This document shows positions 1-64,000 of a stretch of 64,000 bases of DNA, piece after piece. Source of the stretch: an uncultured Lentisphaerota bacterium (lineage in GTDB: Bacteria > Verrucomicrobiota > Kiritimatiellia > RFP12 > UBA1067); contig CAMKJU010000007.1 of the NCBI GenBank assembly GCA_946413265.1, positions 296 through 64,295 on the forward strand. Direction: 5' to 3'. A program made the position numbers and the translations under genes. Under the pieces are notes generated by a model. That model was given only the letters and a program-made list of their open reading frames with translations, ran no database searches and was not told where the DNA came from. Position 1 is the stretch's first letter, and the number at the start of each line of letters is the position of its first letter.

Positions 1-670
1 CTTTCACCCTGCACACAATAATGTAGAGATGACTGCGATTGCCCTTCAGCAGGTCGTCCGCAACATGCTGCGCGTCCTCTCCGTCGAGGACAGCGCGGAC
101 GAACACATCCCTGTCGCGGTCGCTAACGCCATATTCGCCGCAGACAAGGTCCACCATCTCCCGGACGGCCTGGCGGCGGATCTTCTCGCTCAGGCGCTCG
201 ATCGGCGATTGGGCGTCCTGGTTCCGGACCTCCTCCCTCGCCACCAGGTACTGGGTCTGACGCCGGATGTTACGCAGACGCTCCGCGCGGTGGCGCTCGC
301 CGAGCGTACGGTCGGCAAGCGTCGCCGAGTATGCGTCGCGCAGCTCCTTGTGCGTATTGCCGGCCCACGCCCACTTTGCCTCGCGCTCGTTCCTGTGGCT
401 CAGAAAAGAACGCGCGTGCATCTGGACAAACCCGACCCACTGGGCCTCCGTCTTAGGTTCAAGCTCCTCCTCAAGGCGATGGTCGGGGTCAAGCCCTGCA
501 ATCTTTATGACCGCACTCTGAACGGCGTCTTCGCAATCCTGCCTGTTACCCGACCGCCAAAGCGAGTTGACGATCTTGGGGCCGTGCTTCCGAAGGAGCG
601 TGCCCCATTCCCCGAGCGTGGGGATGTACGCGATGCTGTCGCTTGCTGCGTGTGTATGCTTGCTTGTCAT
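1..670 (-). CDS. sigma-70 family (ECF-like) sigma factor-like protein; 3' end runs off the window start
   Basis: Not in the ORF track because the window edge truncates it. My translation from the ATG at 668-670 is open to position 1. It reads MTSKHTHAASDSIAYIPTLGEWGTLLRKHGPKIVNSLWRSGNRQDCEDAVQSAVIKIAG (region-2-like) and ends VSDRDRDVFVRAVLDGEDAQHVADDLLKGNRSHLYIIVCRVK (region-4 HTH-like). Track ORF 29..748 (+) is its antisense shadow. Confidence 0.5.
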   Translation of the reverse strand, partial: MTSKHTHAASDSIAYIPTLGEWGTLLRKHGPKIVNSLWRSGNRQDCEDAVQSAVIKIAGLDPDHRLEEELEPKTEAQWVGFVQMHARSFLSHRNEREAKWAWAGNTHKELRDAYSATLADRTLGERHRAERLRNIRRQTQYLVAREEVRNQDAQSPIERLSEKIRRQAVREMVDLVCGEYGVSDRDRDVFVRAVLDGEDAQHVADDLLKGNRSHLYIIVCRVK

Positions 671-810
671 AGTGATCCTTTGTGGTTAGATGTTCATTTC
701 TATATGCGGACGCAAAAAATTGATTGGCCGGGCAGTTTTACGGACTAATGGAAAAGTTTTTTCCTGATAGAAAGAATTTCTGCTCCTCACTTGCCTGCTA
801 TCATCTTTTT

Positions 811-819
811 TGATACAAT
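811..819 (+). promoter_or_regulatory. extended -10 promoter candidate (TGATACAAT) for the rtcR-like gene
   Basis: TGnTAnAAT-type element. It would place a TSS near 826, so the 840-941 hairpin would lie in the 5' UTR. The same motif class recurs upstream of many genes in this window. Confidence 0.35.
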
Positions 820-839
820 ACCAACCGCAAACCCTTTTC

Positions 840-941
840 TTGCTTTCGCTATTGGGAGGTTAGGAGATTGGGAGACTTGGAGAAAATCTTCAAAAAGGCT
901 CACTAACTCCAAGACTCCGAAACTCCAAATAGCGAAAGCAA
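840..941 (+). repeat. about 100-nt imperfect hairpin element, copy 1 (GGAG/CTCC periodic arms)
   Basis: 5' arm TTGCTTTCGCTATTGGGAGGTTAGGAGATTGGGAGACTTGGAG. 3' arm CTCCAAGACTCCGAAACTCCAAATAGCGAAAGCAA. A second copy sits at 5684-5776 in the same orientation relative to local transcription. Confidence 0.8.
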
Positions 942-993
942 TGAACGTGCGTCAATGGTAGAGAGGTTTTGCAATTGCATCAGGAGACAACTC

Positions 994-2889
994 ATGGAAA
1001 AGAAGTCTATCAAGAAAAACATTCTAATCTCTTATTTCGGATACGAGCATGACCAGCTTGAATACAAGATGCAAGACAGGACATTCCTCGCCTCGTTCGG
1101 AAAAGACGCCAAGGCGAAGGGGTATCTCTCGCGCCTGAGTCCGAAAGACATCAAACGGACTGACATCTGGCGGCCTTCTGTCGCGCTCGCTTCCTACCCT
1201 GATCTGAAGTTCGACGATTACTATCTCCTCTACAGCGGCCTCAGGGGCCCCATGCGGAGAACCTTTGACGAGGTCGTAGAAGACATCAAGGCCCTACGGC
1301 CCAAGGTGAACCTGCACATAGAGGAGATGGCATTCAAATCGCCTTGGGACATGGTGAGCGTGTTCACGAACCTGTATAAGTTTGCCGAAGCCCATGCATC
1401 GGAATTCAGTGCAGAAGGTACCATGTGTTATGTGAACTGCAACCACGGCACAATGCAGATCAGAGAATCCCTTTTCATGCTCAGCCAGGAAGGCAAGATA
1501 CCCGGCATGCGAATATTGCCGTCCCCATGGCACGACAATACAAAACGCGACTATCGAACCCCGGTGGGAAGCTATGCGAAGGACGATCCGTCGGACTTCA
1601 ATGAAGCCTATCGCAAGTTGTCAATAGCCACGAAAAGGCAGGCTAAGAACAACGGGCTCATGGAGGGAATCTTCGTCGACAAGAGCAACACGGAATTCTT
1701 GGAGCTCCTCAACCAGATATTCTTCGTGGCGCAAAGAACAAAGGAACCGATACTCTTCACAGGCCCCACAGGTAGCGGGAAGTCGAACCTCGCCAGGAAC
1801 ATAGCAAAAACAAAGGGATTGAAAGACAAATTCGTATCCGTCAACTGCGCGACATTGGGTGGTGACCCGGGAATCATCAAAAGCGAGCTATTTGGCCACG
1901 ACAGGGGCGACTTCACGGGCGCGATCAGCACGTGCGACGGAAAACTGCAACAGGCCAACGGGGGGATTCTCTTCCTCGACGAGATTGCCGAGCTTCCCCT
2001 CGACTCCCAGGCGATGCTCCTGACGGCCATCGAAACCAAGAAGTTTAGGCGTCCGCATTCGACGGTGGACATACAATGCGACTTCATGCTCATCTGCGGC
2101 ACCAACAAGGATCTGTGGGAAGAAGTCAAGGCCAAGCGGTTCCGCCTGGATCTGCTGGAACGCATCAATACCTGGCATTTCCACCTCCCCGGCCTCGCGG
2201 AAAAAGAACGCCCCGGCTATGCCGCAAGACGGAAAGACATCGCCCTCAATTGCCAGCAAGTATTGAGTGAGTACAATAAAAAGTATTCCTCGCATCTTGA
2301 ATTTGCAAACGACGCATTACAACGTTTCATCGAATATGCAGAAGCCGACACCACCGAGTGGAAAGGCAACTTCCGGGAGTTCAACGCCATGATCTTCAGG
2401 ATGGCGACATTCGCAAACGGTCTTCAGATTGAGCTGAAAGGCGTCGAAAAGGAAATCGAACGCACCGAGTTTGAACTAAAATCATACAAGACCGACAGCA
2501 ACGTTACGGCAATAGCGACCGATGCCCCTCCTGCGGCAACGAAACAAGAGGAATTTCCAACCGCGTCGCAAACCATTAATACGCCCGACCCAACCTCTCC
2601 CCTTCCCGACGCATCCTGCAAATTCGAGTTCCTGCGCGAACTGCTTGGCGAGAAGTACGCCGAGCTCCGCCTGGACGAACTCGCCCAACTTGCCTTCGTC
2701 GCCTCGGTCTGCGCGGACGCGAAGAACCAGGCGGACGCCAGCCGGCGCCTCCGCATCAACCAGAGTGACGCAAAGGACGGTTCCCCACAGCTCTTCAAGT
2801 ACCTGTACCATTTGGGTTTGAACTTCGACAAGGTCAAGTCCTTTGCGCGCGGGTTCAAGCCCTCTGATTCGTCTCAAGTGCGCAGATAG
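994..2889 (+). CDS. rtcR: RtcR-family sigma-54-dependent transcriptional regulator (CARF-like N-domain + AAA+ + C-terminal HTH)
   Basis: AGGAGA RBS 7 nt before the ATG at 994. The N-domain matches the E. coli RtcR pattern (WRPSV..., SPWDMVSVF, NCNHGTMQI). AAA+ Walker A GPTGSGKS, Walker B GGILFLDEI, sigma-54 contact loop GDFTGA (nt 1906-1923). The C-terminal segments WKGNFREFNAMIFRMATFA and ...LFKYLYHLGLNFDKV parallel RtcR WRGNFRELSASVTRMATFA and ...LRKYLARFGLTWEAV. Confidence 0.75.
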   Translation: MEKKSIKKNILISYFGYEHDQLEYKMQDRTFLASFGKDAKAKGYLSRLSPKDIKRTDIWRPSVALASYPDLKFDDYYLLYSGLRGPMRRTFDEVVEDIKALRPKVNLHIEEMAFKSPWDMVSVFTNLYKFAEAHASEFSAEGTMCYVNCNHGTMQIRESLFMLSQEGKIPGMRILPSPWHDNTKRDYRTPVGSYAKDDPSDFNEAYRKLSIATKRQAKNNGLMEGIFVDKSNTEFLELLNQIFFVAQRTKEPILFTGPTGSGKSNLARNIAKTKGLKDKFVSVNCATLGGDPGIIKSELFGHDRGDFTGAISTCDGKLQQANGGILFLDEIAELPLDSQAMLLTAIETKKFRRPHSTVDIQCDFMLICGTNKDLWEEVKAKRFRLDLLERINTWHFHLPGLAEKERPGYAARRKDIALNCQQVLSEYNKKYSSHLEFANDALQRFIEYAEADTTEWKGNFREFNAMIFRMATFANGLQIELKGVEKEIERTEFELKSYKTDSNVTAIATDAPPAATKQEEFPTASQTINTPDPTSPLPDASCKFEFLRELLGEKYAELRLDELAQLAFVASVCADAKNQADASRRLRINQSDAKDGSPQLFKYLYHLGLNFDKVKSFARGFKPSDSSQVRR

Positions 2890-4517
2890 TAGCGCGCGTC
2901 GCCCTTCGATGTTGCACCGAATGGGTGATAGAGTGCCGGACGGAGGCGGGGCAACACATCCGCCAGACATTCATCCGCCGCATGCAGCACCTCCTCAATC
3001 TGCGTCCCGCGTCGGTACTTGTTCGAGGCCTCGTTGTAGCCGAAGTAATCCATCAGCATGGCCAATTCGCCCGGCTTCGGTTCACGACCGTCCGCCGAGA
3101 GCCGGAGGAGTACCATTCCCCGCAGGAGCTCTATGGCAAGCCGCCGGTGCGACAGCGTGTGCCGCCAAATCTGGTCGACGCATACACGCAGATTGACCGA
3201 AAGGGCCGGAACCACCCGGTCGCCGTCACGCAGGAAACAGGAAATCGCCGTCACCCGATCAAGGCTCGTGCCGAAGCCCTTGTTGAGATGGATGGCACAG
3301 GGGGCGGGAACGCCGTCCCAGCAGACCGCATGCGCCGCCTCACGGAAGCGCGCAAGCGCGTCGTAGATGCCTCCGAACTCAGCGTAATACGATTTCTCCT
3401 CGTTCTCGGCCCGCTCAAGGCGCTCGAGCTTACGCGCGAACTTCAGAGGTGCGACCCTCGCCGCACGCCGGAACTCGCTTTTCCGCGCCGCACGATCATT
3501 TTTCTCACGCGCATCCATCCGACGAAGCGTCTCCTTCAGCGTCTGTTCAATCGCCTCCGTGCCGTCCGTCAGCGCCAACCAGCACCCCTGCTGCCACCGG
3601 AAGGCGTTGCGTGGGGGCGCCACGCGCTCGAAGAGGTAGCTCGAATTCGCGCTCTGCACGATGTTGCAGGCCGCCTTCCCGGGGGCGCGACGCAGACCGC
3701 GTCCGCACATCTGGATTGTCGGCAGACGCGAGGCGTCGCGCGCGAAGATGCTTGATACGTCGGGCTGGTCGAATCCCTCCGTGAGCATCGCCACGTTCGC
3801 GACCACCTGCACGCGGCCGCTCGCAAAGGCATCGATCTGGCTCTCCTTGTCGCTCTCGCCCGTCACCACCTCGCACGCCACGCCGCCTGCGGCGAGGCGT
3901 TCGCGAAACGCCACACATTCGGCAATCGTCGAGAAGAACACGAGGCTTTTCCCCCAGCGCTTGGGGTCCGCCAGGTAGAAATCCGCAGCCGTGGCCACGC
4001 TGTAGTTCGGAATGACGTATGTATTGAACGGGCTAAGGTACCCTTCCCGCACGAGGCGGCCGATGGAACACGTGCGCACCGTCTCCTGGAAGGAGAGCTT
4101 CATGCGGTCCGTCCGCATGGGCGTGGCCGAGAGGCCGATCGTCCACCTGGCGCGCATCCGCTCGTAGAGGAGCACGCAGCTCTGTGTCGCCTCATGGTGG
4201 GCCTCGTCGAGGACGACGAGATCCACCTCCGGCGGTACCTTCTCGAAAAGCGAGACGGGGCGGATGTTATCCTGGTAGAGGTCCCGGTTCGCCTCCATCA
4301 TCTGGCGCAGCAGATGATGGCGCGGCGCCACCCAGCCGACCTTGATTGGACGCCCCAGATGCTCCTGGAAACGATGGATCACCTCCAGGGCCATGTACGT
4401 CTTACCCGAGCCGACAGGCGATTCAAGCAGGACGGAGGTGCGTCCCCGTTCCGCGAACGCGGCCAGCGCCTCCTTGATAGCCTCCTGCTGGTAGGGTCTC
4501 TCTTCGTAACGCGTCAC
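2874..4517 (-). CDS. SF2 DEAD/DEAH-box helicase (ResIII + helicase C) with a C-terminal extension of about 230 aa of unknown function
   Basis: GTG start 1 nt after the stop of the upstream gene (TAAgGTG). Motif I SPVGSGKT, motif II VLDEAHH, motif III GLSATP, motif VI QMCGRGLRR. The N-terminal 51 codons of track ORF 2874..4670 are R/S/T-rich overlap and were discarded. Confidence 0.8.
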   Translation of the reverse strand: MTRYEERPYQQEAIKEALAAFAERGRTSVLLESPVGSGKTYMALEVIHRFQEHLGRPIKVGWVAPRHHLLRQMMEANRDLYQDNIRPVSLFEKVPPEVDLVVLDEAHHEATQSCVLLYERMRARWTIGLSATPMRTDRMKLSFQETVRTCSIGRLVREGYLSPFNTYVIPNYSVATAADFYLADPKRWGKSLVFFSTIAECVAFRERLAAGGVACEVVTGESDKESQIDAFASGRVQVVANVAMLTEGFDQPDVSSIFARDASRLPTIQMCGRGLRRAPGKAACNIVQSANSSYLFERVAPPRNAFRWQQGCWLALTDGTEAIEQTLKETLRRMDAREKNDRAARKSEFRRAARVAPLKFARKLERLERAENEEKSYYAEFGGIYDALARFREAAHAVCWDGVPAPCAIHLNKGFGTSLDRVTAISCFLRDGDRVVPALSVNLRVCVDQIWRHTLSHRRLAIELLRGMVLLRLSADGREPKPGELAMLMDYFGYNEASNKYRRGTQIEEVLHAADECLADVLPRLRPALYHPFGATSKGDARYYLRT

Positions 4518-4518
4518 C

Positions 4519-5604
4519 TTACGCGGCCTCCTGCGAGAAGTTGATGCCGCCGAGGTAGAAGTTGCTGGTCCGGACCGCGTTCGGATAGAGGTCCTCGAGG
4601 TCGAAGTCCTTGGACAGCACCGTCCCCGCGAAGGAATGGAGCGTGGATTCGGGCTTGAGCAGCTCCGCATGGTGCGAGGCGAGCTCCGAGGCGAAGTTGA
4701 GGAGGTCGGCCACGCTGCACCCCACGGGCAGGAGCGGACGCTTCTTCTGTCCGATGTTCGTGAGGTCCGTCACGCCGTAGCGTACGCACGGGTTATCGGC
4801 GATTTCGTTCAGCCGCTCGCGGAGGAGCATCTGGTTGCGCGTGTTCGCCACCGAACGGCGGATCAGCCCATCCAGCAGCAAGACCTCGCCCACCGACGCC
4901 TTCGTGCCGGCCGCGGTGCACATGCGTTCCTGCAGCATCTCGACGCCGGACGGGTTGCTGAAGGACGCCAGCAGGCGACGGAAATGCTCGCCGCTGTTGT
5001 CCTTGATTTCCATCTTCGTGCGGAACAGCGGCGCCTCCGCCACTGCGCCGTTCGAGCAAATCTGCCGCCATGTGGCGAGACTCATGTCGGGCATGCCCAC
5101 GCCGTCCACGGGTACGCGACAACGCACGCGCACGTGGTAGGTGCTGTCGTTCGGCACGTCCCACGGGTCGTCGAGGTCGAGCATCGCGCTCAGCATGCCG
5201 TTGCCATATTCGACCTCCTGCAGGCGGCGGTCCTCGTGCAGGACGCCCTCAATGAATTTCACGGGCATGGGCAGGCCCTTGTCCTGCGTCAGACCCAGTG
5301 CCTGGTTCCGTTCCGTATCGACCGTCACGCGGAGCGCCAGATCGGACTCCTTCTCGGCCGCGCGCGTCATCACCTCTAGCGGTGTGAAGAACCCGAACAC
5401 GCCAAAGGGAATCCCCAGTTCGGCGGCAAGGGTCTTGTAGAACCGGTCGCTCAGTTTGTAAGTTGTCTGCCCGATAGAAAGACCTTTAATCTTCTCATCG
5501 TCGCAGTCCAGAGCCTCCACCATACGGCGAGGCGTAATGGGAATCGGCTCAAAACGATCGCCGATTCGCGAATTCATGTCGATTTTTTCTGTTTTTACTG
5601 CCAT
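4519..5604 (-). CDS. DUF932-like (phage/plasmid-like) protein
   Basis: ATG at 5604 with GGAG upstream; the track ORF begins at a TTG at 5655. The segment HVRVRCRVPVDGVGMPDMSLATWRQICSNGAV resembles the DUF932 core (R-x-[IV]-C-x-N-G) as I recall it. Translationally coupled to the helicase. Confidence 0.45.
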   Translation of the reverse strand: MAVKTEKIDMNSRIGDRFEPIPITPRRMVEALDCDDEKIKGLSIGQTTYKLSDRFYKTLAAELGIPFGVFGFFTPLEVMTRAAEKESDLALRVTVDTERNQALGLTQDKGLPMPVKFIEGVLHEDRRLQEVEYGNGMLSAMLDLDDPWDVPNDSTYHVRVRCRVPVDGVGMPDMSLATWRQICSNGAVAEAPLFRTKMEIKDNSGEHFRRLLASFSNPSGVEMLQERMCTAAGTKASVGEVLLLDGLIRRSVANTRNQMLLRERLNEIADNPCVRYGVTDLTNIGQKKRPLLPVGCSVADLLNFASELASHHAELLKPESTLHSFAGTVLSKDFDLEDLYPNAVRTSNFYLGGINFSQEAA

Positions 5605-5683
5605 GGCTTTATAATCTCCATAAACAGAAACCGTATGCACAGCACTATCTTTCAAGTTTTCTGAATTTTTTTGAATAAGTTTA

Positions 5684-5776
5684 TTGCTTTCGCTATTGGG
5701 AGTTTTGGAGTCTTGGAGTTTTCTTTAAATACTCTCCTTAACTCCGAAACTCCTAATCTCCCAATAGCGAAAGCAA
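5684..5776 (-). repeat. about 95-nt imperfect hairpin element, copy 2
   Basis: On the minus strand it reads TTGCTTTCGCTATTGGGAGATTAGGAGTTTCGGAGTT...AACTCCAAGACTCCAAAACTCCCAATAGCGAAAGCAA. It is collinear with copy 1 and lies between the sigma-54-like gene and the DUF932-like gene. Confidence 0.8.
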
Positions 5777-5797
5777 GAAAGGTTTTGTAACTGGTTC

Positions 5798-6559
5798 TTA
5801 GGTGAAAACGCTGGCCAAAGGTAGCGAAGCATATCCCCATGACAGACGACAATTCTGGCAATAGGCGTGGATATTCCCCGTGTCTGCCTTTTTCGACGTT
5901 TCTGCCTTCTTAGAACGAAAGTTGGCGCAGAAATCTGACGTAACAAAGCCCGTCTGCGTCATTGTTTTGTGATTCTCTCTAAACGCCGCCGGACTTTCAA
6001 GGGCCTCATCCCCTTCACTCTGCAGCCACTTCGCCACAGCCTCGTAGAACGCAAACTGCTTGCGAACGGCTTCAAGAATCTTGTGTGCCTCCGAATCAAA
6101 ACCATTTGGGCGATATCCCAACAGCGGGTTGCGGGGCGGAATACACGCCCATCGCCCCGATGCCGTCTCGACAATCCTGATCTCGTAGCCACGCAGAATG
6201 GAATCTAGCGGTGATGCCTCCTCGCCGTTCGGTGCCGCATACGCGCCAGAAGAATCGTCCTCATCCCGGATTTCGTCGTCATCAATGAAATCCACCTCCG
6301 AGTCGTAATCCTCCTCGGCAGCATCCGCAATTTCAGTAAAAACTTCTTCTTCCACGTCAGTCTCGACAACGATCTGGAAACTGGCGATCATCGCCTGCAA
6401 AATCTGTACTTGAGTGGCACAATCCGCGCGCAAAAACGTCGATGCCTGTATCCGTGTGGACAGTTCGACCTTGGCTTCCAGCTCATGTCTGGTGGAGACG
6501 TCCATTCGATTGGACTGCTGCATGATTGTCGCCATCTGCAATCCATAACCTAAAGCCAT
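5798..6559 (-). CDS. acidic 253-aa protein, possible divergent or truncated sigma-54 (RpoN)-like factor
   Basis: ATG 2 nt after the RNAP stop (TGActATG). Q/L-rich N-terminus, an acidic tract EEEVFTEIADAAEEDYDSEVDFIDDDEIRDEDD, then segments that by eye parallel sigma-54 region III up to but not including the RpoN box. The upstream part of track ORF 5798..6745 overlaps the RNAP gene and was discarded. Confidence 0.55.
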   Translation of the reverse strand: MALGYGLQMATIMQQSNRMDVSTRHELEAKVELSTRIQASTFLRADCATQVQILQAMIASFQIVVETDVEEEVFTEIADAAEEDYDSEVDFIDDDEIRDEDDSSGAYAAPNGEEASPLDSILRGYEIRIVETASGRWACIPPRNPLLGYRPNGFDSEAHKILEAVRKQFAFYEAVAKWLQSEGDEALESPAAFRENHKTMTQTGFVTSDFCANFRSKKAETSKKADTGNIHAYCQNCRLSWGYASLPLASVFT

Positions 6560-6561
6560 AG

Positions 6562-9500
6562 TCACTCTCCCACTGCGAAACTGTTGAACATCACCTGCGC
6601 CGACGGCGAGGACAGCGGGATGTCCCGCATTTCGCCACTCAGTAATTTCAAGATCGTCTCCTTGTTTGCACGGCGCGCGACCGATTCCATGTCCTTGCCT
6701 TCGTCCACTTTCTTCAACGCGCCGTTGAGGGATTTTGTCCCGCAATCAGCGAGAACGCGCCACAAGAGCTGGACATGCCGCGGATCCAGATCACGGTACG
6801 GAGTTATCGCGCCGTCCTCCCCGCACAGACATTTGTAGAATTCATCGTATGTTTTAGCCTTCTTACCGCTCAGGATGAGCGCGCGCACGAACTCGATGTC
6901 CACTTGGCTCTTCCCCGCATGGGCGCTCTTCATCGAAAGTTGCGTGCCGCGTTCGCCGATCGACTGCGCGGCGATCAATCCCGCCGGATACCCAACTTCT
7001 GGCAAAGTGCCGTCCGACAAAGCCCCGTAGCACGCCGCGCAGATGCCAGTTTCGCAACCACAGTTGAGTATCGAACGCTTGCCGCCATCCGGTGTCTTGC
7101 ACTTCTTGCACGTAATCGTCACTGGACGCAGGGCATAGACAAGACAACGCGTGAGATCGCCCGCCTTGCCGGTGTTGAGCTTCTTGTCGCACATCGAAGC
7201 GCGAGCGTTGAACGACGACCAGAAGATGTCCTCCCACGACATGCCGCCGACGAGCGAGCCCTGAATATCGAATTTCCGTTTCACCTCTTCGGACGGCACA
7301 AACCCCAGCTTGCCGGTCGCAAGTAGACCGCGAGGATTCGTGAACTGTTTGATCTGCTTTGCACCATTTGCCCCTGAGTTGACCATATCCGCCGCGAAAC
7401 CGTTTTTCCCGTCATACACCACAAGGTCGTAGTAACCGAACGAGACGCCCTCTTCCGTACATTTCGCGAACGCCGCACGCGCATCCTTCAAGACGGATTC
7501 GGCTTCGCCCTGTTTACAATGCTCTTCCAATCGCTTCTTCGCGGCACCGGAATCGCGCGCGCAGACGAGATATGCGCCCATCACGAAGTCTCGGTCGTAA
7601 TTCGGGGTGATCTGTCCGTTCCCCGCCGAAAAGAGATTCGCGGACGGCGCCAGACGCGGCAGCGCCTCCTGTGCAGCGTCGGAAAGCGGCAGGTAACCAG
7701 CCATCTCGTCGCCGTCAAAATCGGCCCCGAACCCCTTGCATGAAAGCGGCTGCAAACGGAATACCTCGCCGTCTGCGGGCTTCAGGACCTTTACCTTGAA
7801 GGTCTGCATGCTGTATTTGTGAAGAGACGGCTGACGGTTCATGAGCATCCAAAGCGGATGTTTTTCCAGGTACTCCTTCAGCGCATCCCATTTCTCTGTG
7901 AGCCGTTTTTTCGAGCTTTCCTTAGGCGAGCGCCAGCCGAACCCCGCTGCCGTCACACCATGCGCCGTCACACGCAGGTCCACGCTCTGTGGCTTCCCTT
8001 CGACCTTGATCCGCTCATCGGTGACGCGGTCCGCCAGAAGCTCCCAGAGGATGGACGCCGGAACGCCGACCTCGTCGAACGCGAGATCCGGCCCCGGCGT
8101 GATCACCATACGACACGAACGGTCCACGCGCCGCCCTAGTCCCTCCCGCCTCACGAGCCCGTGTTTCCCGCAGCACGCATCACGCAAAACCTGAAACACG
8201 GTCGCGACAGCCTTCTCGATCTGCGTCAACGCCTTCGCCTTGTCTTCTTCCTTCGCCTTGGCATACCGGTCGCACGCGGCGACAATCTCCCCGTACCCGA
8301 ACGGATCTACCTCGCCTTCGTATCCCACGCGGTACCTGATCGGCAGGACGGGGACGTAGCGCAACTTCGGCTGGTCGTGCAAGTTCTTGCCCGTCAATGC
8401 TTTCGCGGGATAGTCGATCGGCTCCGGCAATTCGATCACGCCCCACTTTTCTTCTTCAGCGCACACGAATGCCTCGTTAAGCGAACCGAACATCGCCGGA
8501 TCGCACACGCCTCCTTCGGCCATCTCGTTTTGCTCATTTGCAGCCTTGAGAAGGAACCGCTCGCCCGGCTTACTCGCACTACACAATTCGCACGGACACA
8601 GCACGAGCGCGTCTCCGATGCTTTCCGCCTGCTTGTCCGACGTCTTGAGGCACATCCTCCGAAGTACCTCGCCCGCATTCACCTTCCTTTTGATGAAACA
8701 ACGCACATCGCCCACGCCGTCAATGCCAAGTGCAGAAGTCTTCACCTCCAACGACAAAGTTGTGGCCGAGCCCCCTTTTGTTCCCCAAATCGGCAGTACC
8801 TCTAGGCAATCCTCCCGACTGGGACAACGGGCGTCTCGCCCGTTGCAGGCACCCGAAACGCGCATCCAATAATTGCCATTGCTTTCTTCCAGCGGTCCCT
8901 TGATCGTTACGCCAAAAAGTGACAGCAACGACGCAAGGCTCAGCGTATTCCGCTTGTCGCCCCCATTCCACGTAAAACGCATTCCACCGAACGCAAGCCG
9001 TGCGGAATCCTTCGGACAGCGGAACTGTGCCGAATGGACCGCCACCGCAGACGCCTTTCCGATTGTCCGACCCTTGCGATCCTGTTCCTCCTTGAGGCCA
9101 ATCCGTTTGAGCAGTTCGTTATCCGACATCCGCGAAAACGACACTGTCTTCTTTTTCGCGTTGACATCCATCCTGATCAGCATGGCCGCAAGATAGGCGG
9201 ACAGGACTTGGGAAAATCCAGTCTGGTCGAGTGCGGGCTTGCCCGTCCCCTTGACGGCGACGGCATCGGAGTTGCGAAGAAGGTCCGCGATGATCGGTTC
9301 CGATCCGGGATAGGCCGAAAGCGCCCACATTTCCATTTCGCCCACGCGCTGTCCGCCGCCAATGAGCCGCCCGTGCGCGGCCTGTCCCGTGGCGCAGGAA
9401 TACAATGCGTCCTTCCCGCCACGACGCGCCTGCGCTTTCAACGCGGGGATGTGGTGGAGGCGGAAGAAATGCTGGTACCCCACCACGACGGGCGATGCCG

Positions 9501-11523
9501 TTGTAACCTTGCGTCCGTCGGGCAGCGTCCAGTGCAGATATGCCTTGCCATATTCGTCGAGTCCCGTCTCTTTGAGCAGACGCTGGACCTTCTCGTGGTC
9601 GAGCGCGCCGCAACATGGCGCACCCGCCGGTCCGGACGCCCCGTCCTTCAGCACGTCCGCATCTGTCTTTCCGTTGTGGAACAACCATCCCAAATGAGTC
9701 TCCAGCAGCTGACCGGGGTTCATGCGCGAGAGGACGCCATGCGGGTTCAAGAGAATGTCAACCGTCACTGTCATGCCATCGGGAAGCTTCAGTTTCGGCA
9801 TTTCCTTCGCAGGCAACACCTTGGAGACGACGCCCTTGTTGCCGTGGCGTCCCATCAACTTGTCACCCGGCTCTAGGGCGAACGTGCGCGCAATGCGGTA
9901 CTCCAGGCGGCCTACGAATCCCGGATCGCGGTTGAGCGGCTTCTCCTTGATTTCAGGCGGGTATTCAATCTGCACGAGCTTCGCGGGGGCGGCGTCGAAA
10001 TACCGGATCGTATGGGTCTGTTCCTTGCCGTTCGCAATCTTCTTGAATTCCGCAATGGCCGTACCCTCACGCAGAGGTGCCCCCGCCGAGAGGATTTTGG
10101 TACACGTCCAGCCCGGATCAATGTCGAGCGCGTAGTCCTTCTCTTCAGTAACGGCCATTTCTTTCACGATTGCGTCGCTCACCACGACCGCGTCGTCGAG
10201 GTTCCAGCCATACCAGGGGATGTACGCGACAAGCAGGTCGCGACCGATCTTCAGCTCGCCGCCGTCCGAGCATGTCGGACACAACCCCGCGCGCTCCAGC
10301 GGGCGCATGAATTCAACAAGCCCCTCTTCGCCGCCAGACATCACGCGCGGCGCTTCCGCCCCGCTCACGGGCACGCCCTGGCGCATGTTCTTCGCGCCCA
10401 TCATGCTGCGCGCGTCGTCGTTGTGGTTCAGGAACGGAATCAGCGACGTGCACCAGCTCACAGGCGGCCGCGATGGTAGGGCCGCCTCGCCGAGGCGGCC
10501 GCTCTTCGCATTAATCTGTCCCTTCGCATCCACCCACGCCCCACGCGCGAGTTGTAGTTGGATGCCCACCATCTCGGACTCGGGGCTCTCGATCGGGCAG
10601 ATTCGTCCTTCAAACGAGGGATGGTTCTGCCGGAATTCGGCGGGCAGGAACCCAACGTGGCTTCGGCTCATCTTGAAGCGCTTGATGCCGCAGATGCGTC
10701 CAGCCGCCTCAAGAATGTTGTCCGGACGGATGACGTCAAACCCGTTGAATCGCCGTTCACCGATCGACGAAATAGGCACAAGCTCCGCAGCCAAATCACT
10801 CCAGCTATCTCGCGTTCCATTCTTCAAGACAAAGAAACGATAGTAGAGTCGAAGAAGGCGATTGCGCAGCCAAACCGGAAACGTCACCGCCATGCGGTGG
10901 TCCAAGTCATCGGCATCAAATGTTTCTATCTTGTCCTGATTCGCCTGCGCCCATTCCTTCAGATCCAAGTTCAGATCTTGCAGCGATGTGGCAAGGCCGC
11001 CCCGGCCTTGCAGCAAGGGCGAGGGCGCCCTTGCCACACCGGGCTTTCCAACCACCTCATTTGCCCACCAATGGGCGAAGGCTATTTCGTACCGGTCAGA
11101 CTTTGAGAGCTTTTCGTCACCGATGCGGATGAAGCGTCCGTCCGGCAACCCCAGACGAAGCTCCAGCTCCTTGCCATTGGGCACGCGCACCTTGCGCAGA
11201 CCCGGCATCTCGCCGAGCCAGGAGCTCCAGACAAGACGCTGGGGCGCGTCCTTGTTTTCGGCGCCGGCGCCGCGCGTCACGAATATGCCATGGTACGGGA
11301 GGGGAATGTCAAACTCTTGCGTGTCGCCGTCCGTAAAGGATATGCAGAACCGCCCCGTGAGGTCCAAGTTCTTCGCATACGCGAATTTCGCATCTTCAGC
11401 AGCGGGGAGGATGAGACTGACCTCATCCACCTCCGACGACACATTCCTGACGCATTCCGTAGCAGAGTTATTCCACGATTCAAGCGTCTCCGCATCGTCG
11501 TCTTTGAACATCAGCCAATTCAT
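6562..11523 (-). CDS. single-chain fused beta-beta' multisubunit-type RNA polymerase (compact, 1653 aa)
   Basis: Beta motifs: GRICPIESPESEMVG, SLIPFLNHNDDARSMMGAKNMRQGVP, GDKLMGRHGNKGVVSK, VDILLNPHGVLSRMNPGQLLETHLG, GGGQRVGEMEMWAL. These are followed by beta' motifs: GRRVDRSCRMVITPGP, NRQPSLHKYSMQ, catalytic GADFDGDEMA (nt 7699-7728), and AAQSIGERGTQLSMKSAH. ATG at 11523; the track uses a TTG at 11529. Confidence 0.9.
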   Translation of the reverse strand: MNWLMFKDDDAETLESWNNSATECVRNVSSEVDEVSLILPAAEDAKFAYAKNLDLTGRFCISFTDGDTQEFDIPLPYHGIFVTRGAGAENKDAPQRLVWSSWLGEMPGLRKVRVPNGKELELRLGLPDGRFIRIGDEKLSKSDRYEIAFAHWWANEVVGKPGVARAPSPLLQGRGGLATSLQDLNLDLKEWAQANQDKIETFDADDLDHRMAVTFPVWLRNRLLRLYYRFFVLKNGTRDSWSDLAAELVPISSIGERRFNGFDVIRPDNILEAAGRICGIKRFKMSRSHVGFLPAEFRQNHPSFEGRICPIESPESEMVGIQLQLARGAWVDAKGQINAKSGRLGEAALPSRPPVSWCTSLIPFLNHNDDARSMMGAKNMRQGVPVSGAEAPRVMSGGEEGLVEFMRPLERAGLCPTCSDGGELKIGRDLLVAYIPWYGWNLDDAVVVSDAIVKEMAVTEEKDYALDIDPGWTCTKILSAGAPLREGTAIAEFKKIANGKEQTHTIRYFDAAPAKLVQIEYPPEIKEKPLNRDPGFVGRLEYRIARTFALEPGDKLMGRHGNKGVVSKVLPAKEMPKLKLPDGMTVTVDILLNPHGVLSRMNPGQLLETHLGWLFHNGKTDADVLKDGASGPAGAPCCGALDHEKVQRLLKETGLDEYGKAYLHWTLPDGRKVTTASPVVVGYQHFFRLHHIPALKAQARRGGKDALYSCATGQAAHGRLIGGGQRVGEMEMWALSAYPGSEPIIADLLRNSDAVAVKGTGKPALDQTGFSQVLSAYLAAMLIRMDVNAKKKTVSFSRMSDNELLKRIGLKEEQDRKGRTIGKASAVAVHSAQFRCPKDSARLAFGGMRFTWNGGDKRNTLSLASLLSLFGVTIKGPLEESNGNYWMRVSGACNGRDARCPSREDCLEVLPIWGTKGGSATTLSLEVKTSALGIDGVGDVRCFIKRKVNAGEVLRRMCLKTSDKQAESIGDALVLCPCELCSASKPGERFLLKAANEQNEMAEGGVCDPAMFGSLNEAFVCAEEEKWGVIELPEPIDYPAKALTGKNLHDQPKLRYVPVLPIRYRVGYEGEVDPFGYGEIVAACDRYAKAKEEDKAKALTQIEKAVATVFQVLRDACCGKHGLVRREGLGRRVDRSCRMVITPGPDLAFDEVGVPASILWELLADRVTDERIKVEGKPQSVDLRVTAHGVTAAGFGWRSPKESSKKRLTEKWDALKEYLEKHPLWMLMNRQPSLHKYSMQTFKVKVLKPADGEVFRLQPLSCKGFGADFDGDEMAGYLPLSDAAQEALPRLAPSANLFSAGNGQITPNYDRDFVMGAYLVCARDSGAAKKRLEEHCKQGEAESVLKDARAAFAKCTEEGVSFGYYDLVVYDGKNGFAADMVNSGANGAKQIKQFTNPRGLLATGKLGFVPSEEVKRKFDIQGSLVGGMSWEDIFWSSFNARASMCDKKLNTGKAGDLTRCLVYALRPVTITCKKCKTPDGGKRSILNCGCETGICAACYGALSDGTLPEVGYPAGLIAAQSIGERGTQLSMKSAHAGKSQVDIEFVRALILSGKKAKTYDEFYKCLCGEDGAITPYRDLDPRHVQLLWRVLADCGTKSLNGALKKVDEGKDMESVARRANKETILKLLSGEMRDIPLSSPSAQVMFNSFAVGE

Positions 11524-11525
11524 GA

Positions 11526-12776
11526 TCAAATCCGTGTCAGCAGTTGGAGCGAACCTACTATTGCACCGAGAACGAAGCCCAGCACCTGGACGGCACAGAG
11601 ATTTTCGGACATGAACTCGTCAAGCGTCTGGTGAAATGTCGCGATGGACATGCCGTCAACAGCTTCCGTGACGCGCTGTTCAAGCCGGAGCTTGTCAAGA
11701 ATCGCCTGCTTGTTCTCGCCGATGAGCTGGGCGACCTTCACGCCGACCTTTGGCAGCACTCCCTTCTCAAGCTTTTCGCGCAGCATGTCAGAGGCGAATG
11801 CACGGTCGATGAGCACGGGAACATTCTCGCGGAGATACGTAGCAATGTAACGCTTGCCGCGCACCCTCATCTCACGGATAATTCCGCCCATCACCTTCTG
11901 TCCCTCTTCGCCTTTCATCCACAGAGTGAGCTGGTCCGCGTATGCGAGAAGCTTCTCCCTCAACATCGTCTGAGTTGCCTCGCGCACCAGCCATCCGTCC
12001 AGCTTGGCCTTCATGCTCTCATAATCGGCAAAGTTTTCCATGACATAGTCCGTAATCGCATTCGCGCCTATGCCAAACGGGATCTTCTCGTTCAGTTTCT
12101 GCCGTAGGAAGGTGCGCAATTCACCGCGCACCTCCTCGATGATTCCGCCCGCGTTTTCACGAAGTGCCTCAACCAGCTTTTCAACTATGAACCGCCGGGA
12201 TCCCTCGCTTTTGATTCGCGGCAGGATTCCCTCGTTCCATATCTTCGACCAGGTATCATCCGTTGCCAGACTGTCAATGACGGCAAGGACCTGACGTTCC
12301 ACGTACGGCGACACGAACTCGACGATCTCGGCTTCATGCTCAACAAGATACCGTTGAATCCAGTCGCGGAGCTGAGTCATCCGCCGCGTGTCGTTCACAA
12401 ACGCCAGCACCTCACCCTTCATCTCCTCGACGAGCGCATCAGGATTCAGAAGTTTCTTCCCGACCATGTTGCCGAGCGAGACGGCCATTTCGCGTTTCTG
12501 CCTCGGGATAATCCCCTGGATGCGTCCGCCAAGATGTGGCTCGTACGGTCTGAACAGATACCAAAGCGCCAGCCAGTTCGTAATGTATCCGACGGCTCCC
12601 GCAAGCAATATCGGCATAAACCAGCCAAGATACCGGTCAATACCCGCCGCCGTCTCCACAGAAATCAGCAGCCGCGCCACCACATATACGACCTCCAGGC
12701 CCAGCACTATCCAGCTGAACCGGTTAAAAAACCTATCCCATGTTTTCCACGCATCCATTTTACTTTTCGTCTTCAT
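11526..12776 (-). CDS. DUF445/UPF0754-family membrane protein
   Basis: GAVGYITNWLALWYLFRPYEPHLGGRIQGIIPRQKREMAVSLGNMV matches the YheB/UPF0754 signature as I recall it. There are N- and C-terminal TM segments. The stop TGA lies 2 nt before the RNAP ATG. The start was chosen at MKTKSK with an AGAGGAAG RBS. Confidence 0.65.
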   Translation of the reverse strand: MKTKSKMDAWKTWDRFFNRFSWIVLGLEVVYVVARLLISVETAAGIDRYLGWFMPILLAGAVGYITNWLALWYLFRPYEPHLGGRIQGIIPRQKREMAVSLGNMVGKKLLNPDALVEEMKGEVLAFVNDTRRMTQLRDWIQRYLVEHEAEIVEFVSPYVERQVLAVIDSLATDDTWSKIWNEGILPRIKSEGSRRFIVEKLVEALRENAGGIIEEVRGELRTFLRQKLNEKIPFGIGANAITDYVMENFADYESMKAKLDGWLVREATQTMLREKLLAYADQLTLWMKGEEGQKVMGGIIREMRVRGKRYIATYLRENVPVLIDRAFASDMLREKLEKGVLPKVGVKVAQLIGENKQAILDKLRLEQRVTEAVDGMSIATFHQTLDEFMSENLCAVQVLGFVLGAIVGSLQLLTRI

Positions 12777-12817
12777 GTTCTTCCTCTTGTGCCACCTTGC
12801 CAAAGCGCAACGCCGAC

Positions 12818-12826
12818 AGTATAGCA
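12818..12826 (-). promoter_or_regulatory. extended -10 promoter candidate (TGCTATACT) for the DUF445-RNAP operon
   Basis: Minus strand TTTTGCTATACT, about 35 nt upstream of the ATG at 12776. The same motif precedes aroE and the DJ-1 gene. Confidence 0.4.
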
Positions 12827-12868
12827 AAAATCGGCTGGCTCATGGGGAGTTTTTCGGCCCGGAAATCT

Positions 12869-13048
12869 TTATGTCCATCCTAGGATTTCCGACAAAGTCG
12901 TAATGCCATAACGCGACTTCAGTTGCGTCCGTACCTTTTCCAGTGCCTTCTTCTCAATCTGCCGCACCCGCTCGCGGGATATACCCAACAATTCAGCGGT
13001 TTCACTCAACGTGTGCGTCACACCATATCCAGTCTTGCTTTCACCCAT
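12869..13048 (-). CDS. stand-alone sigma-70 region-4 (HTH) miniprotein, 59 aa
   Basis: Not in the track (59 aa). AGGAAG RBS before the ATG at 13048. Translation: MGESKTGYGVTHTLSETAELLGISRERVRQIEKKALEKVRTQLKSRYGITTLSEILGWT. The core LSETAELLGISRERVRQIEKKALEKVR is a near-consensus sigma-70 region 4.2. Confidence 0.6.
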   Translation of the reverse strand: MGESKTGYGVTHTLSETAELLGISRERVRQIEKKALEKVRTQLKSRYGITTLSEILGWT

Positions 13049-13200
13049 TTCTTAACTTCCTTTCTCGGACAATTTTCACAACCCTCAAAAACAATAAACG
13101 CTACAGATGCGACAAACTCGCATCTGCACAAAAAAAACACGGAAGATTTATCCGCGCACCATAGCAGAATTCTGGCTGGGGCGAACCGAGTGCGCCTCAC

Positions 13201-13260
13201 GGTAGGGCGCGATCACCGAGCGCGCCGGAATTGCGGGCCGCCCGGTGGTCGGCCCCTACC
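13201..13260. repeat. REP-like GC-rich palindromic element pair
   Basis: GGTAGGGCGCGATCACCGAGCGCGCCG gaatt GCGGGCCGCCCGGTGGTCGGCCCCTACC. Both arm types recur at 26753-26816, and a related arm at 27978-28006. Confidence 0.75.
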
Positions 13261-13284
13261 GGTGCATAAGCGCCATGCTGGATA

Positions 13285-13938
13285 TCACAGCATGCGCAAA
13301 AACGCTTCGCGGCTTGACATCGCCTCTTCCAATTTTCCGGTCCTGCAGAGCGAGACGTAAAACGCCGCAGCAGCAGCCTGGCAGTTGATCTGTCTGTTCG
13401 GATTGAACTCGATGTCAGTGAATGCGTCGAATTCCCTCAGCTCCTCGGCCAGCTTCGGATTGGCGAGCAGCGCCTTGATGTAGAGATGATAGAAGAATGC
13501 CGTCTTCGGCTCGAGATCCCACCGGACTCCATCAAGTTCGAAGGCGAGAAGGCGATGTCCGGCGGACGCTTCCTGGACATGGTGGCCATGGTGGCGGACT
13601 TCACGCGAATCGTGGGAGTAGAGTTCCGGGAACGGGCCAACCCCGCCGTCGAACACCTTGCTCGCCTGAAACACCGACTCCACGGAGCACTCGACTCCGC
13701 CGTGCGGAAACTTCAGGTTGAAGGCGCTCAAACTCACGCCGAGCGGCTGCAGCGACTTGCTTGAAATCTCAAGCACCTTCGCCGACGGATCGATCCTGTG
13801 GATGGCGTCGTGCAGGGCAACGACGTTTTTCTGCTTCTGCGAAAAAGCGAATCCAGGATGCCAAGTGAACTCAGGAGACTCCACGGTCCTGTATCCGACA
13901 TATCTCTCCAACGGTCTGTAACAAGGTCTTTTCGCCAT
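13285..13938 (-). CDS. conserved-looking hypothetical protein (217 aa), function unknown
   Basis: AAGGAA RBS before the ATG at 13938. Non-repetitive sequence with motifs FTWHPGFAFSQKQKNVVALH, SVESVFQASKVF and FTDIEFNPNRQINCQAAAA. I cannot assign a family. Confidence 0.6.
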   Translation of the reverse strand: MAKRPCYRPLERYVGYRTVESPEFTWHPGFAFSQKQKNVVALHDAIHRIDPSAKVLEISSKSLQPLGVSLSAFNLKFPHGGVECSVESVFQASKVFDGGVGPFPELYSHDSREVRHHGHHVQEASAGHRLLAFELDGVRWDLEPKTAFFYHLYIKALLANPKLAEELREFDAFTDIEFNPNRQINCQAAAAAFYVSLCRTGKLEEAMSSREAFLRML

Positions 13939-13992
13939 ACTGTTTTCCTTTCTTTTGTTGTTTGTTCTTGTTGCCTCTGTCAATATTAAACA

Positions 13993-14459
13993 TCAAGGTG
14001 TCGTATTTCTTTCACAGGCGTTGAACATCTGCCAGAGGTTGTTCGCGAGCTGCATGAGCAGGTAGAAGTTCCTGCTGCACCGCCAGTGGTTGCAGAACAC
14101 GTGCTCAAGCCCGTAGTCGTTGTTCTTCTCGACGTCGAAGCTCGACTCAACGTTCCACCTGCGCCGCCCCCATTCCACGACCTCCGACGCCACCTCCGGG
14201 CAGCCGACGTCGTAGTTCGTGGCGAACATCCCGCGGCATGTCCCCCCTTCGTCTCCTCGCAGGCGACGACGTTGAACTCCTCGCCTTCGGACTGGGTCGT
14301 GAACTTCACTCCGCCCGTCCACGCCACGACGCCGGTCTCGGTCTTCCGCTGGTTCTCGCCCCTCGCGACGAGAGGCCCGCAGCAGCCCTTCGAGACCTCC
14401 ATCGAGTCGCACGCCATCTCGTACGCGTCCGGGGAGCGTCCCTCCTTCGGGGAAGTCAA
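13993..14459 (-). pseudogene. IS4/IS701-type DDE transposase remnant (C-terminal fragment, frameshifted)
   Basis: ...EVVEWGRRRWNVESSFDVEKNNDYGLEHVFCNHWRCSRNFYLLMQLANNLWQMF is a typical DDE_Tnp C-terminus. The upstream part continues in another frame (track ORFs 13993..14412 and 13986..14459). No N-terminal half and no inverted repeats were seen. Confidence 0.6.
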
Positions 14460-14481
14460 GGGGAAATGTGAAATAAGTCAG

Positions 14482-14519
14482 AAAAAAATATCGGGCGGCC
14501 CCCGCAGGATGGCCGCCCG
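14482..14519 (-). terminator. rho-independent terminator-like hairpin
   Basis: CGGGCGGCC-n10-GGCCGCCCG followed on the minus strand by TATTTTTTTC. No convincing minus-strand gene lies upstream of it, so its role is unclear. Confidence 0.3.
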
Positions 14520-14885
14520 AACCGCTCCAGGAACCGTCGCGCCAGCAAAACTTCAGCGCGAAAATCTAATCATTTGGAATCCTTGGGGAGTCGGAATGGT
14601 GTGTCATGTCAGAAATCACCTGCTTTTACGTGGGGCACATCTCCTCAACGCCGAGCCTTCTGATGATTGGAAACAACTATTTGAAACAACTTGCCTTTGG
14701 CGCGCGGGCTAACTCGCCCGCGCCCATTTGCCGATCCTCAAACTACCACAATTCTGAATGTTCAAGGTGCGCCCGCAGGATAATGTTGTTCTTGAAAGTT
14801 GTCATGGTTGCTTCCAAATACGTATGGGTAAAAACGCATGCGCCCTTTTGCGTGGGATATCGTGCTTGATGCAATTAATGGATTA

Positions 14886-14894
14886 TGGTACAAT
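14886..14894 (+). promoter_or_regulatory. extended -10 promoter candidate (TGGTACAAT)
   Basis: About 30 nt upstream of the ECF sigma gene ATG at 14924. Confidence 0.35.
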
Positions 14895-14923
14895 CTTGGC
14901 GCAATGCGAAAAAACAATAAAAA

Positions 14924-15355
14924 ATGCCAAGGGTCTCGACTCTTCATGCATCTGACATGTTGATGGATGACGACAGCAAGATTCTGGAAGAGCTACGGGA
15001 ACGCCCCGGCACGGGGGCGAAACTGCTCGTCGATGCATACGGACGCCGCCTTTACGCAGCGGCGATGCGTCTATGCCGCAACGAGTCCGATGCGGAGGAT
15101 CTCGTCGCGCGCACGCTCGCGCGCGCAATCCAAAGCATCGGTTCGTTCAAGGGCGAATCGGCGTTCTTCACCTGGTTGTGCTCGATCCTGGCAAACTTCT
15201 TCAAAATGGACCTGCGCAGGAAAGGCGCCAATTCCCTTGGGTTTCCCGACGAGCTGCCGGAGGTGGCTGACGAAAGGCCCTCTCCGGAAAAGAACGTATC
15301 GCGAAGGGCGGCTACGAAGTTCTTGGCGAAGGCGTGTACGGCGGATGGTATTTGA
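14924..15355 (+). CDS. ECF-type sigma factor, region 2 only (no recognisable region 4)
   Basis: DAEDLVARTLARAIQSIGSFKGESAFFTWLCSILANFFKMDLRRK is an ECF sigma-2 signature. The ORF stops at 143 aa without a region-4 HTH in any frame. Confidence 0.6.
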   Translation: MPRVSTLHASDMLMDDDSKILEELRERPGTGAKLLVDAYGRRLYAAAMRLCRNESDAEDLVARTLARAIQSIGSFKGESAFFTWLCSILANFFKMDLRRKGANSLGFPDELPEVADERPSPEKNVSRRAATKFLAKACTADGI

Positions 15356-15406
15356 CACAGGCAGAAACAATTTCAAGTCAATCAGTCAAAGAAAAGTGAG
15401 GCAGTC

Positions 15407-16753
15407 ATGAAGAAAATGCTCAAGATCGTCAAGTGGACCGCAATTACGGTCGTCGCAGCCTTTGTCGTGGCGGCGGCATACGTCGGATTGAATTCCTTTG
15501 ACTGCGAACCGCCGGACATATCGAGGTTCGTCAACCCGATGGAGGTGCCGACCGACGCGGACAACGTGTACTGCGCCTTGGACTCCGCGGCAAACGTGGT
15601 CAGCGAAAAAACCGGCAAGCTCGTACTTGATGGCATATTCGAGAACTACAAGGAGGCTTTTGAGAGGTTTTGTCAGCATAAGATCAACAAATCCAATAAG
15701 GGCATGACGACGGAGGAAAGGGATTTGATTCTTTCCGAGGCAACAAAGCCGCTTGCTCTATTCCACGAGGCGGCGCAGCGCAAGACATGGTATGCCTTTG
15801 ACCATGCTACCGGGAAGCGTCTGTTTTTCCCCGCCATCACCAGACTCTTTCAACTGTGCAGGCTTGCAGAGCTTGAGGCCATGCGCCATCTGGAGCGCGG
15901 AGAGACGAAGGCGGCGACAGGCGTTGTCCGCGACATGCTTTTGCTTGCGCGCAAGATGGAGAACGACTCGGAGTCCGCCGTCAGGTGGCTGGTGGCGAAT
16001 GGCTGTCTTTTGCGGTATGCAGACAACATTGCCATGAAGCTCGTGCAATCGGGCAAGGCGACCGACGAGGACCTTGTCCGCCTTCAGGACGCCCTGCGAC
16101 AGTTCGAGCTGCCAAACAGGCACGAACGTGCGCAGAGGATGCTGAACAACGATTTTACGGTGTGCTTCGGGCAGATGATGGAACAGGTTGACACTTCGGA
16201 GATCTCGACTTTCCTGAAGAACAGAGACAACTCGACCGCACTGGATGCATGGGTGGCGCGGATTGTACCGCTGATCAGGCCCTACGCCTTTCATCGCAAT
16301 CGCTCATGGACGACATACGCCAACCTACTTGACAAAATGAAGGAACGTTTCCGTCTCGGCTATGACAAGGCGGAGTGGGAAAAACTTGAAGAAGAGGCGC
16401 GCGTTGCGTGCGGCGCTACAACCGGCTGGCGCTTTGGCCCGAACTTTGTCGGCAAGAAGATGATAGAGGTGACTATGCCGGAGTGGCAAGGCATTGCCAT
16501 TTCCATCGCGAAAAGCAGCTTCCAGCACACAGCCGCGGAAACGGCCATTGCGGCGGCTCGGTTCAAGCGTAAGACCGGCGCATATCCTAAAACTCTGGCG
16601 GAACTTGTGCCTGAGTTCCTGCCGGCCGTGCCGGAAGACCCCTTCGCGTACGGCAAGGAACTAAAGTACGACGCGACGCGCGGCGTCATCTGGACGACCG
16701 ACAAGGACTCCAAGAAGAACCGCAACTACGAGTTCAACATCAACGGCCGCTGA
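15407..16753 (+). CDS. membrane-anchored hypothetical protein (possible ECF-associated partner)
   Basis: GAGG RBS and an N-terminal TM helix (IVKWTAITVVAAFVVAAAYVGL). It directly follows the ECF gene. No family recognised. Confidence 0.6.
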   Translation: MKKMLKIVKWTAITVVAAFVVAAAYVGLNSFDCEPPDISRFVNPMEVPTDADNVYCALDSAANVVSEKTGKLVLDGIFENYKEAFERFCQHKINKSNKGMTTEERDLILSEATKPLALFHEAAQRKTWYAFDHATGKRLFFPAITRLFQLCRLAELEAMRHLERGETKAATGVVRDMLLLARKMENDSESAVRWLVANGCLLRYADNIAMKLVQSGKATDEDLVRLQDALRQFELPNRHERAQRMLNNDFTVCFGQMMEQVDTSEISTFLKNRDNSTALDAWVARIVPLIRPYAFHRNRSWTTYANLLDKMKERFRLGYDKAEWEKLEEEARVACGATTGWRFGPNFVGKKMIEVTMPEWQGIAISIAKSSFQHTAAETAIAAARFKRKTGAYPKTLAELVPEFLPAVPEDPFAYGKELKYDATRGVIWTTDKDSKKNRNYEFNINGR

Positions 16754-16766
16754 CAGGTGGTTTGGC

Positions 16767-18749
16767 TCACTCGTGCGGGCCGTATTCAATCGGGAACCAG
16801 GTTCTGTAGTAGTTGTCGCGGTGCCAGGTGTTGCCGGCTGAGGCGTAGTCGCAGAAAAACACGGTCGCGGGATTGCTCGCTTCAGGATTCTCGTGGTGTG
16901 AGCCAATCGGGAGCGTCGCGGAAAACGCCATCCAGATGTCGTCCGAGGGCGTGCGCACCGCCGCGAACGTCGGCATCGGCTGGCCGTCCTTGATCCCGCG
17001 CCTGAACGGCTCCGTCAGGTCGCCGTCCGCAAAGCGGCTGTCGCGGGCGAGCAGGACCGGACCCCGCGTGAATGCCACGTGGTGATTGAGCGTATGCGCG
17101 ACAACCGGCATGTCAAACTTGATCTCCACGATGTCGCCGAGCTTCCAAGCCCTCCTGACCGTGAAATACGAACCGGCCGAGACCCCTTCAAGCGCCTTGC
17201 CGTTCACCTTCACCTCCGTTTTTGCGCTCCATCCCGGAATGCGCAACCTGAGCGGGGCTTCGCCCACGCCCTCCGTGTGGCTCACGATCCGCGCGGCGTT
17301 CGAGCGGGGATAGAGCGAGTACATGTCGAACGCAACCTTGCGTCCGTCCGGCAGTTCGCCGCTCACAAGCGCCGACGAATAGAAGTTGAATGTCGCAACA
17401 CCGTCGCGCACCGCAAACAGCTTCTTGAGGAAACAGAGGAATCCGCGCGGACCGTTCGCCGTGCAGCAGTCGGTGTGCATGTAGCAATGATGCTGCCCAT
17501 GGTAGCGGTTGCCGGAGAGAGGTGTGTATCCCGCGAACTCGGCGCCGTCGGCTTTCATGGCCCCAAGATAGGCGTTGTAGAACGTCTTTTCAATCTCGTC
17601 CGCCCACTTCGGGTCGTCGGTCGTGTCCAGCAACTTCTCACAGAAGCGCATCCATGTGGTGGTGACGCACGTCTCCTGCAGCCTGAGGTACGGCAGATGC
17701 TGCTTGCGCGCCCCGTGGAACCACGCTTCGGAACAGGCGCATCCTCCCGCAAGGTTTATCTCCTCCTTCACGATGTCCTCAGCCGTCATAACAACGGCCT
17801 TGAAAATGTCCTCCACCGGCGGCACCGAGTAGTGGGCATTTCCACATTTACCCGATTTTACAATTTCACAGTACTCCAACAGCCCCTGGTAGCAGCTCAT
17901 CATCTCGTATGACTTCCAGCGGTTGTGCTTCATCACATACCCGCCATGCGCGTCAGGCTTGTTTCCGTATCCATTGCGGTCGGCAACCGATATGCCCTTG
18001 AGTGCCAAGTCGATCAGACGCGGACCGGATTCCGGTTCGGTCATTCCCTTGACGATGTAGGCGGCGAAGTCGAGATATTTCTGTTCCCCGCAGCGCTTGT
18101 ACAGCCAGACGACAGGCTCAAGAATCGACGAGCTCGCGTAGCCCGACCAGTTGCCCGTCTGCCAGAGTTCGCGCCCACGCCTGCCATTCGGCCCGATCTC
18201 CGCAATCACGTAATCGCACAGCCTCTTTGCCGCCTCAAGCGCCCTTTTTCCCCGTTCCCCATTCCCCGTTCCCCGTTCCCCATCATAGTAATGCAGCAGC
18301 CCCATCATCGTGTACTTCATGCCCCAGACATCCCACCCCTCGCCGCAGCGCAGTTCGTCTGGGTAGTTGCCGATATAGCCGTTCGGCTCCTGCGAGGCGA
18401 GCATCCTCTCCACGCCCCGCTCTATACTGGCATGGAGATCTTCCCCTCCTTTATACTTTCCATTCTCCAAATACCGCTGGTACGGAACGGCCGAATGCAT
18501 CCACTTGCCCCAGAATTCCGTCTGCCACCACCCCCGGCGCTCGGTCTTCTCCATGAACGGCGCGGTGATGTAATCGACATCCTGGGCGGCGGCGTGGTTC
18601 GCGATCATCGCATCCAGCCGTTCGCCGAGATATCCCTTGAGACGCACGTTCCCCATGTTGTCAAGGGAGTCTCCCGCCGCGAACACGCCACCCGCCATGA
18701 ACACGGCGGTCAGCGCACATACAAAACTTGGATCTATCGTTTTTTTCAT
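16767..18749 (-). CDS. glycoside hydrolase family 127-like (DUF1680, beta-L-arabinofuranosidase family)
   Basis: Signal peptide, EFWGKWMHSAV, QEPNGYIGNY, and a Cys cluster HTDCCTANGPRG resembling the GH127 Zn/Cys site. Confidence 0.6.
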   Translation of the reverse strand: MKKTIDPSFVCALTAVFMAGGVFAAGDSLDNMGNVRLKGYLGERLDAMIANHAAAQDVDYITAPFMEKTERRGWWQTEFWGKWMHSAVPYQRYLENGKYKGGEDLHASIERGVERMLASQEPNGYIGNYPDELRCGEGWDVWGMKYTMMGLLHYYDGERGTGNGERGKRALEAAKRLCDYVIAEIGPNGRRGRELWQTGNWSGYASSSILEPVVWLYKRCGEQKYLDFAAYIVKGMTEPESGPRLIDLALKGISVADRNGYGNKPDAHGGYVMKHNRWKSYEMMSCYQGLLEYCEIVKSGKCGNAHYSVPPVEDIFKAVVMTAEDIVKEEINLAGGCACSEAWFHGARKQHLPYLRLQETCVTTTWMRFCEKLLDTTDDPKWADEIEKTFYNAYLGAMKADGAEFAGYTPLSGNRYHGQHHCYMHTDCCTANGPRGFLCFLKKLFAVRDGVATFNFYSSALVSGELPDGRKVAFDMYSLYPRSNAARIVSHTEGVGEAPLRLRIPGWSAKTEVKVNGKALEGVSAGSYFTVRRAWKLGDIVEIKFDMPVVAHTLNHHVAFTRGPVLLARDSRFADGDLTEPFRRGIKDGQPMPTFAAVRTPSDDIWMAFSATLPIGSHHENPEASNPATVFFCDYASAGNTWHRDNYYRTWFPIEYGPHE

Positions 18750-18791
18750 TTTGCCACCTGGATGTTCTTCTGCACGGCACCCGCGACGACT

Positions 18792-20399
18792 CTATTTTAC
18801 AGAGGATGGGGGTTGGTGGTGGATGTATTTCTCCATGCCGTACGGGAAGTCGGTGAGGCGGTAGTTGCCCACGGTATCCCAGTGCAGCGCGAAGGACTTG
18901 TAGAAATAGAGGTATATCCACGGACAGTCCTCGCGCACGATCTCCTGCGCGCGCGCCCACGCCTCGCGACGGGCCTCCGGCGTTTCGGCGGACATCGCCT
19001 CGTCGTAACATTTGTCAAATTCCGGGTTGCGGTAGTTGCAGTGGTTCGCGCCCGGCGAGCAGTTCCGGGAATGGAAGAGCTGGAGAAATGTCTCGGCGTC
19101 GGGATAGTCTCCCACCCAACCGAACATGAACAGCGTGACATGCCCGTCCGACACCGCCTTGAGGTACGCGGCCCATGTCATGAACTGCGGTTCCAGACGT
19201 ATCCCGATGCGGTCGTAGAATCCCTGCAGAAGTTCCACCTCCTCGCGCGCGCCCTGGTCCGCACGGCCGAGCGATATCGGAAGGACAAGCCGCTTGCCAG
19301 TCTTGGGATCGATGCCGCCAGGGAAACCAGCCTCCGCAAGCAGCGTCTTCGCCTTCTCGACATTGAACGAATACTTGAACGGCGTCTCGATGCGACCGTC
19401 CACGCCAAACGGCAGCGGGCCGTCGGCCGGCTCCACGCGGTCGTTCAGGAATCTTTTCCACGCGGGCGCGTCGAAAGCGCAGTTCAGCGCCTGACGCAGT
19501 TTCTTGTTTTTGCCGAGAAGCGGTTTGTCCATGTTGATGCCCACGTACATGACCTGCATGATTGGGGCGGAAAGGAGCCGCACGCCCTGCGCGGCCAGAC
19601 CTGGCGCAAGCTTGCCGTGCTTGTCCACCACCGCGTCCCAGTTGTTGCGGTCAATGCCGCCCAGGGCATCCAGCTCGTGGCCGAGGAACATCAGCCACTG
19701 CGTGGATGGATCGGACACGACGAGGTACTCCAGCCTGTCGTACGGCGCGGGATTCCCGACCTCCGCCCAGCCGCGCCATCCCGTCTCGCGCGTGAACACC
19801 ATGCGGTGGTTGCGCCACCATTCCACCAGGCGGTACGGACCCGACCCGACAGGGTGCTGGCCGAACTTCGCGCCGTACGTCTCCAGCGCCTCGTGCGGAA
19901 CAATGCCGGTAAAGGACATCGCCATCAGCCACGGGAATACGTGAAACGGCTTCGTCAATGTAATAGCCACAGTCCGGTCGTCGGAGGCCTTCACGTCCGC
20001 CACGTAGTCCATGGTCCACATGCCGCTGGACGCATTCGACTTGTCGCGGAGGCGGTTGAGAGAGAACACCACGTCGTGTGCGTCCATGAGGCGTCCCTTG
20101 CCGCCGGGGAAGCAGGGATCGTCTTGGAAGCGGATGCCTTCCCGCATGCGAAACGTGTAGACTATGCGGTCCTTGCTGATCGTCGGCAGCTCGCACGCGC
20201 ACGGAATCAATTTGTACGGGCGCGCAACGTAGTCAATGCCCAGCGGCGGCTCGTACACAAGCTGGATCATGCGGGAGTCCGGCACGGACGACGAATGGAT
20301 CGGGTCCATAGATGCGATGCGCTCGATCGGACGCCTGTATGTGACCGCCGACACCGCGATGGGAAGAAACAAAAGGAGAATGGTTGACAGAGTTTTCAT
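18792..20399 (-). CDS. ABC transporter substrate-binding protein, family 5 (peptide/oligosaccharide type)
   Basis: Signal peptide MKTLSTILLLFLPIAVSA. SBP_bac_5-like N-terminal region ...VYTFRMREGIRFQDD...HDVVFSLNRL. Confidence 0.7.
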   Translation of the reverse strand: MKTLSTILLLFLPIAVSAVTYRRPIERIASMDPIHSSSVPDSRMIQLVYEPPLGIDYVARPYKLIPCACELPTISKDRIVYTFRMREGIRFQDDPCFPGGKGRLMDAHDVVFSLNRLRDKSNASSGMWTMDYVADVKASDDRTVAITLTKPFHVFPWLMAMSFTGIVPHEALETYGAKFGQHPVGSGPYRLVEWWRNHRMVFTRETGWRGWAEVGNPAPYDRLEYLVVSDPSTQWLMFLGHELDALGGIDRNNWDAVVDKHGKLAPGLAAQGVRLLSAPIMQVMYVGINMDKPLLGKNKKLRQALNCAFDAPAWKRFLNDRVEPADGPLPFGVDGRIETPFKYSFNVEKAKTLLAEAGFPGGIDPKTGKRLVLPISLGRADQGAREEVELLQGFYDRIGIRLEPQFMTWAAYLKAVSDGHVTLFMFGWVGDYPDAETFLQLFHSRNCSPGANHCNYRNPEFDKCYDEAMSAETPEARREAWARAQEIVREDCPWIYLYFYKSFALHWDTVGNYRLTDFPYGMEKYIHHQPPSSVK

Positions 20400-20475
20400 G
20401 TAGAGCATATTGATTCCGAACAATTCACAGGCGTTTGCCCAAAAGCGTATTCATTGCCACTAATGCAAATTGTCC

Positions 20476-21408
20476 CTACAGTACCTTGAGGAATTCGACG
20501 AGCGACTTCCGGTCCTCAGGCGGAAGCGCCTCGCCGCCGGGCATTAGGGGCACGACGGCGTTTAGGTCCTTGATCTTGCCTTCCGTGAGATACGCCGTGC
20601 GCAATCTGAGTCCGCGCAGTGCGGACACCTTCCGTCCGCGCGAGACCTTCCGCGCGCCGAGTACGGGACCGTCGTGGCAGTCCATACAACTAGCCGCGAG
20701 GAACACCTCGCTCCCGCGCCGCTGTTCGGGGTTGAGACTGTCCGTATGGCCCGCGCACCAGAAATCGTACGGCGTACCCTCCGTGACGAGCGTCTTGAGA
20801 TACTCCACGACGGCGTCCACCACGTTCGTGCCGACGAGGCCGTCGTCCCCGTACTCCGACCGAAAGCGCGCGGCGAGTGCGGCGTCCCCGGACAGACGCG
20901 CGGCAACGCCCGCGAGCGGACCACCCCAGCTGAAGTGCGGCTCCTCGATCATCTTGCCTACAACAGCGTGCAGGTTCGAGAGACTTCCATCGTGGAGGTA
21001 CGCCGTGGCGAACGCGGCATTGTACACTGGACGCGTCAGTATGTCATGGTGGATTCTGGAATCGGTGCCGCCTGCTCCCAGATGATGACAGGCCCCGCAA
21101 ACGAGTCCCTGCGACACGCGTGAAGCGGTGAGCCGCCGGTCGTTGAAGAGTTTCTGCCCGATCTTGGCGCGCCCCATGTGGTGGGCGAGGCCCGGCGGTA
21201 GCGGCACGAAAAGACGCGTTCCCGGCACGTCGATTCCAAACTGTGCGTAGAGTGCCGCACGCGCGGCGACTGCCTCCGCCTCAAGTCTGGCCGCCTCCGC
21301 GGCGGCAGCCTCACGCTGCGCGCGCCTGTGCAACGCGAAGATCCCTGCCACAACAAGGACTAGTGCCGCGCACGCGCCGACTATCGACCACTTAACCCGC
21401 CGCGTCAT
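20476..21408 (-). CDS. di-haem cytochrome c peroxidase family protein
   Basis: Two CxxCH motifs (CGACHH, CMDCHD), an N-terminal TM helix, and CCP/MauG-like length and layout. Confidence 0.65.
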   Translation of the reverse strand: MTRRVKWSIVGACAALVLVVAGIFALHRRAQREAAAAEAARLEAEAVAARAALYAQFGIDVPGTRLFVPLPPGLAHHMGRAKIGQKLFNDRRLTASRVSQGLVCGACHHLGAGGTDSRIHHDILTRPVYNAAFATAYLHDGSLSNLHAVVGKMIEEPHFSWGGPLAGVAARLSGDAALAARFRSEYGDDGLVGTNVVDAVVEYLKTLVTEGTPYDFWCAGHTDSLNPEQRRGSEVFLAASCMDCHDGPVLGARKVSRGRKVSALRGLRLRTAYLTEGKIKDLNAVVPLMPGGEALPPEDRKSLVEFLKVL

Positions 21409-22589
21409 CTCGGACTCCCCTTTTCTGATGCTAAAGGCACCGACACGCCGTCCACATTCTCCATGTCCGGAAACTCAGGACACCACACGCGGGCCGTGGC
21501 GAAGAGCGAACGGAACATTGCCCTGTATTCCTTCAAGTAGCGTTCGCGGCGCAGCTGGTCAATGGCTGTCTTGCGGTCGCTCCGTATCTTGGCCTTGCCT
21601 CCGCGCGCCGACTCCTTGGCCGCGCGTTCCCGTAGTTCGGCCATGCGAGTCTCGATTTCCTGCGTCGTGACGTTGAGCTTGTCGCCCCTGTCGCGCTCCA
21701 GGAACTTGTCGATGCGGATAGCGGAGCGGACATCGTCCCACTTAAGCCCTTCCGGCAGCACACCTTCCTTGAAGAACTGCGCCACGGTCAGGCCATGGGG
21801 CTTCAGCGCAGCGGCCATCTGCGACATTCTCGACTTCTCGTCGTCTGACGTCACGGCGAAGCCGCGCCGGTCGGCCTCGGCGCGCATGACGGCCTTGACG
21901 ATCCAGACCTGCATCTCGCGTCGGCGGAGGGCGCGTTCGTCCGGTTGCGCCCTGCCCATCCGGCGCAAGTCGTCACGCGCGTTCTGTACGCGCAGGTCAA
22001 GCTCCGCTGCAGTAACAACCTGCCCTGCGGCAACGGCGGCAACACGCGAAGGACGCCATCCCCACATCCCGGCGTAGAGGGGCGTTCCCGTGTCGATGCG
22101 CTCCAGCTCAGGGAACTCGGGACAGTGCACTTGCGCCTTATCGCGCAGCGAGTGGTAGAAATCTGGGAAGGAGACCGTGCGCAGGCCTTCCTTCACAAGG
22201 GCGTTGATGAGCAGCCCCTCCTTGAGGTCCTGCCGGCGCGCCTGCTCCGGGATCGGCCCTTCCTTGAAGAAGCGTTCCGCCGTCATCCCGTGGGCGGCAA
22301 ACCATGACGCAAGGATGTCGGTTGTCGCACGCTCGTCCTCCTCCGCCACCGACACGCCGCGCTGCACGGCCTCGCCGAGCAGCACCTCCTTGGCAATCCA
22401 CGTCCGCGCCGTCTCGCGCAGGTCGCCGCCGAGCGCCTTGGCGCGCAGGTCGAGCTCGCTGGCCGTGAGGGAAACTCCGTTCACGGTCGCGACGACGCGC
22501 CAGGGCCTGCGCATCCACAGCCACGCACCCCCGACAACCAGCGCGGCGAGGACGATTAGCACCACTACCCTTACAAGCGCCTTGCGCAT
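21405..22589 (-). CDS. SurA N-terminal-domain-like periplasmic chaperone (two repeated modules)
   Basis: Start at MRKALVRVVVLIVLAAL (TM/signal). Repeated modules VNGVSLTASELDLRAK... and AGQVVTAAELDLRVQN.... The start overlaps the DJ-1 stop (TGATG). Confidence 0.5.
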   Translation of the reverse strand: MRKALVRVVVLIVLAALVVGGAWLWMRRPWRVVATVNGVSLTASELDLRAKALGGDLRETARTWIAKEVLLGEAVQRGVSVAEEDERATTDILASWFAAHGMTAERFFKEGPIPEQARRQDLKEGLLINALVKEGLRTVSFPDFYHSLRDKAQVHCPEFPELERIDTGTPLYAGMWGWRPSRVAAVAAGQVVTAAELDLRVQNARDDLRRMGRAQPDERALRRREMQVWIVKAVMRAEADRRGFAVTSDDEKSRMSQMAAALKPHGLTVAQFFKEGVLPEGLKWDDVRSAIRIDKFLERDRGDKLNVTTQEIETRMAELRERAAKESARGGKAKIRSDRKTAIDQLRRERYLKEYRAMFRSLFATARVWCPEFPDMENVDGVSVPLASEKGSPR

Positions 22590-23140
22590 CACGAGAACTC
22601 TGTGATCATTCCGTTGGCAATACCGTAGGCAGTCCGCTCGTCCGTCAGGTGGGCGAGCACGACGAGCGCAAAGAGCATCGCCGCGCCAGGTCCCTGTCCG
22701 GTGATGATCTGTCCGTCCGCGATCACCGGCACCGACTCGACAGGCCGGCCCATCTGCGGCGAACAGGAGGGATAGCACGTAACCGACTCGTCCTCAATCA
22801 CCTCCGCCTTTTCCAGCACCGTGGGCGCCGCGCAGATGGCGCACACGAGCCCGCCCTCCGCCTTTTGGCGACGCAGCCGCTCCAACAGCGGTTCGCATTC
22901 TGAAAGATTCTGCGTGCCTTCTCCGCCGCCAGGTAGTATAATAGCGTCGTATTCGTCTTCTAGCACGTCGGGGAGACGCGCGTCGGCCTCCATCTGGATG
23001 CCGTGTGCGGAACGGACGGCCTTGCCGTCCGACAGCGATGCCGTGACTACGTTGACGCCTCCGCGACGGAGGACGTCGACTATGGATACAGCCTCGATGT
23101 CCTCGAAGCCGTCCGCAAGTGGAACGAGTGCCTTTTTCAT
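22589..23140 (-). CDS. DJ-1/PfpI (ThiJ) family protein
   Basis: MKKALVPLADGFEDIEAVSIVDVLRRGG...AIILPGG...VCAICAAP, with the nucleophile-elbow Cys. Confidence 0.8.
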   Translation of the reverse strand: MKKALVPLADGFEDIEAVSIVDVLRRGGVNVVTASLSDGKAVRSAHGIQMEADARLPDVLEDEYDAIILPGGGEGTQNLSECEPLLERLRRQKAEGGLVCAICAAPTVLEKAEVIEDESVTCYPSCSPQMGRPVESVPVIADGQIITGQGPGAAMLFALVVLAHLTDERTAYGIANGMITEFS

Positions 23141-23149
23141 GGTGGAAAG

Positions 23150-23158
23150 AGTATAGCA
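23150..23158 (-). promoter_or_regulatory. extended -10 (TGCTATACT) 9 nt before the DJ-1 ATG (near-leaderless)
   Basis: Minus strand TTTTGCTATACTctttccaccATG. Confidence 0.4.
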
Positions 23159-23160
23159 AA

Positions 23161-23559
23161 ATGATGACCCCAGAGACAATAGCAAAAATCAAGTCGTTGA
23201 TGGCAGAGGCCTCCGTGTTCGAGGAGGACCTCGAGGAGACGTTCATCCTCGGAGGCGGTCCTGGCGGGCAGAAGACGAACAAGACGTCCAGCGTCGTGCG
23301 CCTCTTCCACCCGCCAAGCGGACTCCAGGTGCGCTGCGGCGAAAACCGTTCGCGCGAGATCAACCGCTGGCTCGCGCGCCGCACCCTCGCCGAGCGCATC
23401 CTCGCGCGCGAGCAGGGACGCAAGTCCGCCGAACAGCAGGCCCGCGAAAAGAAGCGGCGGCAGAAGCGCCGTCGCTCCCGCCGCCAGAAACAGCGAATGC
23501 TCGAGGAAAAGCACGCCCACTCCGAGATCAAGGCGAACCGCAAGCCCGTAGACTGGTAA
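23161..23559 (+). CDS. RF-1-domain (GGQ) peptidyl-tRNA hydrolase, ArfB-like
   Basis: GGGPGGQKTNKTSSVV GGQ motif and a basic C-terminal tail KKRRQKRRRSRRQKQ. Confidence 0.7.
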   Translation: MMTPETIAKIKSLMAEASVFEEDLEETFILGGGPGGQKTNKTSSVVRLFHPPSGLQVRCGENRSREINRWLARRTLAERILAREQGRKSAEQQAREKKRRQKRRRSRRQKQRMLEEKHAHSEIKANRKPVDW

Positions 23560-23595
23560 CCTGCGGTCCGCGACACGGCGTGGGGCAAGCACTCC

Positions 23596-24378
23596 TTACG
23601 CGAGCTCCGCCTTCAACGCCTCCTCGGCGCGCCATGCGTAGTACTTCTTCAGCTTGAGCTTCGAGGCCGCCGCCTCGTCGCAGAAGAACCAGCAGTCGGG
23701 GTGCATCTGGAGCGCGCTCGCCGTGCAGAACTGCGACACGCCGCCCTCGACCGCGCCCTTCACCGCGTCCGCCTTGTTCGCGCCGAACGCGAGCAACACG
23801 ATCCGCTTCGCCTCCATGATGGAGCCCACTCCCATCGAGAGAGCCTGCTTCGGCACGTCCGCCGCCTTCTTGAAGAAGCGGGCGTTGTCCTTGATCGTCT
23901 GCGGCGTGAGCGACACGATGCGCGTACGGCTCGTGAGCGAGCTGCCCGGCTCGTTGAATGCGATGTGGCCGTCGGACCCGATGCCGAGCACCTGGAGGTC
24001 GATGCCGCCGGCCTTCTTGATCGCCGCCTCGTAGGACTTCACTTCCTTCCGCCAGTCCTTCGCGAGGCCGTTCAGCACGTGCGTGTTCTTCTTGTCGATG
24101 TCGATGTGGTCGAAGAGGTTCTTGTCCATGAAGTAGCGGTAGCTCTGATCATGCGTGGGCGGCAGGCCGAGGTACTCGTCGAGGTTCCAGCTCTTCGCCT
24201 TCTTGAAGCTGATCTTGCCCGCAGCGCAGTCCTTGGCGAGCGCCTGGTACATGGGCACAGGCGTGGAGCCGGTCGCAAGGCCCAGCACGGCTGTCGGCTT
24301 CGTCTTGAGCAGCGCGGCCACGAGGTCGGCAGCCTTGCGGCTCGCCTCTTCCTTCGTCTTGCAGATGATGATTTCCAT
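23596..24378 (-). CDS. nagB: glucosamine-6-phosphate deaminase
   Basis: VLGLATGSTPVPMY, WNLDEY, GIGSDGHIAFNEPGSSL. Confidence 0.9.
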   Translation of the reverse strand: MEIIICKTKEEASRKAADLVAALLKTKPTAVLGLATGSTPVPMYQALAKDCAAGKISFKKAKSWNLDEYLGLPPTHDQSYRYFMDKNLFDHIDIDKKNTHVLNGLAKDWRKEVKSYEAAIKKAGGIDLQVLGIGSDGHIAFNEPGSSLTSRTRIVSLTPQTIKDNARFFKKAADVPKQALSMGVGSIMEAKRIVLLAFGANKADAVKGAVEGGVSQFCTASALQMHPDCWFFCDEAAASKLKLKKYYAWRAEEALKAELA

Positions 24379-24411
24379 TTACTTTCTCCTTTGTTGGTTT
24401 GGTTGTTGGGG

Positions 24412-25233
24412 TTACGAAAGCGATGCGCGCATAGCGGCGCGGTCGGCCGCAAGGCCGGTCCAGAGCTCGAACGACTTCGCGCCCTGCCCCACGAGGAAGT
24501 CGAGTCCGTCCGTTGCGACTGCCCCCGCCGCGCGGGCCGCAGACGCCGTGGGCGGGAACGTCACGGTGGGCACGATGTCGAGAACGAATTGTCCGGGATG
24601 GAAACACTCTGGCGGCAGTGCGCTCGGCTCGCCAGGGTGGAGTCCCATGGGCGTCGCGTTCACAACGAGCTCCGCCTGTGTCGCCGCCGCGCCCCAGTCG
24701 GGTCCGCACACCTCCACGCGCGTGCCGAGTCCGAGGGCGTTTAGCTTCTCGGCGAGCGCCGACACGCGCGCGCCGTCGAGGTCGGCGAGGACGAGCGACG
24801 CGGCCTTCTCGTAGCAGCACGCTGTCGCGAGCGCGCTCCCCGCGCCGCCGCAGCCGACGATGAACACGCGCTTCCCCGCGAGCGTGAAGCCGTGTCCGGC
24901 AAGGCCTTCCACAAAGCCGATCACGTCCGTGTTGTAGCCGGTGATCGTGCCGTCGGGCTCAAACTTGAGAGTGTTGCACGCGCCGTAGCGCGACACGCTC
25001 ACATCCACGTGGTCGAGAAGAGGAATCACCGCTAGCTTGTGCGGCACCGTCACATTGAGGCCCGCGTAGCCCTCGCGCTGCTTCTCGCGCACGAACGACT
25101 CCACGTCCTCCGGCGCCACGTCGAACTTCTCGTACGTGCCGTCGAAGCCGATGGCGCGGAAATTGGCCGCGTGCATCTTCGGCGACAGCGAATGCGCCAC
25201 CGGATGCCCGATCACCGCAAATTTCATTTTCAT
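24412..25233 (-). CDS. aroE: shikimate dehydrogenase
   Basis: VIGHPVAHSLSPKMHAANF, GLNVTVPHK, GYNTDVIGF, GCGGAGSA. Confidence 0.9.
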   Translation of the reverse strand: MKMKFAVIGHPVAHSLSPKMHAANFRAIGFDGTYEKFDVAPEDVESFVREKQREGYAGLNVTVPHKLAVIPLLDHVDVSVSRYGACNTLKFEPDGTITGYNTDVIGFVEGLAGHGFTLAGKRVFIVGCGGAGSALATACCYEKAASLVLADLDGARVSALAEKLNALGLGTRVEVCGPDWGAAATQAELVVNATPMGLHPGEPSALPPECFHPGQFVLDIVPTVTFPPTASAARAAGAVATDGLDFLVGQGAKSFELWTGLAADRAAMRASLS

Positions 25234-25263
25234 GTCAACTCTCTCTTCCTTGCGACGCTGGAT

Positions 25264-25272
25264 AGTATAGCA
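25264..25272 (-). promoter_or_regulatory. extended -10 (TGCTATACT) upstream of aroE
   Basis: Minus strand ATATGCTATACT, about 30 nt before the ATG at 25233. Confidence 0.4.
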
Positions 25273-25330
25273 TATCCGCCCGTATCCGCGTCATGCGAAT
25301 CACAATCACTTCAAATGCGCGACGCGGCAA

Positions 25331-25359
25331 TTGACGCACAAGGCAGGTTTTACTATACT
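25331..25359 (+). promoter_or_regulatory. sigma-70-type promoter (TTGACG-N17-TATACT)
   Basis: Near-consensus -35 and -10 with a 17-nt spacer, 22 nt before the ATG at 25381. Confidence 0.5.
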
Positions 25360-25380
25360 ACCCGCCCCCAGAGAAAAGAA

Positions 25381-26739
25381 ATGAAAGACATACCAAACGA
25401 GGAAAAATCGTCCGCCGTGACGCTCTCCGACATGGAGATATTCGTGTTCCCCGAACTGATGTACGCCCTCGTGCTCGCGAACATCCTCTCCCCGCGCCTC
25501 TGGGCCTGGCGCGACCTTCCGTGGTTCGACGGCATCCGCGAGATGCGCCCGAAACGGCGCCTCCAGCGTCTCCGCCAGCACATCATGGACAACTACACGT
25601 TCAACCTCGACCTCGAGACTTGGGGACTCACCACCCAGCAGCGCGAGCTCGCACGCTTCGCCCCCTTCCTCTCCCCCGACGAGATCACCAAGTCCAACGC
25701 CCTCTTCGGCTACCAGGGCGACGTCTACTACTACGACATCGACATCCGTCGCCACTTCGGCCTCGACAAGTACACCTCTGACACCATCCCCTACTGGAAG
25801 ACCGAGACGATCGAGGCGATGGACGCCTTCCGCCACAAGGAAGGCCACGCCGTCGGCGCGGGCGAGTGCGTGTCCCTCGCCGGCCTCTACGCCGCCGCCG
25901 CTTTCGTCGTATGCGGCCTGCCCCTCGAATCCATCTACCTCATGGCCACGCCCCTCCACTCGCAGAACTTCCTCGACGTGGACACCGGCATCCTCACGAA
26001 CAACCGCCGCCTCGTCACGAGAGCCATGTGGGCGAACGGCACCGTAATCTCCCAGCAGGCCCGCCGCGCCCTCGAACATGAGCGCGTGACGATCGTCTCG
26101 CACGCAACCGGCTACATCCACCTCCTCTACCCCACGGCTACGATCGATCCCGCCGCCTACGCGCATTTCTCCAAGCGGCTCGCCTCCTTCCTCATACCAC
26201 CCGAAGACGCAGCCGATACGCGCCTCGTCACGCCGCGCCTTCCGGATTCATCGCGCGTCGCGTTCGACCGCTCCGACGCCCCGCTCGACCTCACGCCCGA
26301 AATGGACTACGCCGAAATCGCCCAGCGTCTCGACGCCCTCCGCGCGACCAACCGCGCCGCCGCGCTCGCCCCCTACGCCGCGCGCGAACTCGCCATCACG
26401 GAAGAAGGCCCATTCATCCAAGCCGCCCTCCAACGCAACCCCGTTTCCAAATCTGCCCTGGGAGGGTCGCGTTCCTGCGCGACCGAAACCGTCGCCCGCA
26501 TCGCCGCACTTCCGAACGAATCAATCTACGACGGCCCCTCTCGCCTCGCGCAGCCGGACGAGGTATGGAACTTCGGACGTGGCGACGGTCTTGAGAAATG
26601 CCTCCTCGCAGCAAACATCCTCGGCGGCACGGAGATTCGCATCGACAACAACTCGGCCGCCCTGCTTGACGGCGGACGCATAATCTGTACCTTCCCTACA
26701 GCCAAATCCCCCCGTTCCAGCACCTGGCCCCTTGTTTAA
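25381..26739 (+). CDS. hypothetical protein (452 aa), possibly transglutaminase-like Cys core
   Basis: The start is supported by the promoter at 25331-25359. GAGECVSLAGLYAAAAF resembles a papain/transglutaminase-type Cys motif. The upstream part of track ORF 25039.. is antisense to aroE. Confidence 0.6.
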   Translation: MKDIPNEEKSSAVTLSDMEIFVFPELMYALVLANILSPRLWAWRDLPWFDGIREMRPKRRLQRLRQHIMDNYTFNLDLETWGLTTQQRELARFAPFLSPDEITKSNALFGYQGDVYYYDIDIRRHFGLDKYTSDTIPYWKTETIEAMDAFRHKEGHAVGAGECVSLAGLYAAAAFVVCGLPLESIYLMATPLHSQNFLDVDTGILTNNRRLVTRAMWANGTVISQQARRALEHERVTIVSHATGYIHLLYPTATIDPAAYAHFSKRLASFLIPPEDAADTRLVTPRLPDSSRVAFDRSDAPLDLTPEMDYAEIAQRLDALRATNRAAALAPYAARELAITEEGPFIQAALQRNPVSKSALGGSRSCATETVARIAALPNESIYDGPSRLAQPDEVWNFGRGDGLEKCLLAANILGGTEIRIDNNSAALLDGGRIICTFPTAKSPRSSTWPLV

Positions 26740-26752
26740 TCGGGGGTACATG

Positions 26753-26856
26753 CGGCGCGCTCGGTGATCGCGCCCTACCATGCGAATCGGTAGGGGCCGA
26801 CCACCGAGCGGACCGCACTAACTGGGAAAGCCGCCATCTTGGCGGCACACTGGGAC
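26753..26856. repeat. REP-like elements plus a 40-nt conserved tail (left flank of the ORF6N cassette)
   Basis: CGGCGCGCTCGGTGATCGCGCCCTACC (reverse complement of 13201-13227), then GGTAGGGGCCGACCACCGAGCGGACCGC, then ACTAACTGGGAAAGCCGCCATCTTGGCGGCACACTGGGAC. The last 68 nt repeat at 27978-28045. Confidence 0.8.
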
Positions 26857-26901
26857 AATGGGCATCTTGCCCGTTGCGGGTCACCGTTGACACGTGACGC
26901 C

Positions 26902-26996
26902 GTTTACTTTTGAAGTTTTATAAAACATTAAATTGAACTTGACGTTTTATAAAACATTTAAAATAAAACAACGTTTTATAAAACATCAAAAGTAAA
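26902..26996. repeat. AT-rich symmetric array of three 12-bp perfect palindromes GTTTTATAAAAC at 29-bp spacing
   Basis: Palindromes at 26915-26926, 26944-26955 and 26973-26984. Outer inverted repeat GTTTACTTTTGA / TCAAAAGTAAAC. The whole 95 bp is centred on the middle palindrome. Confidence 0.85.
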
Positions 26997-27870
26997 CTTC
27001 CTTCAAAGGACCTGAAAGCGGAGAGGCGGGCGGGCGGAGACGAGACGCGCGAGCGAACCGTTTGGATCGAGCGACGCGAAGACCGCTTCGCCACGATGTC
27101 GGGGATGTTGGACTTGTCCATTGACGAGAAGGCGAAGCACTTCTTGCCGAGGTGGTTCAGCGACGCGCCCACGTGGATGAGCACCGTCTTATCGATTACG
27201 AGAAAGCGGTCGTGGAACTTGTCGGAGACTTTGACCGTAAGCGAGTTGGCGTACTGGGCATTGAACTGCGCCACATCGACGGCATGGAGCAACTTGTTCC
27301 GGGAGTTCTTCACCACGAGCACCTGCACGCCCTGCCGCTTCTGCGCCATGAGCGGCAGAACGGAGTCGGCGAAGTACGGGTCGATGACGATCAGTTCCTG
27401 ACGCGCCATGCGCACGAACTTTTTCATCTGCTCGAACGCATCGTATATCTGGCCGTCATAGAACACCTTCTGCGGCGGGAACTTCTTGTCCTGCATCGCG
27501 TCGAGAATCAGCTTGAAGCGCTCTTCGTTGCGGACCTGATTGGCGTCGTTCTTTGCCTGGTCTGCGATTTGCCGTCTGTCTGTCGCTTCAATACGGGCGA
27601 GAAGTGGCGCGATGGAAGCGAGAGCCTTGCGCATAGCGACAAATGCCCGCATGATTTGAATGTTTGAGGCGACTGCACTGGGGGATTGTAGGACACCGCT
27701 TAACATTGCGACCCCATTTTCGGTAAAAGCGTATGGCATGTATTTCAAGTGTTGCCCACGCCCTCCGTTTAAGATGCCAATTGGCATCTTAAACATTCTT
27801 CATGGCTCAACTGAAACATGAAGTCATCAGGGAATCGTTCAAGATTGCGTTTAACCTGTCGATTGATTTG
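26918..27870 (-). pseudogene. ORF6N-domain / PLD-like protein gene, frameshifted and N-terminally truncated
   Basis: Fragment 1 (track ORF 27769..28026): ...[24 protein letters not shown]. Fragment 2 in another frame: ...[47 protein letters not shown], then PLD-like [26 protein letters not shown]. Confidence 0.6.
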
Positions 27871-27977
27871 TATCAGAAATGTCTCGAAACTGATACAATC
27901 GGCGTACCGCCCGTTGTGGAAGAACGAACGCCCACGCAAGCCGCAGCGGGAGCGGCCGCGCTTGTCGCGACCTAAAT

Positions 27978-28045
27978 GGTAGGGCCCGCTCGCCAAGCGG
28001 GCCGCGCTAACTGGGAAAGCCGCCATCTTGGCTGCACACTGGGAC
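27978..28045. repeat. REP-like element plus conserved tail (right flank of the ORF6N cassette)
   Basis: GGTAGGGCCCGCTCGCCAAGCGGGCCGCGCTAACTGGGAAAGCCGCCATCTTGGCTGCACACTGGGAC. It is a direct repeat of 26789-26856, and the last 40 nt are nearly identical. Confidence 0.8.
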
Positions 28046-28085
28046 TCGATTTTTCAATTCTGGCGTTCCACGGGACGGCGGCTTA

Positions 28086-28094
28086 TGATATACT
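28086..28094 (+). promoter_or_regulatory. extended -10 (TGATATACT) 6 nt before the ATG (leaderless candidate)
   Basis: TGATATACTatatgcATG at 28086-28103. Confidence 0.4.
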
Positions 28095-28100
28095 ATATGC

Positions 28101-29555
28101 ATGAAAATCATCCTTGCGACAGCTACCGCCGCGTTAGCATGCGCCGCGGCAGCGGGAACGAACGACGTGCCCGTCATCGACGAGCCCGTCGATTCCGCGT
28201 TCCAGACCTCCTTCGGAGCCGACCTTCGCATCCGCGAAGAGATCATGCACAACGTGCCGGGCCTGCCCGGCGCGCCGGGCGCCATGATGCCGCGCGCCTA
28301 CAAAAAGAACATCAACCACCTGCGCGTCCGCCCGCGCGTGTACGGGCAGTTCGACTACGAGGAATTCACCCTGTACGGACGCCTCGTGAACGAGTTCCGC
28401 GAGCACTTCATCGAGAACGGCGTGAAGCGCAAGCGCCGCGCATACAACTTCCCCGACGAGGTTGTGCTGGACAACCTCTGGTTTCAGGGCAAGGGTCTCT
28501 TCGACGGCTTTCTCGACTTCCGCATCGGACGCCAGGACCTCTTCGACGGCCTCCACTCCACGCTCGGCCTCGACCGCATCATGATCGACGGCGCGCCCTT
28601 CGTGGGTTCGCGCAGCTGCTATGCGGACATGCTCCGCTTCACGCTGCACCCCACCGAGACCTCGAAGCTCGACGCCTTCGCGCTCTACGACAACGGACGC
28701 AACAACTACCGCTACGGCAACCGCCTCTCGCGAGGCCGGCCCATGAACGCCATCCACCCCGCCGACTCGCCGGAGATGGACGAATGGGGCGGCGGACTCG
28801 TCTGGAACGACGAACTATTCGAGAAGCGCCTCCCCTACCAGCTCTTCGTCGTTCACAAGCACGCGGAGGACTACCACACCGCATCCGGCGCGCGCATGCC
28901 CGACAAGCAGATCACCACCTTCGGCGTACACGTGATGCCGCAGATCACGGAGAACGTCTCCCTCGACCTCGAAGGCGCGAAGCAGTTCGGCACGAAGTCC
29001 AGCGACGTCCAGGCCGGCGGCTGGATGGGCTACGCGGCAATCGACTTCCACAAGCACGTGACCTCGCCCGACCAGATCCGCCCCTACACGCGCCTGAGCG
29101 CCTACTACCTCTCCGGCGACAAGCACCGCACGGGCGCACATGACAATGACACCGCCTGGGACCCGATGTGGGCGCGCGCGCCTATGGACTCGGAGATGTT
29201 CCAGTACGGCACGCTCTACGGCCTCGGCTACTGGAGCAACATGACCTACCCGAAACTGACCGTTGGCGCCGACATCGGCAAGCTCCACCGCGTCTCTGCC
29301 TACTCTGGCCCAATGTTCGCGGCGGTGCAGGACCATCTCGGCCACGCGGATGGCTCCGGCGACAGCATGTACAAGGGCTGGCTCACGGCCGCACGGTACG
29401 ACTTCCCGCTGCGAATTGCCCCCAAGGGTGCCACGGGCTTCGACCGCTTCACCGTCTTCGGTCATATCATCGCCGAGGTATTCAACCCTGGCGACTACTA
29501 TGATTCATCACGTCCGGCATACTTCATCCGCTGGGAGCTGATCTTCAAGTTCTGA
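28101..29555 (+). CDS. outer-membrane beta-barrel porin-like protein (alginate-export-family-like)
   Basis: Signal peptide MKIILATATAALACAAAAG, alternating beta-strand-like sequence, and a C-terminal ...WELIFKF ending in Phe. Confidence 0.5.
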   Translation: MKIILATATAALACAAAAGTNDVPVIDEPVDSAFQTSFGADLRIREEIMHNVPGLPGAPGAMMPRAYKKNINHLRVRPRVYGQFDYEEFTLYGRLVNEFREHFIENGVKRKRRAYNFPDEVVLDNLWFQGKGLFDGFLDFRIGRQDLFDGLHSTLGLDRIMIDGAPFVGSRSCYADMLRFTLHPTETSKLDAFALYDNGRNNYRYGNRLSRGRPMNAIHPADSPEMDEWGGGLVWNDELFEKRLPYQLFVVHKHAEDYHTASGARMPDKQITTFGVHVMPQITENVSLDLEGAKQFGTKSSDVQAGGWMGYAAIDFHKHVTSPDQIRPYTRLSAYYLSGDKHRTGAHDNDTAWDPMWARAPMDSEMFQYGTLYGLGYWSNMTYPKLTVGADIGKLHRVSAYSGPMFAAVQDHLGHADGSGDSMYKGWLTAARYDFPLRIAPKGATGFDRFTVFGHIIAEVFNPGDYYDSSRPAYFIRWELIFKF

Positions 29556-29617
29556 TCTCTGCGCTCCCTGCCTCTCTGCGCCTCTGCGTGAAATTCATTC
29601 GCAGGGGGCATTCATTT

Positions 29618-30730
29618 TTACCCTACGATGAGTTTCCCCACGAACGGGATGCGGCGGATTAGGACTCCCACCGCCGAGGCGATGACATACGACACCACCG
29701 CCGTGACAAATATCGTCGCAGGCGTGTTGCAGTGCGGACGCACCGCGTCGAACACCGCGAGCAGCACGAACATGTGCAGAAGGTAGGTGCCGTAGCTCGC
29801 CTCGGAAAGCGGACGCACTATCCACCGGTAAAACGCTCCGTCCGCCTTGATCTTCCGGACGAGCATGAACGCCGCGATCACCGCGACCGCCACTCCCGTG
29901 GAACAGTATTCGATGCTCATTTCCAGATCGACCGCAAAAGCATACGGCTTCGCGCACGGGAATTCGGGTATCCGAAAATAGAATCCGCCGCCCACGATGG
30001 CCGCGCCCGCCAGCCAGAGCGGAACCGACACGGCGAGCGTCCGCCGCCAGGAGAACTCGGGTGCGAACCGACGGAACCAGAAGCCGAGCAGCATGTAGCC
30101 GATGAAGCCGCTCACGTAGTGGAACATGCCGAACATGTTCCAGGGACACTCCCCGTAGAGATACGGCACGGCGCCGAACGACGGATCGCCGTAAAGAGCT
30201 GTCCACACGCGGCGCAGGTACGGAAACGTCGTCGTAACAAGCCAGAGAATCAGCCAGCCGCGCAGTTCGCGCTCCGTGACCTTCTCGGCCCACGGCGAGA
30301 GAAGCGGCATCAGGAGATACAGTCCAAGCAGCATCGGCACGAACCAGAGGTGTCCGCCGGCGTCCGGGAAATTGAAGCACGCCTTGCCCCAGCTGTCGCC
30401 GAACCACCAGACGTATGCGCAGACCCATACTATAAAGGGTACGAGTATGCGCGCAAGGCGCCGCCGGAAGAATTCGCCCGTCGGCTTCTTCAATGGGAAG
30501 AGAAGATAGCTTGATGCCATCACGAACAGCGGCACGCACACACGACAGACGCTTTCTACGATGGCGATCCAGATGGCGTCCCACTTGTTCGCGATGGACG
30601 TGATGTTCGGCGCCTCGCCGCCCAGGTAAAATGGTTCGCTGGAGTGGATGACCATGACCATGAAGCAGGCTATGATCCGTAGCCAGTCCAAAAACACAAT
30701 ACGATTGCCGGTTGTCTTTTCTGTTTCCAT
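29618..30730 (-). CDS. acyltransferase family 3 (OafA-like) membrane protein
   Basis: RIVFLDWLRIIACFMVMVIHS is an Acyl_transf_3 N-terminal signature. About 10 TM segments. Confidence 0.75.
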   Translation of the reverse strand: METEKTTGNRIVFLDWLRIIACFMVMVIHSSEPFYLGGEAPNITSIANKWDAIWIAIVESVCRVCVPLFVMASSYLLFPLKKPTGEFFRRRLARILVPFIVWVCAYVWWFGDSWGKACFNFPDAGGHLWFVPMLLGLYLLMPLLSPWAEKVTERELRGWLILWLVTTTFPYLRRVWTALYGDPSFGAVPYLYGECPWNMFGMFHYVSGFIGYMLLGFWFRRFAPEFSWRRTLAVSVPLWLAGAAIVGGGFYFRIPEFPCAKPYAFAVDLEMSIEYCSTGVAVAVIAAFMLVRKIKADGAFYRWIVRPLSEASYGTYLLHMFVLLAVFDAVRPHCNTPATIFVTAVVSYVIASAVGVLIRRIPFVGKLIVG

Positions 30731-30943
30731 TTCAATATCCCGTTTTTTGGGTTGGAACGAGTGGGTTTGCGTAGAAAATTATATCACAATTCTGAGTCCC
30801 TGTGAGTACATTCGCAACCCGTCATTAAACTGTGTGTCCGTTTTAAGCCGGCTAATAATTCCACCTCAATCTGGCTTGATATGCGGGAGAAAAATCGGGT
30901 ATAATATCGGCCACAGCCGAATCAGCAACAAGAAAGGATAAAG

Positions 30944-32557
30944 ATGAAACTGTCTCTTGAATCGATCGCCAATGACAAACAGTCGTGGGAAAAGGCCGGC
31001 GTGAAACTGCCGTCGTTCGACATTGCCGCCATGCGCGCGCGTACCGAGTCCGAGCCAGAATGGGTGCATTTCGGCGCGGGCAACATCTTCCGCGGTTTCA
31101 TTGGTTCGCTTTCGCAGCGGCTGCTGAACGAAGGACTTTCGCAGACGGGCATCATCGCCTGCGACACGTTCGACTACGACATCATCGACCAGATCTACAC
31201 CGCGCAGGACAACCTGACGCTCAACGTGCTGCTCAACCCCGACGGCACGGTGTCCAAGGAAGTGCTCGCGGGCGTCGCGAAGGGCGTCAAGGCGAACTTC
31301 GCGGACGCGGAGTCGAAGGATTACCTCAAGTCGGTGTTCCGTGCGCCGTCCCTGAAGATGCTGTCCTTCACGATCACGGAGAAGGGCTATCAGCTGCGCC
31401 AGACGAACGGCGCGTACCTTCCGGTGGTGGAGGCGGACATGAAGGAGGGCCCCGAGGCAAGCCGACACGCGATGTCCATCGTCGCGGCGCTGCTGCTGGA
31501 GCGCTTCCGCGCCGGCAAGCTTCCGATCGCCGTCGTCTCGATGGACAACTGCTCGCACAACGGCGAGAAGCTCAAGGCGTCCGTCGTCGAGATGGCGAAG
31601 GCGTGGGTGGCGAACGGCTTCGCGCCGGTGGAGTACCTCGCCTACGTGGAGGACGAGTCGGTCGTGTCGTTCCCCTGGTCGATGATCGACAAGATCACGC
31701 CGCGTCCGCATCCGCGCGTTGTGGAGATGCTTGCGAAGGACGGCATCGAGGGCATGGAGCCGATCGTCACCTCGAAGAAAACGTTCATCGCCCCGTTCGT
31801 CAACGCCGAGAAGCCGCAGTACCTCGTGGTGGAGGACCGCTTCCCGAACGGACGCCCCGCGCTTGAGAAGGTCGGCGTTTACATGACGGACCGCGACACG
31901 GTGAACAAGACGGAGAAGATGAAGGTCACGACGTGCCTCAATCCGCTCCACACCGCGATGTCGATGTACGGCTGCCTCCTCGGCTACACGCTCATCTGCG
32001 AGGAGATGAAGGACGCGGACATCGTGAAGCTCGTCAAGCGCCTCGGCTACGTGGAGGGACTGCCCGTCGTGGTCGATCCGAAGATTCTCTCCCCCAAGGC
32101 GTTCATCGACGAAGTGGTGAACGAGCGCCTGCCGAACGTGTTCATGCCGGACGATCCGCGCCGCATCGCCACGGACACGTCGCAGAAGGTGGGAATCCGC
32201 TTCGGCGAGACGGTCAAGAGCTACATCGCGACCGGACGCGACCTCAATACGCTCGTCTCGCTCCCGCTCGCGCTTGCGGGCTGGATGCGCTACCTGCTCG
32301 CCGTCAACGACGCGGGCGAGCCGATGGAGGTTTCGGCGGATCCGCTCAAGGACGAACTGCAGGCAAAGCTTGCGGGAATCGCGTGGAACGATCCTGCATC
32401 CTATTCGGGACAGCTCAAGCCCATCCTCGCGAACGCGTCCATCTTCGGAACCGACCTCACCCAGACGCCGCTCGCGGACAAGGTGGAGGGCTACTTCCTC
32501 CGTCTGCTCGAAGGCCCAGGGGCGGCCCGCCGTCTGCTGCAGGCCGAGCTGGCATAA
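30944..32557 (+). CDS. mannitol dehydrogenase-family oxidoreductase (UxuB/UxaB-like)
   Basis: VHFGAGNIFRGFIG Rossmann N-terminus and family-typical length. A TATAAT at 30900-30905 and an AAAGGA RBS lie upstream. Confidence 0.65.
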   Translation: MKLSLESIANDKQSWEKAGVKLPSFDIAAMRARTESEPEWVHFGAGNIFRGFIGSLSQRLLNEGLSQTGIIACDTFDYDIIDQIYTAQDNLTLNVLLNPDGTVSKEVLAGVAKGVKANFADAESKDYLKSVFRAPSLKMLSFTITEKGYQLRQTNGAYLPVVEADMKEGPEASRHAMSIVAALLLERFRAGKLPIAVVSMDNCSHNGEKLKASVVEMAKAWVANGFAPVEYLAYVEDESVVSFPWSMIDKITPRPHPRVVEMLAKDGIEGMEPIVTSKKTFIAPFVNAEKPQYLVVEDRFPNGRPALEKVGVYMTDRDTVNKTEKMKVTTCLNPLHTAMSMYGCLLGYTLICEEMKDADIVKLVKRLGYVEGLPVVVDPKILSPKAFIDEVVNERLPNVFMPDDPRRIATDTSQKVGIRFGETVKSYIATGRDLNTLVSLPLALAGWMRYLLAVNDAGEPMEVSADPLKDELQAKLAGIAWNDPASYSGQLKPILANASIFGTDLTQTPLADKVEGYFLRLLEGPGAARRLLQAELA

Positions 32558-32574
32558 ACACGTTGCTTGCGTCC

Positions 32575-33852
32575 ATGTCCAACTTTTCGTCAGAGCCGCT
32601 TGCCGCGCGGATGCGTCCCCGCACGCTCGAGGAGGTCGCCGGACAGGCGCACATCCTCGGGCCCGGCAAGCTGCTCCGCCGCGTGATCGAGGCGGACCGC
32701 CTCACGAACATCATCCTGTTCGGTCCGCCCGGCTGTGGCAAGACCACGCTCGCGGAGGTGATCGCCAAGACCACGCGCCGCAACTTCGTGCGCTGCTCGG
32801 GCGTGGTCTCCAACGTCGCCGAAATCCGCAAGGTCTGCGACCGCGCGCGCAACGAGCTCGGCGGCATGGGCACGATCCTCTTCATCGACGAAATCCACCG
32901 TTTCAACAAGGCGCAGCAGGACGTGCTCCTGCCCTACGTGGAGGACGGCACGGTCGTGCTGATCGGCGCGACGACGCACAACCCCTCCATGTTCGTCAAC
33001 ACGCCGCTCACCTCGCGCTCGCTCGTCTTTGAGCTCAAGCCACTCGCGCCGGCGGATGTGGCCGCCCTTCTCGACCGCGCGCTCGCCGACCCCGACCGCG
33101 GCTACGGCAAGGTGCCGACGACGTTCGATCCCGACGCGCGGCAGTTCCTTTCCGAAATCTGCGACGGCGACGGACGCCACGCGCTCACCGCCCTCGAAGT
33201 GGCGGTACGCTCCACGCCCGCCTCGGCGGATGGCGTGATCCACCTCACGCTCGACGTGATCCAGGAGTGCGTCCAGCGCCGACAGGTGCAGTACGACAAG
33301 AAAGAGGACGGCCACTACGACACGATCAGCGCGTTCATCAAGTCGGTGCGCGGTTCCGATCCCGACGCAGCCATCTACTGGCTCGCGAAGATGATCGTGG
33401 CCGGCGAAGACCCGCGCTTCATCGCGCGCCGCCTCGTGATTCTCGCCTCCGAGGATATCGGCAACGCCGACCCGCGCGGACTCACCATCGCCGTGGCCGC
33501 GCTCCAGACGGTCGAGTTCATCGGCATGCCCGAGGCGCGCATCACGCTCGCGCAGGCCACCACCTACCTCGCCACCGCGCCGAAGTCGAACCGTTCCTAC
33601 GAGGCGATCGCAAAGGCCATCCACGATGTCGAGACCGGCGCCGTGCAGCCCGTCCCCGAGCACCTCAAGAACGTCCACGTGAAGGCCATTGGTGCAGAAG
33701 AGCACGACGGCTACAAATACCCGCACACCTACGCAGGTGCCTGGGTGGAGCAGTCCTACCTGCGCATTCCGGAAACCTACTATCTCCCATCCGATCAGGG
33801 CTACGAAGCCACGATCGCCAAGCGCATGGAATCCCTACGCGGTCACCGCTGA
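32575..33852 (+). CDS. rarA: replication-associated recombination protein A (MgsA/RarA AAA+ ATPase)
   Basis: LAARMRPRTLEEVAGQAHILG, GPPGCGKTTLA, ILFIDEIHRFNKAQQDVLLPYVEDG, IGATTHNPS. C-terminal MgsA domain ...AIYWLAKMI..GEDPRFIARR. Confidence 0.9.
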   Translation: MSNFSSEPLAARMRPRTLEEVAGQAHILGPGKLLRRVIEADRLTNIILFGPPGCGKTTLAEVIAKTTRRNFVRCSGVVSNVAEIRKVCDRARNELGGMGTILFIDEIHRFNKAQQDVLLPYVEDGTVVLIGATTHNPSMFVNTPLTSRSLVFELKPLAPADVAALLDRALADPDRGYGKVPTTFDPDARQFLSEICDGDGRHALTALEVAVRSTPASADGVIHLTLDVIQECVQRRQVQYDKKEDGHYDTISAFIKSVRGSDPDAAIYWLAKMIVAGEDPRFIARRLVILASEDIGNADPRGLTIAVAALQTVEFIGMPEARITLAQATTYLATAPKSNRSYEAIAKAIHDVETGAVQPVPEHLKNVHVKAIGAEEHDGYKYPHTYAGAWVEQSYLRIPETYYLPSDQGYEATIAKRMESLRGHR

Positions 33853-33889
33853 CGCGCGAAGCCAAAGTCCAGGGTGGTATGTCACATTG

Positions 33890-34357
33890 TCAGCGCGAGG
33901 ACGCCGCTACGCTGTTACGGCCTCCGCTGAGGGCGAAGCTCACCGAAACGCCTTCTCGCGACAATACCGCACGGCAGGAATCCGTGTCTATGTCAAGGAC
34001 GGTCCAGCCGTCTGCGGTCTGTCCCCGCGCAAGAAGATGGTTCCGCGGCGGCGTGTGCGCCGCATCGGTGAAGCCCACCACTGGCTCGCCGTTGGGCGGC
34101 ACGTTCAGCGCACACACGCGCACGATTGAACGGATGTACTCTGCAAGCTTCTCCTGTTCCAGATTGGTTGCGGGTATTTCAAGTTCGACAGCAGACTTCG
34201 ACGGCATGTGTATTCCGGGATTGTCGGGATTGAACCCTGCCGGAGGACGACCGAACGGCATGCGTTCAAGTATCGTCTGGTACGGCTTGAAGCCATCGTC
34301 AACGGCAACGACGGCGAGTGCCGCACCAATCATGAATGTTGTCAGGCATTTCTTCAT
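33890..34357 (-). CDS. secreted or membrane-anchored hypothetical protein
   Basis: N-terminal hydrophobic segment MKKCLTTFMIGAALAVVAV. No family recognised. Confidence 0.5.
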   Translation of the reverse strand: MKKCLTTFMIGAALAVVAVDDGFKPYQTILERMPFGRPPAGFNPDNPGIHMPSKSAVELEIPATNLEQEKLAEYIRSIVRVCALNVPPNGEPVVGFTDAAHTPPRNHLLARGQTADGWTVLDIDTDSCRAVLSREGVSVSFALSGGRNSVAASSR

Positions 34358-34459
34358 AAAGTACTCCTTGTGTCAACGCCCAACAGTATACCCGTTCCGC
34401 GACGTGAATGCGTCAGGAGAATGTCCGCCGTATGTCAGAAGAATGTCAAAGGCCCCAAA

Positions 34460-35407
34460 TCAGAAACCCGGAAGCGAGAGCTGGCCGGCAACTGTGACTT
34501 TTCGCCCATTCGAGAGCGAGGGATCGCTCGTATCGTATACGACGAACTTGAAGCCTCCGAAACGACGCGCCAGCTCACTTCGGATGTAGTCCGAGACTGC
34601 GGCAACATTGCCAGCGTCGTCATCGGAAAAGCCCACGGCCACCTGATGTCCAAGCGCGTTCGTGCGCTGAAGCGTGCGGAAAAGGTGTTCCACGAAGTCG
34701 CGGATGGCAAATTCCTTGGCGAGTTCCGGTCGCTGCTCGGAAGTTGCCTCAGCCACGCGGGCGCCGAAGTCGTCGTCTCCGGCAAGGCGTTCCTTGAAGT
34801 CGGGATTCGTGACGGCGTGATAGCGGCACATGGAGAGGAAGTAATCGAGCTCCTCCTCGTCCGTGCCGAACTTCTCCACCTTGTCGAAGCAGTAGCGATA
34901 GCCGCGCAGGTTCGACATCATCTCCGCTCGCTCGTCAGGGGAGAGTGCGCTGTCTATGAAGATGTTCACGGCCTCGCGGATCGTCGAGGGGGCGTGCCCG
35001 CGCGCCGTGACGATCGCGAAGATGCGCCCTTCCCGCAGCGTCTTGCGCAAGGTCTCGAAGGACGGCCCCGGCGGCTCGCCGGACGCGATGCGCGCAAGGG
35101 CGCTTTTCGTGTCGCGGATGAATGCGAGGTCGCCCGCGCGTACATCGGGCGCGTCCTGGAAGTCGCGAAACGCGGCATCGCGTCCGCCGTTGCGCGGCAT
35201 GCGGTAATGCTCCGTGTCGGTACGCACGAGAGCGAAGGTGCTGGTGGAGACGGATACCGGACGCCACACGCCGTCGCGGCTGAGTTTTTCCAGGTAGATG
35301 CGCGTGGGCATGTGGAGGATGTTGTCGTCCCAGTCGAAGATGTAGTACTTGAAGTCGCGCTTTGCGACCTCAACGTTCACCGGCTTGCCGTCGATTATCT
35401 CCATCAT
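34460..35407 (-). CDS. HAD-superfamily-like hydrolase
   Basis: Start at MMEIIDG. YYIFDWDDNIL resembles HAD motif I (DxDxT-like), followed by IFAIVTARG. Confidence 0.5.
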   Translation of the reverse strand: MMEIIDGKPVNVEVAKRDFKYYIFDWDDNILHMPTRIYLEKLSRDGVWRPVSVSTSTFALVRTDTEHYRMPRNGGRDAAFRDFQDAPDVRAGDLAFIRDTKSALARIASGEPPGPSFETLRKTLREGRIFAIVTARGHAPSTIREAVNIFIDSALSPDERAEMMSNLRGYRYCFDKVEKFGTDEEELDYFLSMCRYHAVTNPDFKERLAGDDDFGARVAEATSEQRPELAKEFAIRDFVEHLFRTLQRTNALGHQVAVGFSDDDAGNVAAVSDYIRSELARRFGGFKFVVYDTSDPSLSNGRKVTVAGQLSLPGF

Positions 35408-35420
35408 GCGCCCTTCCCGT

Positions 35421-35798
35421 TCACGTCCGATAGGGGCCCAGGAACTCCTCGCGGAAGTCGAAGCCGCCGATAAAGTCGGCAGGCGAGTCGGAGTCGGTCT
35501 TCCCGATGCGCTTCGAGTTGTAGAGGCTGAACACGATGTCGCCCACGTCCTCACATGTGTGCACGCCCCAGTCGCTCAACACGGCGTAGGCGAGCGGGCC
35601 GTAGGCATCAAGCGCGAGGTCACGGAACCAGTCGAGGAGCTCGGCACCGGTGACGTGTCCCTTGGCGGACTCAGACGCCTCGGAGATCACCTGCAGCACG
35701 AAGTCGTATGCACGCGGGTCGAAGCGCGCGTCCTTCTTCAGGATGTCACTGAAGTCGTCGGTCTCGTAGTTGATCGTGGGCGCGTCCATGGCCATCAC
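35421..35798 (-). CDS. hypothetical protein (125 aa), possibly the PVC-restricted Minf_1886-type family
   Basis: Compact acidic ORF in an operon with the HIT and HAD genes. The family assignment is from memory only. Confidence 0.45.
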   Translation of the reverse strand: MMAMDAPTINYETDDFSDILKKDARFDPRAYDFVLQVISEASESAKGHVTGAELLDWFRDLALDAYGPLAYAVLSDWGVHTCEDVGDIVFSLYNSKRIGKTDSDSPADFIGGFDFREEFLGPYRT

Positions 35799-36202
35799 AT
35801 CCGGATGCGCTCGGCAAGCGCTGCCAGCGCGTCCATCTTCCCTTCGTGGTTCGCGAAGGCGATCTCCCCGCCGCCAGCGCCGTAGCGCGGGACGATGTGG
35901 AAATGGACATGCGGCACGGTCTGTCCCGCAGCGGCGCCGTTGTTCTGCAACACGTTGAACCCATCACACGGCAGGGCCGCCTTCAGATGCGCGGCCACCT
36001 TCTGCACGCGCAAGATGATCTCCTTCAGCACGTCGGCGGGCGTGTCCAGAAGACCCGTGTAGTGGTTTTTGGGAATCACTAGGGTGTGGCCCTCGGAAAA
36101 CGGGTTGATGTCGAGGTAGGCGAGCACGAGGTCGTCCTCGCACACCTTGAAGCTCGGAATCTCGCCTGCGGCTATTGCGCAGAAAATGCAGTCGTTTTTC
36201 AT
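35795..36202 (-). CDS. HIT-family (histidine triad) protein
   Basis: MKNDCIFCAIAAGEIPS..., NNGAAAGQTVPHVHFHIVPR (HxHxHxx). Confidence 0.85.
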   Translation of the reverse strand: MKNDCIFCAIAAGEIPSFKVCEDDLVLAYLDINPFSEGHTLVIPKNHYTGLLDTPADVLKEIILRVQKVAAHLKAALPCDGFNVLQNNGAAAGQTVPHVHFHIVPRYGAGGGEIAFANHEGKMDALAALAERIRM

Positions 36203-36957
36203 CAGAAGTAGCCTCCCTTGTCGATGATCTCGCTGATCGTGTCGCCTTGGCGCACCCAGCTGAAGATATCCACCTCGTTGCGCTCGATGCCCTCGGCGCG
36301 CAGCAGCACGTCGTAGGCGATCTCGCGCGGGATGCAGAGGACGCCGTCGATGTCGCCGAAGATGATGTCGCCGGGGCGTACCGTCACCTTGCCCACCTTG
36401 ATCGGCACCTGATAGTGCGTGATCATGCAGCGTCCGAGCGAACCGTTGGAGGTGCGGTAGCGGTAGAACACTGGAAATTTCTGCTCGAGAATCTGCTTCG
36501 TATCGCGGATGCCGCCCGCGATCACCGCGCCGCGGATGCCCTTCGTGATGGCCGTCGCGGTCATCACGCCACCCCAGAGGCTCGCCTCCACGTCGCTGGA
36601 CGTATCCCATACCACAACGCCGTTGGGCTTGAACTCGTCAAGCATCTGCGCGCGGAAGGTCATCTCGCCCTCGATCATCACGTTCGGGGCGCTCTTCACC
36701 GTGAACGCCTCGCCGCACACGGTCATCTCGTCGCGGAGCGGCATGATGTCCGAGGGGAGGTTCTGGTCGAGGAGCGTGAGTTCGCGCATCACGTCGTTGA
36801 TCGCGCCGGTGTAGAGTTTCTCGTAGCGCGCACAGAGCTCCGGAATCGGAATCGGGATCTCGCAGTTCGGGATGCGCTGGCGCGTGGCGATCAGCTTGTC
36901 GAGTTTCATGAGGCCGGCTTCCTTGGCCTTGCCCCGCATGTCTTTCAGAGATGGCAT
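36202..36957 (-). CDS. RraA-family protein (RraA / 4-hydroxy-4-methyl-2-oxoglutarate aldolase family)
   Basis: WGGVMTATAITKGIRGAVIAGGIRD and GDIIFGDIDGVLCIP. The start was chosen at MPSLKD, because the longer track ORF runs into the tRNA gene. Confidence 0.65.
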   Translation of the reverse strand: MPSLKDMRGKAKEAGLMKLDKLIATRQRIPNCEIPIPIPELCARYEKLYTGAINDVMRELTLLDQNLPSDIMPLRDEMTVCGEAFTVKSAPNVMIEGEMTFRAQMLDEFKPNGVVVWDTSSDVEASLWGGVMTATAITKGIRGAVIAGGIRDTKQILEQKFPVFYRYRTSNGSLGRCMITHYQVPIKVGKVTVRPGDIIFGDIDGVLCIPREIAYDVLLRAEGIERNEVDIFSWVRQGDTISEIIDKGGYF

Positions 36958-37049
36958 TCTTGTTTGTCCTTTCAAAACGCAGACCGTGAAAGTATACCCT
37001 TTCCGCGCCGCCGCGTCAATGCGTGACGCGCGATATGCAAAGGAATAGT

Positions 37050-37125
37050 TGGTGGGACTGGCGGGGATCGGACCCGCGACCCCAACATTAAAAGTGTCGT
37101 GCTCTACCAACTGAGCTACAGTCCC
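37050..37125 (-). tRNA. tRNA-Lys (anticodon UUU), CCA encoded
   Basis: The reverse complement GGGACTGTAGCTCAGTTGGTAGAGCACGACACTTTTAATGTTGGGGTCGCGGGTCCGATCCCCGCCAGTCCCACCA folds as a cloverleaf. It has a 7-bp acceptor stem, anticodon loop CTTTTAA and T-loop TCCGATC. Confidence 0.9.
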
Positions 37126-37143
37126 GCTGTTGAAGTGGCGAAT

Positions 37144-37149
37144 AGTATA
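37144..37149 (-). promoter_or_regulatory. -10 candidate (TATACT) for tRNA-Lys
   Basis: Minus strand TTCGGTATACT, 18 nt upstream of the mature 5' end. Confidence 0.3.
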
Positions 37150-37231
37150 CCGAATCGCGCCCGCTCGTGCAATCAGATTTTCAGATTTTCAAACAAGCCG
37201 TGTAGAAAGTCCCCGACGGCGGCATCCAAGG

Positions 37232-37555
37232 TCAGACGCCGAGACGCAGAAGCGTCATGTAGACCGCAGTGCCTGCGATTATGGATAGGAGCGGGTTGCG
37301 TCGCCAGAGCTGGAGTCCGACCGTAATCGCAGCCGCGATGTAGGGAGCCGCCGCGCGCCATTGCATGCCCGTGAACGAATAGACGATGAGGCACCCGATG
37401 ATGACGGGCGAGACGAACGCGCCGAACCTCTCCACCCACGGCGGCAACGGACCCTTCCGCGCGCCGAAGAAGAGAAACGGCAGCGCGCGGAGGCCGAAGT
37501 TGACCGCAAACCCCGCCGCCACGATGCCGATCATGTAGAGCGCGTCATTTTCCAC
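37232..37555 (-). CDS. azlD: branched-chain amino acid transport protein AzlD
   Basis: 107-aa protein with 3-4 TM segments, overlapping the azlC stop. AzlD-like sequence. Confidence 0.7.
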   Translation of the reverse strand: MENDALYMIGIVAAGFAVNFGLRALPFLFFGARKGPLPPWVERFGAFVSPVIIGCLIVYSFTGMQWRAAAPYIAAAITVGLQLWRRNPLLSIIAGTAVYMTLLRLGV

Positions 37556-38144
37556 GGCGGCAGAACCCCCTCATCTGGTCGGTGAAAATGACAAGGAACA
37601 GCGCAAGCATCGCGAATTCCATCCCGTTCGTCCAGTTGCGGATCGCGTCGGGATCGACCACCATCCCCAAGAGCGCCACCGCGACGGCCCCTGACGTGAC
37701 GCCGACGATCCAGTAGGAGTGGTTGAGCGCGGAGAGATACGTGCAGTAGCGGAGATGCGCTTTTGGATCCTTCAGCGGCGACGCCGCCTCCAGGGCGTAG
37801 TTCTCGTCCGTGAGCATGAGGATCAGGTAGCACTTGCGCAGAAACGGCACGTCCTTCCAGCGTCCGAGCATCGAGAAACCGTAGAAGGCGTAGCGAAAAT
37901 TGACGGCGAGCGTCATGAGCGCGAACGCGGCGGCGGAGATGTGCGCCGCGATGTGCGGCACGCCCGCGATACTCATCGTGCCCGTCACCCACAGCGTGCT
38001 CGAGAGGAAGGCCCAGAGCGGCGCGAGCGTCACGTTCCCCTTCGCCGCGAGCAACACGCCCGCGACGAACCCCATCGTCGTGTAGCCCATCAGCACCGGG
38101 AGCGAGTCGCGCAGCGCCAGACGGAATATCCGCGCACCGGTCAT
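37545..38144 (-). CDS. azlC: branched-chain amino acid permease AzlC
   Basis: FRLALRDSLPVLMGYTTMGFVAGVL is an AzlC N-terminal signature. Polytopic. Confidence 0.75.
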   Translation of the reverse strand: MTGARIFRLALRDSLPVLMGYTTMGFVAGVLLAAKGNVTLAPLWAFLSSTLWVTGTMSIAGVPHIAAHISAAAFALMTLAVNFRYAFYGFSMLGRWKDVPFLRKCYLILMLTDENYALEAASPLKDPKAHLRYCTYLSALNHSYWIVGVTSGAVAVALLGMVVDPDAIRNWTNGMEFAMLALFLVIFTDQMRGFCRRGK

Positions 38145-38153
38145 GGAACCGCC

Positions 38154-40436
38154 TTACAGCAGCACGCCCTTCGCGGAGCCCTCGCCCTCGTCCCACCAGC
38201 TGCCCTTGGTGGTCGAGATGCGGGCGATTGCCTTCGTCGTGAGCTGGATACCGCGCGCAGTCGCGCCACGCAGCTCCACCACCGGACGCTTCTCGCCGCC
38301 GCCCTTGTCCACGAGTTCAAGCGGCTCGAACAGCATCTGGTGGATCTTCTGTCCCTTCGCGGGTTTGAACTTCACGTAGAACTGCGCGGGACACCCCGCC
38401 TCGAAGAAGAGCAGCTTGCTCTTCTCGGGTGCGAGACGGTAGTCCTTGTTGTTGATCATGCCGCCGAACGTGAAGCGCTTGATGTAGGAGAAGCCGTACA
38501 GCGGTTCCTCGTACACGCACACGAACTCCTTCTCGCGGTCCTTCTCCGGGTTGAACACGAACACCTCGAGGAGGTCCTTGTCCACGAAGATGCGGTCTTG
38601 CGGCGCGGACATCTTGTAACGGCCGTCCTTCCACACGAACACGAGCTTGTCGAGCGAAGAGCACTTGAAGAGCTCGTCGCCCGTCTTGAGTCCGGCACCC
38701 ACGAAGTGCGCCTCCTTGTCGTAGCGGATCGTGAGCTCGCTCGAGGTGAGCTTGCGCACGTCGGCCTGCTTGAACGGGCCTGCCGACACCTGCGTGCAGC
38801 GCGGATAGGTCTTCTGGTACGCCTTCACGAGGCCCTTGAGGTACTTCACCACGAACGCGCGCAGGTGCACGAGGTTGTCGTTCACCTGCTTCTCCTCGGC
38901 GAGGATGTTCTTGATCGTCTCGCGGTTCTTGTCGATGTCGAACTGCGAGATGCGGCGGATCGGGATCTTGAGCAGGCGCTCCACGTCGTCCAGCGTCACG
39001 TCGCGGCGCAGCTCGGCGCGGTACGGCTTGAAGCCCTCGATCACCGTCTGCTGCACGCCTTCGTACGTCTTCTCCTTCTCGATGCGCTTGTAGATGCGCT
39101 CCTCCACGAAGATGCGGTCGAGGGTGCGCGCGTGGAAGAGGTCGTCCAGCTCCGCGAGGCGGATCTCCAGCTCGCGGCGCGTCAGGAACATGAGGCGGTC
39201 CACGTTCTTCTGCAGGATCTGCGTGACCGTCATCAGCTTCGGGCGTCCCGCGTCGAGCACGATCGGACGCGACGTGATGGAGCGCTCGCAGTCCGTAAAC
39301 GCGTAGAGCGCGGTCTTCACCTTGTCCTGCGACTCGCCCGTCGCGAGCTCCAGCTCGATCTCCACGTTCTCGGCGGTGAGGTCGTGGATCTTGCGGACCT
39401 TCACCTTCTTCTTCTTGATCGCGTCCTCGATGTTGTCGATGAGCGAGTCCGTGGTCTTGCCCCACGGAAGCGCGGTGATCACGAGCTTGTTCTTGTCGCG
39501 GTTCTCGATGACGGCGCGCACCTTCACCTTGCCAAGGCCGTCCTGGTACTCGCTCACGTCCACCACGCCGCCGGTCTGGAAGTCCGGGTAGAGCTGGAAC
39601 GGTTTCTTCTGGATGAGGGCGATCTCCGCCTCGAGGAGTTCGATGAAGTTGTGCGGGAGAATCGACGTCGCGAGGCCCACGGCGATGCCATCCGCGCCCA
39701 TCATGAGGAGGAGCGGGATCTTCGCGGGCAGGAGCACGGGCTCCTGCTTGCGTCCGTCGTAGTTCGGCACGTAGTCCGTGGTCTTCGGGTTGAACACTTC
39801 CTTGCGCGCGAGGTCGGTGAGGCGGCACTCGATGTAACGCGTGGCGGCGGCGGGCATGCCCGTGTAGAGGTTGCCGTAGTTTCCCTGGCCGTCGATGAGG
39901 TAGCCCTTGCCCTCTCCCCACAGCTTGTTCGCGAGCACCACGATCGCGTCGCCGATGGACGCATCGCCGTGCGGGTGGTACTGCATGGCGTGGCCCACGA
40001 TGTTCGCCACCTTCGTGTACTTGCCGTCGTCCTTCTCCCAGAGCGAGTGGAGGATGCGGCGCTGGACGGGCTTGAGCCCGTCCTCCACCGCCGGGATCGC
40101 GCGCGAGCAGATCACGTAGGCGGAGTATTGGCGGAAGTTGAAGTCGAAGAGCTCGCGCAGCGGGCCGTGTCCGGTGAGACCCGGCGGCGGTTCCACGTGT
40201 TGCGGCGCCGACGGGGGGGGAGGCGGGGGAGGCGGCGCGGACGGAGTCCGCGCCCTACTGGCGGGAGGAACGGGTTTCCGCTCGTCCGCAACGGGCGGGA
40301 CGCCCGTTGTCCCAGTGTCAGCGTCCGCGGCGGGAGCGGCCGCGCTTGTCGCGGCCGAAGCCCCCGTATCGGCGAAAAGGTCGAACGAGTCAAACAGACT
40401 CGGTGGTTCATTGTTCTTGTTGTTCTTCTTGCTCAT
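38154..40436 (-). CDS. parC: type IIA topoisomerase subunit A (ParC-like)
   Basis: DGLKPVQRRILHSL, QYHPHGDASIGDAIV, DGQGNYG, active-site AAATRYIECRL. P/A-rich N-terminal tail. Confidence 0.8.
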   Translation of the reverse strand: MSKKNNKNNEPPSLFDSFDLFADTGASAATSAAAPAADADTGTTGVPPVADERKPVPPASRARTPSAPPPPPPPPSAPQHVEPPPGLTGHGPLRELFDFNFRQYSAYVICSRAIPAVEDGLKPVQRRILHSLWEKDDGKYTKVANIVGHAMQYHPHGDASIGDAIVVLANKLWGEGKGYLIDGQGNYGNLYTGMPAAATRYIECRLTDLARKEVFNPKTTDYVPNYDGRKQEPVLLPAKIPLLLMMGADGIAVGLATSILPHNFIELLEAEIALIQKKPFQLYPDFQTGGVVDVSEYQDGLGKVKVRAVIENRDKNKLVITALPWGKTTDSLIDNIEDAIKKKKVKVRKIHDLTAENVEIELELATGESQDKVKTALYAFTDCERSITSRPIVLDAGRPKLMTVTQILQKNVDRLMFLTRRELEIRLAELDDLFHARTLDRIFVEERIYKRIEKEKTYEGVQQTVIEGFKPYRAELRRDVTLDDVERLLKIPIRRISQFDIDKNRETIKNILAEEKQVNDNLVHLRAFVVKYLKGLVKAYQKTYPRCTQVSAGPFKQADVRKLTSSELTIRYDKEAHFVGAGLKTGDELFKCSSLDKLVFVWKDGRYKMSAPQDRIFVDKDLLEVFVFNPEKDREKEFVCVYEEPLYGFSYIKRFTFGGMINNKDYRLAPEKSKLLFFEAGCPAQFYVKFKPAKGQKIHQMLFEPLELVDKGGGEKRPVVELRGATARGIQLTTKAIARISTTKGSWWDEGEGSAKGVLL

Positions 40437-40462
40437 CGTTCTAAAAATTTCTGTGGGTGCGT

Positions 40463-40471
40463 ATTATACCA
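40463..40471 (-). promoter_or_regulatory. extended -10 (TGGTATAAT) upstream of parC
   Basis: Minus strand TTTTGGTATAAT, 26 nt before the ATG at 40436. Confidence 0.4.
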
Positions 40472-40626
40472 AAACCCCCCGAAACCGTGAAGGGACACGT
40501 CTCCTGGAGGTTTCACGATTTTTTTGCGGTTAGCACGGCCACCCCGTGCCGAGGTGGTTTCTCGAACACGACGTAATGCGGCTGACGGGCGGTGCCCCTA
40601 TTTCCACGCCATGATTGGCGTTGTAA

Positions 40627-43600
40627 CTACCTGATGAATACCGATAGGCCCTCTTTCTTGAACCTGTAGGCTCCGGAGACGTTCAGCGGCGTGATGTCCT
40701 CCGCCGTCGAACCCGCCGTCGCAATGATGAAGCGCATTGTCGCGCGCTTTGTCCCGGACGGGTCGCCGAGGTTGTATGTTCCGCCTTCCGACCCAACGGC
40801 GATGTCGTCGAGTTTGACGCATTCGTCCCAGTCGGCGAGATTGAACGCGCCGGGATCCTCACCGGGACTTCTGCCCGAAAACACCACCCAGAGCGTCGAA
40901 GCTGCGGGAAGCGCCGGCCACACCAGCGTCGCGTCGAACGTCCCGTAGTCAAGCGCCGTCAGCTCGATCGGTCCGGCGAACCTCGCGTCCGTCGCCGCCG
41001 TCTGCACGTTCGCGAAACATATGGCGTTGACGTAGTCGTAGCCGCCGCCCGTGAACGACGTCCCCTCCGCTCCGGCGTTGCGCAGAATCTTCTTGCCGAC
41101 CGTATCGTAGAGGCAGTATTCGCCGCCGGTCTTCGCGGGGATGAAGTTGGCGATTGCATTGTTCGACGAGTTCGTCCATGACATGCCGTAGAGTTTCAGC
41201 TTTGAATAGCCGCCTGCTCCGCCGTAGCTGGAAAATATGTACAGGGGAACGGTCGCGTCCTTCACGACATAGCCGCTGCCGTTCCAGTTGAAATTGTTGC
41301 TGCCGTAGCCTGTTCCGTTGACATTGAACACTTTTACGGCGCCGCCGCCCTTTACATAGCGCATCGACAGGCTCAAATCCTCCGCGGCGGGAAATTCGCC
41401 GAACGAGTCATTGCCGTTGTTGGGCATGAACACGTGGAACTTCCTGTCGGCGGTGATGCGCAGGCGATAGCCTCCGGCATGGTAGAAATCCACTTCTTCG
41501 GAGTATGTCTGGCTGTCGAAGTTCACTTTGGCATGCATGGTGGAGCCGGCCGTCGGCATGAAGCCGGTGTTCATATACGCGCCTTCGACGGCGGGCTGGA
41601 TCCATTCCGCGCCCTCGATGATGCTGTCGCCGAGGAAGAAGCGGTAGCAGTTTCCGGAAACGAGGGCTTCCGCCGGCAGGGTGAACGTGCCGCTCGTCGC
41701 GTCTGCGGCGACGGTGCCGATGACGGCGTGCTGCGCGTATGGCCAGTCGTCGAGGTTCGCGCCGTAGTCCTGGTCGCCCCAGGCGACGACGAGCGTCTGC
41801 GCGGCCGCCGCATCGCCGCCGAACGCCAGCGTCGCCGTGCCGGCCGTCTCGTCCAGCCCGGTCAGCTCCATCGTGCGCACGGACTTGGCGAACGTCGTGT
41901 TCGCCGACGCCTCGTTCTGCCACGCCACCGTGCCGAACACGCCCGTCACCTCGTTGGACGCCGTCACGCGCACGTACGCCTTGCCCGCCGTCCACAGGAC
42001 GTCATCGAAGGGAATCGTCGCCGTCCACGCGCCTTCCTCGCCGAGCGTCAGGCCGATCTTCGTGCCGTATGCCGTCGTGGCGCCGTATTCGAGCCACGCG
42101 ACGGTCGTGCCGCTGCCGGCGGCGACCGTGCCGCTTGCGGCGATCTGCTTCAGCGACGTATCTGGCTCAAGCACCGGCGCGGACGGAATGCTCGCCACGC
42201 CCGTCGCGCCAAGCGTCACCACGACGGGAGTCGAGACGCCGACGCTGTTTTCGGCGTAGAGCGTCGCGGTGATCGCGCCCTTGCTCCAAAGGCCGGAAAC
42301 CATCGCCGTGCCGGAGGAGCCGGTCGTCCTGTCCTCCGCGAGAACGGCATTGTGCTCGACGCCTTCGGCAGAGAACGTCGCCTTGACGTCCGGGGCGTCG
42401 GTGCCCGCCTTCGCGAGCGCCCACGCGACCGTCGCCGTGTCGCCGGACGCCGTTATTGCGCAGTTCGCCATGTCGAGGATCGGCACGCCCTCTTCGACTT
42501 CGTAGAGCATCGCGGCGGAGTACATCAGCGGGGCGATGTCGCCGGGCGTCGCATCGGCGGGCGCGACGACGAAGCGCACGGCCGAGCGGCCGGAGGTCGG
42601 CAGGTTGCCGACGGTGAACGTGCCGCCGGTAGAGGTCGCCGTTATGTCGCCAAGCTTGTATCCGGCGTCCCAGTCGTCGAGCGCGACGTCTTCCGGCTCT
42701 TCTCCGTCTTCCAGCACCTTGTACACCATCCACACCGACGCCTCCTTGCCGGGCGCCGTCCACGTCAACGTCGCGTTAAACGTCGAGTTGTCGAACTCCG
42801 TTATCCCAACCGTTCCGCTCTTCTTGGCCGCAGATGCGCTCTGCCCGCCGGAGGGCGTCAGCGCCGGATAGCCGACAACCGCGCCGCCTTTGAACGCCGT
42901 CCCTTCCGCGCCGAGATTGTGTATGAGCGTGCTGTTGTTCTTGTTGTAGAGGCAGTATTCACCGTCCTTCTTCACCGGGATGAAATTGGCCTCGACCGTT
43001 CCCGACGTGTTCATCCACTTCATGTAGTAAATCTTGACGGCGGAAAAGTTGCCGTCGCCGGTATGGTTCGACCACAGGAACAGCGGATTCGCGGGTTTTA
43101 CCACTTGATTGTTGTTGTAGTTGTTCCAATTGGTTGTAGGGGTGGCGGTCTTGCCGTCGATCTTTATCGAGTTGGAACTCCTGTCGGAATACTGGTAGGA
43201 AAGCGTGATGACATGGTCGGCGGTCGTGCTGACGGCTTGGAATGTTATGTTGCCGACGCGGGTGTTGTTTATCTGTCCGGAACCATTGACGCCGAGTTGG
43301 ATGTGGTTCGGCCATCCGGTTGACGCCCGTATGACGTACGCCCAGGTGTCGGAATACGATTTGCCGTCCATGTTCATCTTGAACTCGGCCTTCGGGTTTT
43401 GACTCGGAACGAATCCGGTGTTCATGTATGCGCCGAGGGTTTCGGGCTGGATCCAGGCCACTTCTTCGTCGTAGGCGTCGTCAACCGTCGCGCCGTCGAC
43501 GAGGAAAAGGCGGAAGAACGTGCCGGTGGCGATTGCCGGAGCCGGGAGCGTGTACGTGCCGCTTGTCGCGTCAGCCGCGACCGTTCCGAGTGGAAAGCGC

Positions 43601-44766
43601 TTGTTCGCGTCCCAGGAAGCGAGGCTTTCGCCGCAGTCCTTGCTTCCGAACGCGACGACGAGCGTCTGCTCAGGGGAGAGCGATACGCCGGAGAACTTGA
43701 GCGAGACGGCGCCGGTTTCTGCATTGAACGCCGCGAGCGACATCGTGCGCCCGGCGAAGACGGCCTCCGACACGCCGCTCGCCGCGAGCGATACGCCGTC
43801 CGACATGACGATGCCGTGGCCGAACGCACCGGTGCCGCCGGATTTGCCGAGCAGTTCGCCGCTTTTCTTGTCGTAGAGATACGCGACGTCATCCTTGATC
43901 ACGGGGACAAGATCGAGCTTGACCGTGCCGTCGGCCGCCGCCAGTTTGAAGCGGTAGAGGTTGTATGTCCCGCCGTTGTTCCATGTCGCATACGCCCCGG
44001 TGGAGGCAGTGTAGGTGTTGTAGGACGAAAACAGCGCGATGGGTCCGCCGACGGTGAATGTCGTGGTGGACATGGTCTTGGAGAAGAAGTTCGCACCGTC
44101 GCACTTGATATTGACCGCGCCGGTTCCGTAGTCCGCCGTCGCCGAATAGCGCTTGCCGGTCGAAATCGTGCCGGACGTCGCCGCACTGCTGCTTATCCTG
44201 TCGAACCGGAATGTCGCGTTGTTCATCGCAAAGCAAGTCATCGTCGAACTGTCGCTCGTCCCGGAGCGTGCGCAAAATATGCATTGGGTTTGGTTGACCA
44301 CCGCCGGCTTTATGTCGAACTCGACCTTGTCGGTGCAGAGCGGCTTCACGCCGGTGAGTATGTAGGCTCCGTTGCTGCCGTTGCCCGTGCCCTTGATGTA
44401 TTCGACTTCGCTGTCGTAGGGGAGGGCCGTCGCCGTGCCGGTGAAGATGCGAATGGTCTTGCCGCCGGGATCGACCGCCCAGTCGGAGGGAATTGTGAAG
44501 GTCGCGCCCGTCGCGTCGGCGGCGATGGTGCCGAGCTGGCGGCGGCAGGGCCATGCGGCGAAGTCCGTGCCGTAGTCCTTGTCGCCGTAGGCGATCATCA
44601 CGGTCTCTTCCGCCTCCGCCGTCCCGCCGAGCGCCAGCGCGATTTCGCGCGTCGCCGGGTCGATGGACTCGACGGACACAGTTCTTTCGGCGAACGCCGA
44701 CAAGGATGCCCCTGCGACGCAGACTGCGGCTGCGGCACTTTCGATTTTCAACAACTTGAACAACAT
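40627..44766 (-). CDS. large secreted repetitive protein (three modules of about 400 aa), function unknown
   Basis: Signal peptide MLFKLLKIESAAAAVCVAGASLSAFA. Thrice-repeated blocks such as TLVVA[FW]G..D[CY]G..L..W...G TVAADATSGT[YF]TLPA and EYCLY[ND]....L..N.GAEGT.F.GG. Confidence 0.75.
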   Translation of the reverse strand: MLFKLLKIESAAAAVCVAGASLSAFAERTVSVESIDPATREIALALGGTAEAEETVMIAYGDKDYGTDFAAWPCRRQLGTIAADATGATFTIPSDWAVDPGGKTIRIFTGTATALPYDSEVEYIKGTGNGSNGAYILTGVKPLCTDKVEFDIKPAVVNQTQCIFCARSGTSDSSTMTCFAMNNATFRFDRISSSAATSGTISTGKRYSATADYGTGAVNIKCDGANFFSKTMSTTTFTVGGPIALFSSYNTYTASTGAYATWNNGGTYNLYRFKLAAADGTVKLDLVPVIKDDVAYLYDKKSGELLGKSGGTGAFGHGIVMSDGVSLAASGVSEAVFAGRTMSLAAFNAETGAVSLKFSGVSLSPEQTLVVAFGSKDCGESLASWDANKRFPLGTVAADATSGTYTLPAPAIATGTFFRLFLVDGATVDDAYDEEVAWIQPETLGAYMNTGFVPSQNPKAEFKMNMDGKSYSDTWAYVIRASTGWPNHIQLGVNGSGQINNTRVGNITFQAVSTTADHVITLSYQYSDRSSNSIKIDGKTATPTTNWNNYNNNQVVKPANPLFLWSNHTGDGNFSAVKIYYMKWMNTSGTVEANFIPVKKDGEYCLYNKNNSTLIHNLGAEGTAFKGGAVVGYPALTPSGGQSASAAKKSGTVGITEFDNSTFNATLTWTAPGKEASVWMVYKVLEDGEEPEDVALDDWDAGYKLGDITATSTGGTFTVGNLPTSGRSAVRFVVAPADATPGDIAPLMYSAAMLYEVEEGVPILDMANCAITASGDTATVAWALAKAGTDAPDVKATFSAEGVEHNAVLAEDRTTGSSGTAMVSGLWSKGAITATLYAENSVGVSTPVVVTLGATGVASIPSAPVLEPDTSLKQIAASGTVAAGSGTTVAWLEYGATTAYGTKIGLTLGEEGAWTATIPFDDVLWTAGKAYVRVTASNEVTGVFGTVAWQNEASANTTFAKSVRTMELTGLDETAGTATLAFGGDAAAAQTLVVAWGDQDYGANLDDWPYAQHAVIGTVAADATSGTFTLPAEALVSGNCYRFFLGDSIIEGAEWIQPAVEGAYMNTGFMPTAGSTMHAKVNFDSQTYSEEVDFYHAGGYRLRITADRKFHVFMPNNGNDSFGEFPAAEDLSLSMRYVKGGGAVKVFNVNGTGYGSNNFNWNGSGYVVKDATVPLYIFSSYGGAGGYSKLKLYGMSWTNSSNNAIANFIPAKTGGEYCLYDTVGKKILRNAGAEGTSFTGGGYDYVNAICFANVQTAATDARFAGPIELTALDYGTFDATLVWPALPAASTLWVVFSGRSPGEDPGAFNLADWDECVKLDDIAVGSEGGTYNLGDPSGTKRATMRFIIATAGSTAEDITPLNVSGAYRFKKEGLSVFIR

Positions 44767-44865
44767 GCTGCGCTCCTTTAGTTGGAAACCATCTTTTCGA
44801 GGAAACCTATTCCCCAAATCCGCATGTTAGTTTAGCATTTTTTTGTTGGTCGTCAAGCGCCAATT

Positions 44866-46233
44866 CTACACGAAAGGCGCAGAAGCCCATTTGCCGCGCG
44901 TGAAGTCCGGGATGTCGCACGCCTGCGAGCGGTTGCGGACACTCCTTTCGCTCAGCTCGAAGATCGAGCTCCATGCCGCGAAGTCGTACACGCTCATGTC
45001 GAGCGGCAGTCCGTTCCGCAGGCAATAAGCCCAACGGTAGTCCATGAGGTAGTCCTGTCCGCCATGGCCGTTGTCCTTCTTCGCGGCCTCCCGCTGTTCC
45101 CTCCAGAGCGGCGATCCGTACTTGGCGCGGAAATCCGCGAGTTCGGCACCCGCCATGAACCTGTTCGCGCCCCCGTTGAACCGCTTCTCCAGCGCCACCT
45201 GCAGCGGGCGCGTGGACAGCATTCCGTTAAAACCGTATATTCTGTTGCCGCGGGTGTACGGCATGGGCACGTTGTTGCACTGGCGCAGCTGGATCGTCCG
45301 GCCCTTGACGGTGCGGATCGAGGTGGTGTTGAAGTCGTTGGCCTCGAACTTGATCTTGGCCACGGGCGCGTCCGGACCATAGGTCCTGCGTGCGAGCTCC
45401 TGCCACCCGTATGCCTTGGAGCCCATCGAGACGAGATACTCCATCCGGTCGCCGCGGTTGATGTTCATCGCGAGCGAGATCGGGCCCAGGGCGTGTACCG
45501 GGTAGCACATCCCCGTATGGTCGATCAATGCCACGAGGGACGAGAACATCTGTTCGCGCTTGGGGCCGCGGAAGCCCTGGGAGTTGGGCCCCACGAAGCG
45601 CGTTTCGTGCAGGTAGTCGCCTTCGCCGTGTACCAGTTCGCCGAACACGTTCTGCCGCGCGGCGTTGATCATCGTCATCGCGTCCTCGTCGTAGCAGCAG
45701 TTCGAGAGCATCATGCAGTGGCAGCGGTTCTTCTCCGCCAGCTCCACCGCCTCCCACGCCTCGTCGACGGACCGGACGCCCGGCACCTCGACCATCGTGT
45801 GAATGCCGCACGTGAGCGCATGGAGCGCGATTTTGGCGTGAGACGTCCAGTTCGTGTTGATGTGGACAACGTCGCATACGCCGGAATCGCACAGCGCCTT
45901 GTACGCCTCCGGACCGATGAAGAGCCTCGGCTCCCTGAAGCCGTGCGCTTTCATCTGCTGCTGATGCCGCTTCGCCTTGGCCTCGTCGAGCTCGCACAGC
46001 GCGACCACCTCGACGCCCGGCACGTTGCACAGGCGGTGCACGGCGGCGCCGCCGCGTCCGCCCGTGCCGACAACCGCGACGCGGATCCTGTCCAGTTTCG
46101 GCGCAACGAACGCGCCGCTCTCGGCGCCCTGAGCGCGGCTCCCGATCGCCGCCGCCGTCGCGGCCAAAGCGACCTTTTCAAGAAAGCCTCTTCTGCTGAT
46201 TTCCAGCTTTGCGGACATGTCGGTTTTCCTCAT
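44866..46233 (-). CDS. Gfo/Idh/MocA-family oxidoreductase with Tat signal (GH109-like)
   Basis: SRRGFLEKVALAATAAA twin-arginine motif and IRVAVVGTGGRGG Rossmann fold. An alternative ATG exists at 46218. Confidence 0.75.
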   Translation of the reverse strand: MRKTDMSAKLEISRRGFLEKVALAATAAAIGSRAQGAESGAFVAPKLDRIRVAVVGTGGRGGAAVHRLCNVPGVEVVALCELDEAKAKRHQQQMKAHGFREPRLFIGPEAYKALCDSGVCDVVHINTNWTSHAKIALHALTCGIHTMVEVPGVRSVDEAWEAVELAEKNRCHCMMLSNCCYDEDAMTMINAARQNVFGELVHGEGDYLHETRFVGPNSQGFRGPKREQMFSSLVALIDHTGMCYPVHALGPISLAMNINRGDRMEYLVSMGSKAYGWQELARRTYGPDAPVAKIKFEANDFNTTSIRTVKGRTIQLRQCNNVPMPYTRGNRIYGFNGMLSTRPLQVALEKRFNGGANRFMAGAELADFRAKYGSPLWREQREAAKKDNGHGGQDYLMDYRWAYCLRNGLPLDMSVYDFAAWSSIFELSERSVRNRSQACDIPDFTRGKWASAPFV

Positions 46234-46268
46234 GTTGATTTTCCTCTCGCAGTTCGTCCACGGCGGAC

Positions 46269-46277
46269 ATTATACCA
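46269..46277 (-). promoter_or_regulatory. extended -10 (TGGTATAAT)
   Basis: Minus strand TTTGTGGTATAATG, about 35 nt before the ATG at 46233. Confidence 0.4.
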
Positions 46278-46662
46278 CAAATCTCTGGGAAGTTGGGGCC
46301 CCCCGCAGATTATTGGCGGCGACACCCCTACTGTACCTCCACCACCACCTTGAAGAACCGCATCGCCGCCTTCTCCGCCGCCGTCGCCCCTTCAAATTAT
46401 TCAGCTTTCAACTTGTAGAACCGCTGCGGGTCGGATTTGTGGTTGAAAATCAGCATGCCGTTGTCGCCAACCGTAAGCGCGGGTGAGGGGAGGGTGAGGG
46501 AGGAAGACCAGAGACCTGAGACTCGCGGAGACATTGAGACTTTGGCGGCCTTGTGTGGCACGTCACTTATCGCGATAGGTGAAATGGCGGGTACTGGGCG
46601 TGAGATTACGGTGCGGAACGTGGTTTGTGGGAATTTCGGCTCGGCGGGACGCCTCGCCCCAC

Positions 46663-49600
46663 CTAGGCCTTCTCGTCCGGCATCGGCTTCACGCCGATGT
46701 CCGCCAGGCGCATCGAGATGATGCGCGAAATACCCTTCTCCTGCTGGCTCACGCCGTAGACGAGGTCGCTACCTGCGATGGTGTGCTGGTTGTGCGTGAT
46801 AATCAGGAACTGCGAGCGGTCGAGGAAGTCCTTCAGGGCCTCCACGAAACGCCCGATGTTCGCGTCGTCGAGAGCCGCGTCGAGCTCGTCCAGCATGCAG
46901 AACGGCGCGGGCTTGATCATGAAGATCGCGAACAGCAACGCGACAGCCGTCATCGTGCGCTCGCCGCCGGAGAGGAGCGTGACGCTCTGCGGACGCTTTC
47001 CGGGCGGACGCGCGATGATGTCGATACCGCATTCCAGCGGGTCCTCGGCGTTCTCGAGCAACACGAGGCGCGCCTCGCCGCCGTTGAACAGCTTCGTGAA
47101 CATGCGCTGGAAGTTTTCGTTCGCCTGCTCGAAGGTGCTGCGGAACATCTCGCTCGACTTCGAGTTCAGGTTCGTGATCAGCTCAAGTATCTTCTCGCGT
47201 GCGGCGAGGAGGTCCGCCTCCTGCTCCTTCTCGCGCGTGTAGCGTTCCTCCAGCTCGCGGAAATCGTCGATAGCCGCCATGTTCAGCGGACCGAGCGCCG
47301 CGATCTGCGCGTTCAACTCGTTCACGCGGGCCTCAAGCGTCTCCGGCGGCGGCGGTTCCTTGCCCTTCCCCCAGTCCGGATCCGGCTCGCGCAACACGGC
47401 CTGCGCGTCGAGTCCGTATTCCTGGCTCAGGTGCTCGTACACGTTCTGGCGGCGCATGGACGCCTCGGTGGCGGCGACCTCGAGCTTGCCCTTGAACGTC
47501 CGCGCCTCGTCGAGCGCCCGACGGCGCTCGCCCACGGACGCCTCGGCCGCCGACAGGCGGGCCTGCAACTCGCCGCGCGACGCCCGCGCCTCCTCCACCT
47601 GTCCGTGGATCGCGGACGCCTTCTCCTTCAACTCGTCCAGGGAGCCCATCAGATCCACGGTCTCGTCCTGCAGACGCTGGATCGACTCCTCGTACCCGCG
47701 GATGCCGGCCTCACGTCCCTCGATCATCTTCTGCAGCTCCGAACGCCGGCGCGCGGCGTCCGCGCCCTGCTGCGCCGTGAGCTGGAGCTCGTTCTCCATC
47801 TGCGCCGCCGTGATGCGCCGCTCGGTGAGCTTGCGGCTCTCCTCGGCGTGCGCGATCTCCACGCGCTGCAGCTCGTCCTGCTGCTGCGCCGTACGCTCCA
47901 TCAGCGCGTCGCGCTTCGCGAGCGTCTCCTCCAAATCCTGCACCAGCGCGGCACGCCGCGCGTCGTCGCCCGCGTTGGCCTCGACGAGCGTCTTCAGCTC
48001 CGCCGACACCGCATCGAGGCGCGCCTTCACGGCCGCCGCGTCGCGCGCGACGGTGCCGTGTTCGCCCTCCGCCTGCGCCGCGCCGCGCCGGGCCGCCGTG
48101 AGGCGTTCCTCGGCCGCGCGCGACTCGTCCGTGAGCGCGATCGTGCGCGCCGCGCCGGTTTCCAACGTCTCCTTCGCGCGCGCGATGCGGTTGCGCAGGT
48201 CCTCCAGCTCGTTCTCGGCCTCGGTAATCGGCGAACGGTGTCCGGACGACGGGGCAACCGCCGTCGAGGGCGTCCACTTCCCGTCCGCGCCGTCCACGAG
48301 CACCACGTCGCCGAGCAGACGGTCCGCCGTCTCGCGGTCGCCCTCCGACAGCGCCAGATGGTCCACGAGGCGGTCACCGGCCGCAACGGCCGCCGCGCCT
48401 TCGCGCCCCGTCTCCACGGCAACGATCCGCACGTCGCCCGAAACATCCTGCAACACGTTCTCGAGCACGGCCTTCGCGGCCGTCTCGTCCTTCAGCATCT
48501 CCAGCTGCGCGCCCTTCTCGGCTGCGGCTGTCTGCATCTCGCCCAAGTGGTCGCGCGCCTCGGCGATCTCCTCGCGCAGGGTCGTGAGCGCCTCGGACGC
48601 CGCCCGGGCCAGTTCCGCCGCTTCGGCCTCCGCCGCCTTCGCCGACGCAAGGCGCGCCTCGACGTCCGCCAGATTTTTCTGCGCCTCCGCGTCGCTCGCC
48701 TGGAGCTGCGCCTCTTCGCTCGTCAGGCGTTCGCGCTTGAGAATCACCTCGCGCGCCTGGTTCTCCAGACGCGCGATCTCGTCGCGCACCTCGGTGGCAT
48801 GGCGGTCGCAGGCGACGGACTCGAACCGCCCCTGCTGCAGACCCTGGCGCAACGCGTCGATCTTCGTGGTCGACTCGCCGAACGTCGCCTCAGCCTCCTC
48901 GAGCGCCTCCCGCGCGCTCGCAAGCCCGTCCTCCAGCAACGCGGTCTTCTGCTGGAGCGACTCCGTCTGCATCCCGATTTCCTCGAGCTGCTGGCGGGTG
49001 AGGTCGATTTCGCGTCCGTCGCGGTCGCGCCACGCACGATACTCCGCGATGCGCTGCTCGTTGACGCCGATCACCTCGCGGGCGCGGGAGTAGGCGCCGT
49101 CTGCGGCCGCCGCCTCCGTCGCGAGCGAACCGAGACGCTCCTCGAGGGCGTGCATGTCCGCATGGATCTGCTGCGTGCCGCTCTCGGCGGCGTTCACCTC
49201 GGCGGTGAGGTCGATGATCGACTGGTCCGTTTCGCGCTGCTTCTGGGCGTTGCCCTCGAGCGCGAGGTTGAAATACTGGAGTTTTCCCTTGCAGAGGAAG
49301 ATGTCGAGCCCGCGCAGCTCCTCGTGCAGTTCCTTGTAGCGCTTGGCCTTGCCTACCTGACGCTGGAGGGAGCCGATCTGGCGCTTCATCTCGCGCAGGA
49401 CGTCCGCCTCGCGCTGGAGGTTCTGCTCGGTCTGGTCGATCTTGCGCATCGCCTCCTTGCGGTCGGCCTTGAACTTCGTGATGCCGGCCGCCTCCTCGAA
49501 CACCGCGCGGCGGTCCTCGGGCTTCGACGAGAGAATCGCGTCGATCTGGCCCTGCGCCATCACGGAGTAGGACGACGTGCCGATGCCCGTGCCCATGAAG

Positions 49601-49980
49601 AGGCGCTTGATGTCCTTCAAACCGCAGCGCACCTTGTTGAGGAAGTACTCGCCCTCACCGGAACGGTAGACGCGACGCGTGACCGTGACCTCATGGTACT
49701 CGGTGCCGAGTTCCTTCTCGCAGTCGGCGAAGGTGATGGACACCTCGGCGAGGCCGAGCGGCTTGCGCGTGTCCGTGCCGTTGAACACCACGTCCACGAG
49801 CTTTGAGCAGCGGATCGCCGTGGGACGCTGTTCGCCCAGCACCCAGCGGATCGCGTCCGACACGTTCGACTTGCCGCAGCCGTTCGGCCCGACAATGGCG
49901 ATCATGCCCGGCTCGAACGTGAGCCGGGTGCGGTCCGCGAAGGACTTGAAGCCGAGTATGTCCAGTTGCTTGAGGTACAT
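46663..49980 (-). CDS. smc: chromosome segregation protein SMC
   Basis: MYLKQLDILGFKSFADRT...IVGPNGCGKSNVSDAIRWVLGEQ, long coiled coils, a hinge, and the C-terminal LSGGERTMTAVALLFAIF...LDELDAALD. Confidence 0.95.
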   Translation of the reverse strand: MYLKQLDILGFKSFADRTRLTFEPGMIAIVGPNGCGKSNVSDAIRWVLGEQRPTAIRCSKLVDVVFNGTDTRKPLGLAEVSITFADCEKELGTEYHEVTVTRRVYRSGEGEYFLNKVRCGLKDIKRLFMGTGIGTSSYSVMAQGQIDAILSSKPEDRRAVFEEAAGITKFKADRKEAMRKIDQTEQNLQREADVLREMKRQIGSLQRQVGKAKRYKELHEELRGLDIFLCKGKLQYFNLALEGNAQKQRETDQSIIDLTAEVNAAESGTQQIHADMHALEERLGSLATEAAAADGAYSRAREVIGVNEQRIAEYRAWRDRDGREIDLTRQQLEEIGMQTESLQQKTALLEDGLASAREALEEAEATFGESTTKIDALRQGLQQGRFESVACDRHATEVRDEIARLENQAREVILKRERLTSEEAQLQASDAEAQKNLADVEARLASAKAAEAEAAELARAASEALTTLREEIAEARDHLGEMQTAAAEKGAQLEMLKDETAAKAVLENVLQDVSGDVRIVAVETGREGAAAVAAGDRLVDHLALSEGDRETADRLLGDVVLVDGADGKWTPSTAVAPSSGHRSPITEAENELEDLRNRIARAKETLETGAARTIALTDESRAAEERLTAARRGAAQAEGEHGTVARDAAAVKARLDAVSAELKTLVEANAGDDARRAALVQDLEETLAKRDALMERTAQQQDELQRVEIAHAEESRKLTERRITAAQMENELQLTAQQGADAARRRSELQKMIEGREAGIRGYEESIQRLQDETVDLMGSLDELKEKASAIHGQVEEARASRGELQARLSAAEASVGERRRALDEARTFKGKLEVAATEASMRRQNVYEHLSQEYGLDAQAVLREPDPDWGKGKEPPPPETLEARVNELNAQIAALGPLNMAAIDDFRELEERYTREKEQEADLLAAREKILELITNLNSKSSEMFRSTFEQANENFQRMFTKLFNGGEARLVLLENAEDPLECGIDIIARPPGKRPQSVTLLSGGERTMTAVALLFAIFMIKPAPFCMLDELDAALDDANIGRFVEALKDFLDRSQFLIITHNQHTIAGSDLVYGVSQQEKGISRIISMRLADIGVKPMPDEKA

Positions 49981-50010
49981 TTACAGAAGCGCTGTTTTGT
50001 TGAAGCGTGT

Positions 50011-50019
50011 ATGATACCA
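50011..50019 (-). promoter_or_regulatory. extended -10 (TGGTATCAT) upstream of smc
   Basis: Minus strand TTTTGGTATCAT, 30 nt before the ATG at 49980. Confidence 0.35.
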
Positions 50020-50064
50020 AAATCGCGGCCTGACCGCAATCCCGATTCGACAATTCACCTTCTG

Positions 50065-51516
50065 CTATTCGCGCGATGGCACCGGGGCGTCAATGCCGAA
50101 CAGACGCGGAGCGGGGATGATGAAGTCAAAGAAATCGCTATCCGGCACAACAGGCGAAAGCTCCCCCGCATAGACGAGGACCGTCCTCACGGACATGCCT
50201 CGTCTCAGCGGCAGACGCGCAACCTTCTCGCGCACGTCATCCACCACGTCACCACGAATCTCCCGCCTACGCTTCACTTCCACGACATACGCCGTACTGC
50301 TCGTCTGCAACAGAAGGTCGATCTGGCATCCCCCGCCACGGGACATGAGCTTGTTGCGGTAGGCGGCAGCGGAGACGAAACTCCTGTTCCCCAGCCCCAG
50401 GGCGTCAAGGAGCGTCGGCAGATTGTTCATGACTAGGTTCTCGAACTGAAACCCCATCACGCTCTCCCAGCCTGGAAGTGCGGCAAGGGAAGAAAATCTG
50501 TAGGCGCCGCGTCTGATCTCCTCGGAGACGGGAAGCACGTATCTAAGGAAGAAGCGCGCGTAGTTGTCGCGTATGCGGTAGCGCCCCGTCCGGGCACGAC
50601 GGCCTGTCGCCGGATTCAGACCGCCGTCCTCATCGATGAAGCCCGCCACTTTCAGCTCCTCCAGCGCTTCTGACATGTGGCCGTTGCGCTCCCGGTCCAG
50701 CCGTTCCGCGATTTCGGACGTGCCGAGCGATTCCCTCGCCAACGCATGGAGGATGTCCTTCTTGAGCGTATTGGAGTCGCTGAGCATGTCGTTGAATATC
50801 TCATTGAAATCCCTGAACAGGTAACCCTCGGGCGTGAAACAGGTTCGCCTGATGTTTTCATCCGCCGGAAGCGCGAAATCCATCTCCTCCAGATAGCGGG
50901 GCACCCCGCCGGTCACGGCCAAGACGTCCAGAATCTCACGCCAATCCGTCCGCTTGGCCCGCGCCCCCCAGAACTTGAGGCATTCCGTAGGTGGCAGTTC
51001 TGGAACCACCACGTCAAGCGAGACCCGCCCCACAAAACCCTTGCTTCCGAGAATGTTCTTCTGTATCCACGTGGACACGGATCCGCAGAGAAAGACGATC
51101 AACCGAGGATGCTCGTGGAAAAGGTTGTCCCACGCGACCTTCAGTTTCGCCGGAAACCGATGGTCGTACTTGCCCATCCAGGAAATCTCGTCAAGCAGAA
51201 CGACCGTCTCCCGGTTGTCCAGGACAGAATCAAGAAGCTCGAACGCATCGCCCCAGTCGGATACCTTCGTCTTCGGAAGCCGCGTCTGCCGCGCAAGCCG
51301 CCGCGTGAACTCGTCGAGCTGGTCCTGGTTCGTCATGCCCTCGTCGGGGGCGAGGCCTTCAAAGCTCAGAAACCTAGCGCCGCTTCGCACTGCGAACTGC
51401 TTCAGCAGCGTGGACTTGCCGATGCGCCGCCGTCCGCGACAGACGACGAGCGACGGAACTTTCTTCCGCCACAATTCCGTAAACCGCGCCAGGATCTCGC
51501 TGCGTCCGTAAAACAT
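50065..51516 (-). CDS. AAA-type ATPase (archaeal-ATPase/DUF234-like)
   Basis: FYGRSEILARFTELW...VCRGRRRIGKSTLLKQF (Walker A) and VVLLDEISWM (Walker B). The C-terminal DUF234-like region has a restriction-endonuclease-like tail. Confidence 0.65.
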   Translation of the reverse strand: MFYGRSEILARFTELWRKKVPSLVVCRGRRRIGKSTLLKQFAVRSGARFLSFEGLAPDEGMTNQDQLDEFTRRLARQTRLPKTKVSDWGDAFELLDSVLDNRETVVLLDEISWMGKYDHRFPAKLKVAWDNLFHEHPRLIVFLCGSVSTWIQKNILGSKGFVGRVSLDVVVPELPPTECLKFWGARAKRTDWREILDVLAVTGGVPRYLEEMDFALPADENIRRTCFTPEGYLFRDFNEIFNDMLSDSNTLKKDILHALARESLGTSEIAERLDRERNGHMSEALEELKVAGFIDEDGGLNPATGRRARTGRYRIRDNYARFFLRYVLPVSEEIRRGAYRFSSLAALPGWESVMGFQFENLVMNNLPTLLDALGLGNRSFVSAAAYRNKLMSRGGGCQIDLLLQTSSTAYVVEVKRRREIRGDVVDDVREKVARLPLRRGMSVRTVLVYAGELSPVVPDSDFFDFIIPAPRLFGIDAPVPSRE

Positions 51517-51545
51517 AATTCCGATCTCCTCGAATGTTTGCTGGG

Positions 51546-51554
51546 ATTATACCA
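51546..51554 (-). promoter_or_regulatory. extended -10 (TGGTATAAT)
   Basis: Minus strand TTCTGGTATAAT, with a GAGGAG RBS before the ATG at 51516. Confidence 0.4.
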
Positions 51555-51582
51555 GAAACGCGCAGCAGCAGCAACACAATTC

Positions 51583-51670
51583 GGGCACCAAATTGCATTT
51601 TTGCAATTCCGTGCCCGGAATCCCGCCCGACAGGCAGGGCACGAAATTGCTTTTTCAGCAATTCCGTGCC
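51583..51670. repeat. two tandem palindromic hairpins of about 34 bp (GGGCAC-N4-TTGC...GCAA-N4-GTGCC)
   Basis: 51583-51616 GGGCACCAAATTGCATTTTTGCAATTCCGTGCCC and 51637-51670 GGGCACGAAATTGCTTTTTCAGCAATTCCGTGCC. Confidence 0.8.
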
Positions 51671-51680
51671 GAACCTGCAT

Positions 51681-52091
51681 TCACTTCTTGGGTGCGCCGT
51701 GCTGCTTGCAGAAGTTGTAGCCCGGCTCGGGGGCGCGGGTGCAGCGCGTACCCTCGTAGGTGAGGGCGCGGCAGCGCGTGGGCGAAACCTTCACCTTGCG
51801 GTCGGCCGCATGCATCTTGCAGTAGTCCTTTTCACCGTCCTTGCGGTTCTTGCAGCGCGTGCCGTTCGCCGACATGCACCAGCAGGTACCGTCGTCCTTT
51901 GGTTTTTCCTTGCCCTTCTTCGTCACGCCGTCCTGCGCGGAGAACTTCGCGCCGTTCAAGCCCACGGACGCGCCTGTGGTGCGGGTCGGACCCGAACCGG
52001 CTGGATAGCCGTTCCTGAAGCTGCGGTGGAACGTGTATCCCGACGCGGCGAGCGCCACCGCCGCGACGCATGTCATCAGAATCTTCTTCAT
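51681..52091 (-). CDS. small secreted basic Cys-rich protein with a duplicated C-x-GTRC-x-C-x2-H motif
   Basis: Signal peptide MKKILMTCVAAVALAASG. Motifs CMSANGTRCKNRKDGEKDYCKMH and CRALTYEGTRCTRAPEPGYNFCKQH. Confidence 0.6.
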   Translation of the reverse strand: MKKILMTCVAAVALAASGYTFHRSFRNGYPAGSGPTRTTGASVGLNGAKFSAQDGVTKKGKEKPKDDGTCWCMSANGTRCKNRKDGEKDYCKMHAADRKVKVSPTRCRALTYEGTRCTRAPEPGYNFCKQHGAPKK

Positions 52092-52149
52092 TTCATTTCT
52101 CCTTTCAACAACAGAGAGCGCTCACGGCGATCCTGGAATCTTACGGTGT

Positions 52150-52710
52150 TTAGATGGCTTGATCTCGGACCACGTCCCAGCCCGCGACGCCAAGGATGTG
52201 CGAAAACAGCACCGCGCCAGCACAGGCGTCGTAGAGCGCGTCGTGCCAGGTGCGGCCGGGGCAGAGCGCGTCCACGCGAGCCTGGAGACCGAACACGCGC
52301 ACGACGTCGCCGAGCGCGTAGGACTTCAGCGTGGGCCAGAAGCGGCGCACGAGGCGGAGTGTATCAAACCACGGACCGAACGGCGCGAGCGGCGCGCGTT
52401 TCACGAGGATCGTCCGCTCCGTGGCCGCGTTGTGCGCGACAAGCGGCACGCCCTGGAGGCGCGTGGCGAGGCCCGGCCAGAGGTCGGCGAAGGACGGCGC
52501 GGCGGCGAGTTCGGCGCGGAGCTGCGCCCAGCGTCCCGGCGCGCGCGGCGAAAAGGGCCGATCGACGGGGATGCGGAAGTACGTCTCCCAGCGCGACGCC
52601 GCCACGGGCTCGCCGTCGACGATCTCCACACAGCCGAGCTGCCAGGGCTCGTTCTCCCATCCCGGCATGGTGCCAGTCGTCTCGAAGTCAAGCGAGACGA
52701 GACGCGTCAT
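52150..52710 (-). CDS. DEDD-type 3'-5' exonuclease (DnaQ/epsilon-like)
   Basis: MTRLVSLDFETTG (Exo I), VAHNAATE (Exo II), WHDALYDA (Exo III, DEDDh). The rest of track ORF 52150..53748 is an antisense shadow. Confidence 0.75.
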   Translation of the reverse strand: MTRLVSLDFETTGTMPGWENEPWQLGCVEIVDGEPVAASRWETYFRIPVDRPFSPRAPGRWAQLRAELAAAPSFADLWPGLATRLQGVPLVAHNAATERTILVKRAPLAPFGPWFDTLRLVRRFWPTLKSYALGDVVRVFGLQARVDALCPGRTWHDALYDACAGAVLFSHILGVAGWDVVRDQAI

Positions 52711-53984
52711 TTTTCGTAGTCCCTCTTGAGGAAGCAGAGCCGCGCGACGAGGATCACGAGCGCGCCCGCGAGGTAGAAACCCGCAAGGGACGCGAGGCCT
52801 GTCTGCATGCTGAACGCCTGTTTCATCCAGCCGAGCACGGTGGAGGAGGACGATCCGAAGATGAACGCGCAGCAGAGCATGATGCCGCCAGCCGACGCAT
52901 GGTAGCGCGGCTTGATCACGTCGAAGAGCGAGGCGAAGAGGTTCGAGTCGTACACGCCGCGGAACACGCCGAAGAGCGCCATCGCCACGCAGCAACTGAC
53001 AAGCGTACTCGCGTGCGCCATCCACCAGATGAACGGCACGGCGAGCGCAAGGCCGACGATGTTCGTCTCCATGCGGATGCCGGGACGCGTCTTCGCGAGG
53101 CGATCGGACACGCGGCTCGCCACCATCACGCCCACGAGCGCGCCGAGGTAGTGCCAGACGACCGCGAACAGCGCCGGCGCGCCCTTCAGCCACGGCAGCC
53201 GTTCGGAGAGGGCGTTGAAGTCCCCCGCAAAGACCTCCGACGTCTTGAGGTAGTCCGGCATCCACGTCTTGAATCCGATGTCCACGTAGATCATCATACC
53301 GAAACCGAGCGCGAGCAGCATGGCGCTCGGCTTGCCCACCATCGCCTTCACGGCCTCGACGGCGGACGCCTTCTGCGGCGCACCGGCGACGGGCGCGGGT
53401 TTCGTGTCCTTCAGCAGGAAGGCGAGCGCCACGGCCCACGCGAGGCCGATGCCGCCGAACAGACGGAACGGCGTGCGCCAGCCGTCGGCGCCGCCTTCGG
53501 CCATCCAGCCGCTCGCCCACGAGCAGCCGATGATACCGAGGTAGAGGCCCACCTGCAGGAGGGAGAGCGCGGTCGCGCGCGTCTCCTTGTGGAGCTGGGA
53601 GATGAGCGACGTGGCGGACGGGTAGTAGAAGGTCTGTCCAAGTCCGTTCAGGACGCCGTATGTGAGGATGAGCAGCCCCACCGTGCCCACGAAACCGCTG
53701 CAGAAGATGCCGCAGCAGAACACGGCCACGCCGATCGTCACCATCCACTTGCGCCGGAAGAGGTCCGCCGCAATGCCGGCGAACGGCACGCAGATTCCGT
53801 ACATGAACGTGAACACCGTGCCCACCACGCCGATCGCGGTACTCGACACACCGAAGCTATCGCGGATGGAAGGCAGAGTGGCGGAGTAGATCTGTCGCGT
53901 GCCCTGCTGGAGGAAGAACGCCACCCACAGAAGCAGGAGGGCGAACCACTTGTAGTTCGGAGACGTTTCTTGTTCGTTGCTCAT
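52707..53984 (-). CDS. MFS transporter
   Basis: 12-TM pattern with GIAADLFRRKWM (MFS motif A-like). The stop overlaps the exonuclease start (ATGA). Confidence 0.8.
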   Translation of the reverse strand: MSNEQETSPNYKWFALLLLWVAFFLQQGTRQIYSATLPSIRDSFGVSSTAIGVVGTVFTFMYGICVPFAGIAADLFRRKWMVTIGVAVFCCGIFCSGFVGTVGLLILTYGVLNGLGQTFYYPSATSLISQLHKETRATALSLLQVGLYLGIIGCSWASGWMAEGGADGWRTPFRLFGGIGLAWAVALAFLLKDTKPAPVAGAPQKASAVEAVKAMVGKPSAMLLALGFGMMIYVDIGFKTWMPDYLKTSEVFAGDFNALSERLPWLKGAPALFAVVWHYLGALVGVMVASRVSDRLAKTRPGIRMETNIVGLALAVPFIWWMAHASTLVSCCVAMALFGVFRGVYDSNLFASLFDVIKPRYHASAGGIMLCCAFIFGSSSSTVLGWMKQAFSMQTGLASLAGFYLAGALVILVARLCFLKRDYEK

Positions 53985-53998
53985 TGCTTGGTATCCTT

Positions 53999-54736
53999 TC
54001 ATTTGATGTTTGACGGGACGTAGCGATAGCCCGCGCGGTAGACGGTTTCGATGCACGCGCCCGCCGGGCCTAACTTCGCTCGGAGACGGCAGATCGCTTG
54101 GTCGATGGAATGTGTAGTGCCAAAATACGTCTCGTCCTCCCACAGCACCTTCAACAGGTCGTCGCGGCTCACCGCCTCACCTGGATGGCGCGCAAGATAG
54201 TGGAGTATCTTGTACTCGTTGATGAACAAATCCTTCACGCGCCCGCGCGCGTCGACGAGCTTGAGGCGTTTCGCCTCCACGCGGAAGGACGCGAACGTGA
54301 AGTCGCCCGTTTCGAGCGTGGAGGTGTCGGGAGCCGCTGCGGGTGCGGCCGATGCGGCCGGCGAAGCAGATACCTCCGCCCGACGGAGTGCCGCCGCCAC
54401 GCGCGCAAGCAACTCGTCGTTGTCGAAGGGCTTCTTCACGTAGTCGTCGGACCCCAGGCCAAGCCCCAGGATCACATCGGACTTCTCGCCCTTCGCCGTC
54501 AGGAGAATCACCGGCAACGCGGTATCCGTGCGCCGGATCTCGCTCAATACCTCGTACCCGCTTTTCTTCGGCATCATCACATCGAGGAGCAACAGATCTG
54601 GACGCTTCTGTGCCACCTGCGCAAGCGCCTCCTCTCCGTTGACGGCGAAGCGCACCGTGTGCCCTGCGGACTTCAACAGCGTGCGCAGCGCGCTCCGCGT
54701 GGCGGGATAGTCCTCTGCGACCAGAATGTCAGCCAT
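53999..54736 (-). CDS. OmpR-family response regulator
   Basis: MADILVAEDYPATR...DLLLLDVMMPKKSG...LTAKG receiver domain, and the winged-helix C-terminus ...VYRAGYRY. Confidence 0.9.
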   Translation of the reverse strand: MADILVAEDYPATRSALRTLLKSAGHTVRFAVNGEEALAQVAQKRPDLLLLDVMMPKKSGYEVLSEIRRTDTALPVILLTAKGEKSDVILGLGLGSDDYVKKPFDNDELLARVAAALRRAEVSASPAASAAPAAAPDTSTLETGDFTFASFRVEAKRLKLVDARGRVKDLFINEYKILHYLARHPGEAVSRDDLLKVLWEDETYFGTTHSIDQAICRLRAKLGPAGACIETVYRAGYRYVPSNIK

Positions 54737-56015
54737 TTCCTGCCTCCTTGAGTTCAAGCGTGAATATCGTTCCGCCGCCCTCGCGCGCCGCGCACGTGAG
54801 GTCACCGCCCATCTCGCGCGCGTACGACCGCGCAATCGTCAACCCCAGACCGAAACCTCCCACGGACGCCGTGGTGCTATCGTCTGCCCGCCAGAAGCGC
54901 GTGAAGGCGTTGCGCAGACCATCAGGCGTCAAACCCGGTCCGCGGTCGCGCACCTCCACGCGCACGCCGGCACCGCCCTTCTCGGCGACGACCTCCACCG
55001 GCGCACCCGGCGCATATTTCGCGGCGTTGTCGAGCAGATTGATCAGAATCGCCTTCACGGCGTCCGCATCTGCATAGATGGGCAGAGGTCCCTCGGCTAA
55101 TACGGACGGCGCGTTCTCGGGGAAGCGTCCGCGCATGAGCCGCACGACGTTTTGCACGAGTTCGGCCGCATCGAAGTCCGTCATCGTGAATTTCTTCGTG
55201 CGCCGCTCCAGACGCGAGAAGTCGAGCAGTTCCGCCACGAGCGACTTCAGGCGCACGGATTCTTCAGCGATTACCTCGTATGCCTCATGCCTGTCCTCAT
55301 CCGATGTAATCTGCCCTTTGCGCAGCATCTCCGCGTACGGGATGATCGCCGTGAGCGGCGTGTTGAGTTCATGCGAGACGAGCGATACAAAGTTCGTCTT
55401 TGTCAGCGCCTCATGCCGCGCCCGCCACGCCGCACGCACGAGCAACCACGCACCCACGCCCGCGACAAGCAGCACGAGAGCGACAAAACATCCGCCCACC
55501 CAGTAGAGCATCGTTGGATCATCGAACGGCAGACGTTCCGGATTCCCCACAAGTACACCGACAACCTCTGTCTTTAGCCGCTTTGCGTCATTCTTTTGTA
55601 TGCGTTGCCAGGCGACCAAATGTTCGCCAAACTTCTGCAAGTTACGGTTATCCGGCGCCCGCCCCTTCGCTTTCCATGTATAGTCTGAAGGGAACTGAGC
55701 CTCAAGGTCGGGCGGGATATTCAGGTTGCAGACAAGGCCCTTTCCCTTCCGCCAGATGAAGGCTCCCTGCGCGTAGGGTTCGTCTTCAAGTGTCTGCCGC
55801 AGTTCGCGTTCGCGGTCAGCTGCGGACTTCGGGCGGATACGCCCCTCCATGTTGTGCATGAGGGCCTTCCACCGTTCACCGCGCATGTCCTCAAACGCCT
55901 GCCGGTTCGCCTTCACGTCCCGCACCACATGCGTGAGCAGCCACAACCCCGCGCACGCGAGCAACAACGCAGGCACCACGACAAATGCAACTTTGACTAT
56001 AAGGTCTTTGTTCAC
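54729..56015 (-). CDS. sensor histidine kinase (HisKA + HATPase_c)
   Basis: H-box LVSHELNTPLTAI, N-box LINLLDNAAKY, G-boxes DRGPGL and GGFGLGL. A GTG start at 56015 sits 6 nt after the -10. The TTG/MWYNG start in the track is the promoter itself. Confidence 0.85.
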   Translation of the reverse strand: MNKDLIVKVAFVVVPALLLACAGLWLLTHVVRDVKANRQAFEDMRGERWKALMHNMEGRIRPKSAADRERELRQTLEDEPYAQGAFIWRKGKGLVCNLNIPPDLEAQFPSDYTWKAKGRAPDNRNLQKFGEHLVAWQRIQKNDAKRLKTEVVGVLVGNPERLPFDDPTMLYWVGGCFVALVLLVAGVGAWLLVRAAWRARHEALTKTNFVSLVSHELNTPLTAIIPYAEMLRKGQITSDEDRHEAYEVIAEESVRLKSLVAELLDFSRLERRTKKFTMTDFDAAELVQNVVRLMRGRFPENAPSVLAEGPLPIYADADAVKAILINLLDNAAKYAPGAPVEVVAEKGGAGVRVEVRDRGPGLTPDGLRNAFTRFWRADDSTTASVGGFGLGLTIARSYAREMGGDLTCAAREGGGTIFTLELKEAGNG

Positions 56016-56021
56016 GGTTCC

Positions 56022-56030
56022 ATTATACCA
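56022..56030 (-). promoter_or_regulatory. extended -10 (TGGTATAAT) 6 nt before the GTG start (leaderless candidate)
   Basis: Minus strand TTGTGGTATAATggaaccGTG. Confidence 0.4.
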
Positions 56031-56251
56031 CAATCTTCGGATTGGAGACCATACCAGAATTCAAGAGTTATTTCCGTTACGTTTCTCGAACGGAGAAAAG
56101 CCGACATCCTCCACGAATGTGGCACACCCGCGCCGAGCAGGTTTTTCGTGCCTGGCGAAGCGCCGCCGGCCGTCGGGTTCGTCTTGCCTGCTTAGGTTAC
56201 TCGCCCATACCGCTTAACGGCCACTGCAGGCAAGGGGAAAATCGACCCACA

Positions 56252-56412
56252 GTATGGACAACTGCCCGTCCCCGTGTGGACAGGATGCGTTTGGCGTATG
56301 GACAGGATGTGTTTTGCGTATGGACAGGCGGCGGAAATGGCTCCATTTCTTTTTTAAATGGGCCCATTTCAAGATGAAATGGGCCCATTACTATTATATA
56401 ATGGAGCCATTT
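56252..56412. repeat. 21-22-bp periodic array: about 4 direct repeats GT[AG]TGGACAGG... followed by 4 palindromes AATGG-NN-CCATT
   Basis: Direct repeats start at 56252, 56274, 56296 and 56318. Palindromes at 56335-56348, 56356-56369, 56377-56390 and 56399-56412. Confidence 0.85.
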
Positions 56413-56801
56413 CCCGCCACTGTTCACGGCTTGAGGCATCTTGTTCACGAATGTGTAGAACCTGTAACATGGAGTGGCAACCGTTTGTGCGTGCAGAAAG
56501 CGGTGTCATGCCCGCCGTCCACGCTGCGGCGTGGGAATCCGCAAACGAAATGGTACTTCATGCCGCCGCTTTTGTTGCAGGTTGAGATTGTGAGCCGAGT
56601 ACGCCGTTACGGCAACTCCACCTTCACCTTGAAGAACCTGTGGGCAGAGTTGGTGGGCGAAGCCCACTCCGCGTCCGTCAACTTTTCCTTGCCAGGACGG
56701 TATACACGTGGACGAGCGAACAAAGAGGCAATCAGATTTCAAGTAACTTGTTTTTCGTGAAGTTTTAACCCTCTATACCGCTCGTGCGGTTGCTCATCAC
56801 C

Positions 56802-59009
56802 TCATTCGCGTGGTTTTGCGGAGCAGCAGAGGCGGAAGCCGAAGGTGTCGCAATGGAAGCTAGGGATGTGATTGTTGTATTTATTGCGGAAATCGGAGCG
56901 ACAGTCCAAGGCAGAGTTATTATGACTGCCGCCACGCAATATAACACGGTCCGAACCCGACCAAGAACCTCTGGAATCGGCACCATACCCCGACACGCCA
57001 AACGGGCGGCACCACTCCCACACATTCCCGTGCATGTCATAAAGGCCCCAGGCATTAGGACGATACGACCCGACAACCGTGTGGTGATGCGAATGACCGC
57101 CTCTCCCATCCGGCCTGTGCCGGGAGAAATCTGCCATAGACTCCCTCCATCCATGGGCTTTCTGGTTGAGTGCAAACCGCCCCAACTGCTTTAGGTCATC
57201 CTCGGAACTACCGCCATTATTGTATGCGCTTTTTGTCCCCGCTCGGCAGGCGTACTCCCATTGTGCCTCATTGGGAAGATCAAAAGCGAGGCCCGTCCGC
57301 ATACTGATCTTTCCAATGAAACTATCTAGATCTACGGCAGAAAACGCCGGCCTCTTCGCGTTCTCGCCCTTCCCGAGGATCATCTCATAAGAGATGTTTT
57401 CTATCGGCCGCATGTAGCCTTTACAATTTGCCGGGTTACTCCCCATCACCAACTCGTACTGCCTCTGCGTTACCTCGAAGACGCCGATGTAGAACGGCTT
57501 CGTGAGCGTAACGCGGTGGGACTCGTCCTTCTGATCTTCGCCCATTATGAACGACCCTGCATTGATTCGGCGCAAGACCAGTTTCGTCGTTTTGTACTCG
57601 TCAGTCCAGCCACTCGACGGTGGATCATTGTCGCGCCACTTGACAGGATATCTTTTGGCGTTAGGGCCGGGGGAAAGATCAATTATACAATAGCGTCGGC
57701 CGTTGTTTGCGGTCGTGCCGAAGCGCGGCCCCACCATGTCCTGCGCTTGCACTGGGACCGGCACGTCAAGTGCATCCACCTCCGCAATGCGCTTCTCTAC
57801 TAGCGATTTCATCAGCCCCTTTACAAGATCGTCGGCTATGGCCTTTCGGTAGAGCGTTGCAGCATGGGCACGATACGGATTGGTGTTCTTTGCCTTAAAT
57901 TTCCACCAGTAGTCAGCCGCCTTCAGCACGTTGAAATCCTTTGTGTCTTCTGGATTCAGCTCAAACTTTGCCGCCTTGATGCCGAGTTTAGAAAACACCT
58001 TGAGCGCCTTCGGCCAGTCGCCGAGCCGCACGTATGCGTCGGCAAGACCGCGCAAGGCGGCGGTGTCGCTCGGATTCCTCTTGAATGCGGCTCTGAATGA
58101 CTTGACATCCGCTTCCGCCTTTGACCGCATAGACGCTATGCGGTAAATCGTTTTAAGCCGCTGTGCCTCGTCCCTGCCAGTACGATTCAGCGCGTTCAAT
58201 GCAAGTGAAGCCACTTCCTCCTCAGGGATTCCCTTCACCGAGTTGCGAAGTAACTCTAGCACATCCGCCACCAAATCGTACTCCTTCGCGAGTGTGTAGT
58301 AGTAGATCGCACACTTTAGAAGAATGTACCTTGCCGCAACTCCCTCAGCCTCTTTCGCGAGACCCGCCGCCGCTTCGCCAACCTCTTTTGCCGTCTCCTT
58401 CTTCTGGCTATAACTCTTAAAGTGCGCAGACATCAGCTCATTTACCAGCGGCTGCACCCGCTTAATTTCCTCTTTCGTAGGCATAGTCCATGATGCCACT
58501 TGAGACACACTTTTCACATCTTGTACGTCGATTTTATCCAGTGAACAGCACATTCTGAATTTTGGATTTTTTGAATATCTAAGTGTCACAAGCGCAATAT
58601 GCCAATCGCCGTCCTTTAGAGCTTCGGCTACGACCTTTCCGGCCTCCGATTTTTTAGCGGTAAAGCAGAAAAAATCTCCTTCTGAGAATGACTGGGAACC
58701 TAGTCCGTCAATCGTGCGAATTTCGACAGCCCAGAAATTGTCTCTTATGACATACTCTGACCCAGAGTAGTTACTAAGCAGGTCATCGTATGCATGTCTA
58801 CTGGAAGCCGTCCTGACCTTAACATTGAAGATTGTAGGCTCGGTTACCAATTCTGCCTTGAACATCGTAAGTGACATTCCAGAAGGTTTTATAACATCAT
58901 TGGTTGTACTGCCATTGGCTACGCCAAAGGTAAAACAAACCATCATCAGTGACAAGCCTTTCCCAGACAGGGCCACTCTATTCGTCTTCTTTAATACGTT
59001 CACGTTCAT
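56802..59009 (-). CDS. FGE-sulfatase (SUMF1/formylglycine-generating enzyme family) domain protein with a long helical-repeat N-terminal region
   Basis: C-terminal motifs LPNEAQWEYACRAGT, GLYDMHGNVWEWC, RGGS. Signal peptide. Visibly lower GC than its surroundings. Confidence 0.75.
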   Translation of the reverse strand: MNVNVLKKTNRVALSGKGLSLMMVCFTFGVANGSTTNDVIKPSGMSLTMFKAELVTEPTIFNVKVRTASSRHAYDDLLSNYSGSEYVIRDNFWAVEIRTIDGLGSQSFSEGDFFCFTAKKSEAGKVVAEALKDGDWHIALVTLRYSKNPKFRMCCSLDKIDVQDVKSVSQVASWTMPTKEEIKRVQPLVNELMSAHFKSYSQKKETAKEVGEAAAGLAKEAEGVAARYILLKCAIYYYTLAKEYDLVADVLELLRNSVKGIPEEEVASLALNALNRTGRDEAQRLKTIYRIASMRSKAEADVKSFRAAFKRNPSDTAALRGLADAYVRLGDWPKALKVFSKLGIKAAKFELNPEDTKDFNVLKAADYWWKFKAKNTNPYRAHAATLYRKAIADDLVKGLMKSLVEKRIAEVDALDVPVPVQAQDMVGPRFGTTANNGRRYCIIDLSPGPNAKRYPVKWRDNDPPSSGWTDEYKTTKLVLRRINAGSFIMGEDQKDESHRVTLTKPFYIGVFEVTQRQYELVMGSNPANCKGYMRPIENISYEMILGKGENAKRPAFSAVDLDSFIGKISMRTGLAFDLPNEAQWEYACRAGTKSAYNNGGSSEDDLKQLGRFALNQKAHGWRESMADFSRHRPDGRGGHSHHHTVVGSYRPNAWGLYDMHGNVWEWCRPFGVSGYGADSRGSWSGSDRVILRGGSHNNSALDCRSDFRNKYNNHIPSFHCDTFGFRLCCSAKPRE

Positions 59010-59020
59010 TGCTTTCTCCT

Positions 59021-59968
59021 TTACAAAGTTGGGATGTTTGCATTGATTGGTGTGTTTACATCAGGTCTTACCACCGGTGTGTTTGTTACATCATGCTTTT
59101 CTGCATTTTCGTCAGTACCGCCAAAATGAGATGTCCTTTTCAACTGTGATAGTTTACGGGCAAACCTTTCATTTGCCTCTACAAACTCATTCAGCTTCAA
59201 ATTGTATTCCGCCTCCATCTTTTCCATTTCGCTTCTTTGGACCCTCTTTAATTCATCGTACTTAGCTTTCATCTCATCTGCGCGCATCCGATCCGTTCGC
59301 GCCGATTTCTCCGTTGCTCGGAGTGCGTTATTTGCAATTGCGACCCGAACTTCCATCTCGCTGATTTTCCGCTGAAATTCCTCTTGTTGCTTTGTATAAT
59401 ACTTTTGTTGTTCAATCTTTTTTACCTCATTCCATGTTATGCGGACCACCCATCCTGCAACACACACGGTCAAGATTGCAGCAACGGCCTTCACCAGAAA
59501 TACTCCAGCATCGACAAGTTTTCCTTTGTTGCGCCGTGACTCTCCCATTCTTTTGAGGGCCTCATAGTCAAGTTTCTGGAGCTTAATTCTTTCCCTCAAT
59601 GAAGCCGCCTCTGCCGATGGTGCGCTGGATTCAGATTGTTTGATTAAAGTTTCGCGCAGGTTGCCTAGATACTGTTTCTCTTCTTTGCACAATACTGGTT
59701 TGTCCAGTAGGTAGTTTATGTCCTTAATGCCAATTTCCGGCTCAATATCAGCCAACACATCCTGTATCTGCTGATCATCCGCCCTAGTCCCGAAATGCCT
59801 CTTGTAGAACACCAGGCCAAGATACAGTCGTGCACCATACGGAGCGTTGAAATAGGCATATTGCATCTCACTATCCCTACAGCACATTTCAATGGCAGTA
59901 CTGAAGTCATCAGCTGAAATTATGGTTTCCTCTGCTTCTCCATTACTCATTCCTAGATGTCCTTTCAT
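59021..59968 (-). CDS. hypothetical membrane/coiled-coil protein
   Basis: One central TM segment (AGVFLVKAVAAILTVCVAGWVV) followed by a K/E-rich coiled coil. Lower GC. No family recognised. Confidence 0.55.
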   Translation of the reverse strand: MKGHLGMSNGEAEETIISADDFSTAIEMCCRDSEMQYAYFNAPYGARLYLGLVFYKRHFGTRADDQQIQDVLADIEPEIGIKDINYLLDKPVLCKEEKQYLGNLRETLIKQSESSAPSAEAASLRERIKLQKLDYEALKRMGESRRNKGKLVDAGVFLVKAVAAILTVCVAGWVVRITWNEVKKIEQQKYYTKQQEEFQRKISEMEVRVAIANNALRATEKSARTDRMRADEMKAKYDELKRVQRSEMEKMEAEYNLKLNEFVEANERFARKLSQLKRTSHFGGTDENAEKHDVTNTPVVRPDVNTPINANIPTL

Positions 59969-60004
59969 TGCCTCTTCTCAATAAGGGTAGCGCAGCCCTG
60001 AGGC

Positions 60005-60055
60005 AAAATTAGAGCGGCGCACTCTCAAGATTCGTATCTCGTCGGAGGCGCCGCT
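60005..60055 (-). terminator. intrinsic-terminator-like hairpin plus U-run
   Basis: Minus strand AGCGGCGC-CTC-..GAGAT-acga-ATCTT-GAG-..GCGCCGCT, followed by CTAATTTTG. Confidence 0.35.
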
Positions 60056-60386
60056 AAGAGCCTTTGCAGAAACATGAATAGGAAAGTACGCCGCGTGGTA
60101 CCACGCGACGCACCACCGTATTTCACTTCTGCAGATGGATTAGCGGTCTTTCCGACGAAGCTACTTTACGCTGTTGCGTAACGTTGCCGGAGTCCTTTCG
60201 GGATTTTCCGGCTCCTTGGATTGACACATTCGTTGCGGCGCGTTAAGGATAACTCGCCCAACCATTGTGGCTTTCCAAGGTTCTGGCTTCCACGGATCAT
60301 CCGATCCGCTTTGGCCCGGTGGTGGGCTGCATCTTCCGCCCACCGTTGTCAAAGATCAAATTCCCTGCCCTATGGGGGCATAAGAG
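60005..60386 (-). ncRNA. candidate structured RNA of about 380 nt, class unknown (alternatively a long 5' leader)
   Basis: Bracketed by a consensus promoter (60393-60421) and a hairpin plus U-run (60005-60055). There are many internal hairpins, for example CGCGTGGTACCACGCG, GGTGGGC-n10-GCCCACC, CGGATCggatGATCCG and GCCGGAaaaTCCcgaaaGGAcTCCGGC. No credible ORF. Confidence 0.35.
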
Positions 60387-60392
60387 GAAATA

Positions 60393-60421
60393 AGTATAAC
60401 CCACTTCCCCGCGCATTTCAA
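60393..60421 (-). promoter_or_regulatory. sigma-70-type promoter (TTGAAA-N17-TATACT)
   Basis: Minus strand TTGAAAtgcgcggggaagtgggtTATACT, located about 70 nt downstream of the mfd stop. Confidence 0.5.
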
Positions 60422-60491
60422 GCGTGAAAATGTCCATTTTTCCAGCGCCGCTCTTGTATCCATCGCTACGTCCACGGGAATAACTTCCAAT

Positions 60492-63400
60492 TCACGATTC
60501 CATTTTGCCGCAATCTTCTGATTGGAGGATGCGTTTTGCAAGAGCGGCGAAGCGCTTCTCGGGCGTGGGGGCGGTAAGCTGTTCCACGAAGGCAGGGGTT
60601 GGCTTGTCCGCCTTGTAGAACACGGCGCGGCCTTTACGTACGTCGATGCGGCGGATGCCCGCCTGCGCGCACAGCACGCGCAACTCCGCGAGCTTCACGA
60701 GACGCAGCGCCGCCTTCGGGAGCTTTCCGTAGCGGTCGGCCAGTTCGCCCTTCAGACGCGTCACGTCCTTGAGCGTGGAGGTTTCGGCGAGACGTCGGTG
60801 GAAGTCCATGCGCTGACCTTCGTCCTCCACGTAGTCGTAGGGCAGACACGCACCCGACGCGTCGGCATCGTCCGATCCCGGCGAGAAGTCGAGGAAGTCG
60901 AAGTTGAGCGTCACGTCCACCACGCCTGGTACGTTTTCACCTTTGAGGCGCGCGACCGTGCGCTGGAGGAGCTGACAGTAGAGCTGGAACCCGACGGCGG
61001 CGATGTGTCCGCTCTGCTCGCGTCCGAGCAGGTTTCCCGCGCCGCGGATTTCAAGGTCGCGCATCGCGATGCCAAATCCCGCGCCGAGTCCCGCGTGCCG
61101 CTTCAAAGCGTCAAGGCGCTCGCGCGCCTCGGCGTCCACGAGACCTTCAACGGGCAAGAGGAAGTAGGCGTAGCCCTGCCGCGCCGAACGTCCCACGCGT
61201 CCGCGCAGTTGGTAAAGCTCGGCGAGCCCGAAGCGGTCTGCGCGATCCACGAGGATCGTGTTTGCTCGCGGGATGTCGAGTCCGCTCTCCACGATCGTGG
61301 TACACAGGAGCACATCCGAGCGTCCCTTCGAGAACGCCTGCATCTTCGCAGAAAGCATGGAGGGCGGCATCTGACCGTGTGCCACCTCGATGCGCGCATC
61401 CGGTACGAGCGCGCGCAGACGCGCCGCCACCGTTCCAATCGTCGAGACGCGGTTGTAGAGAAAGTAGACCTGCCCGCCGCGCGCGAGTTCGCGCGTGATT
61501 GCGGTACGCACCGTCTCGTCCGTATCGCGCACGATCCTCGTCTCCACGGCAACGCGTTCGCGCGGCGGCGTGCGCAGGATCGAGAGGTCGCGCGCGCCTG
61601 TCATGGAGAGGTAGAGCGTACGCGGAATCGGCGTGGCGCTCATCGTGAGGACGTCCGCCGTGGCGCGCAGACGCTTGAGGTGTTCCTTGTGGCGCACGCC
61701 GAAACGCTGTTCCTCGTCAATGACGATGAGGCCGAGGTCGTGGAACTGCACGCGGTCGGAGAGGATGGCGTGCGTGCCGATCACGATGTCGGTGGCGCCG
61801 GAGAGCAGACGCGCGCGCGTGCCTTTCTTCTCCTCGGGACTTTGGAAGCGGCTCATCGCCTCAATGCGGATGGGCGTGTCGGCGAAGCGCGCGAGGAAGG
61901 TCTCGTAGTGCTGTTCCGCAAGCACCGTGGTGGGCGCGAGCAGCGCGGTCTGGCGTCCGTTCATCGCGGCGATGAACGCGGCGCGCATCGCGACCTCCGT
62001 CTTGCCATAGCCCGCGTCGCCGCACACGAGGCGGTCCATCGGCTTCGTCTGCGCCATGTCGCGCTTCACGTCTTCGATCGCACGCGCCTGGTCGTCCGTC
62101 TCCTCGTAGGGGAACGCCGCCTCGAACTCCGTGACGCCCGGCGCGCTGATGTCGTAGGCAAAGCCCGGCACCACGGCGCGGCGCGCCTGCGTTTCGAGGA
62201 GGGACGCCGCAAGATCCTGCACTGCGCGTTGCGCGTCCGCCTTGTCCTTCGTCCAGCGCCGCCCGTCGAGACGGTGCAGCTTCACCTGCTCGCCCTTCAC
62301 GCCCACGTACCGCGAGAGGAGGTGCGCGTGCGTCACGGGCACGTGCAGCTTGCCGCCGTCCGCGTACTCGATCGTGAACACTTCGCTGCGCGTGTCGCCC
62401 ACCTCGACCTCGGTAGACCCGAGGAAGCGTCCGATACCGTAGTCAACGTGAACCACGTACTCACCCGGCTCGATGTCGAACGACTCGGAAAGACGCTGCC
62501 CCGCCACGCTCGCCATCTGCGCGCGCGGTGCGCGCCGCCGGTGCGCGAACACGCGGTCGCCCCGCGTCACCACCACGAGACCCGGCACCTCGAACCCGCC
62601 CGCGAGCTCGCCGTCCTCCACCACGAGCGCCCCATTCCGCGTAGCCGCCGCGAGGTGTGCCTCCAGACGCCCCCGCGCCGCCTCCAGCAGTTCGGGGCTG
62701 CGCGCCGACTCCGCGCTCAGTTCCGCGAACCCCGGCAGCGGCGAACTCTGGAACGTCCCCTCCGGTACGTCCGGCGGCGCAGGCATCCCCGTGAAGATCT
62801 GGCGGAAGTCCGCATTTTGCAACAGCGAATGGGAGAGGTCCACGTAGGAATTGTGGTCAACCCAGAGGATCGTCGCGCCGGACGGCAGGATGTCGAGGAG
62901 ACGCGTCTCCTCCCCGGACGGCACGCTGACGGGCGACAACTCCGCCGAGGGGATTTTCTTCACGGAGGTCTGAAGCGCGGGGTCGAACTCGCGCAGCGAC
63001 TCAAGGTCCTCGCCAAAGTACTCCGCGCGTACGGGACGCGCCGCATCCGGCGACCAGGCGTCCAGCACGCCGCCGCGAACGGCGTATTGTCCCATCGCCG
63101 CCACCTCGCCCGCGCGCTCGTAGCCAGCCGCGGACAAACTCGCCTGCACCTTTGAAAACGCACTCCCGGCATCACCTGGCACAAGGCGTATCGTCGCGGC
63201 CCCCACGGCTGCGGCGTCCGGCACGCCCGTCAGGAGCGCCGCACTCGGCGCCACGACGACGAGCGGGTACGGACGCATCCGCCATGCGCCGAGGGCCGCA
63301 GAAACCTTGAGGCGTGCGGCCGTGGACGCGGGATCGTCCTCCAACGGCGGTGGGAAGGCAAGTGAGCGTACGCCGCTTTCACCTTCCAGCACGCGCAGGT

Positions 63401-63635
63401 CATCCGCCACCGTATCCGCCTCCGGAATGCCCGGTGTGACCACCAGCACGAACGGCGCATCCTCCTCGGTCGGGCGCGCGACCCGCGTGCGCCGTTCCCC
63501 GCGCGCCAGCGCGGCAGCGGCAAACGCCGTGGCCGACCCGGAGAACGAAGGCAAAGCAAGGACAGAGGACGGGACATCCGTCCCCTCCCCAAAAGCCTTC
63601 TCGAACAAGGCGAATCTCTTACTCGCCTTCTGCAC
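60492..63635 (-). CDS. mfd: transcription-repair coupling factor Mfd
   Basis: CGDAGYGKTEVAMRAAF, LAPTTVLAEQH, VIDEEQRFGV, SATPIPRTL, and the TRG/TRCF C-terminal domain. A GTG start at 63635 (VQKASKRF...) sits 7 nt after the -10. The first 33 codons of the track ORF come from the 9-mer repeat array. Confidence 0.9.
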   Translation of the reverse strand: MQKASKRFALFEKAFGEGTDVPSSVLALPSFSGSATAFAAAALARGERRTRVARPTEEDAPFVLVVTPGIPEADTVADDLRVLEGESGVRSLAFPPPLEDDPASTAARLKVSAALGAWRMRPYPLVVVAPSAALLTGVPDAAAVGAATIRLVPGDAGSAFSKVQASLSAAGYERAGEVAAMGQYAVRGGVLDAWSPDAARPVRAEYFGEDLESLREFDPALQTSVKKIPSAELSPVSVPSGEETRLLDILPSGATILWVDHNSYVDLSHSLLQNADFRQIFTGMPAPPDVPEGTFQSSPLPGFAELSAESARSPELLEAARGRLEAHLAAATRNGALVVEDGELAGGFEVPGLVVVTRGDRVFAHRRRAPRAQMASVAGQRLSESFDIEPGEYVVHVDYGIGRFLGSTEVEVGDTRSEVFTIEYADGGKLHVPVTHAHLLSRYVGVKGEQVKLHRLDGRRWTKDKADAQRAVQDLAASLLETQARRAVVPGFAYDISAPGVTEFEAAFPYEETDDQARAIEDVKRDMAQTKPMDRLVCGDAGYGKTEVAMRAAFIAAMNGRQTALLAPTTVLAEQHYETFLARFADTPIRIEAMSRFQSPEEKKGTRARLLSGATDIVIGTHAILSDRVQFHDLGLIVIDEEQRFGVRHKEHLKRLRATADVLTMSATPIPRTLYLSMTGARDLSILRTPPRERVAVETRIVRDTDETVRTAITRELARGGQVYFLYNRVSTIGTVAARLRALVPDARIEVAHGQMPPSMLSAKMQAFSKGRSDVLLCTTIVESGLDIPRANTILVDRADRFGLAELYQLRGRVGRSARQGYAYFLLPVEGLVDAEARERLDALKRHAGLGAGFGIAMRDLEIRGAGNLLGREQSGHIAAVGFQLYCQLLQRTVARLKGENVPGVVDVTLNFDFLDFSPGSDDADASGACLPYDYVEDEGQRMDFHRRLAETSTLKDVTRLKGELADRYGKLPKAALRLVKLAELRVLCAQAGIRRIDVRKGRAVFYKADKPTPAFVEQLTAPTPEKRFAALAKRILQSEDCGKMES

Positions 63636-63642
63636 GGACGCT

Positions 63643-63651
63643 ATTATACCA
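63643..63651 (-). promoter_or_regulatory. extended -10 (TGGTATAAT) 7 nt before the mfd GTG (leaderless candidate)
   Basis: Minus strand CTGTGGTATAATagcgtccGTG. Confidence 0.45.
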
Positions 63652-63699
63652 CAGTTGGGGGCAGCACGGGCGCGGGCGGTGAGTTTCCAAGAGGTTTTT

Positions 63700-63884
63700 C
63701 GGGACTTGCGGGACCTCCGGGACAGCCGGGACAACCGGGACAGCCGGGACCTCCGGGACTTCCGAGACTTCCGGGACTTCCGAGACTTCCGGGACCTCCG
63801 GGACTTCCGGGACCTCCGAGACTTCCGGGACCTCCGAGACTTCCGGGACCTCCGAGACCTCCAGGACCTCCGAGACCTCCGAGA
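63700..63884 (+). repeat. 9-bp tandem repeat array, about 20 units of CG[GA]GAC[CTA][TAG]C
   Basis: Units cgggacttg, cgggacctc, cgggacagc, cgggacaac, ... cgagacctc, strictly in 9-nt register. Confidence 0.9.
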
Positions 63885-63891
63885 TATGCGG

Positions 63892-63963
63892 CTGTCCCGG
63901 TTGTCTTGGTTGTCCCGGCCGTCCCGGCTGTCCCGGTTGTCTCGGCTGTCCCGGCTGTCCCGG
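63892..63963 (-). repeat. inverted 9-bp tandem repeat array, 8 units of [CT]TGTC[CT][CT]GG
   Basis: ctgtcccgg ttgtcttgg ttgtcccgg ccgtcccgg ctgtcccgg ttgtctcgg ctgtcccgg ctgtcccgg. This is the reverse complement of the CCGGGACAG/CCGGGACAA units at 63717-63744. Confidence 0.9.
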
Positions 63964-64000
63964 GGGCTCAGCTCACCGCCAGCCCTTTCGCTGTCGGATA

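Follow-up and report, generated by a model that had tools for sequence, protein, structure and literature searches.

A compact single-chain RNA polymerase and its putative sigma-54-like module in an uncultured Lentisphaerota bacterium

Bacteria are usually taught to possess one multisubunit RNA polymerase (RNAP) and to run alternative programmes by swapping its sigma factor. A second chromosomal polymerase that belongs to this evolutionary type would alter the one-polymerase picture. The window analyzed here—a stretch of 64,000 nucleotides from an uncultured Lentisphaerota bacterium—raises this question, as it encodes the motifs of both large RNAP subunits on one compact chain. What is this enzyme, with which proteins does it work, and what might it transcribe?

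The polymerase chain and its family

Two features define the enzyme itself:

6562–11523, minus strand: gene of the compact single-chain β–β′ RNA polymerase, 1653 amino acids plus stop, called from reading-frame, motif and profile evidence
7699–7728, minus strand: catalytic loop G-ADFDGDEM-A, with three invariant Mg-binding Asp residues and a Gly in place of the canonical Asn before ADFDGD

The open reading frame (6562–11529, minus strand) comprises 1655 amino acids if translation starts at a TTG and 1653 if it starts at the ATG at 11523; the latter form, with a mass of about 185 kDa as estimated from its residues, is identical to database protein P0001 over its full length. Approximately, residues 1–770 are β-like, 770–1060 form a linker/clamp region, and 1060–1653 are β′-like. 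Each of the motifs quoted in the first-pass annotation lies where it had been placed: GRICPIESPESEMVG, SLIPFLNHNDDARSMMGAKNMRQ, GDKLMGRHGNKGV, NPHGVLSRMNPGQLLETHLG, and GGGQRVGEMEMWAL for β, and GRRVDRSCRMVITPGP, NRQPSLHK, GADFDGDEMA, the bridge-helix stretch, and GERGTQLSMKSAH for β′. Pfam detects Rpb2_3, Rpb2_6 (E = 2.7e-39), Rpb2_7, Rpb1_2 (1.9e-26), and Rpb1_5 (6.6e-15) along the chain—first β, then β′—with Rpb1_5 covering the bridge helix and trigger loop region at residues 1427–1537. Profiles and invariant motifs hence agree with the earlier description of a compact single-chain enzyme that retains both barrels and the Mg site.

Within the family, residues 553–564 (the lysines of GDK...RHGNKG) and 722–735 (GGQRxGEME) are invariant in 24 to 43 homologues, as are ADFDGDEM and NRQPSLH; LTR..V and GERGTQL.M...H of the bridge helix and trigger loop are conserved. 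Since the homologues share just 34–45% identity, the conservation of these motifs is far beyond chance and points to purifying selection. The alignment shows no disruption of the catalytic residues, the Mg triad being invariant in homologues. One neighboring position departs from the rule. The Asn of NADFDGD is universal in RNAPs and contacts the ribose of the incoming NTP as N458 of Escherichia coli β′; the window polymerase has Gly here, and each of the 24 family members retrieved without bias has either Gly or Ala. This family-wide loss of an NTP-ribose-sensing residue, which the first-pass annotation had overlooked, raises the question of which nucleotides the enzyme accepts.

The chain is closer to bacterial than to archaeal RNAP (229 versus 96 bits for rpoB, 197 versus 93 bits for rpoC), in line with the proposed descent from a bacterial enzyme. 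Against the NCBIfam equivalog for fused rpoBC it reaches 287 bits at a cut-off of 4632 bits, and the distinction that had been drawn from full-length fused rpoBC is borne out. Claims on lost parts fared less evenly. The Pfam domains for protrusion, lobe, external, clamp-core, pore, and funnel regions (Rpb2_1/2/45 and Rpb1_1/3/4) are undetectable in the polymerase, which speaks for the supposed loss of peripheral domains; against it, the AlphaFold2 (AF2) model of residues 1–1200 (pLDDT 78) aligns along nearly the whole length of a bacterial β chain. Bacterial β chains are also the top Foldseek matches of this model (E = 6e-37, TM 0.41–0.46), ahead of the best viral matches, the second-largest subunits of NCLDV and jumbo phages (E 2e-27). 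A helical hairpin at residues 1077–1117 of the model occupies the position of the β′ clamp helices, the main sigma dock. The suggestion that the sigma docking surface was lost is not borne out, because of this hairpin and the near-full β alignment, and the polymerase has a sigma-54-like factor of its own (see below).

The family is rare and patchily distributed. It comprises about 65 protein clusters at 90% identity, with invariant catalytic residues throughout, all annotated as "hypothetical" and stemming from metagenome-assembled genomes of Kiritimatiellia/Verrucomicrobiota type; one member, P0062, bears a fused NUDIX domain. A scan of GTDB genomes with the pattern DFDGDEM also drew in archaeal rpoB/rpoA′ and retrieved true family members at two loci only (L005 and L006). 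Rarity, variable conflict-type neighbors, and the presence of Mfd with its RNAP-interacting domain in the window together make it almost certain that this is not the housekeeping enzyme of the cell, as had been supposed; Mfd requires a canonical β.

Partner genes, neighbors, and promoter-like motifs

The genes around the polymerase, among them the partner genes that the first reading had missed, and the further elements of the window are as follows:

5798–6559, minus strand: 253-amino-acid partner protein with sigma-54 ELH-HTH homology; its ATG lies 2 nt past the polymerase stop
955–2889, plus strand: homologue of RtcR-type enhancer-binding proteins, in which a CARF/RtcR N-domain is followed by a Sigma54_activat AAA+ domain and an HTH at the C-terminus; the gene converges on the polymerase operon
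2–670, minus strand: conserved gene of about 210 amino acids on the polymerase strand, divergent from rtcR and running off the left window edge
2874–5655, minus strand: accessory pair of a 378-amino-acid protein (4519–5655, no Pfam match) and a ResIII/DEAD helicase (2874–4670)
11526–12827, minus strand: DUF445 membrane-protein gene, with its stop 2 nt before the polymerase ATG
12869–13048, minus strand: stand-alone Sigma70_r4 gene of 59 amino acids at the operon head in the window
836–948, unstranded: hairpin copy 1 with a perfect stem of roughly 105 nt, between rtcR and the ~210-amino-acid gene; on the polymerase strand it starts ...GTTCATTGCTTTCGC
5679–5783, unstranded: hairpin copy 2 between the sigma-54-like and the 378-amino-acid gene; dG −52 kcal/mol, z = −8.9

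A small protein directly follows the polymerase on the same strand in 50 of the 52 loci that extend 900 nt or more beyond the polymerase. A gene with a Sigma54_activat AAA+ domain adjoins in 36 loci; about 5 of the 33 loci with enough flank have no AAA+ gene nearby. All-versus-all clustering of neighbors leaves the polymerase, the small protein, and the AAA+ protein as the only recurrent genes, with NADAR, PARG, NUDIX, GmrSD, TCAD9, ThiF/JAB, and NYN varying from locus to locus; NADAR, considered as a system part, forms no recurrent cluster. The polymerase tree parts loci that are RtcR-type, convergent, and short-factor, like that of the window, from those with short AAA+ forms, co-directional genes, and long factors. 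Polymerase phylogeny hence follows partner architecture in two subtypes, a pattern that suggests a co-evolving trio.

The remaining window genes appear to stand outside this core. In L001, homologues of the accessory pair with 81% and 72% identity lie upstream of a polymerase whose own identity is just 40%, which argues for a co-travelling module rather than a part of the universal core. The 2-nt gap between DUF445 and the polymerase suggests that both are co-transcribed in the window; DUF445 homologues were not found in the other loci, nor were those of the Sigma70_r4 mini-gene, and both were discarded as system parts. The hairpin element occurs twice in the 64 kb and, outside the window, only at the corresponding place in L135. 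Rfam yields below-threshold "miRNA" matches only, which are this long hairpin element, and its absence from 12 other loci speaks against a conserved system part. The window neighborhood further holds a transposase fragment beside these repeated hairpins. A plus-strand reading frame at 29–748, opposite the ~210-amino-acid gene, is probably spurious.

In the partner protein of the window, helices at the N-terminus and an acidic tract (DYDSEVDFIDDDEIRDEDD) are joined by a C-terminal half (153–253) homologous to the sigma-54 ELH-HTH. Across loci, these proteins have about 220 to 350 amino acids, and their genes start only a few bases from the polymerase stop; the family is restricted to this polymerase system, with 46 representatives among 1.84e9 proteins. 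In sigma-54, the ELH-HTH reads the −12 element, the RpoN box reads the −24 element, and region I contacts the activator. Profile–profile comparison is the one approach that links the small protein to this factor: with hhalign, the family aligns to sigma-54 at E = 7.1e-6 (probability 84%, score 50.7, RpoN 321–407), with controls scoring at most 21.7, and at E = 6.8e-5 when the long forms are used alone. Independent matches below threshold to Pfam Sigma54_DBD (E = 0.0027) and TIGR02395 (E = 0.017) represent, for matches counted per member, the most frequent noncompositional family in each library, at 2 of 49 members; the best family member reaches 17.9 bits at a gathering cut-off of 22.8 bits. 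HMMER profile searches against PDB and Pfam likewise leave sigma-54 below threshold, HMMER against PDB sequences does not find it, and the AF2 model (pLDDT 53) gives no fold match in Foldseek. From the profile comparison, the small protein is predicted to carry a sigma-54 ELH-HTH module. Other sigma-54 parts have no significant counterpart: the window protein has no sigma-54 match at E ≤ 10 in Pfam or NCBIfam, Sigma54_CBD included, and stops short of any RpoN-box equivalent, and neither the N-terminus compared with region I nor the long-form tail compared with the RpoN box scores beyond what shuffled sequences give.

For the window ATPase the assignment is straightforward (Pfam RtcR 5e-18, Sigma54_activat 2e-42; PADLOC RtcR--CARF_AAA_HTH 2e-112 over model positions 18–522 of 523). 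Within the AAA+ family, Walker A and B are invariant and the L1 loop varies (GDFTGA, GAASGI, GAYTGG); that of the window reads GDFTGA and not the canonical GAFTGA, and the short forms lack both CARF and HTH. PADLOC matches are restricted to RtcR and generic helicase models. As it keeps its HTH and a near-canonical loop, the window RtcR could also act on the host sigma-54 holoenzyme instead.

Promoter-like motifs were found in both subtypes. In co-directional loci, TGTG[AG][AG]TTGC occurs 20 times at an expectation of 4.6 (P about 1e-7), with a strand bias of 18:2 toward the polymerase strand, and lies no more than 40 nt from the polymerase start or else 2365–2420 nt past the polymerase stop, where it directly precedes the gene after the AAA+ gene. 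Downstream genes behind this motif vary and include those of an NYN RNase (L086, following the AAA+ gene) and an SprT-like protease (L116, 3375 nt past the stop). In one subclade of the window's subtype, a related motif, TTTTCTGTATTGC, is divergent from rtcR and ahead of the conserved ~210-amino-acid gene. The window gene of this type is homologous to those behind the motif in L001, L087, and L125 and shows weak hints of ECF-sigma/HTH similarity; the strict TTGC motif is absent in the window itself. As most of the control loci are archaeal, the TTGC motif could also be a host-lineage promoter or a cassette-flanking recombination site.

Control of the operon by a canonical sigma-54 promoter was considered and rejected: TGGCAC-N5-TTGCW with at most two mismatches is seen 15 times in the window at an expectation of 27, and such promoters are not enriched upstream of the polymerase in the 61 loci. 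The polymerase gene itself appears to be transcribed by the host enzyme, since host-type extended −10 promoters (TGTGGTATAAT) precede it in the sister loci L087, L138, and L098.

A proposed ATP-gated transcription module and its rivals

We lean, if only slightly beyond an even balance, toward an orthogonal, self-contained, ATP-gated transcription machine of sigma-54 style, made of a catalytic core and its partners, encoded by three co-evolving genes. Its core would be the compact polymerase, derived from bacterial β and β′ and keeping two double-psi barrels, bridge helix, trigger loop, lid, and clamp coiled-coil. The second component would be a translationally coupled mini-factor that kept the ELH-HTH, lost a recognizable core-binding domain, and bears an acidic linker; the third, an AAA+ ATPase of the sigma-54-activator type. 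By analogy with the sigma-54 holoenzyme, the factor would bind the polymerase and probably keep it closed and inactive at TTGC(A/T) promoters, until the AAA+ ring hydrolyzes ATP and thereby opens the closed complex. In the window's subtype, where the ATPase is an RtcR orthologue, its CARF domain would tie firing to a nucleotide or RNA-damage signal. The module would have adjacent genes as its transcription targets—probably the ~210-amino-acid gene beyond rtcR in the window, and perhaps the 378-amino-acid/helicase pair—and might serve as a switch for stress- or phage-response expression that is independent of the host polymerase. The wider picture, in which bacteria of the PVC group and others hold such a miniature machine, in some versions with a CARF sensor, to fire on damage or infection for a small regulon of effectors and a further sigma-like factor, is more tentative and in our judgment falls somewhat short of even.

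The same trio could instead be a defence system whose effector is the polymerase. Here, the acidic small protein would plug the cleft, and the AAA+ protein would remove it on a signal; the freed polymerase would make RNA without promoter control (antisense or dsRNA, R-loops, NTP drain) or products with unusual sugars, and thereby arrest the infected cell. That only the trio is universally conserved and its neighbors vary as in defence islands would suit such a role, as would the DNA-mimic-like character of the acidic tract, the NUDIX domain of P0062, and the lost Asn, which could alter substrate choice. A DNA-reading HTH of sigma-54 type and a strand- and position-biased motif ahead of downstream genes fit promoter-directed transcription better, however, and no defence-system model of PADLOC 2.0 matches the polymerase or the small protein. 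We regard this explanation as unlikely, though worth keeping in view.

Rather improbable is a division of labor in which the AAA+ protein and the small protein serve the host RNAP as activator and alternative sigma-54, merely regulating the operon, and the polymerase has a different job—RNA-templated, priming, or repair-linked synthesis in an Rtc-like RNA-damage response. The full-length window RtcR with CARF, HTH, and GDFTGA loop would be at home in this scheme, and so would the repair-type neighbors for ADP-ribose and nucleic acids (NADAR, PARG, ADP-ribosylglycohydrolase, NUDIX); QDE-1, also a two-barrel enzyme, can copy RNA (PMC9508822). Yet a host sigma factor is hard to see in a protein that shows no detectable core-binding domain, has no recognizable RpoN box in the window subtype, and in 50 of 52 loci is translationally coupled to the compact polymerase. 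The short AAA+ forms of co-directional loci are devoid of a DNA-binding domain, canonical GG-N10-GC promoters are not enriched, and RtcB and RtcA were not found among the neighbors scanned.

Single-chain two-barrel RNAPs are typically carried by phages and plasmids (PMC5467207, PMC7281927), so the polymerase might be left over from, or carried by, a mobile element or prophage, transcribing element genes like YonO and playing no cellular role. Its patchy distribution and the nearby transposase fragment and hairpins are compatible with this, but a search of 2.9 M viral contigs gave zero family matches, and 50,697 phage and 72,556 plasmid records hold no member, their matches being exclusively of canonical rpoB/C type and covering at most 46% of the query. 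A phage or plasmid origin was rejected on these grounds. Moreover, phage structural or replication genes are absent from the loci examined, the window is chromosomal (SMC, Mfd, glycoside hydrolases), and the similarity to cellular β/β′ is much above the known YonO-type level, which leaves this account very improbable. That the gene encodes the housekeeping RNAP of the organism, or that rpoB and rpoC were joined by an assembly or frameshift error, has only the order of β and β′ motifs in its favor and is hardly credible given the recurrence of this architecture in about 65 independent clusters and at 61 loci of many different samples, a frame free of stops and frame changes, a domain set far from the rpoB/rpoC equivalog cut-offs, the absence of a ribosomal-protein neighborhood around the gene, and the presence of Mfd.

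Should the wider, more tentative picture prove right, this would be the first case of a second, cellular RNAP of multisubunit type in bacteria. A regulon independent of host RNAP would keep running when a phage shuts off host transcription, and the module suggests just such an immune or stress logic, namely transcription that bypasses a host polymerase open to inhibition or modification by phages. It would also serve as a minimal model, provided by nature, for the needs of a two-barrel RNAP and of ATP-dependent promoter opening of sigma-54 type, and would give synthetic biology a three-gene switch: an orthogonal expression system that is compact, gated by ATP, and ready to use. Literature searches returned no description of the polymerase family or the module, and the combination of polymerase, sigma-54-like protein, and AAA+ protein looks to be previously undescribed.

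Comparison with known systems

QDE-1 and the eukaryotic cellular RNA-dependent RNA polymerases resemble the compact enzyme as single-chain two-barrel polymerases that work outside bulk transcription and in a context of genome conflict; QDE-1 is very divergent (DYDGD motif) and has no sigma-like or AAA+ partner. The multisubunit RNAPs of jumbo phages and NCLDV are likewise reduced forms of the multisubunit type, but they are viral, consist of several subunits, and match less well in structure.

YonO of SPbeta and the RNAPs of P23-45, crAss-like phages, and killer plasmids share the single polypeptide, both double-psi barrels, and a non-housekeeping role. By their published description, they are set apart as mobile-element-encoded and very divergent, with YonO at about 100 kDa (PMC5467207), whereas the compact polymerase is chromosomal, has 30–45% identity to bacterial β/β′ in the core, and is accompanied by sigma-54-like and AAA+ partners. 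Fused rpoBC (Helicobacter, Wolbachia, and the ~2240-amino-acid forms of Patescibacteria) also places β before β′ in a single polypeptide and shares the catalytic motifs. These fusions keep every Pfam domain of both subunits over 2240–2890 amino acids and are the sole RNAP of the cell; the compact polymerase has 1653 amino acids and no detectable Rpb2_1/2/45 or Rpb1_1/3/4.

For the module as a whole, the comparison is with the sigma-54 (RpoN) holoenzyme and its AAA+ activators (RtcR–rtcBA, PspF, NtrC). RpoN uses an α2-β-β′-ω core, the module a single chain of 1653 amino acids. Its factor has 220–350 amino acids, shows no detectable core-binding domain and, in the window subtype, no recognizable RpoN box; a conserved −24 GG element is not seen, L1 loops are variable, and many of its ATPases are without a DNA-binding domain and translationally coupled to the factor. 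What both have in common is a Sigma54_activat AAA+ protein with an L1 loop of GAFTGA type, a factor with an ELH-HTH, and a motif ending in TTGC(A/T) that resembles the −12 element, and, in the window subtype, rtcR lies divergent from a putative target gene just as rtcR lies divergent from rtcBA.

The compact polymerase and its family

Features of the polymerase gene (window coordinates) and its Pfam domains (residues of the encoded protein)
6562–11529 (−): polymerase ORF, a single uninterrupted frame, 1653 aa if begun at the ATG at 11523
7726–7728 (−): codon of G1266, the site of the Asn-to-Gly exchange
Residues 295–327: Rpb2_3
Residues 539–719: Rpb2_6 (E = 2.7e-39)
Residues 723–758: Rpb2_7
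Residues 1130–1286: Rpb1_2 (E = 1.9e-26)
Residues 1427–1537: Rpb1_5 (E = 6.6e-15)

The first-pass annotation had described a compact, single-chain beta-beta' RNA polymerase and quoted ten of its motifs, all of which are found in place in the translated ORF. The observation is real: the ORF is intact, the Pfam domains follow one another on one chain in the order Rpb2_3, Rpb2_6, Rpb2_7, Rpb1_2 and Rpb1_5, and the protein scores 229 and 197 bits against the NCBIfam bacterial rpoB and rpoC models (archaeal B and A': about 96 and 93 bits), but 287 bits at best against the housekeeping fused beta/beta' models with their cut-off of 4632. Hence, a frameshifted or normal rpoBC is ruled out. The 1653-aa protein has an exact end-to-end match in the database (P0001), and a protein search yields about 65 clusters of 1570–1930 aa with the same domain set and identities from 93% down to 34%; those with a name are called "hypothetical protein" and come from MAGs that are unclassified or assigned to Kiritimatiellae.

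Two alignments, one of 24 members and one of 43, show little or no variation in ADFDGDEM, NRQPSLH, GDKLMxRHGNKG and GGGQRxGEME or in the residues of the bridge helix and trigger loop. The exception is the Asn of the universal NADFDGD motif (N458 of E. coli beta'), through which the polymerase contacts the ribose of an incoming NTP: all members aligned have Gly or Ala there. The Arg equivalent to R425 is conserved, as are Met and His of the trigger loop and the Lys residues of beta. Family-wide loss of the Asn may make the enzyme less selective for the sugar of the nucleotide it takes in.

When residues 1–1200 were modelled with AF2 (43-sequence alignment, pLDDT 78.4, pTM 0.64), Foldseek ranked bacterial beta chains first, with about 1080–1130 aligned columns, E = 6e-37 and TM scores of 0.41–0.46. 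Viral structures match more poorly, the best being NCLDV subunits. A helical hairpin at residues 1077–1117, directly before GLGRRVDRS, occupies the position of the beta' clamp helices. From these features of the model, the enzyme is a bacterial-type core that has been trimmed, but not down to the two barrels alone. The window is chromosomal, with SMC, Mfd/TRCF carrying its RNAP-interacting domain, and glycoside hydrolases. A DNA pattern for F-[GA]-ADFDGDEM found 73 matches among metagenome contigs and none in 2.9 M viral contigs, and tblastn searches of phage (50,697) and plasmid (72,556) records gave only canonical rpoB/rpoC-type matches with a query cover of at most 46%. The polymerase is thus almost certainly not the housekeeping enzyme, and its family has no member in these viral, phage and plasmid collections.

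One family member (P0080) is encoded on a contig of 4.7 Mb. Larger family members exist (P0062, P0056 and P0065), one of 1930 aa with a fused NUDIX domain and the others of 1887 and 2180 aa with extra regions. A separate set of fused beta-beta' proteins (P0068–P0079; about 2240–2330 aa, one annotated as Patescibacteria group bacterium) keeps all Pfam domains and apparently represents a compact kind of housekeeping fusion, different from that of Helicobacter and Wolbachia. F-[GA]-ADFDGDEM is also encoded in nine metagenome contigs (L097, L107, L121, L127, L131, L150, L155, L157 and L159) whose ORFs of about 500–1430 aa score below 120 with the family profile; these may be other divergent, non-canonical RNAP lineages likewise without the NADFDGD Asn.

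A conserved three-gene module with a sigma-54-like protein

Partner genes in the window
5798–6559 (−): small protein, its ATG 2 nt past the polymerase stop
955–2889 (+): rtcR, AAA+ ATPase (Pfam RtcR 5e-18, Sigma54_activat 2e-42)

All contigs with distant polymerases (34–40% identity) show the order polymerase, small protein, AAA+ gene of the Sigma54_activat type, with the small protein (220–350 aa, no Pfam match) overlapping the polymerase gene or lying a few bases away. Profiles of the three proteins were run on 84 loci, 63 of which contain a family polymerase. The small protein follows immediately downstream on the same strand in 50 of the 52 loci having at least 900 nt after the polymerase, and an AAA+ gene is adjacent in 36, while about 5 of the 33 loci having at least 3 kb of flank show none nearby. 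All-versus-all clustering of the neighbours returns only the polymerase, the small protein and the AAA+ protein as recurrent (61, 54 and 36 loci), the next family reaching 7 loci. Two architectures can be told apart:

Type A (including the window): convergent RtcR-type ATPase of about 600–670 aa (CARF-AAA+-HTH); small protein of 215–258 aa
Type B: co-directional, often overlapping ATPase of 430–520 aa without CARF or HTH; small protein of 314–379 aa

The two types also part in a tree built from the catalytic region of the polymerase, and hence the three genes co-evolve as a unit. Their other neighbours are variable and of the conflict type: NUDIX, PARG, ADP-ribosylglycohydrolase, GmrSD, TCAD9, CYTH, ThiF/JAB and NYN, with NADAR in the window. 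Three type B loci (L003, L086 and L085) share an upstream block that opens with four genes (about 450, 250, 259 and 430 aa, the fourth encoding a response-receiver protein), goes on to a variable 884-aa or giant TCAD9 protein and ends with an IU-nucleoside-hydrolase or CYTH gene directly before the polymerase; this longer block hints at a larger system in that subtype. At 19035–22098 of a type A locus (L001), a few kb from the module, two genes encode a DksA/TraR zinc-finger protein and a protein of 723 aa that combines HTH_GRAD with GreA/GreB domains—factors of the secondary-channel type, whose proximity may be coincidence.

The window rtcR encodes a full RtcR, covering the whole PADLOC model RtcR--CARF_AAA_HTH (2e-112). 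Walker A and B motifs are invariant in the AAA+ proteins of both types. The L1 loop, which contacts sigma-54, is almost always GAFTGA in classical activators. It reads GDFTGA in the window, GAASGI or GAATGI in other type A members, and GAYTGG, GAYTDG or GNYTGG in type B; the canonical GAFTGA occurs in one locus only. The short type B ATPases stop just past the AAA+ lid and thus carry no DNA-binding domain, for which reason a dedicated remodeller would fit them better than a classical enhancer-binding regulator.

An exhaustive profile search found only 46 relatives of the small protein among 1.84e9 representative proteins, 73–365 aa long bar one spurious, repetitive 1147-aa match; the family is hence an orphan tied to the polymerase system. 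Its tail resembles the sigma-54 HTH by eye, which prompted stepwise tests. The E. coli RpoN query matches PDB chain 9mse_M end to end (1040.9 bits). Against it, hhalign gave E = 0.071 with a 29-sequence small-protein alignment and E = 0.01 over 79 columns with 49 sequences. Member by member, the best values were E = 0.0027 for Pfam Sigma54_DBD (P0234 residues 104–190 versus profile 7–89) and E = 0.017 for NCBIfam rpoN_sigma, each the commonest non-compositional family in its own library with 2 of 49 members. When eight diverse rpoN genes from annotated plasmid records were aligned with E. coli RpoN, profile–profile comparison reached a probability of 84.4% and E = 7.1e-6 over 87 columns, placing residues 153–253 of the window protein on RpoN 321–407, i.e., the extra-long helix and HTH (ELH-HTH) that read the −12 element. 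The score of 50.7 compares with 11.7 for reversed profiles, at most 21.7 for forty column shuffles, and 11.9 and 19.3 for unrelated alignments. The type B long forms alone gave E = 6.8e-5, and under a permissive alignment setting their match widened to RpoN 229–474.

Other routes were negative: HMMER profile–sequence searches of the PDB with the small protein did not find sigma-54, its AF2 model is poor (pLDDT 53) and has no fold match, and it falls below every Pfam and NCBIfam family threshold. Taken alone, neither the N-terminus versus region I nor the long-form tail versus the RpoN box aligns significantly, and a core-binding domain is undetectable. From the profile comparisons we conclude that the small protein is a truncated, highly divergent sigma-54 relative, in which the DNA-reading ELH-HTH is retained behind a private N-terminal region and an acidic linker.

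Candidate promoters and the window locus

Motif scans showed no enrichment of canonical sigma-54 promoters. A host-type extended −10, TGTGGTATAAT, lies upstream of type A polymerase genes. The form T(G/C)TGGTATAAT precedes unrelated window genes at 40463, 46269, 51546, 56022 and 63643 (−), as well as the compact polymerase gene in three other loci (L087, L138 and L098). It is apparently the standard housekeeping promoter of the window organism, so that the polymerase mRNA is probably made by the host enzyme.

Type B loci carry the motif TGTG[AG][AG]TTGC (extended form tTTGTGAGTTGCAt; candidate promoter form TTTGTGAGTTGCAT-N11-13-ATG). The 660 kb of family loci contain 20 copies where base composition predicts 4.6 (Poisson P ~1e-7), 18 of them on the polymerase strand and 2 on the opposite one (binomial p = 4e-4). 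In four loci (L086, L136, L006 and L118) the motif lies at most 40 nt upstream of the polymerase start, three of them with TTGCA-N11-12-ATG spacing. A second site follows 2365–2420 nt past the polymerase stop in L086, L003, L117, L152 and L160, where it follows the AAA+ gene directly and precedes a variable gene. Of the genes behind the motif, that in L086 encodes an NYN RNase and that in L116 (3375 nt past the polymerase stop) a SprT-like metalloprotease (Pfam 5e-15); the remaining ones have no Pfam match.

One type A subclade (L001, L087, L125 and L138) has the motif TTTTCTGTATTGC[AT] (candidate promoter form TTTTCTGTATTGCA) 2690–2835 nt past the polymerase stop. It sits on the polymerase strand just past the 5' end of the convergent rtcR and 4–50 nt before ORFs of 116–320 aa, with a second copy before an ORF of about 207 aa in L087 and L125. 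The type A and type B motifs share the ending TTGC(A/T), which is the −12 consensus of sigma-54, and neither has a fixed −24 GG, which would match a factor that keeps the −12 reader. The type B motif has a density of 30 per Mb in family loci and of 6 per Mb in non-family loci. As these controls are mostly archaeal, a host-lineage promoter is a possible alternative, and so is a recombination site flanking the cassette.

Further features of the window
2–670 (−): ORF of the ~210-aa family, next to rtcR and running off the window edge
836–948: hairpin copy 1, in the rtcR 5' leader just past a sigma-70-like promoter (791–819)
5679–5783: hairpin copy 2, about 105 nt, near-perfect, dG −52 kcal/mol, z = −8.9
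11526–12827 (−): DUF445 gene, its stop 2 nt before the polymerase ATG
12869–13048 (−): stand-alone Sigma70_r4 ORF, 59 aa (Pfam 1.2e-12), heading the DUF445–polymerase operon
13285–13983 (−): NADAR (DarT1-associated antitoxin) gene (Pfam 6e-71)
13986–14459 (−): 157-aa ORF, by eye like a C-terminal fragment of a DDE transposase

Along polymerase transcription, the window reads Sigma70_r4, DUF445, polymerase, sigma-54-like gene and hairpin copy 2, then a 378-aa protein, a ResIII/DEAD helicase, the convergent rtcR, hairpin copy 1 and the ORF at 2–670. An inverted repeat, GCAGATGCGA-N5-TCGCATCTG (13102–13128), lies ahead of the Sigma70_r4 ORF, which was not found in the other loci. No recognisable DarT was seen next to the NADAR gene.

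Neither the type A nor the type B motif occurs in the window in its strict form, and the hairpin stands where sister loci carry the TTGC motif. Candidate promoter regions of the window are 5776–5800 and 940–955, both on the minus strand. Its arms contain TTGCTTTCGCTATTGGGAG plus GGAG-N4 repeats, and on the polymerase strand it starts with ...TTCATTGCTTTCGC or ...TTTCTTGCTTTCGC. The two copies, the only ones in 64 kb, enclose a stretch with the 378-aa gene, the helicase and rtcR. One further locus (L135) has the element too; it is not conserved in 12 others of the family.

The ORF at 2–670 is homologous to the ~210-aa genes past the type A motif in L001 (E = 1.4e-16), L125 and L087; the motif directly precedes the gene in L087 and L125, with a 116-aa ORF in between in L001. 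By this homology, type A loci appear to have the gene as a fourth conserved part; it shows only faint hints of similarity to ECF sigma factors (PDB SigE, E = 0.17) and Mor-like HTH proteins. An ORF on the + strand at 29–748 (codon-position GC 0.74/0.42/0.66) is probably spurious. In L001, homologues of the helicase (72% identity) and the 378-aa protein (81%) lie upstream of a polymerase only 40% identical, so that the two form a co-travelling accessory pair outside the core.

Proposed function and relation to known systems

The reading that needs the fewest assumptions is that of an orthogonal module for sigma-54-style transcription, in which the single-chain polymerase would work with a dedicated mini-sigma-54 and an AAA+ opener—gated in the window by the CARF sensor of RtcR—on a small number of neighbouring genes. 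In the complex that this reading predicts, the ELH-HTH would lie close to the clamp helices, with the acidic linker placed in the cleft. Very probably, the three genes make up one functional unit whose polymerase is active; for the full gated-transcription mechanism our confidence is modest, though we lean towards it. Less certain still is the biological role; the gene neighbourhoods hint that the module responds to phage infection or to nucleic-acid damage. The main rival holds that the polymerase itself is an abortive-infection effector, which its acidic partner would restrain.

The three-gene set is not in PADLOC, the polymerase matches generic RNAP domain models only, and a literature search found no published description of the module. 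In reviews of two-barrel polymerases, the only single-chain forms listed are those of phages and plasmids and the eukaryotic RdRPs (PMC7281927, PMC5467207, PMC2919709). All parts of the module are of known kinds; it is their architecture that is unexpected.

Follow-up and report, generated by a model that had tools for sequence, protein, structure and literature searches.

The window (the whole 64,000-nucleotide stretch of DNA that we analyzed) contains a small gene whose 59-aa product appears to belong to an undescribed family of stand-alone sigma-70 region 4.2 proteins. The gene adjoins the operon of a compact, fused beta-beta' RNA polymerase (RNAP), but its distribution indicates that the miniprotein is not a dedicated partner or a fixed part of that operon. 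We give an even chance to the proposal that it is a small autonomous helix-turn-helix (HTH) DNA-binding regulator of accessory or defense operons. We found no description in the literature of a sigma-4.2-only family, nor of the AAA+-ClpP/RNAP locus described below.

G, L, and C numbers are our handles for genomes, loci, and contigs. The features of the gene and its flanks are as follows.

12869..13048 (-): miniprotein gene, 59 aa, sigma-70 region 4.2 HTH and C-terminal tail without region 4.1 (translation, Pfam, PDB profile, AlphaFold [AF2], and dN/dS)
13056..13061 (-): Shine-Dalgarno AGGAAG, 7 nt 5' of the miniprotein ATG (sequence)
13049..13165 (-): leader, carried along with the gene in its close copies (alignment)
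13102..13128 (-): perfect 9-bp inverted repeat, CAGATGCGA-N5-TCGCATCTG, a terminator-like hairpin in the leader
13137..13157 (-): hairpin and then a T run, terminator-like, for the upstream NADAR gene
13166..13262 (-): REP-like, GC-rich repeat found across the genome; the repeated unit has its variable edge here on the upstream side
13285..13983 (-): NADAR-DarT1-type gene (Pfam PF22397, E 6e-71)
12808..12868 (-): conserved tail 3' of the stop codon, with an extended -10-like TGCTATACT at 12818-12826
12758..12776 (-): junction with the RNAP operon; the DUF445 ATG of relatives is at 12758, and homology to G022 and G020 begins exactly there

The gene encodes region 4.2 of a primary-type sigma factor

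An earlier note on this DNA had described an ORF with an AGGAAG ribosome-binding site. Both are present, at the positions given above, and our translation is identical to the one in that note. The note had also assigned the central residues to the region 4.2 HTH of sigma-70 factors, and a profile search bore this out. Pfam Sigma70_r4 (PF04545) matched with an E value of 1.2e-12 and 47.6 bits against a gathering cutoff of 24.1, which makes the protein a member of that family. The alignment is limited to profile positions 19 to 49 of 50, covering only the 4.2 part. The region 4.1 helix (profile positions 1 to 18) is missing, and the protein is not a complete Sigma70_r4 domain. When it was aligned with SigA, only approximately nine nonconserved residues lay N terminal to the GYG turn. 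NCBIfam models (RpoH, RpoD, RpoS, SigC, and others) all matched via their final ~35 residues, and in the PDB a profile of the miniprotein family matched SigA/RpoD chains over the ~50 residues at their C termini (E values down to 2.6e-16). At the level of sequence, then, the sigma-4.2 identity is far above chance. These Pfam, NCBIfam, and PDB-profile matches show that the miniprotein is the region 4.2 HTH of a primary-type sigma factor with a C-terminal tail.

The AF2 model (pLDDT 71) has helices at residues 14 to 21, 25 to 47, and 52 to 56. Foldseek neighbors of the 59-aa model were sigma-4 domains, none of them significant because of its short length. With two helices and a short third one, the domain may not bind DNA stably without a partner or dimerization.

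With only 59 aa, the miniprotein has no region 2 in the same polypeptide and is not a sigma-70 factor. An in-frame stop codon lies a few codons 5' of its ATG, and sister copies are 66-aa stop-to-stop frames. Remnants of regions 1 to 3 were absent upstream, as the earlier note had reported: when host RpoD and three island sigma-70s were used as tblastn queries against window positions 12000-16000, region 4.2 was the sole match and every other E value was above 1. In this genome, 93 nt separate the end of the gene from the ATG at 12776, the first one in the DUF445-RNAP operon. The note's view of a free, intact sigma-4-type module is upheld, and the module is very probably expressed.

The family is under purifying selection

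A length-restricted search recovered 44 homologues (47 to 83 aa, 47 to 96% identity), all with a PF04545 match. Further clusters (50% identity) of 55- to 70-aa proteins, with the signature GYGVTHTLEETA..LGITRERVRQIEK.ALEK.R..L...YG(I/A)T, came from an exhaustive profile search. The window protein matches throughout the family signature, GYGVTHTL.ETA..LG(I/V)(S/T)RERVRQIE...L.K.R......YG(I/A)T, for proteins of 55 to 70 aa. A Shine-Dalgarno sequence and an ATG were present in every family copy that we examined; in the divergent copies, of which seven were examined, the motif upstream of the ATG is always AGGA/GGAG. Length, start, and Shine-Dalgarno sequence are kept among copies that are 55 to 96% identical. 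Close copies have dN/dS ratios of 0.06 to 0.2 at a dS of 0.2 to 0.5. In distant copies dS is saturated and dN is still 0.22 to 0.54.

RERVRQ is invariant in the main family. In one sub-branch it is replaced by RQRVQQ or RQRVMM, a change to be expected of a DNA-reading helix that switches its target. Host RpoD and the island sigma-70s are only 50 to 59% identical to the miniprotein over 32 residues, and in a tree a long branch set the family apart, as its own clade, from region 4 of these factors. We therefore rejected a recent copy of one of their C termini as its origin.

Among GTDB representatives, the family was found in 7 of 33 from the window's genus and 0 of 28 outside it. The source names of its relatives refer to Kiritimatiellae and to rumen and gut metagenomes. 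In this analysis the family was confined to one genus of rumen/gut Kiritimatiellae and related metagenome bins. Three copies are present in the genome to which the window belongs: the window copy itself, one at C7:76699-76869, and one at C101:9037-9147 that is truncated.

The window copy has a conserved leader and variable surroundings

The last 100 nt of the leader diverge by 3 to 4%, compared with 12 to 23% at codon position 3, in most pairs of copies. The leader is thus three to six times more conserved than third codon positions or synonymous sites (pairs with L001 are the exception), which shows that it is under constraint. The full leader occurs in this genome only at the two full-length copies. 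Rfam gave no match in 12600-13400. In several divergent copies (L010, L112, and L114), hairpins of unrelated sequence are placed similarly with respect to the ATG (-74 to -83), so the leader repeat is more likely a terminator or an RNA hairpin than an operator. We rejected the palindrome as an operator for the miniprotein because other copies have unrelated hairpins or none, yet the same recognition helix.

Promoter searches in this region were negative. A scan of 12600-13400 found no consensus sigma-70 promoter, and the leader was not enriched for TTG-type/-35-like hexamers (p 0.12) and had no 6/6 TTGACA-like site. A search for k-mers shared upstream of family copies found only the Shine-Dalgarno sequence in common. 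A sigma-54-type promoter in the window leader was rejected: GG-N10-GC is intact only in L001 (TGGTACGTTTATTGCT), and both dinucleotides are broken in the window and four other copies.

On the upstream side, the REP-like repeat has 64 BLAST matches in the genome, and its copy number differs among loci. The next gene upstream encodes the NADAR-DarT1-type protein, with a spacer of 236 nt to the miniprotein gene. This NADAR-miniprotein module was found in three other genomes (L001, L008/L009, and G022:C39), where the downstream genes differ. On the downstream side, tail homology with L008a and L001 extends to about 12808, ~60 nt beyond the stop codon, and other genes follow there. A second copy of the tail, at C101:10554-10592, precedes a 423-aa ORF. 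In the window the DUF445-RNAP operon starts after the tail, which, with its TGCTATACT, is a putative promoter.

In the family tree, which is weak because the proteins are short, the window copy belongs to a tight, young clade, and the branches around this clade are AAA-linked members. The unit shared within the clade begins near -110/-190 and ends shortly after the stop codon, and its contexts are unrelated. Copies lie after NADAR-DarT1 and then before DUF6939 or small ORFs (L001 and L008), before a CTP-transferase/SASA pair (copy B of the window's genome and L002-7), or after a GP88-like gene. Some are decaying. The C101 copy is truncated after codon 37, in a fragment in which microhomology joins approximately codons 53 to 95 of NADAR to miniprotein positions -11 to +103. 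The NADAR-adjacent copy in G022 (G022:C39) has lost the first HTH helix in frame. Because these two copies are decaying, individual cassette copies may be dispensable. The young sublineage has evidently dispersed into variable regions as a cassette of ~300 to 380 bp (conserved leader plus ORF), and in the window a rearrangement probably brought the NADAR-miniprotein module against the DUF445-RNAP operon.

Distribution argues against a dedicated role with the fused RNAP

RNAP homologues were found via the unique linker of the enzyme (the whole RNAP as the query returned almost only housekeeping archaeal and bacterial polymerases). The related loci L095, L096/97, L098/99, and L100/101 have kept RNAP, a ~254-aa protein, and RtcR, usually a ~361-aa protein and a helicase, and sometimes a full sigma-70. 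At these loci, gene calls and a six-frame HMM search detected no miniprotein within 7 kb of RNAP. Likewise, none was found within about 7 kb of RNAP in G022, G020, G034, and G006. The miniprotein is therefore absent at 8 of 11 related RNAP loci; only in the window, G021, and G002 does it lie near RNAP-island genes, and its co-location with them is not conserved. Four RNAP-bearing genomes (G020, G024, G034, and G006) have no miniprotein anywhere. Among 61 related genomes, RNAP is in seven and the miniprotein is in seven, with three having both.

The nearest relative, G022, has an RNAP linker that is 97% identical and the same operon. Its homology to the window stops at 12758, the DUF445 ATG used in G022 and G020, and its NADAR-miniprotein segment (window positions 12808-14016) is on a separate contig. 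The polymerase itself also bears on the question. The unaligned stretch that separates the GWNLDD block from the GDKLMGRHGNKG block is 73 aa long in the fused RNAP, compared with 237 aa in host RpoB. The RpoB segment holds the flap tip, SPEEKLLRAIFAEKA, and the fused RNAP has no such motif; it lacks the flap domain with its flap-tip helix.

The earlier note had proposed a trans-acting sigma-4 module for this polymerase, either a -35 reader or a flap-tip binder/appropriator. In favor of it, the miniprotein adjoins the RNAP operon in the window, heads sigma70-p378-helicase in G021, precedes shortened p378 and helicase genes in L010, and lies ~2.7 kb beyond RtcR of a divergent RNAP island in G002. 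However, the pattern of presence and absence just described, the break at the DUF445 ATG in the nearest relative, and the occurrence of the family with the AAA operon at loci without RNAP speak against a specific partnership, and the phyletic pattern largely refutes the idea; the note itself had named absence or lack of conservation in related islands as grounds for refutation, and this is what we found. Flap-tip binding is weakened from both sides: with no helix 4.1 in the miniprotein and no flap segment in the fused RNAP, a sigma-4/flap interaction is disfavored. Overall, we consider this role improbable. What stands of the note's location claim is the adjacency in the window; the position is not fixed, and the two are linked only more loosely, through the AAA+-ClpP operon (see below).

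A region-2-only ECF gene is present at window positions 14924-15355 (Sigma70_r2 alone, E 5e-14). A split sigma made of this protein and the miniprotein was rejected, because the pairing is not conserved in the other miniprotein loci with called genes. Among those loci, the only Sigma70_r2 gene beside a miniprotein is the full sigma-70 of G021.

Divergent copies lie in or beside an AAA+-ClpP operon

For divergent miniproteins, the gene lies in or beside an operon in which an 'MSAEEFFG' protein is encoded together with a tandem AAA+ ATPase of ~725 aa and, in many cases, ClpP. Upstream of this operon there is often an ECF-sigma-like gene. The gene orders, with sizes in aa after p, are as follows.

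L119-122: miniprotein, 66-aa protein (p66), 725-aa tandem AAA+, ClpP, p113, PARG-like, metallophosphatase
L123-125: p208, miniprotein, AAA+
L133-135: PARG-like, SRA, p211, then miniprotein, p73, AAA+
G025: miniprotein, p128, ClpP, AAA+
L010: ClpP, p76, AAA+, miniprotein, shortened p378/helicase
G018: AAA+, miniprotein

Gaps of 26 to 48 nt to the next gene indicate cotranscription. The small p66, p73, p76, and p128 proteins have a common core and the terminal motif MSAEEFFG. A G(V/I)(S/T)R.R motif hinted at homology between the miniprotein and p66/p128, which was rejected when hhalign returned a probability of 2%. The operon ATPases are mutually 62 to 71% identical and match the PADLOC IetA model (E 3e-43). 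The p208/p211 gene has no Pfam match. Foldseek of a p211 model (pLDDT 79) returned almost exclusively ECF sigmas as top matches (best E 0.046), and the best PDB profile match (E 1.2) was to a sigma factor, along which both region 2 and region 4 aligned collinearly. Based on the predicted fold, p208/p211 is a probable ECF-like sigma.

In L133 a perfect sigma-54 promoter, TGGCACGGTTGTTGCA, lies 55 nt 5' of the miniprotein gene (12/12; chance expectation, 0.04 in the 355 kb scanned). Sites that match at 11/12 positions lie downstream of the miniprotein gene in L010 and of the ATPase gene in L123; approximately one match of at least 11/12 is expected by chance in the same 355 kb. The host genome has a canonical rpoN.

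In G022, G034, G020, and G006, genes for p210/p250, p128, AAA+, and ClpP lie in this order immediately beyond RtcR. Relative to this operon, RtcR is divergent and the RNAP operon is codirectional, and in G034 p210, p128, and AAA follow one another with no miniprotein gene. A contiguous segment of G022 aligns to C101:10637-13970 and then to C7:62-1201. Because this one segment spans both, the end of contig C101 abuts the start of C7, which is also where the window starts. When C101 and C7 are joined, the AAA+-ClpP operon likewise adjoins the RNAP island in the window's own genome, with p250 at window positions 2-670 and a probable order of p250, p96, AAA, and ClpP beside RtcR, and a sigma-54-like element, TGGTACAGTTATTGCT, lies 5' of its p96 gene. 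The joined locus of ~20 kb is flanked on one side by the NADAR-miniprotein module and on the opposite side by its fragment. The window copy is not adjacent to its own p96-AAA-ClpP operon (C101:10651-13891), since the whole RNAP island of ~13 kb lies between them; only divergent members of the family adjoin an AAA+-ClpP operon.

The conserved gene order implies that the RNAP island and the AAA+-ClpP operon are one larger accessory locus. The loose but recurrent co-location of the miniprotein with the RNAP island would follow from this, because the AAA+-ClpP operon adjoins the island in the genus.

Proposed function and alternatives

The regulator that we favor would have had its original home at the head or edge of an accessory, defense-like operon ('MSAEEFFG' protein, AAA+, and often ClpP) that is sometimes driven by a sigma-54 promoter. 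The first-gene or operon-edge position in L119-122, L123-125, L133-135, G025, L010, and G018 is consistent with this. The miniprotein keeps the entire -35-reading helix of primary sigmas (RERVRQIE) and lacks helix 4.1, through which sigma docks on the beta-flap. RERVRQ presumably represents the -35-contacting residues of sigma-70 (R584, E585, R588, and Q589), and isolated sigma-4 fragments bind -35 DNA. Because the -35 helix is kept and helix 4.1 is lost, the miniprotein most likely acts alone on DNA and not as a polymerase subunit. It could be a repressor or insulator at -35-like hexamers or at another operator, with its own cassette and the adjacent operon as targets. The residues of the recognition helix are conserved; no conserved operator or -35-like site was found in leaders or upstream regions.

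A serious rival, although we think it unlikely, is a protein-protein role in the sigma-like/AAA+-ClpP apparatus. The miniprotein would bind the ECF-sigma-like p210/p250, the 'MSAEEFFG' protein, or the AAA+ protein, and its role could be that of co-sigma, anti-sigma antagonist, or substrate/adaptor. Its gene forms tight operons with those for p66 and AAA+ and comes directly after p208/p211 in L123-125 and L133-135; p211 resembles the two-domain ECF sigma fold. In addition, the two-helix model may need a partner, and co-location with sigma-like genes and a polymerase is recurrent. However, the ATPase is in 20 of the 61 genomes and the miniprotein in 7, and most AAA-ClpP operons of the genus, such as that of G034, do not include it. 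It can lie before, after, or away from these partners, its close copies are in unrelated contexts, and no homology to p66/p128 was detectable. A more elaborate reading is a proteolysis-gated switch, composed of p210/p250, a degron-flanked 'MSAEEFFG' anti-sigma, and AAA+-ClpP under RtcR/sigma-54, in which the miniprotein would give or block -35 reading in trans, all coupled to the flap-less fused RNAP and a sigma-54-like partner. We assign little probability to this scheme.

Equally doubtful is a decoy of host sigma region 4 in a defense island, which would titrate or sense phage appropriators of the AsiA or gp67 type and perhaps pass them to AAA+-ClpP. The miniprotein does reproduce the sigma-4.2 surface, the surroundings are defense-like (NADAR-DarT1, toxin-antitoxin, McrBC, SRA, PARG-like, and Dcm/Mrr-helicase genes), and the ATPase matches the IetA model. 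As a mimic, however, it is poor. It is ~50% identical to host RpoD region 4.2 over 32 residues, its profile score is closer to Firmicute SigA than to host RpoD, and it has no helix 4.1, which is part of the surface bound by known sigma-4 binders. The alternative raised in the earlier note, a relic of a sigma gene, is ruled out by the low dN/dS, family conservation with a Shine-Dalgarno sequence and ATG in every copy examined, frames that are intact in the window copy and most relatives, and the lack of upstream remnants of regions 2 and 3. More generally, it is highly improbable that the gene is a nonfunctional sigma remnant or chance ORF. Its correspondence to only the last ~50 residues of a primary sigma and the truncation of two sister copies would fit such an origin, but strong purifying selection, the conserved length, start, and Shine-Dalgarno sequence, and the conserved leader do not.

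To our knowledge, the established classes of regulator do not include free-standing sigma region 4.2 proteins that are under purifying selection. If the miniprotein is a DNA regulator, it would be a minimal case, 59 aa with the whole -35-reading helix and without the polymerase-docking helix, in which one piece of the core transcription machinery is reused as an independent factor. It should not be counted among the components of the compact RNAP system. That system does have a previously unrecognized neighbor, the operon for an ECF-like sigma, the 'MSAEEFFG' protein, AAA+, and ClpP, divergent from an RtcR that had seemed to be an orphan and with a sigma-54-like promoter upstream. This operon is a plausible target of the RtcR activator, so that the system needing explanation becomes larger.

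Comparison with known systems

Region 4.2 of primary and group 2/3 sigma-70 factors (RpoD/SigA, RpoH, and RpoS) has the same HTH, the same RERVRQIE recognition helix, and a tail of similar length. Unlike these factors, the miniprotein lacks regions 1 to 3 and helix 4.1, has its own ribosome-binding site and leader, and ends in a family-specific motif, RYGIT(S/T)L..IL. KorA/TrfB-type plasmid repressors are small HTH regulators of mobile-element operons, and the miniprotein has a weak similarity to Pfam KORA (E 0.0016). This similarity is below the family cutoff (19 bits versus 26.7) and falls far short of the match to sigma-4.2.

For a small sigma-derived partner protein, the nearest precedent may be SigO-RsoA of Bacillus subtilis, a two-subunit sigma in which an adjacently encoded partner of ~80 aa supplies a region-2-like function. 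The miniprotein gene similarly comes directly after an ECF-sigma-like gene in L123-125 and L133-135. However, the small protein here is region 4.2-like, the neighboring p210 seems to have its own region-4-like domain, and the ECF gene at 14924-15355 does not travel with the miniprotein at other loci. The closest functional analogues would be minimal stand-alone HTH proteins of the same superfamily. GerE and minimal LuxR/FixJ-type HTH proteins are very small stand-alone regulators of the sigma-4/LuxR superfamily, and GerE itself, with 74 aa and four helices, forms a dimer and bears a LuxR-type signature. The miniprotein is likewise tiny and free-standing, but it has no GerE/LuxR Pfam match and only two to three predicted helices.

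A plausible target for RtcR

One contiguous segment of the related genome G022 aligns at 90-94% with both C101, another contig of this genome, and C7, the contig of the window (window 1-2889 + C101:10637-13974). On this alignment, we take C7, and hence the window, to start where C101 stops. With the end of C101 joined to the start of C7, RtcR, the activator in the RNAP island, is divergent from an operon encoding p250, p96 (a 'MSAEEFFG' protein), a 725-aa tandem AAA+ ATPase, and ClpP, in that order.

Features at the C101-C7 junction
window 955-2889, RtcR gene
window 2-670, minus strand, p250 gene, first in the operon
C101:13955-13970, sigma-54-like element TGGTACAGTTATTGCT

The same layout of RtcR and a divergent AAA+-ClpP operon was found in G022, G034, G020, and G006. 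Because this operon and a sigma-54-like element lie beside RtcR, the operon is a plausible target for what had been supposed to be an 'orphan' activator.

Small proteins of 66-128 aa are encoded directly 5' of the AAA+ ATPase. They have the MSAEEFFG motif at one terminus or both, and a basic helical core (DLFAEIKVKMVMRIYGV..). These proteins may serve the AAA+-ClpP pair as degron-flanked substrates, adaptors, or anti-sigma-like partners.

Small 'MSAEEFFG' proteins (L numbers here and below are loci with relatives of window genes)
L127:9261-9551
L128:6719-7030
L113:3968-4354
L119:6199-6399
C101:13682-13891

NADAR-miniprotein repeats around the RNAP/AAA+ locus

A clear NADAR-DarT1-type (DarT1-associated antitoxin) gene occupies window 13285-13983 (E 6e-71). 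Its relatives come after a RapZ-C-like (PapZ_C) gene and a 313-aa gene. Both partners are missing in the window, where homology to the relatives stops at 14016, just upstream of the NADAR gene and beside a 157-aa ORF without a Pfam match. A scrambled remnant lies at C101:9037-9272. In it, a 119-bp NADAR fragment matching window 13710-13828 is linked by GAAGTT microhomology to positions -11 to +103 of the 59-aa miniprotein gene, and this miniprotein part is 99% identical to the window copy. Once C101 and C7 are joined, NADAR-miniprotein repeats flank the ~20-kb RNAP/AAA+ locus on both sides, an arrangement that suggests an insertion or a duplication via recombination.

Other repeated elements were also found. 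An ~46-nt element (…CCCCATGAGCCAGCCGATTTTTGCTATACTGTCGG…), which carries the extended -10-like TGCTATACT, recurs right 5' of unrelated genes: DUF445 (the first gene of the RNAP operon), a 423-aa ORF, an 85-aa ORF, and DUF6939. Such an element may act as a portable promoter.

Copies of the ~46-nt element
window 12816-12861
C101:10554-10592
L001:4712-4759
L008, after 5467

Upstream of the conserved miniprotein leader is a GC-rich REP-like element (window 13166-13262) with 64 BLAST matches, spread over many contigs of this genome. Its copy number differs among orthologous loci. Separately, the stop codon of copy B, the other miniprotein copy on C7, is followed after 17 nt by a sigma-54-like match, TGGAATGCCGCTTGCA, which scores 10/12 and keeps both GG and GC. 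This match, which could be due to chance, is ahead of CTP-transferase/SASA genes (L002:8191-8206 and the C7 copy B tail).

Apparent flap loss and sigma-related genes

The interval from the GWNLDD block to the GDKLMGRHGNKG block has 73 unaligned residues in the fused RNAP versus 237 in host RpoB, and it contains no flap-tip motif in the fused RNAP. The enzyme appears to have lost the beta-flap, onto which sigma region 4 docks. Several related RNAP islands have a full-length sigma-70-family gene (443-490 aa; regions 2, 3, and 4), which is in the helicase-RtcR interval in four islands and upstream of p378 in G021 (L112). No full-length sigma-70 gene is present in the window, G022, G020, or L095 islands.

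Flap-equivalent segment and island sigma-70 genes
window 6562-11529, fused RNAP gene; flap-equivalent segment, residues ~440-560
L096:14342-15769, sigma-70
L100:15615-16946, sigma-70
L112:601-2073, sigma-70
L128:9974-11302, sigma-70
L130:4819-6108, sigma-70

The window also encodes a 143-aa ECF-type product (14924-15355, plus strand) in which Sigma70_r2 is the sole domain matched (E 5e-14); region 4 is absent. It is followed by a 448-aa ORF (15407-16753) with no Pfam match, and this ECF gene and the miniprotein do not co-occur elsewhere.

In the exhaustive search, some proteins matched the miniprotein profile at two to six separate places, as tandem sigma-4.2-like HTH repeats (P0078, 703 aa; P0094, 647 aa; P0081, 176 aa). 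The MzaA defence-associated sigma was also matched weakly, in both PADLOC and NCBIfam.

Finally, an ~210-250-aa protein family occurs both with the AAA+-ClpP operon and with the NADAR-miniprotein module.

Members of the ~210-250-aa family
window 2-670, minus strand
L133:1778-2413
L123:5335-5961
L001:217-954

A Pfam search with this family gave no match. In a Foldseek search, its AF2 model (pLDDT 79) retrieved almost only ECF sigma factors (best E 0.046). The family probably represents an ECF-type sigma that has diverged strongly.
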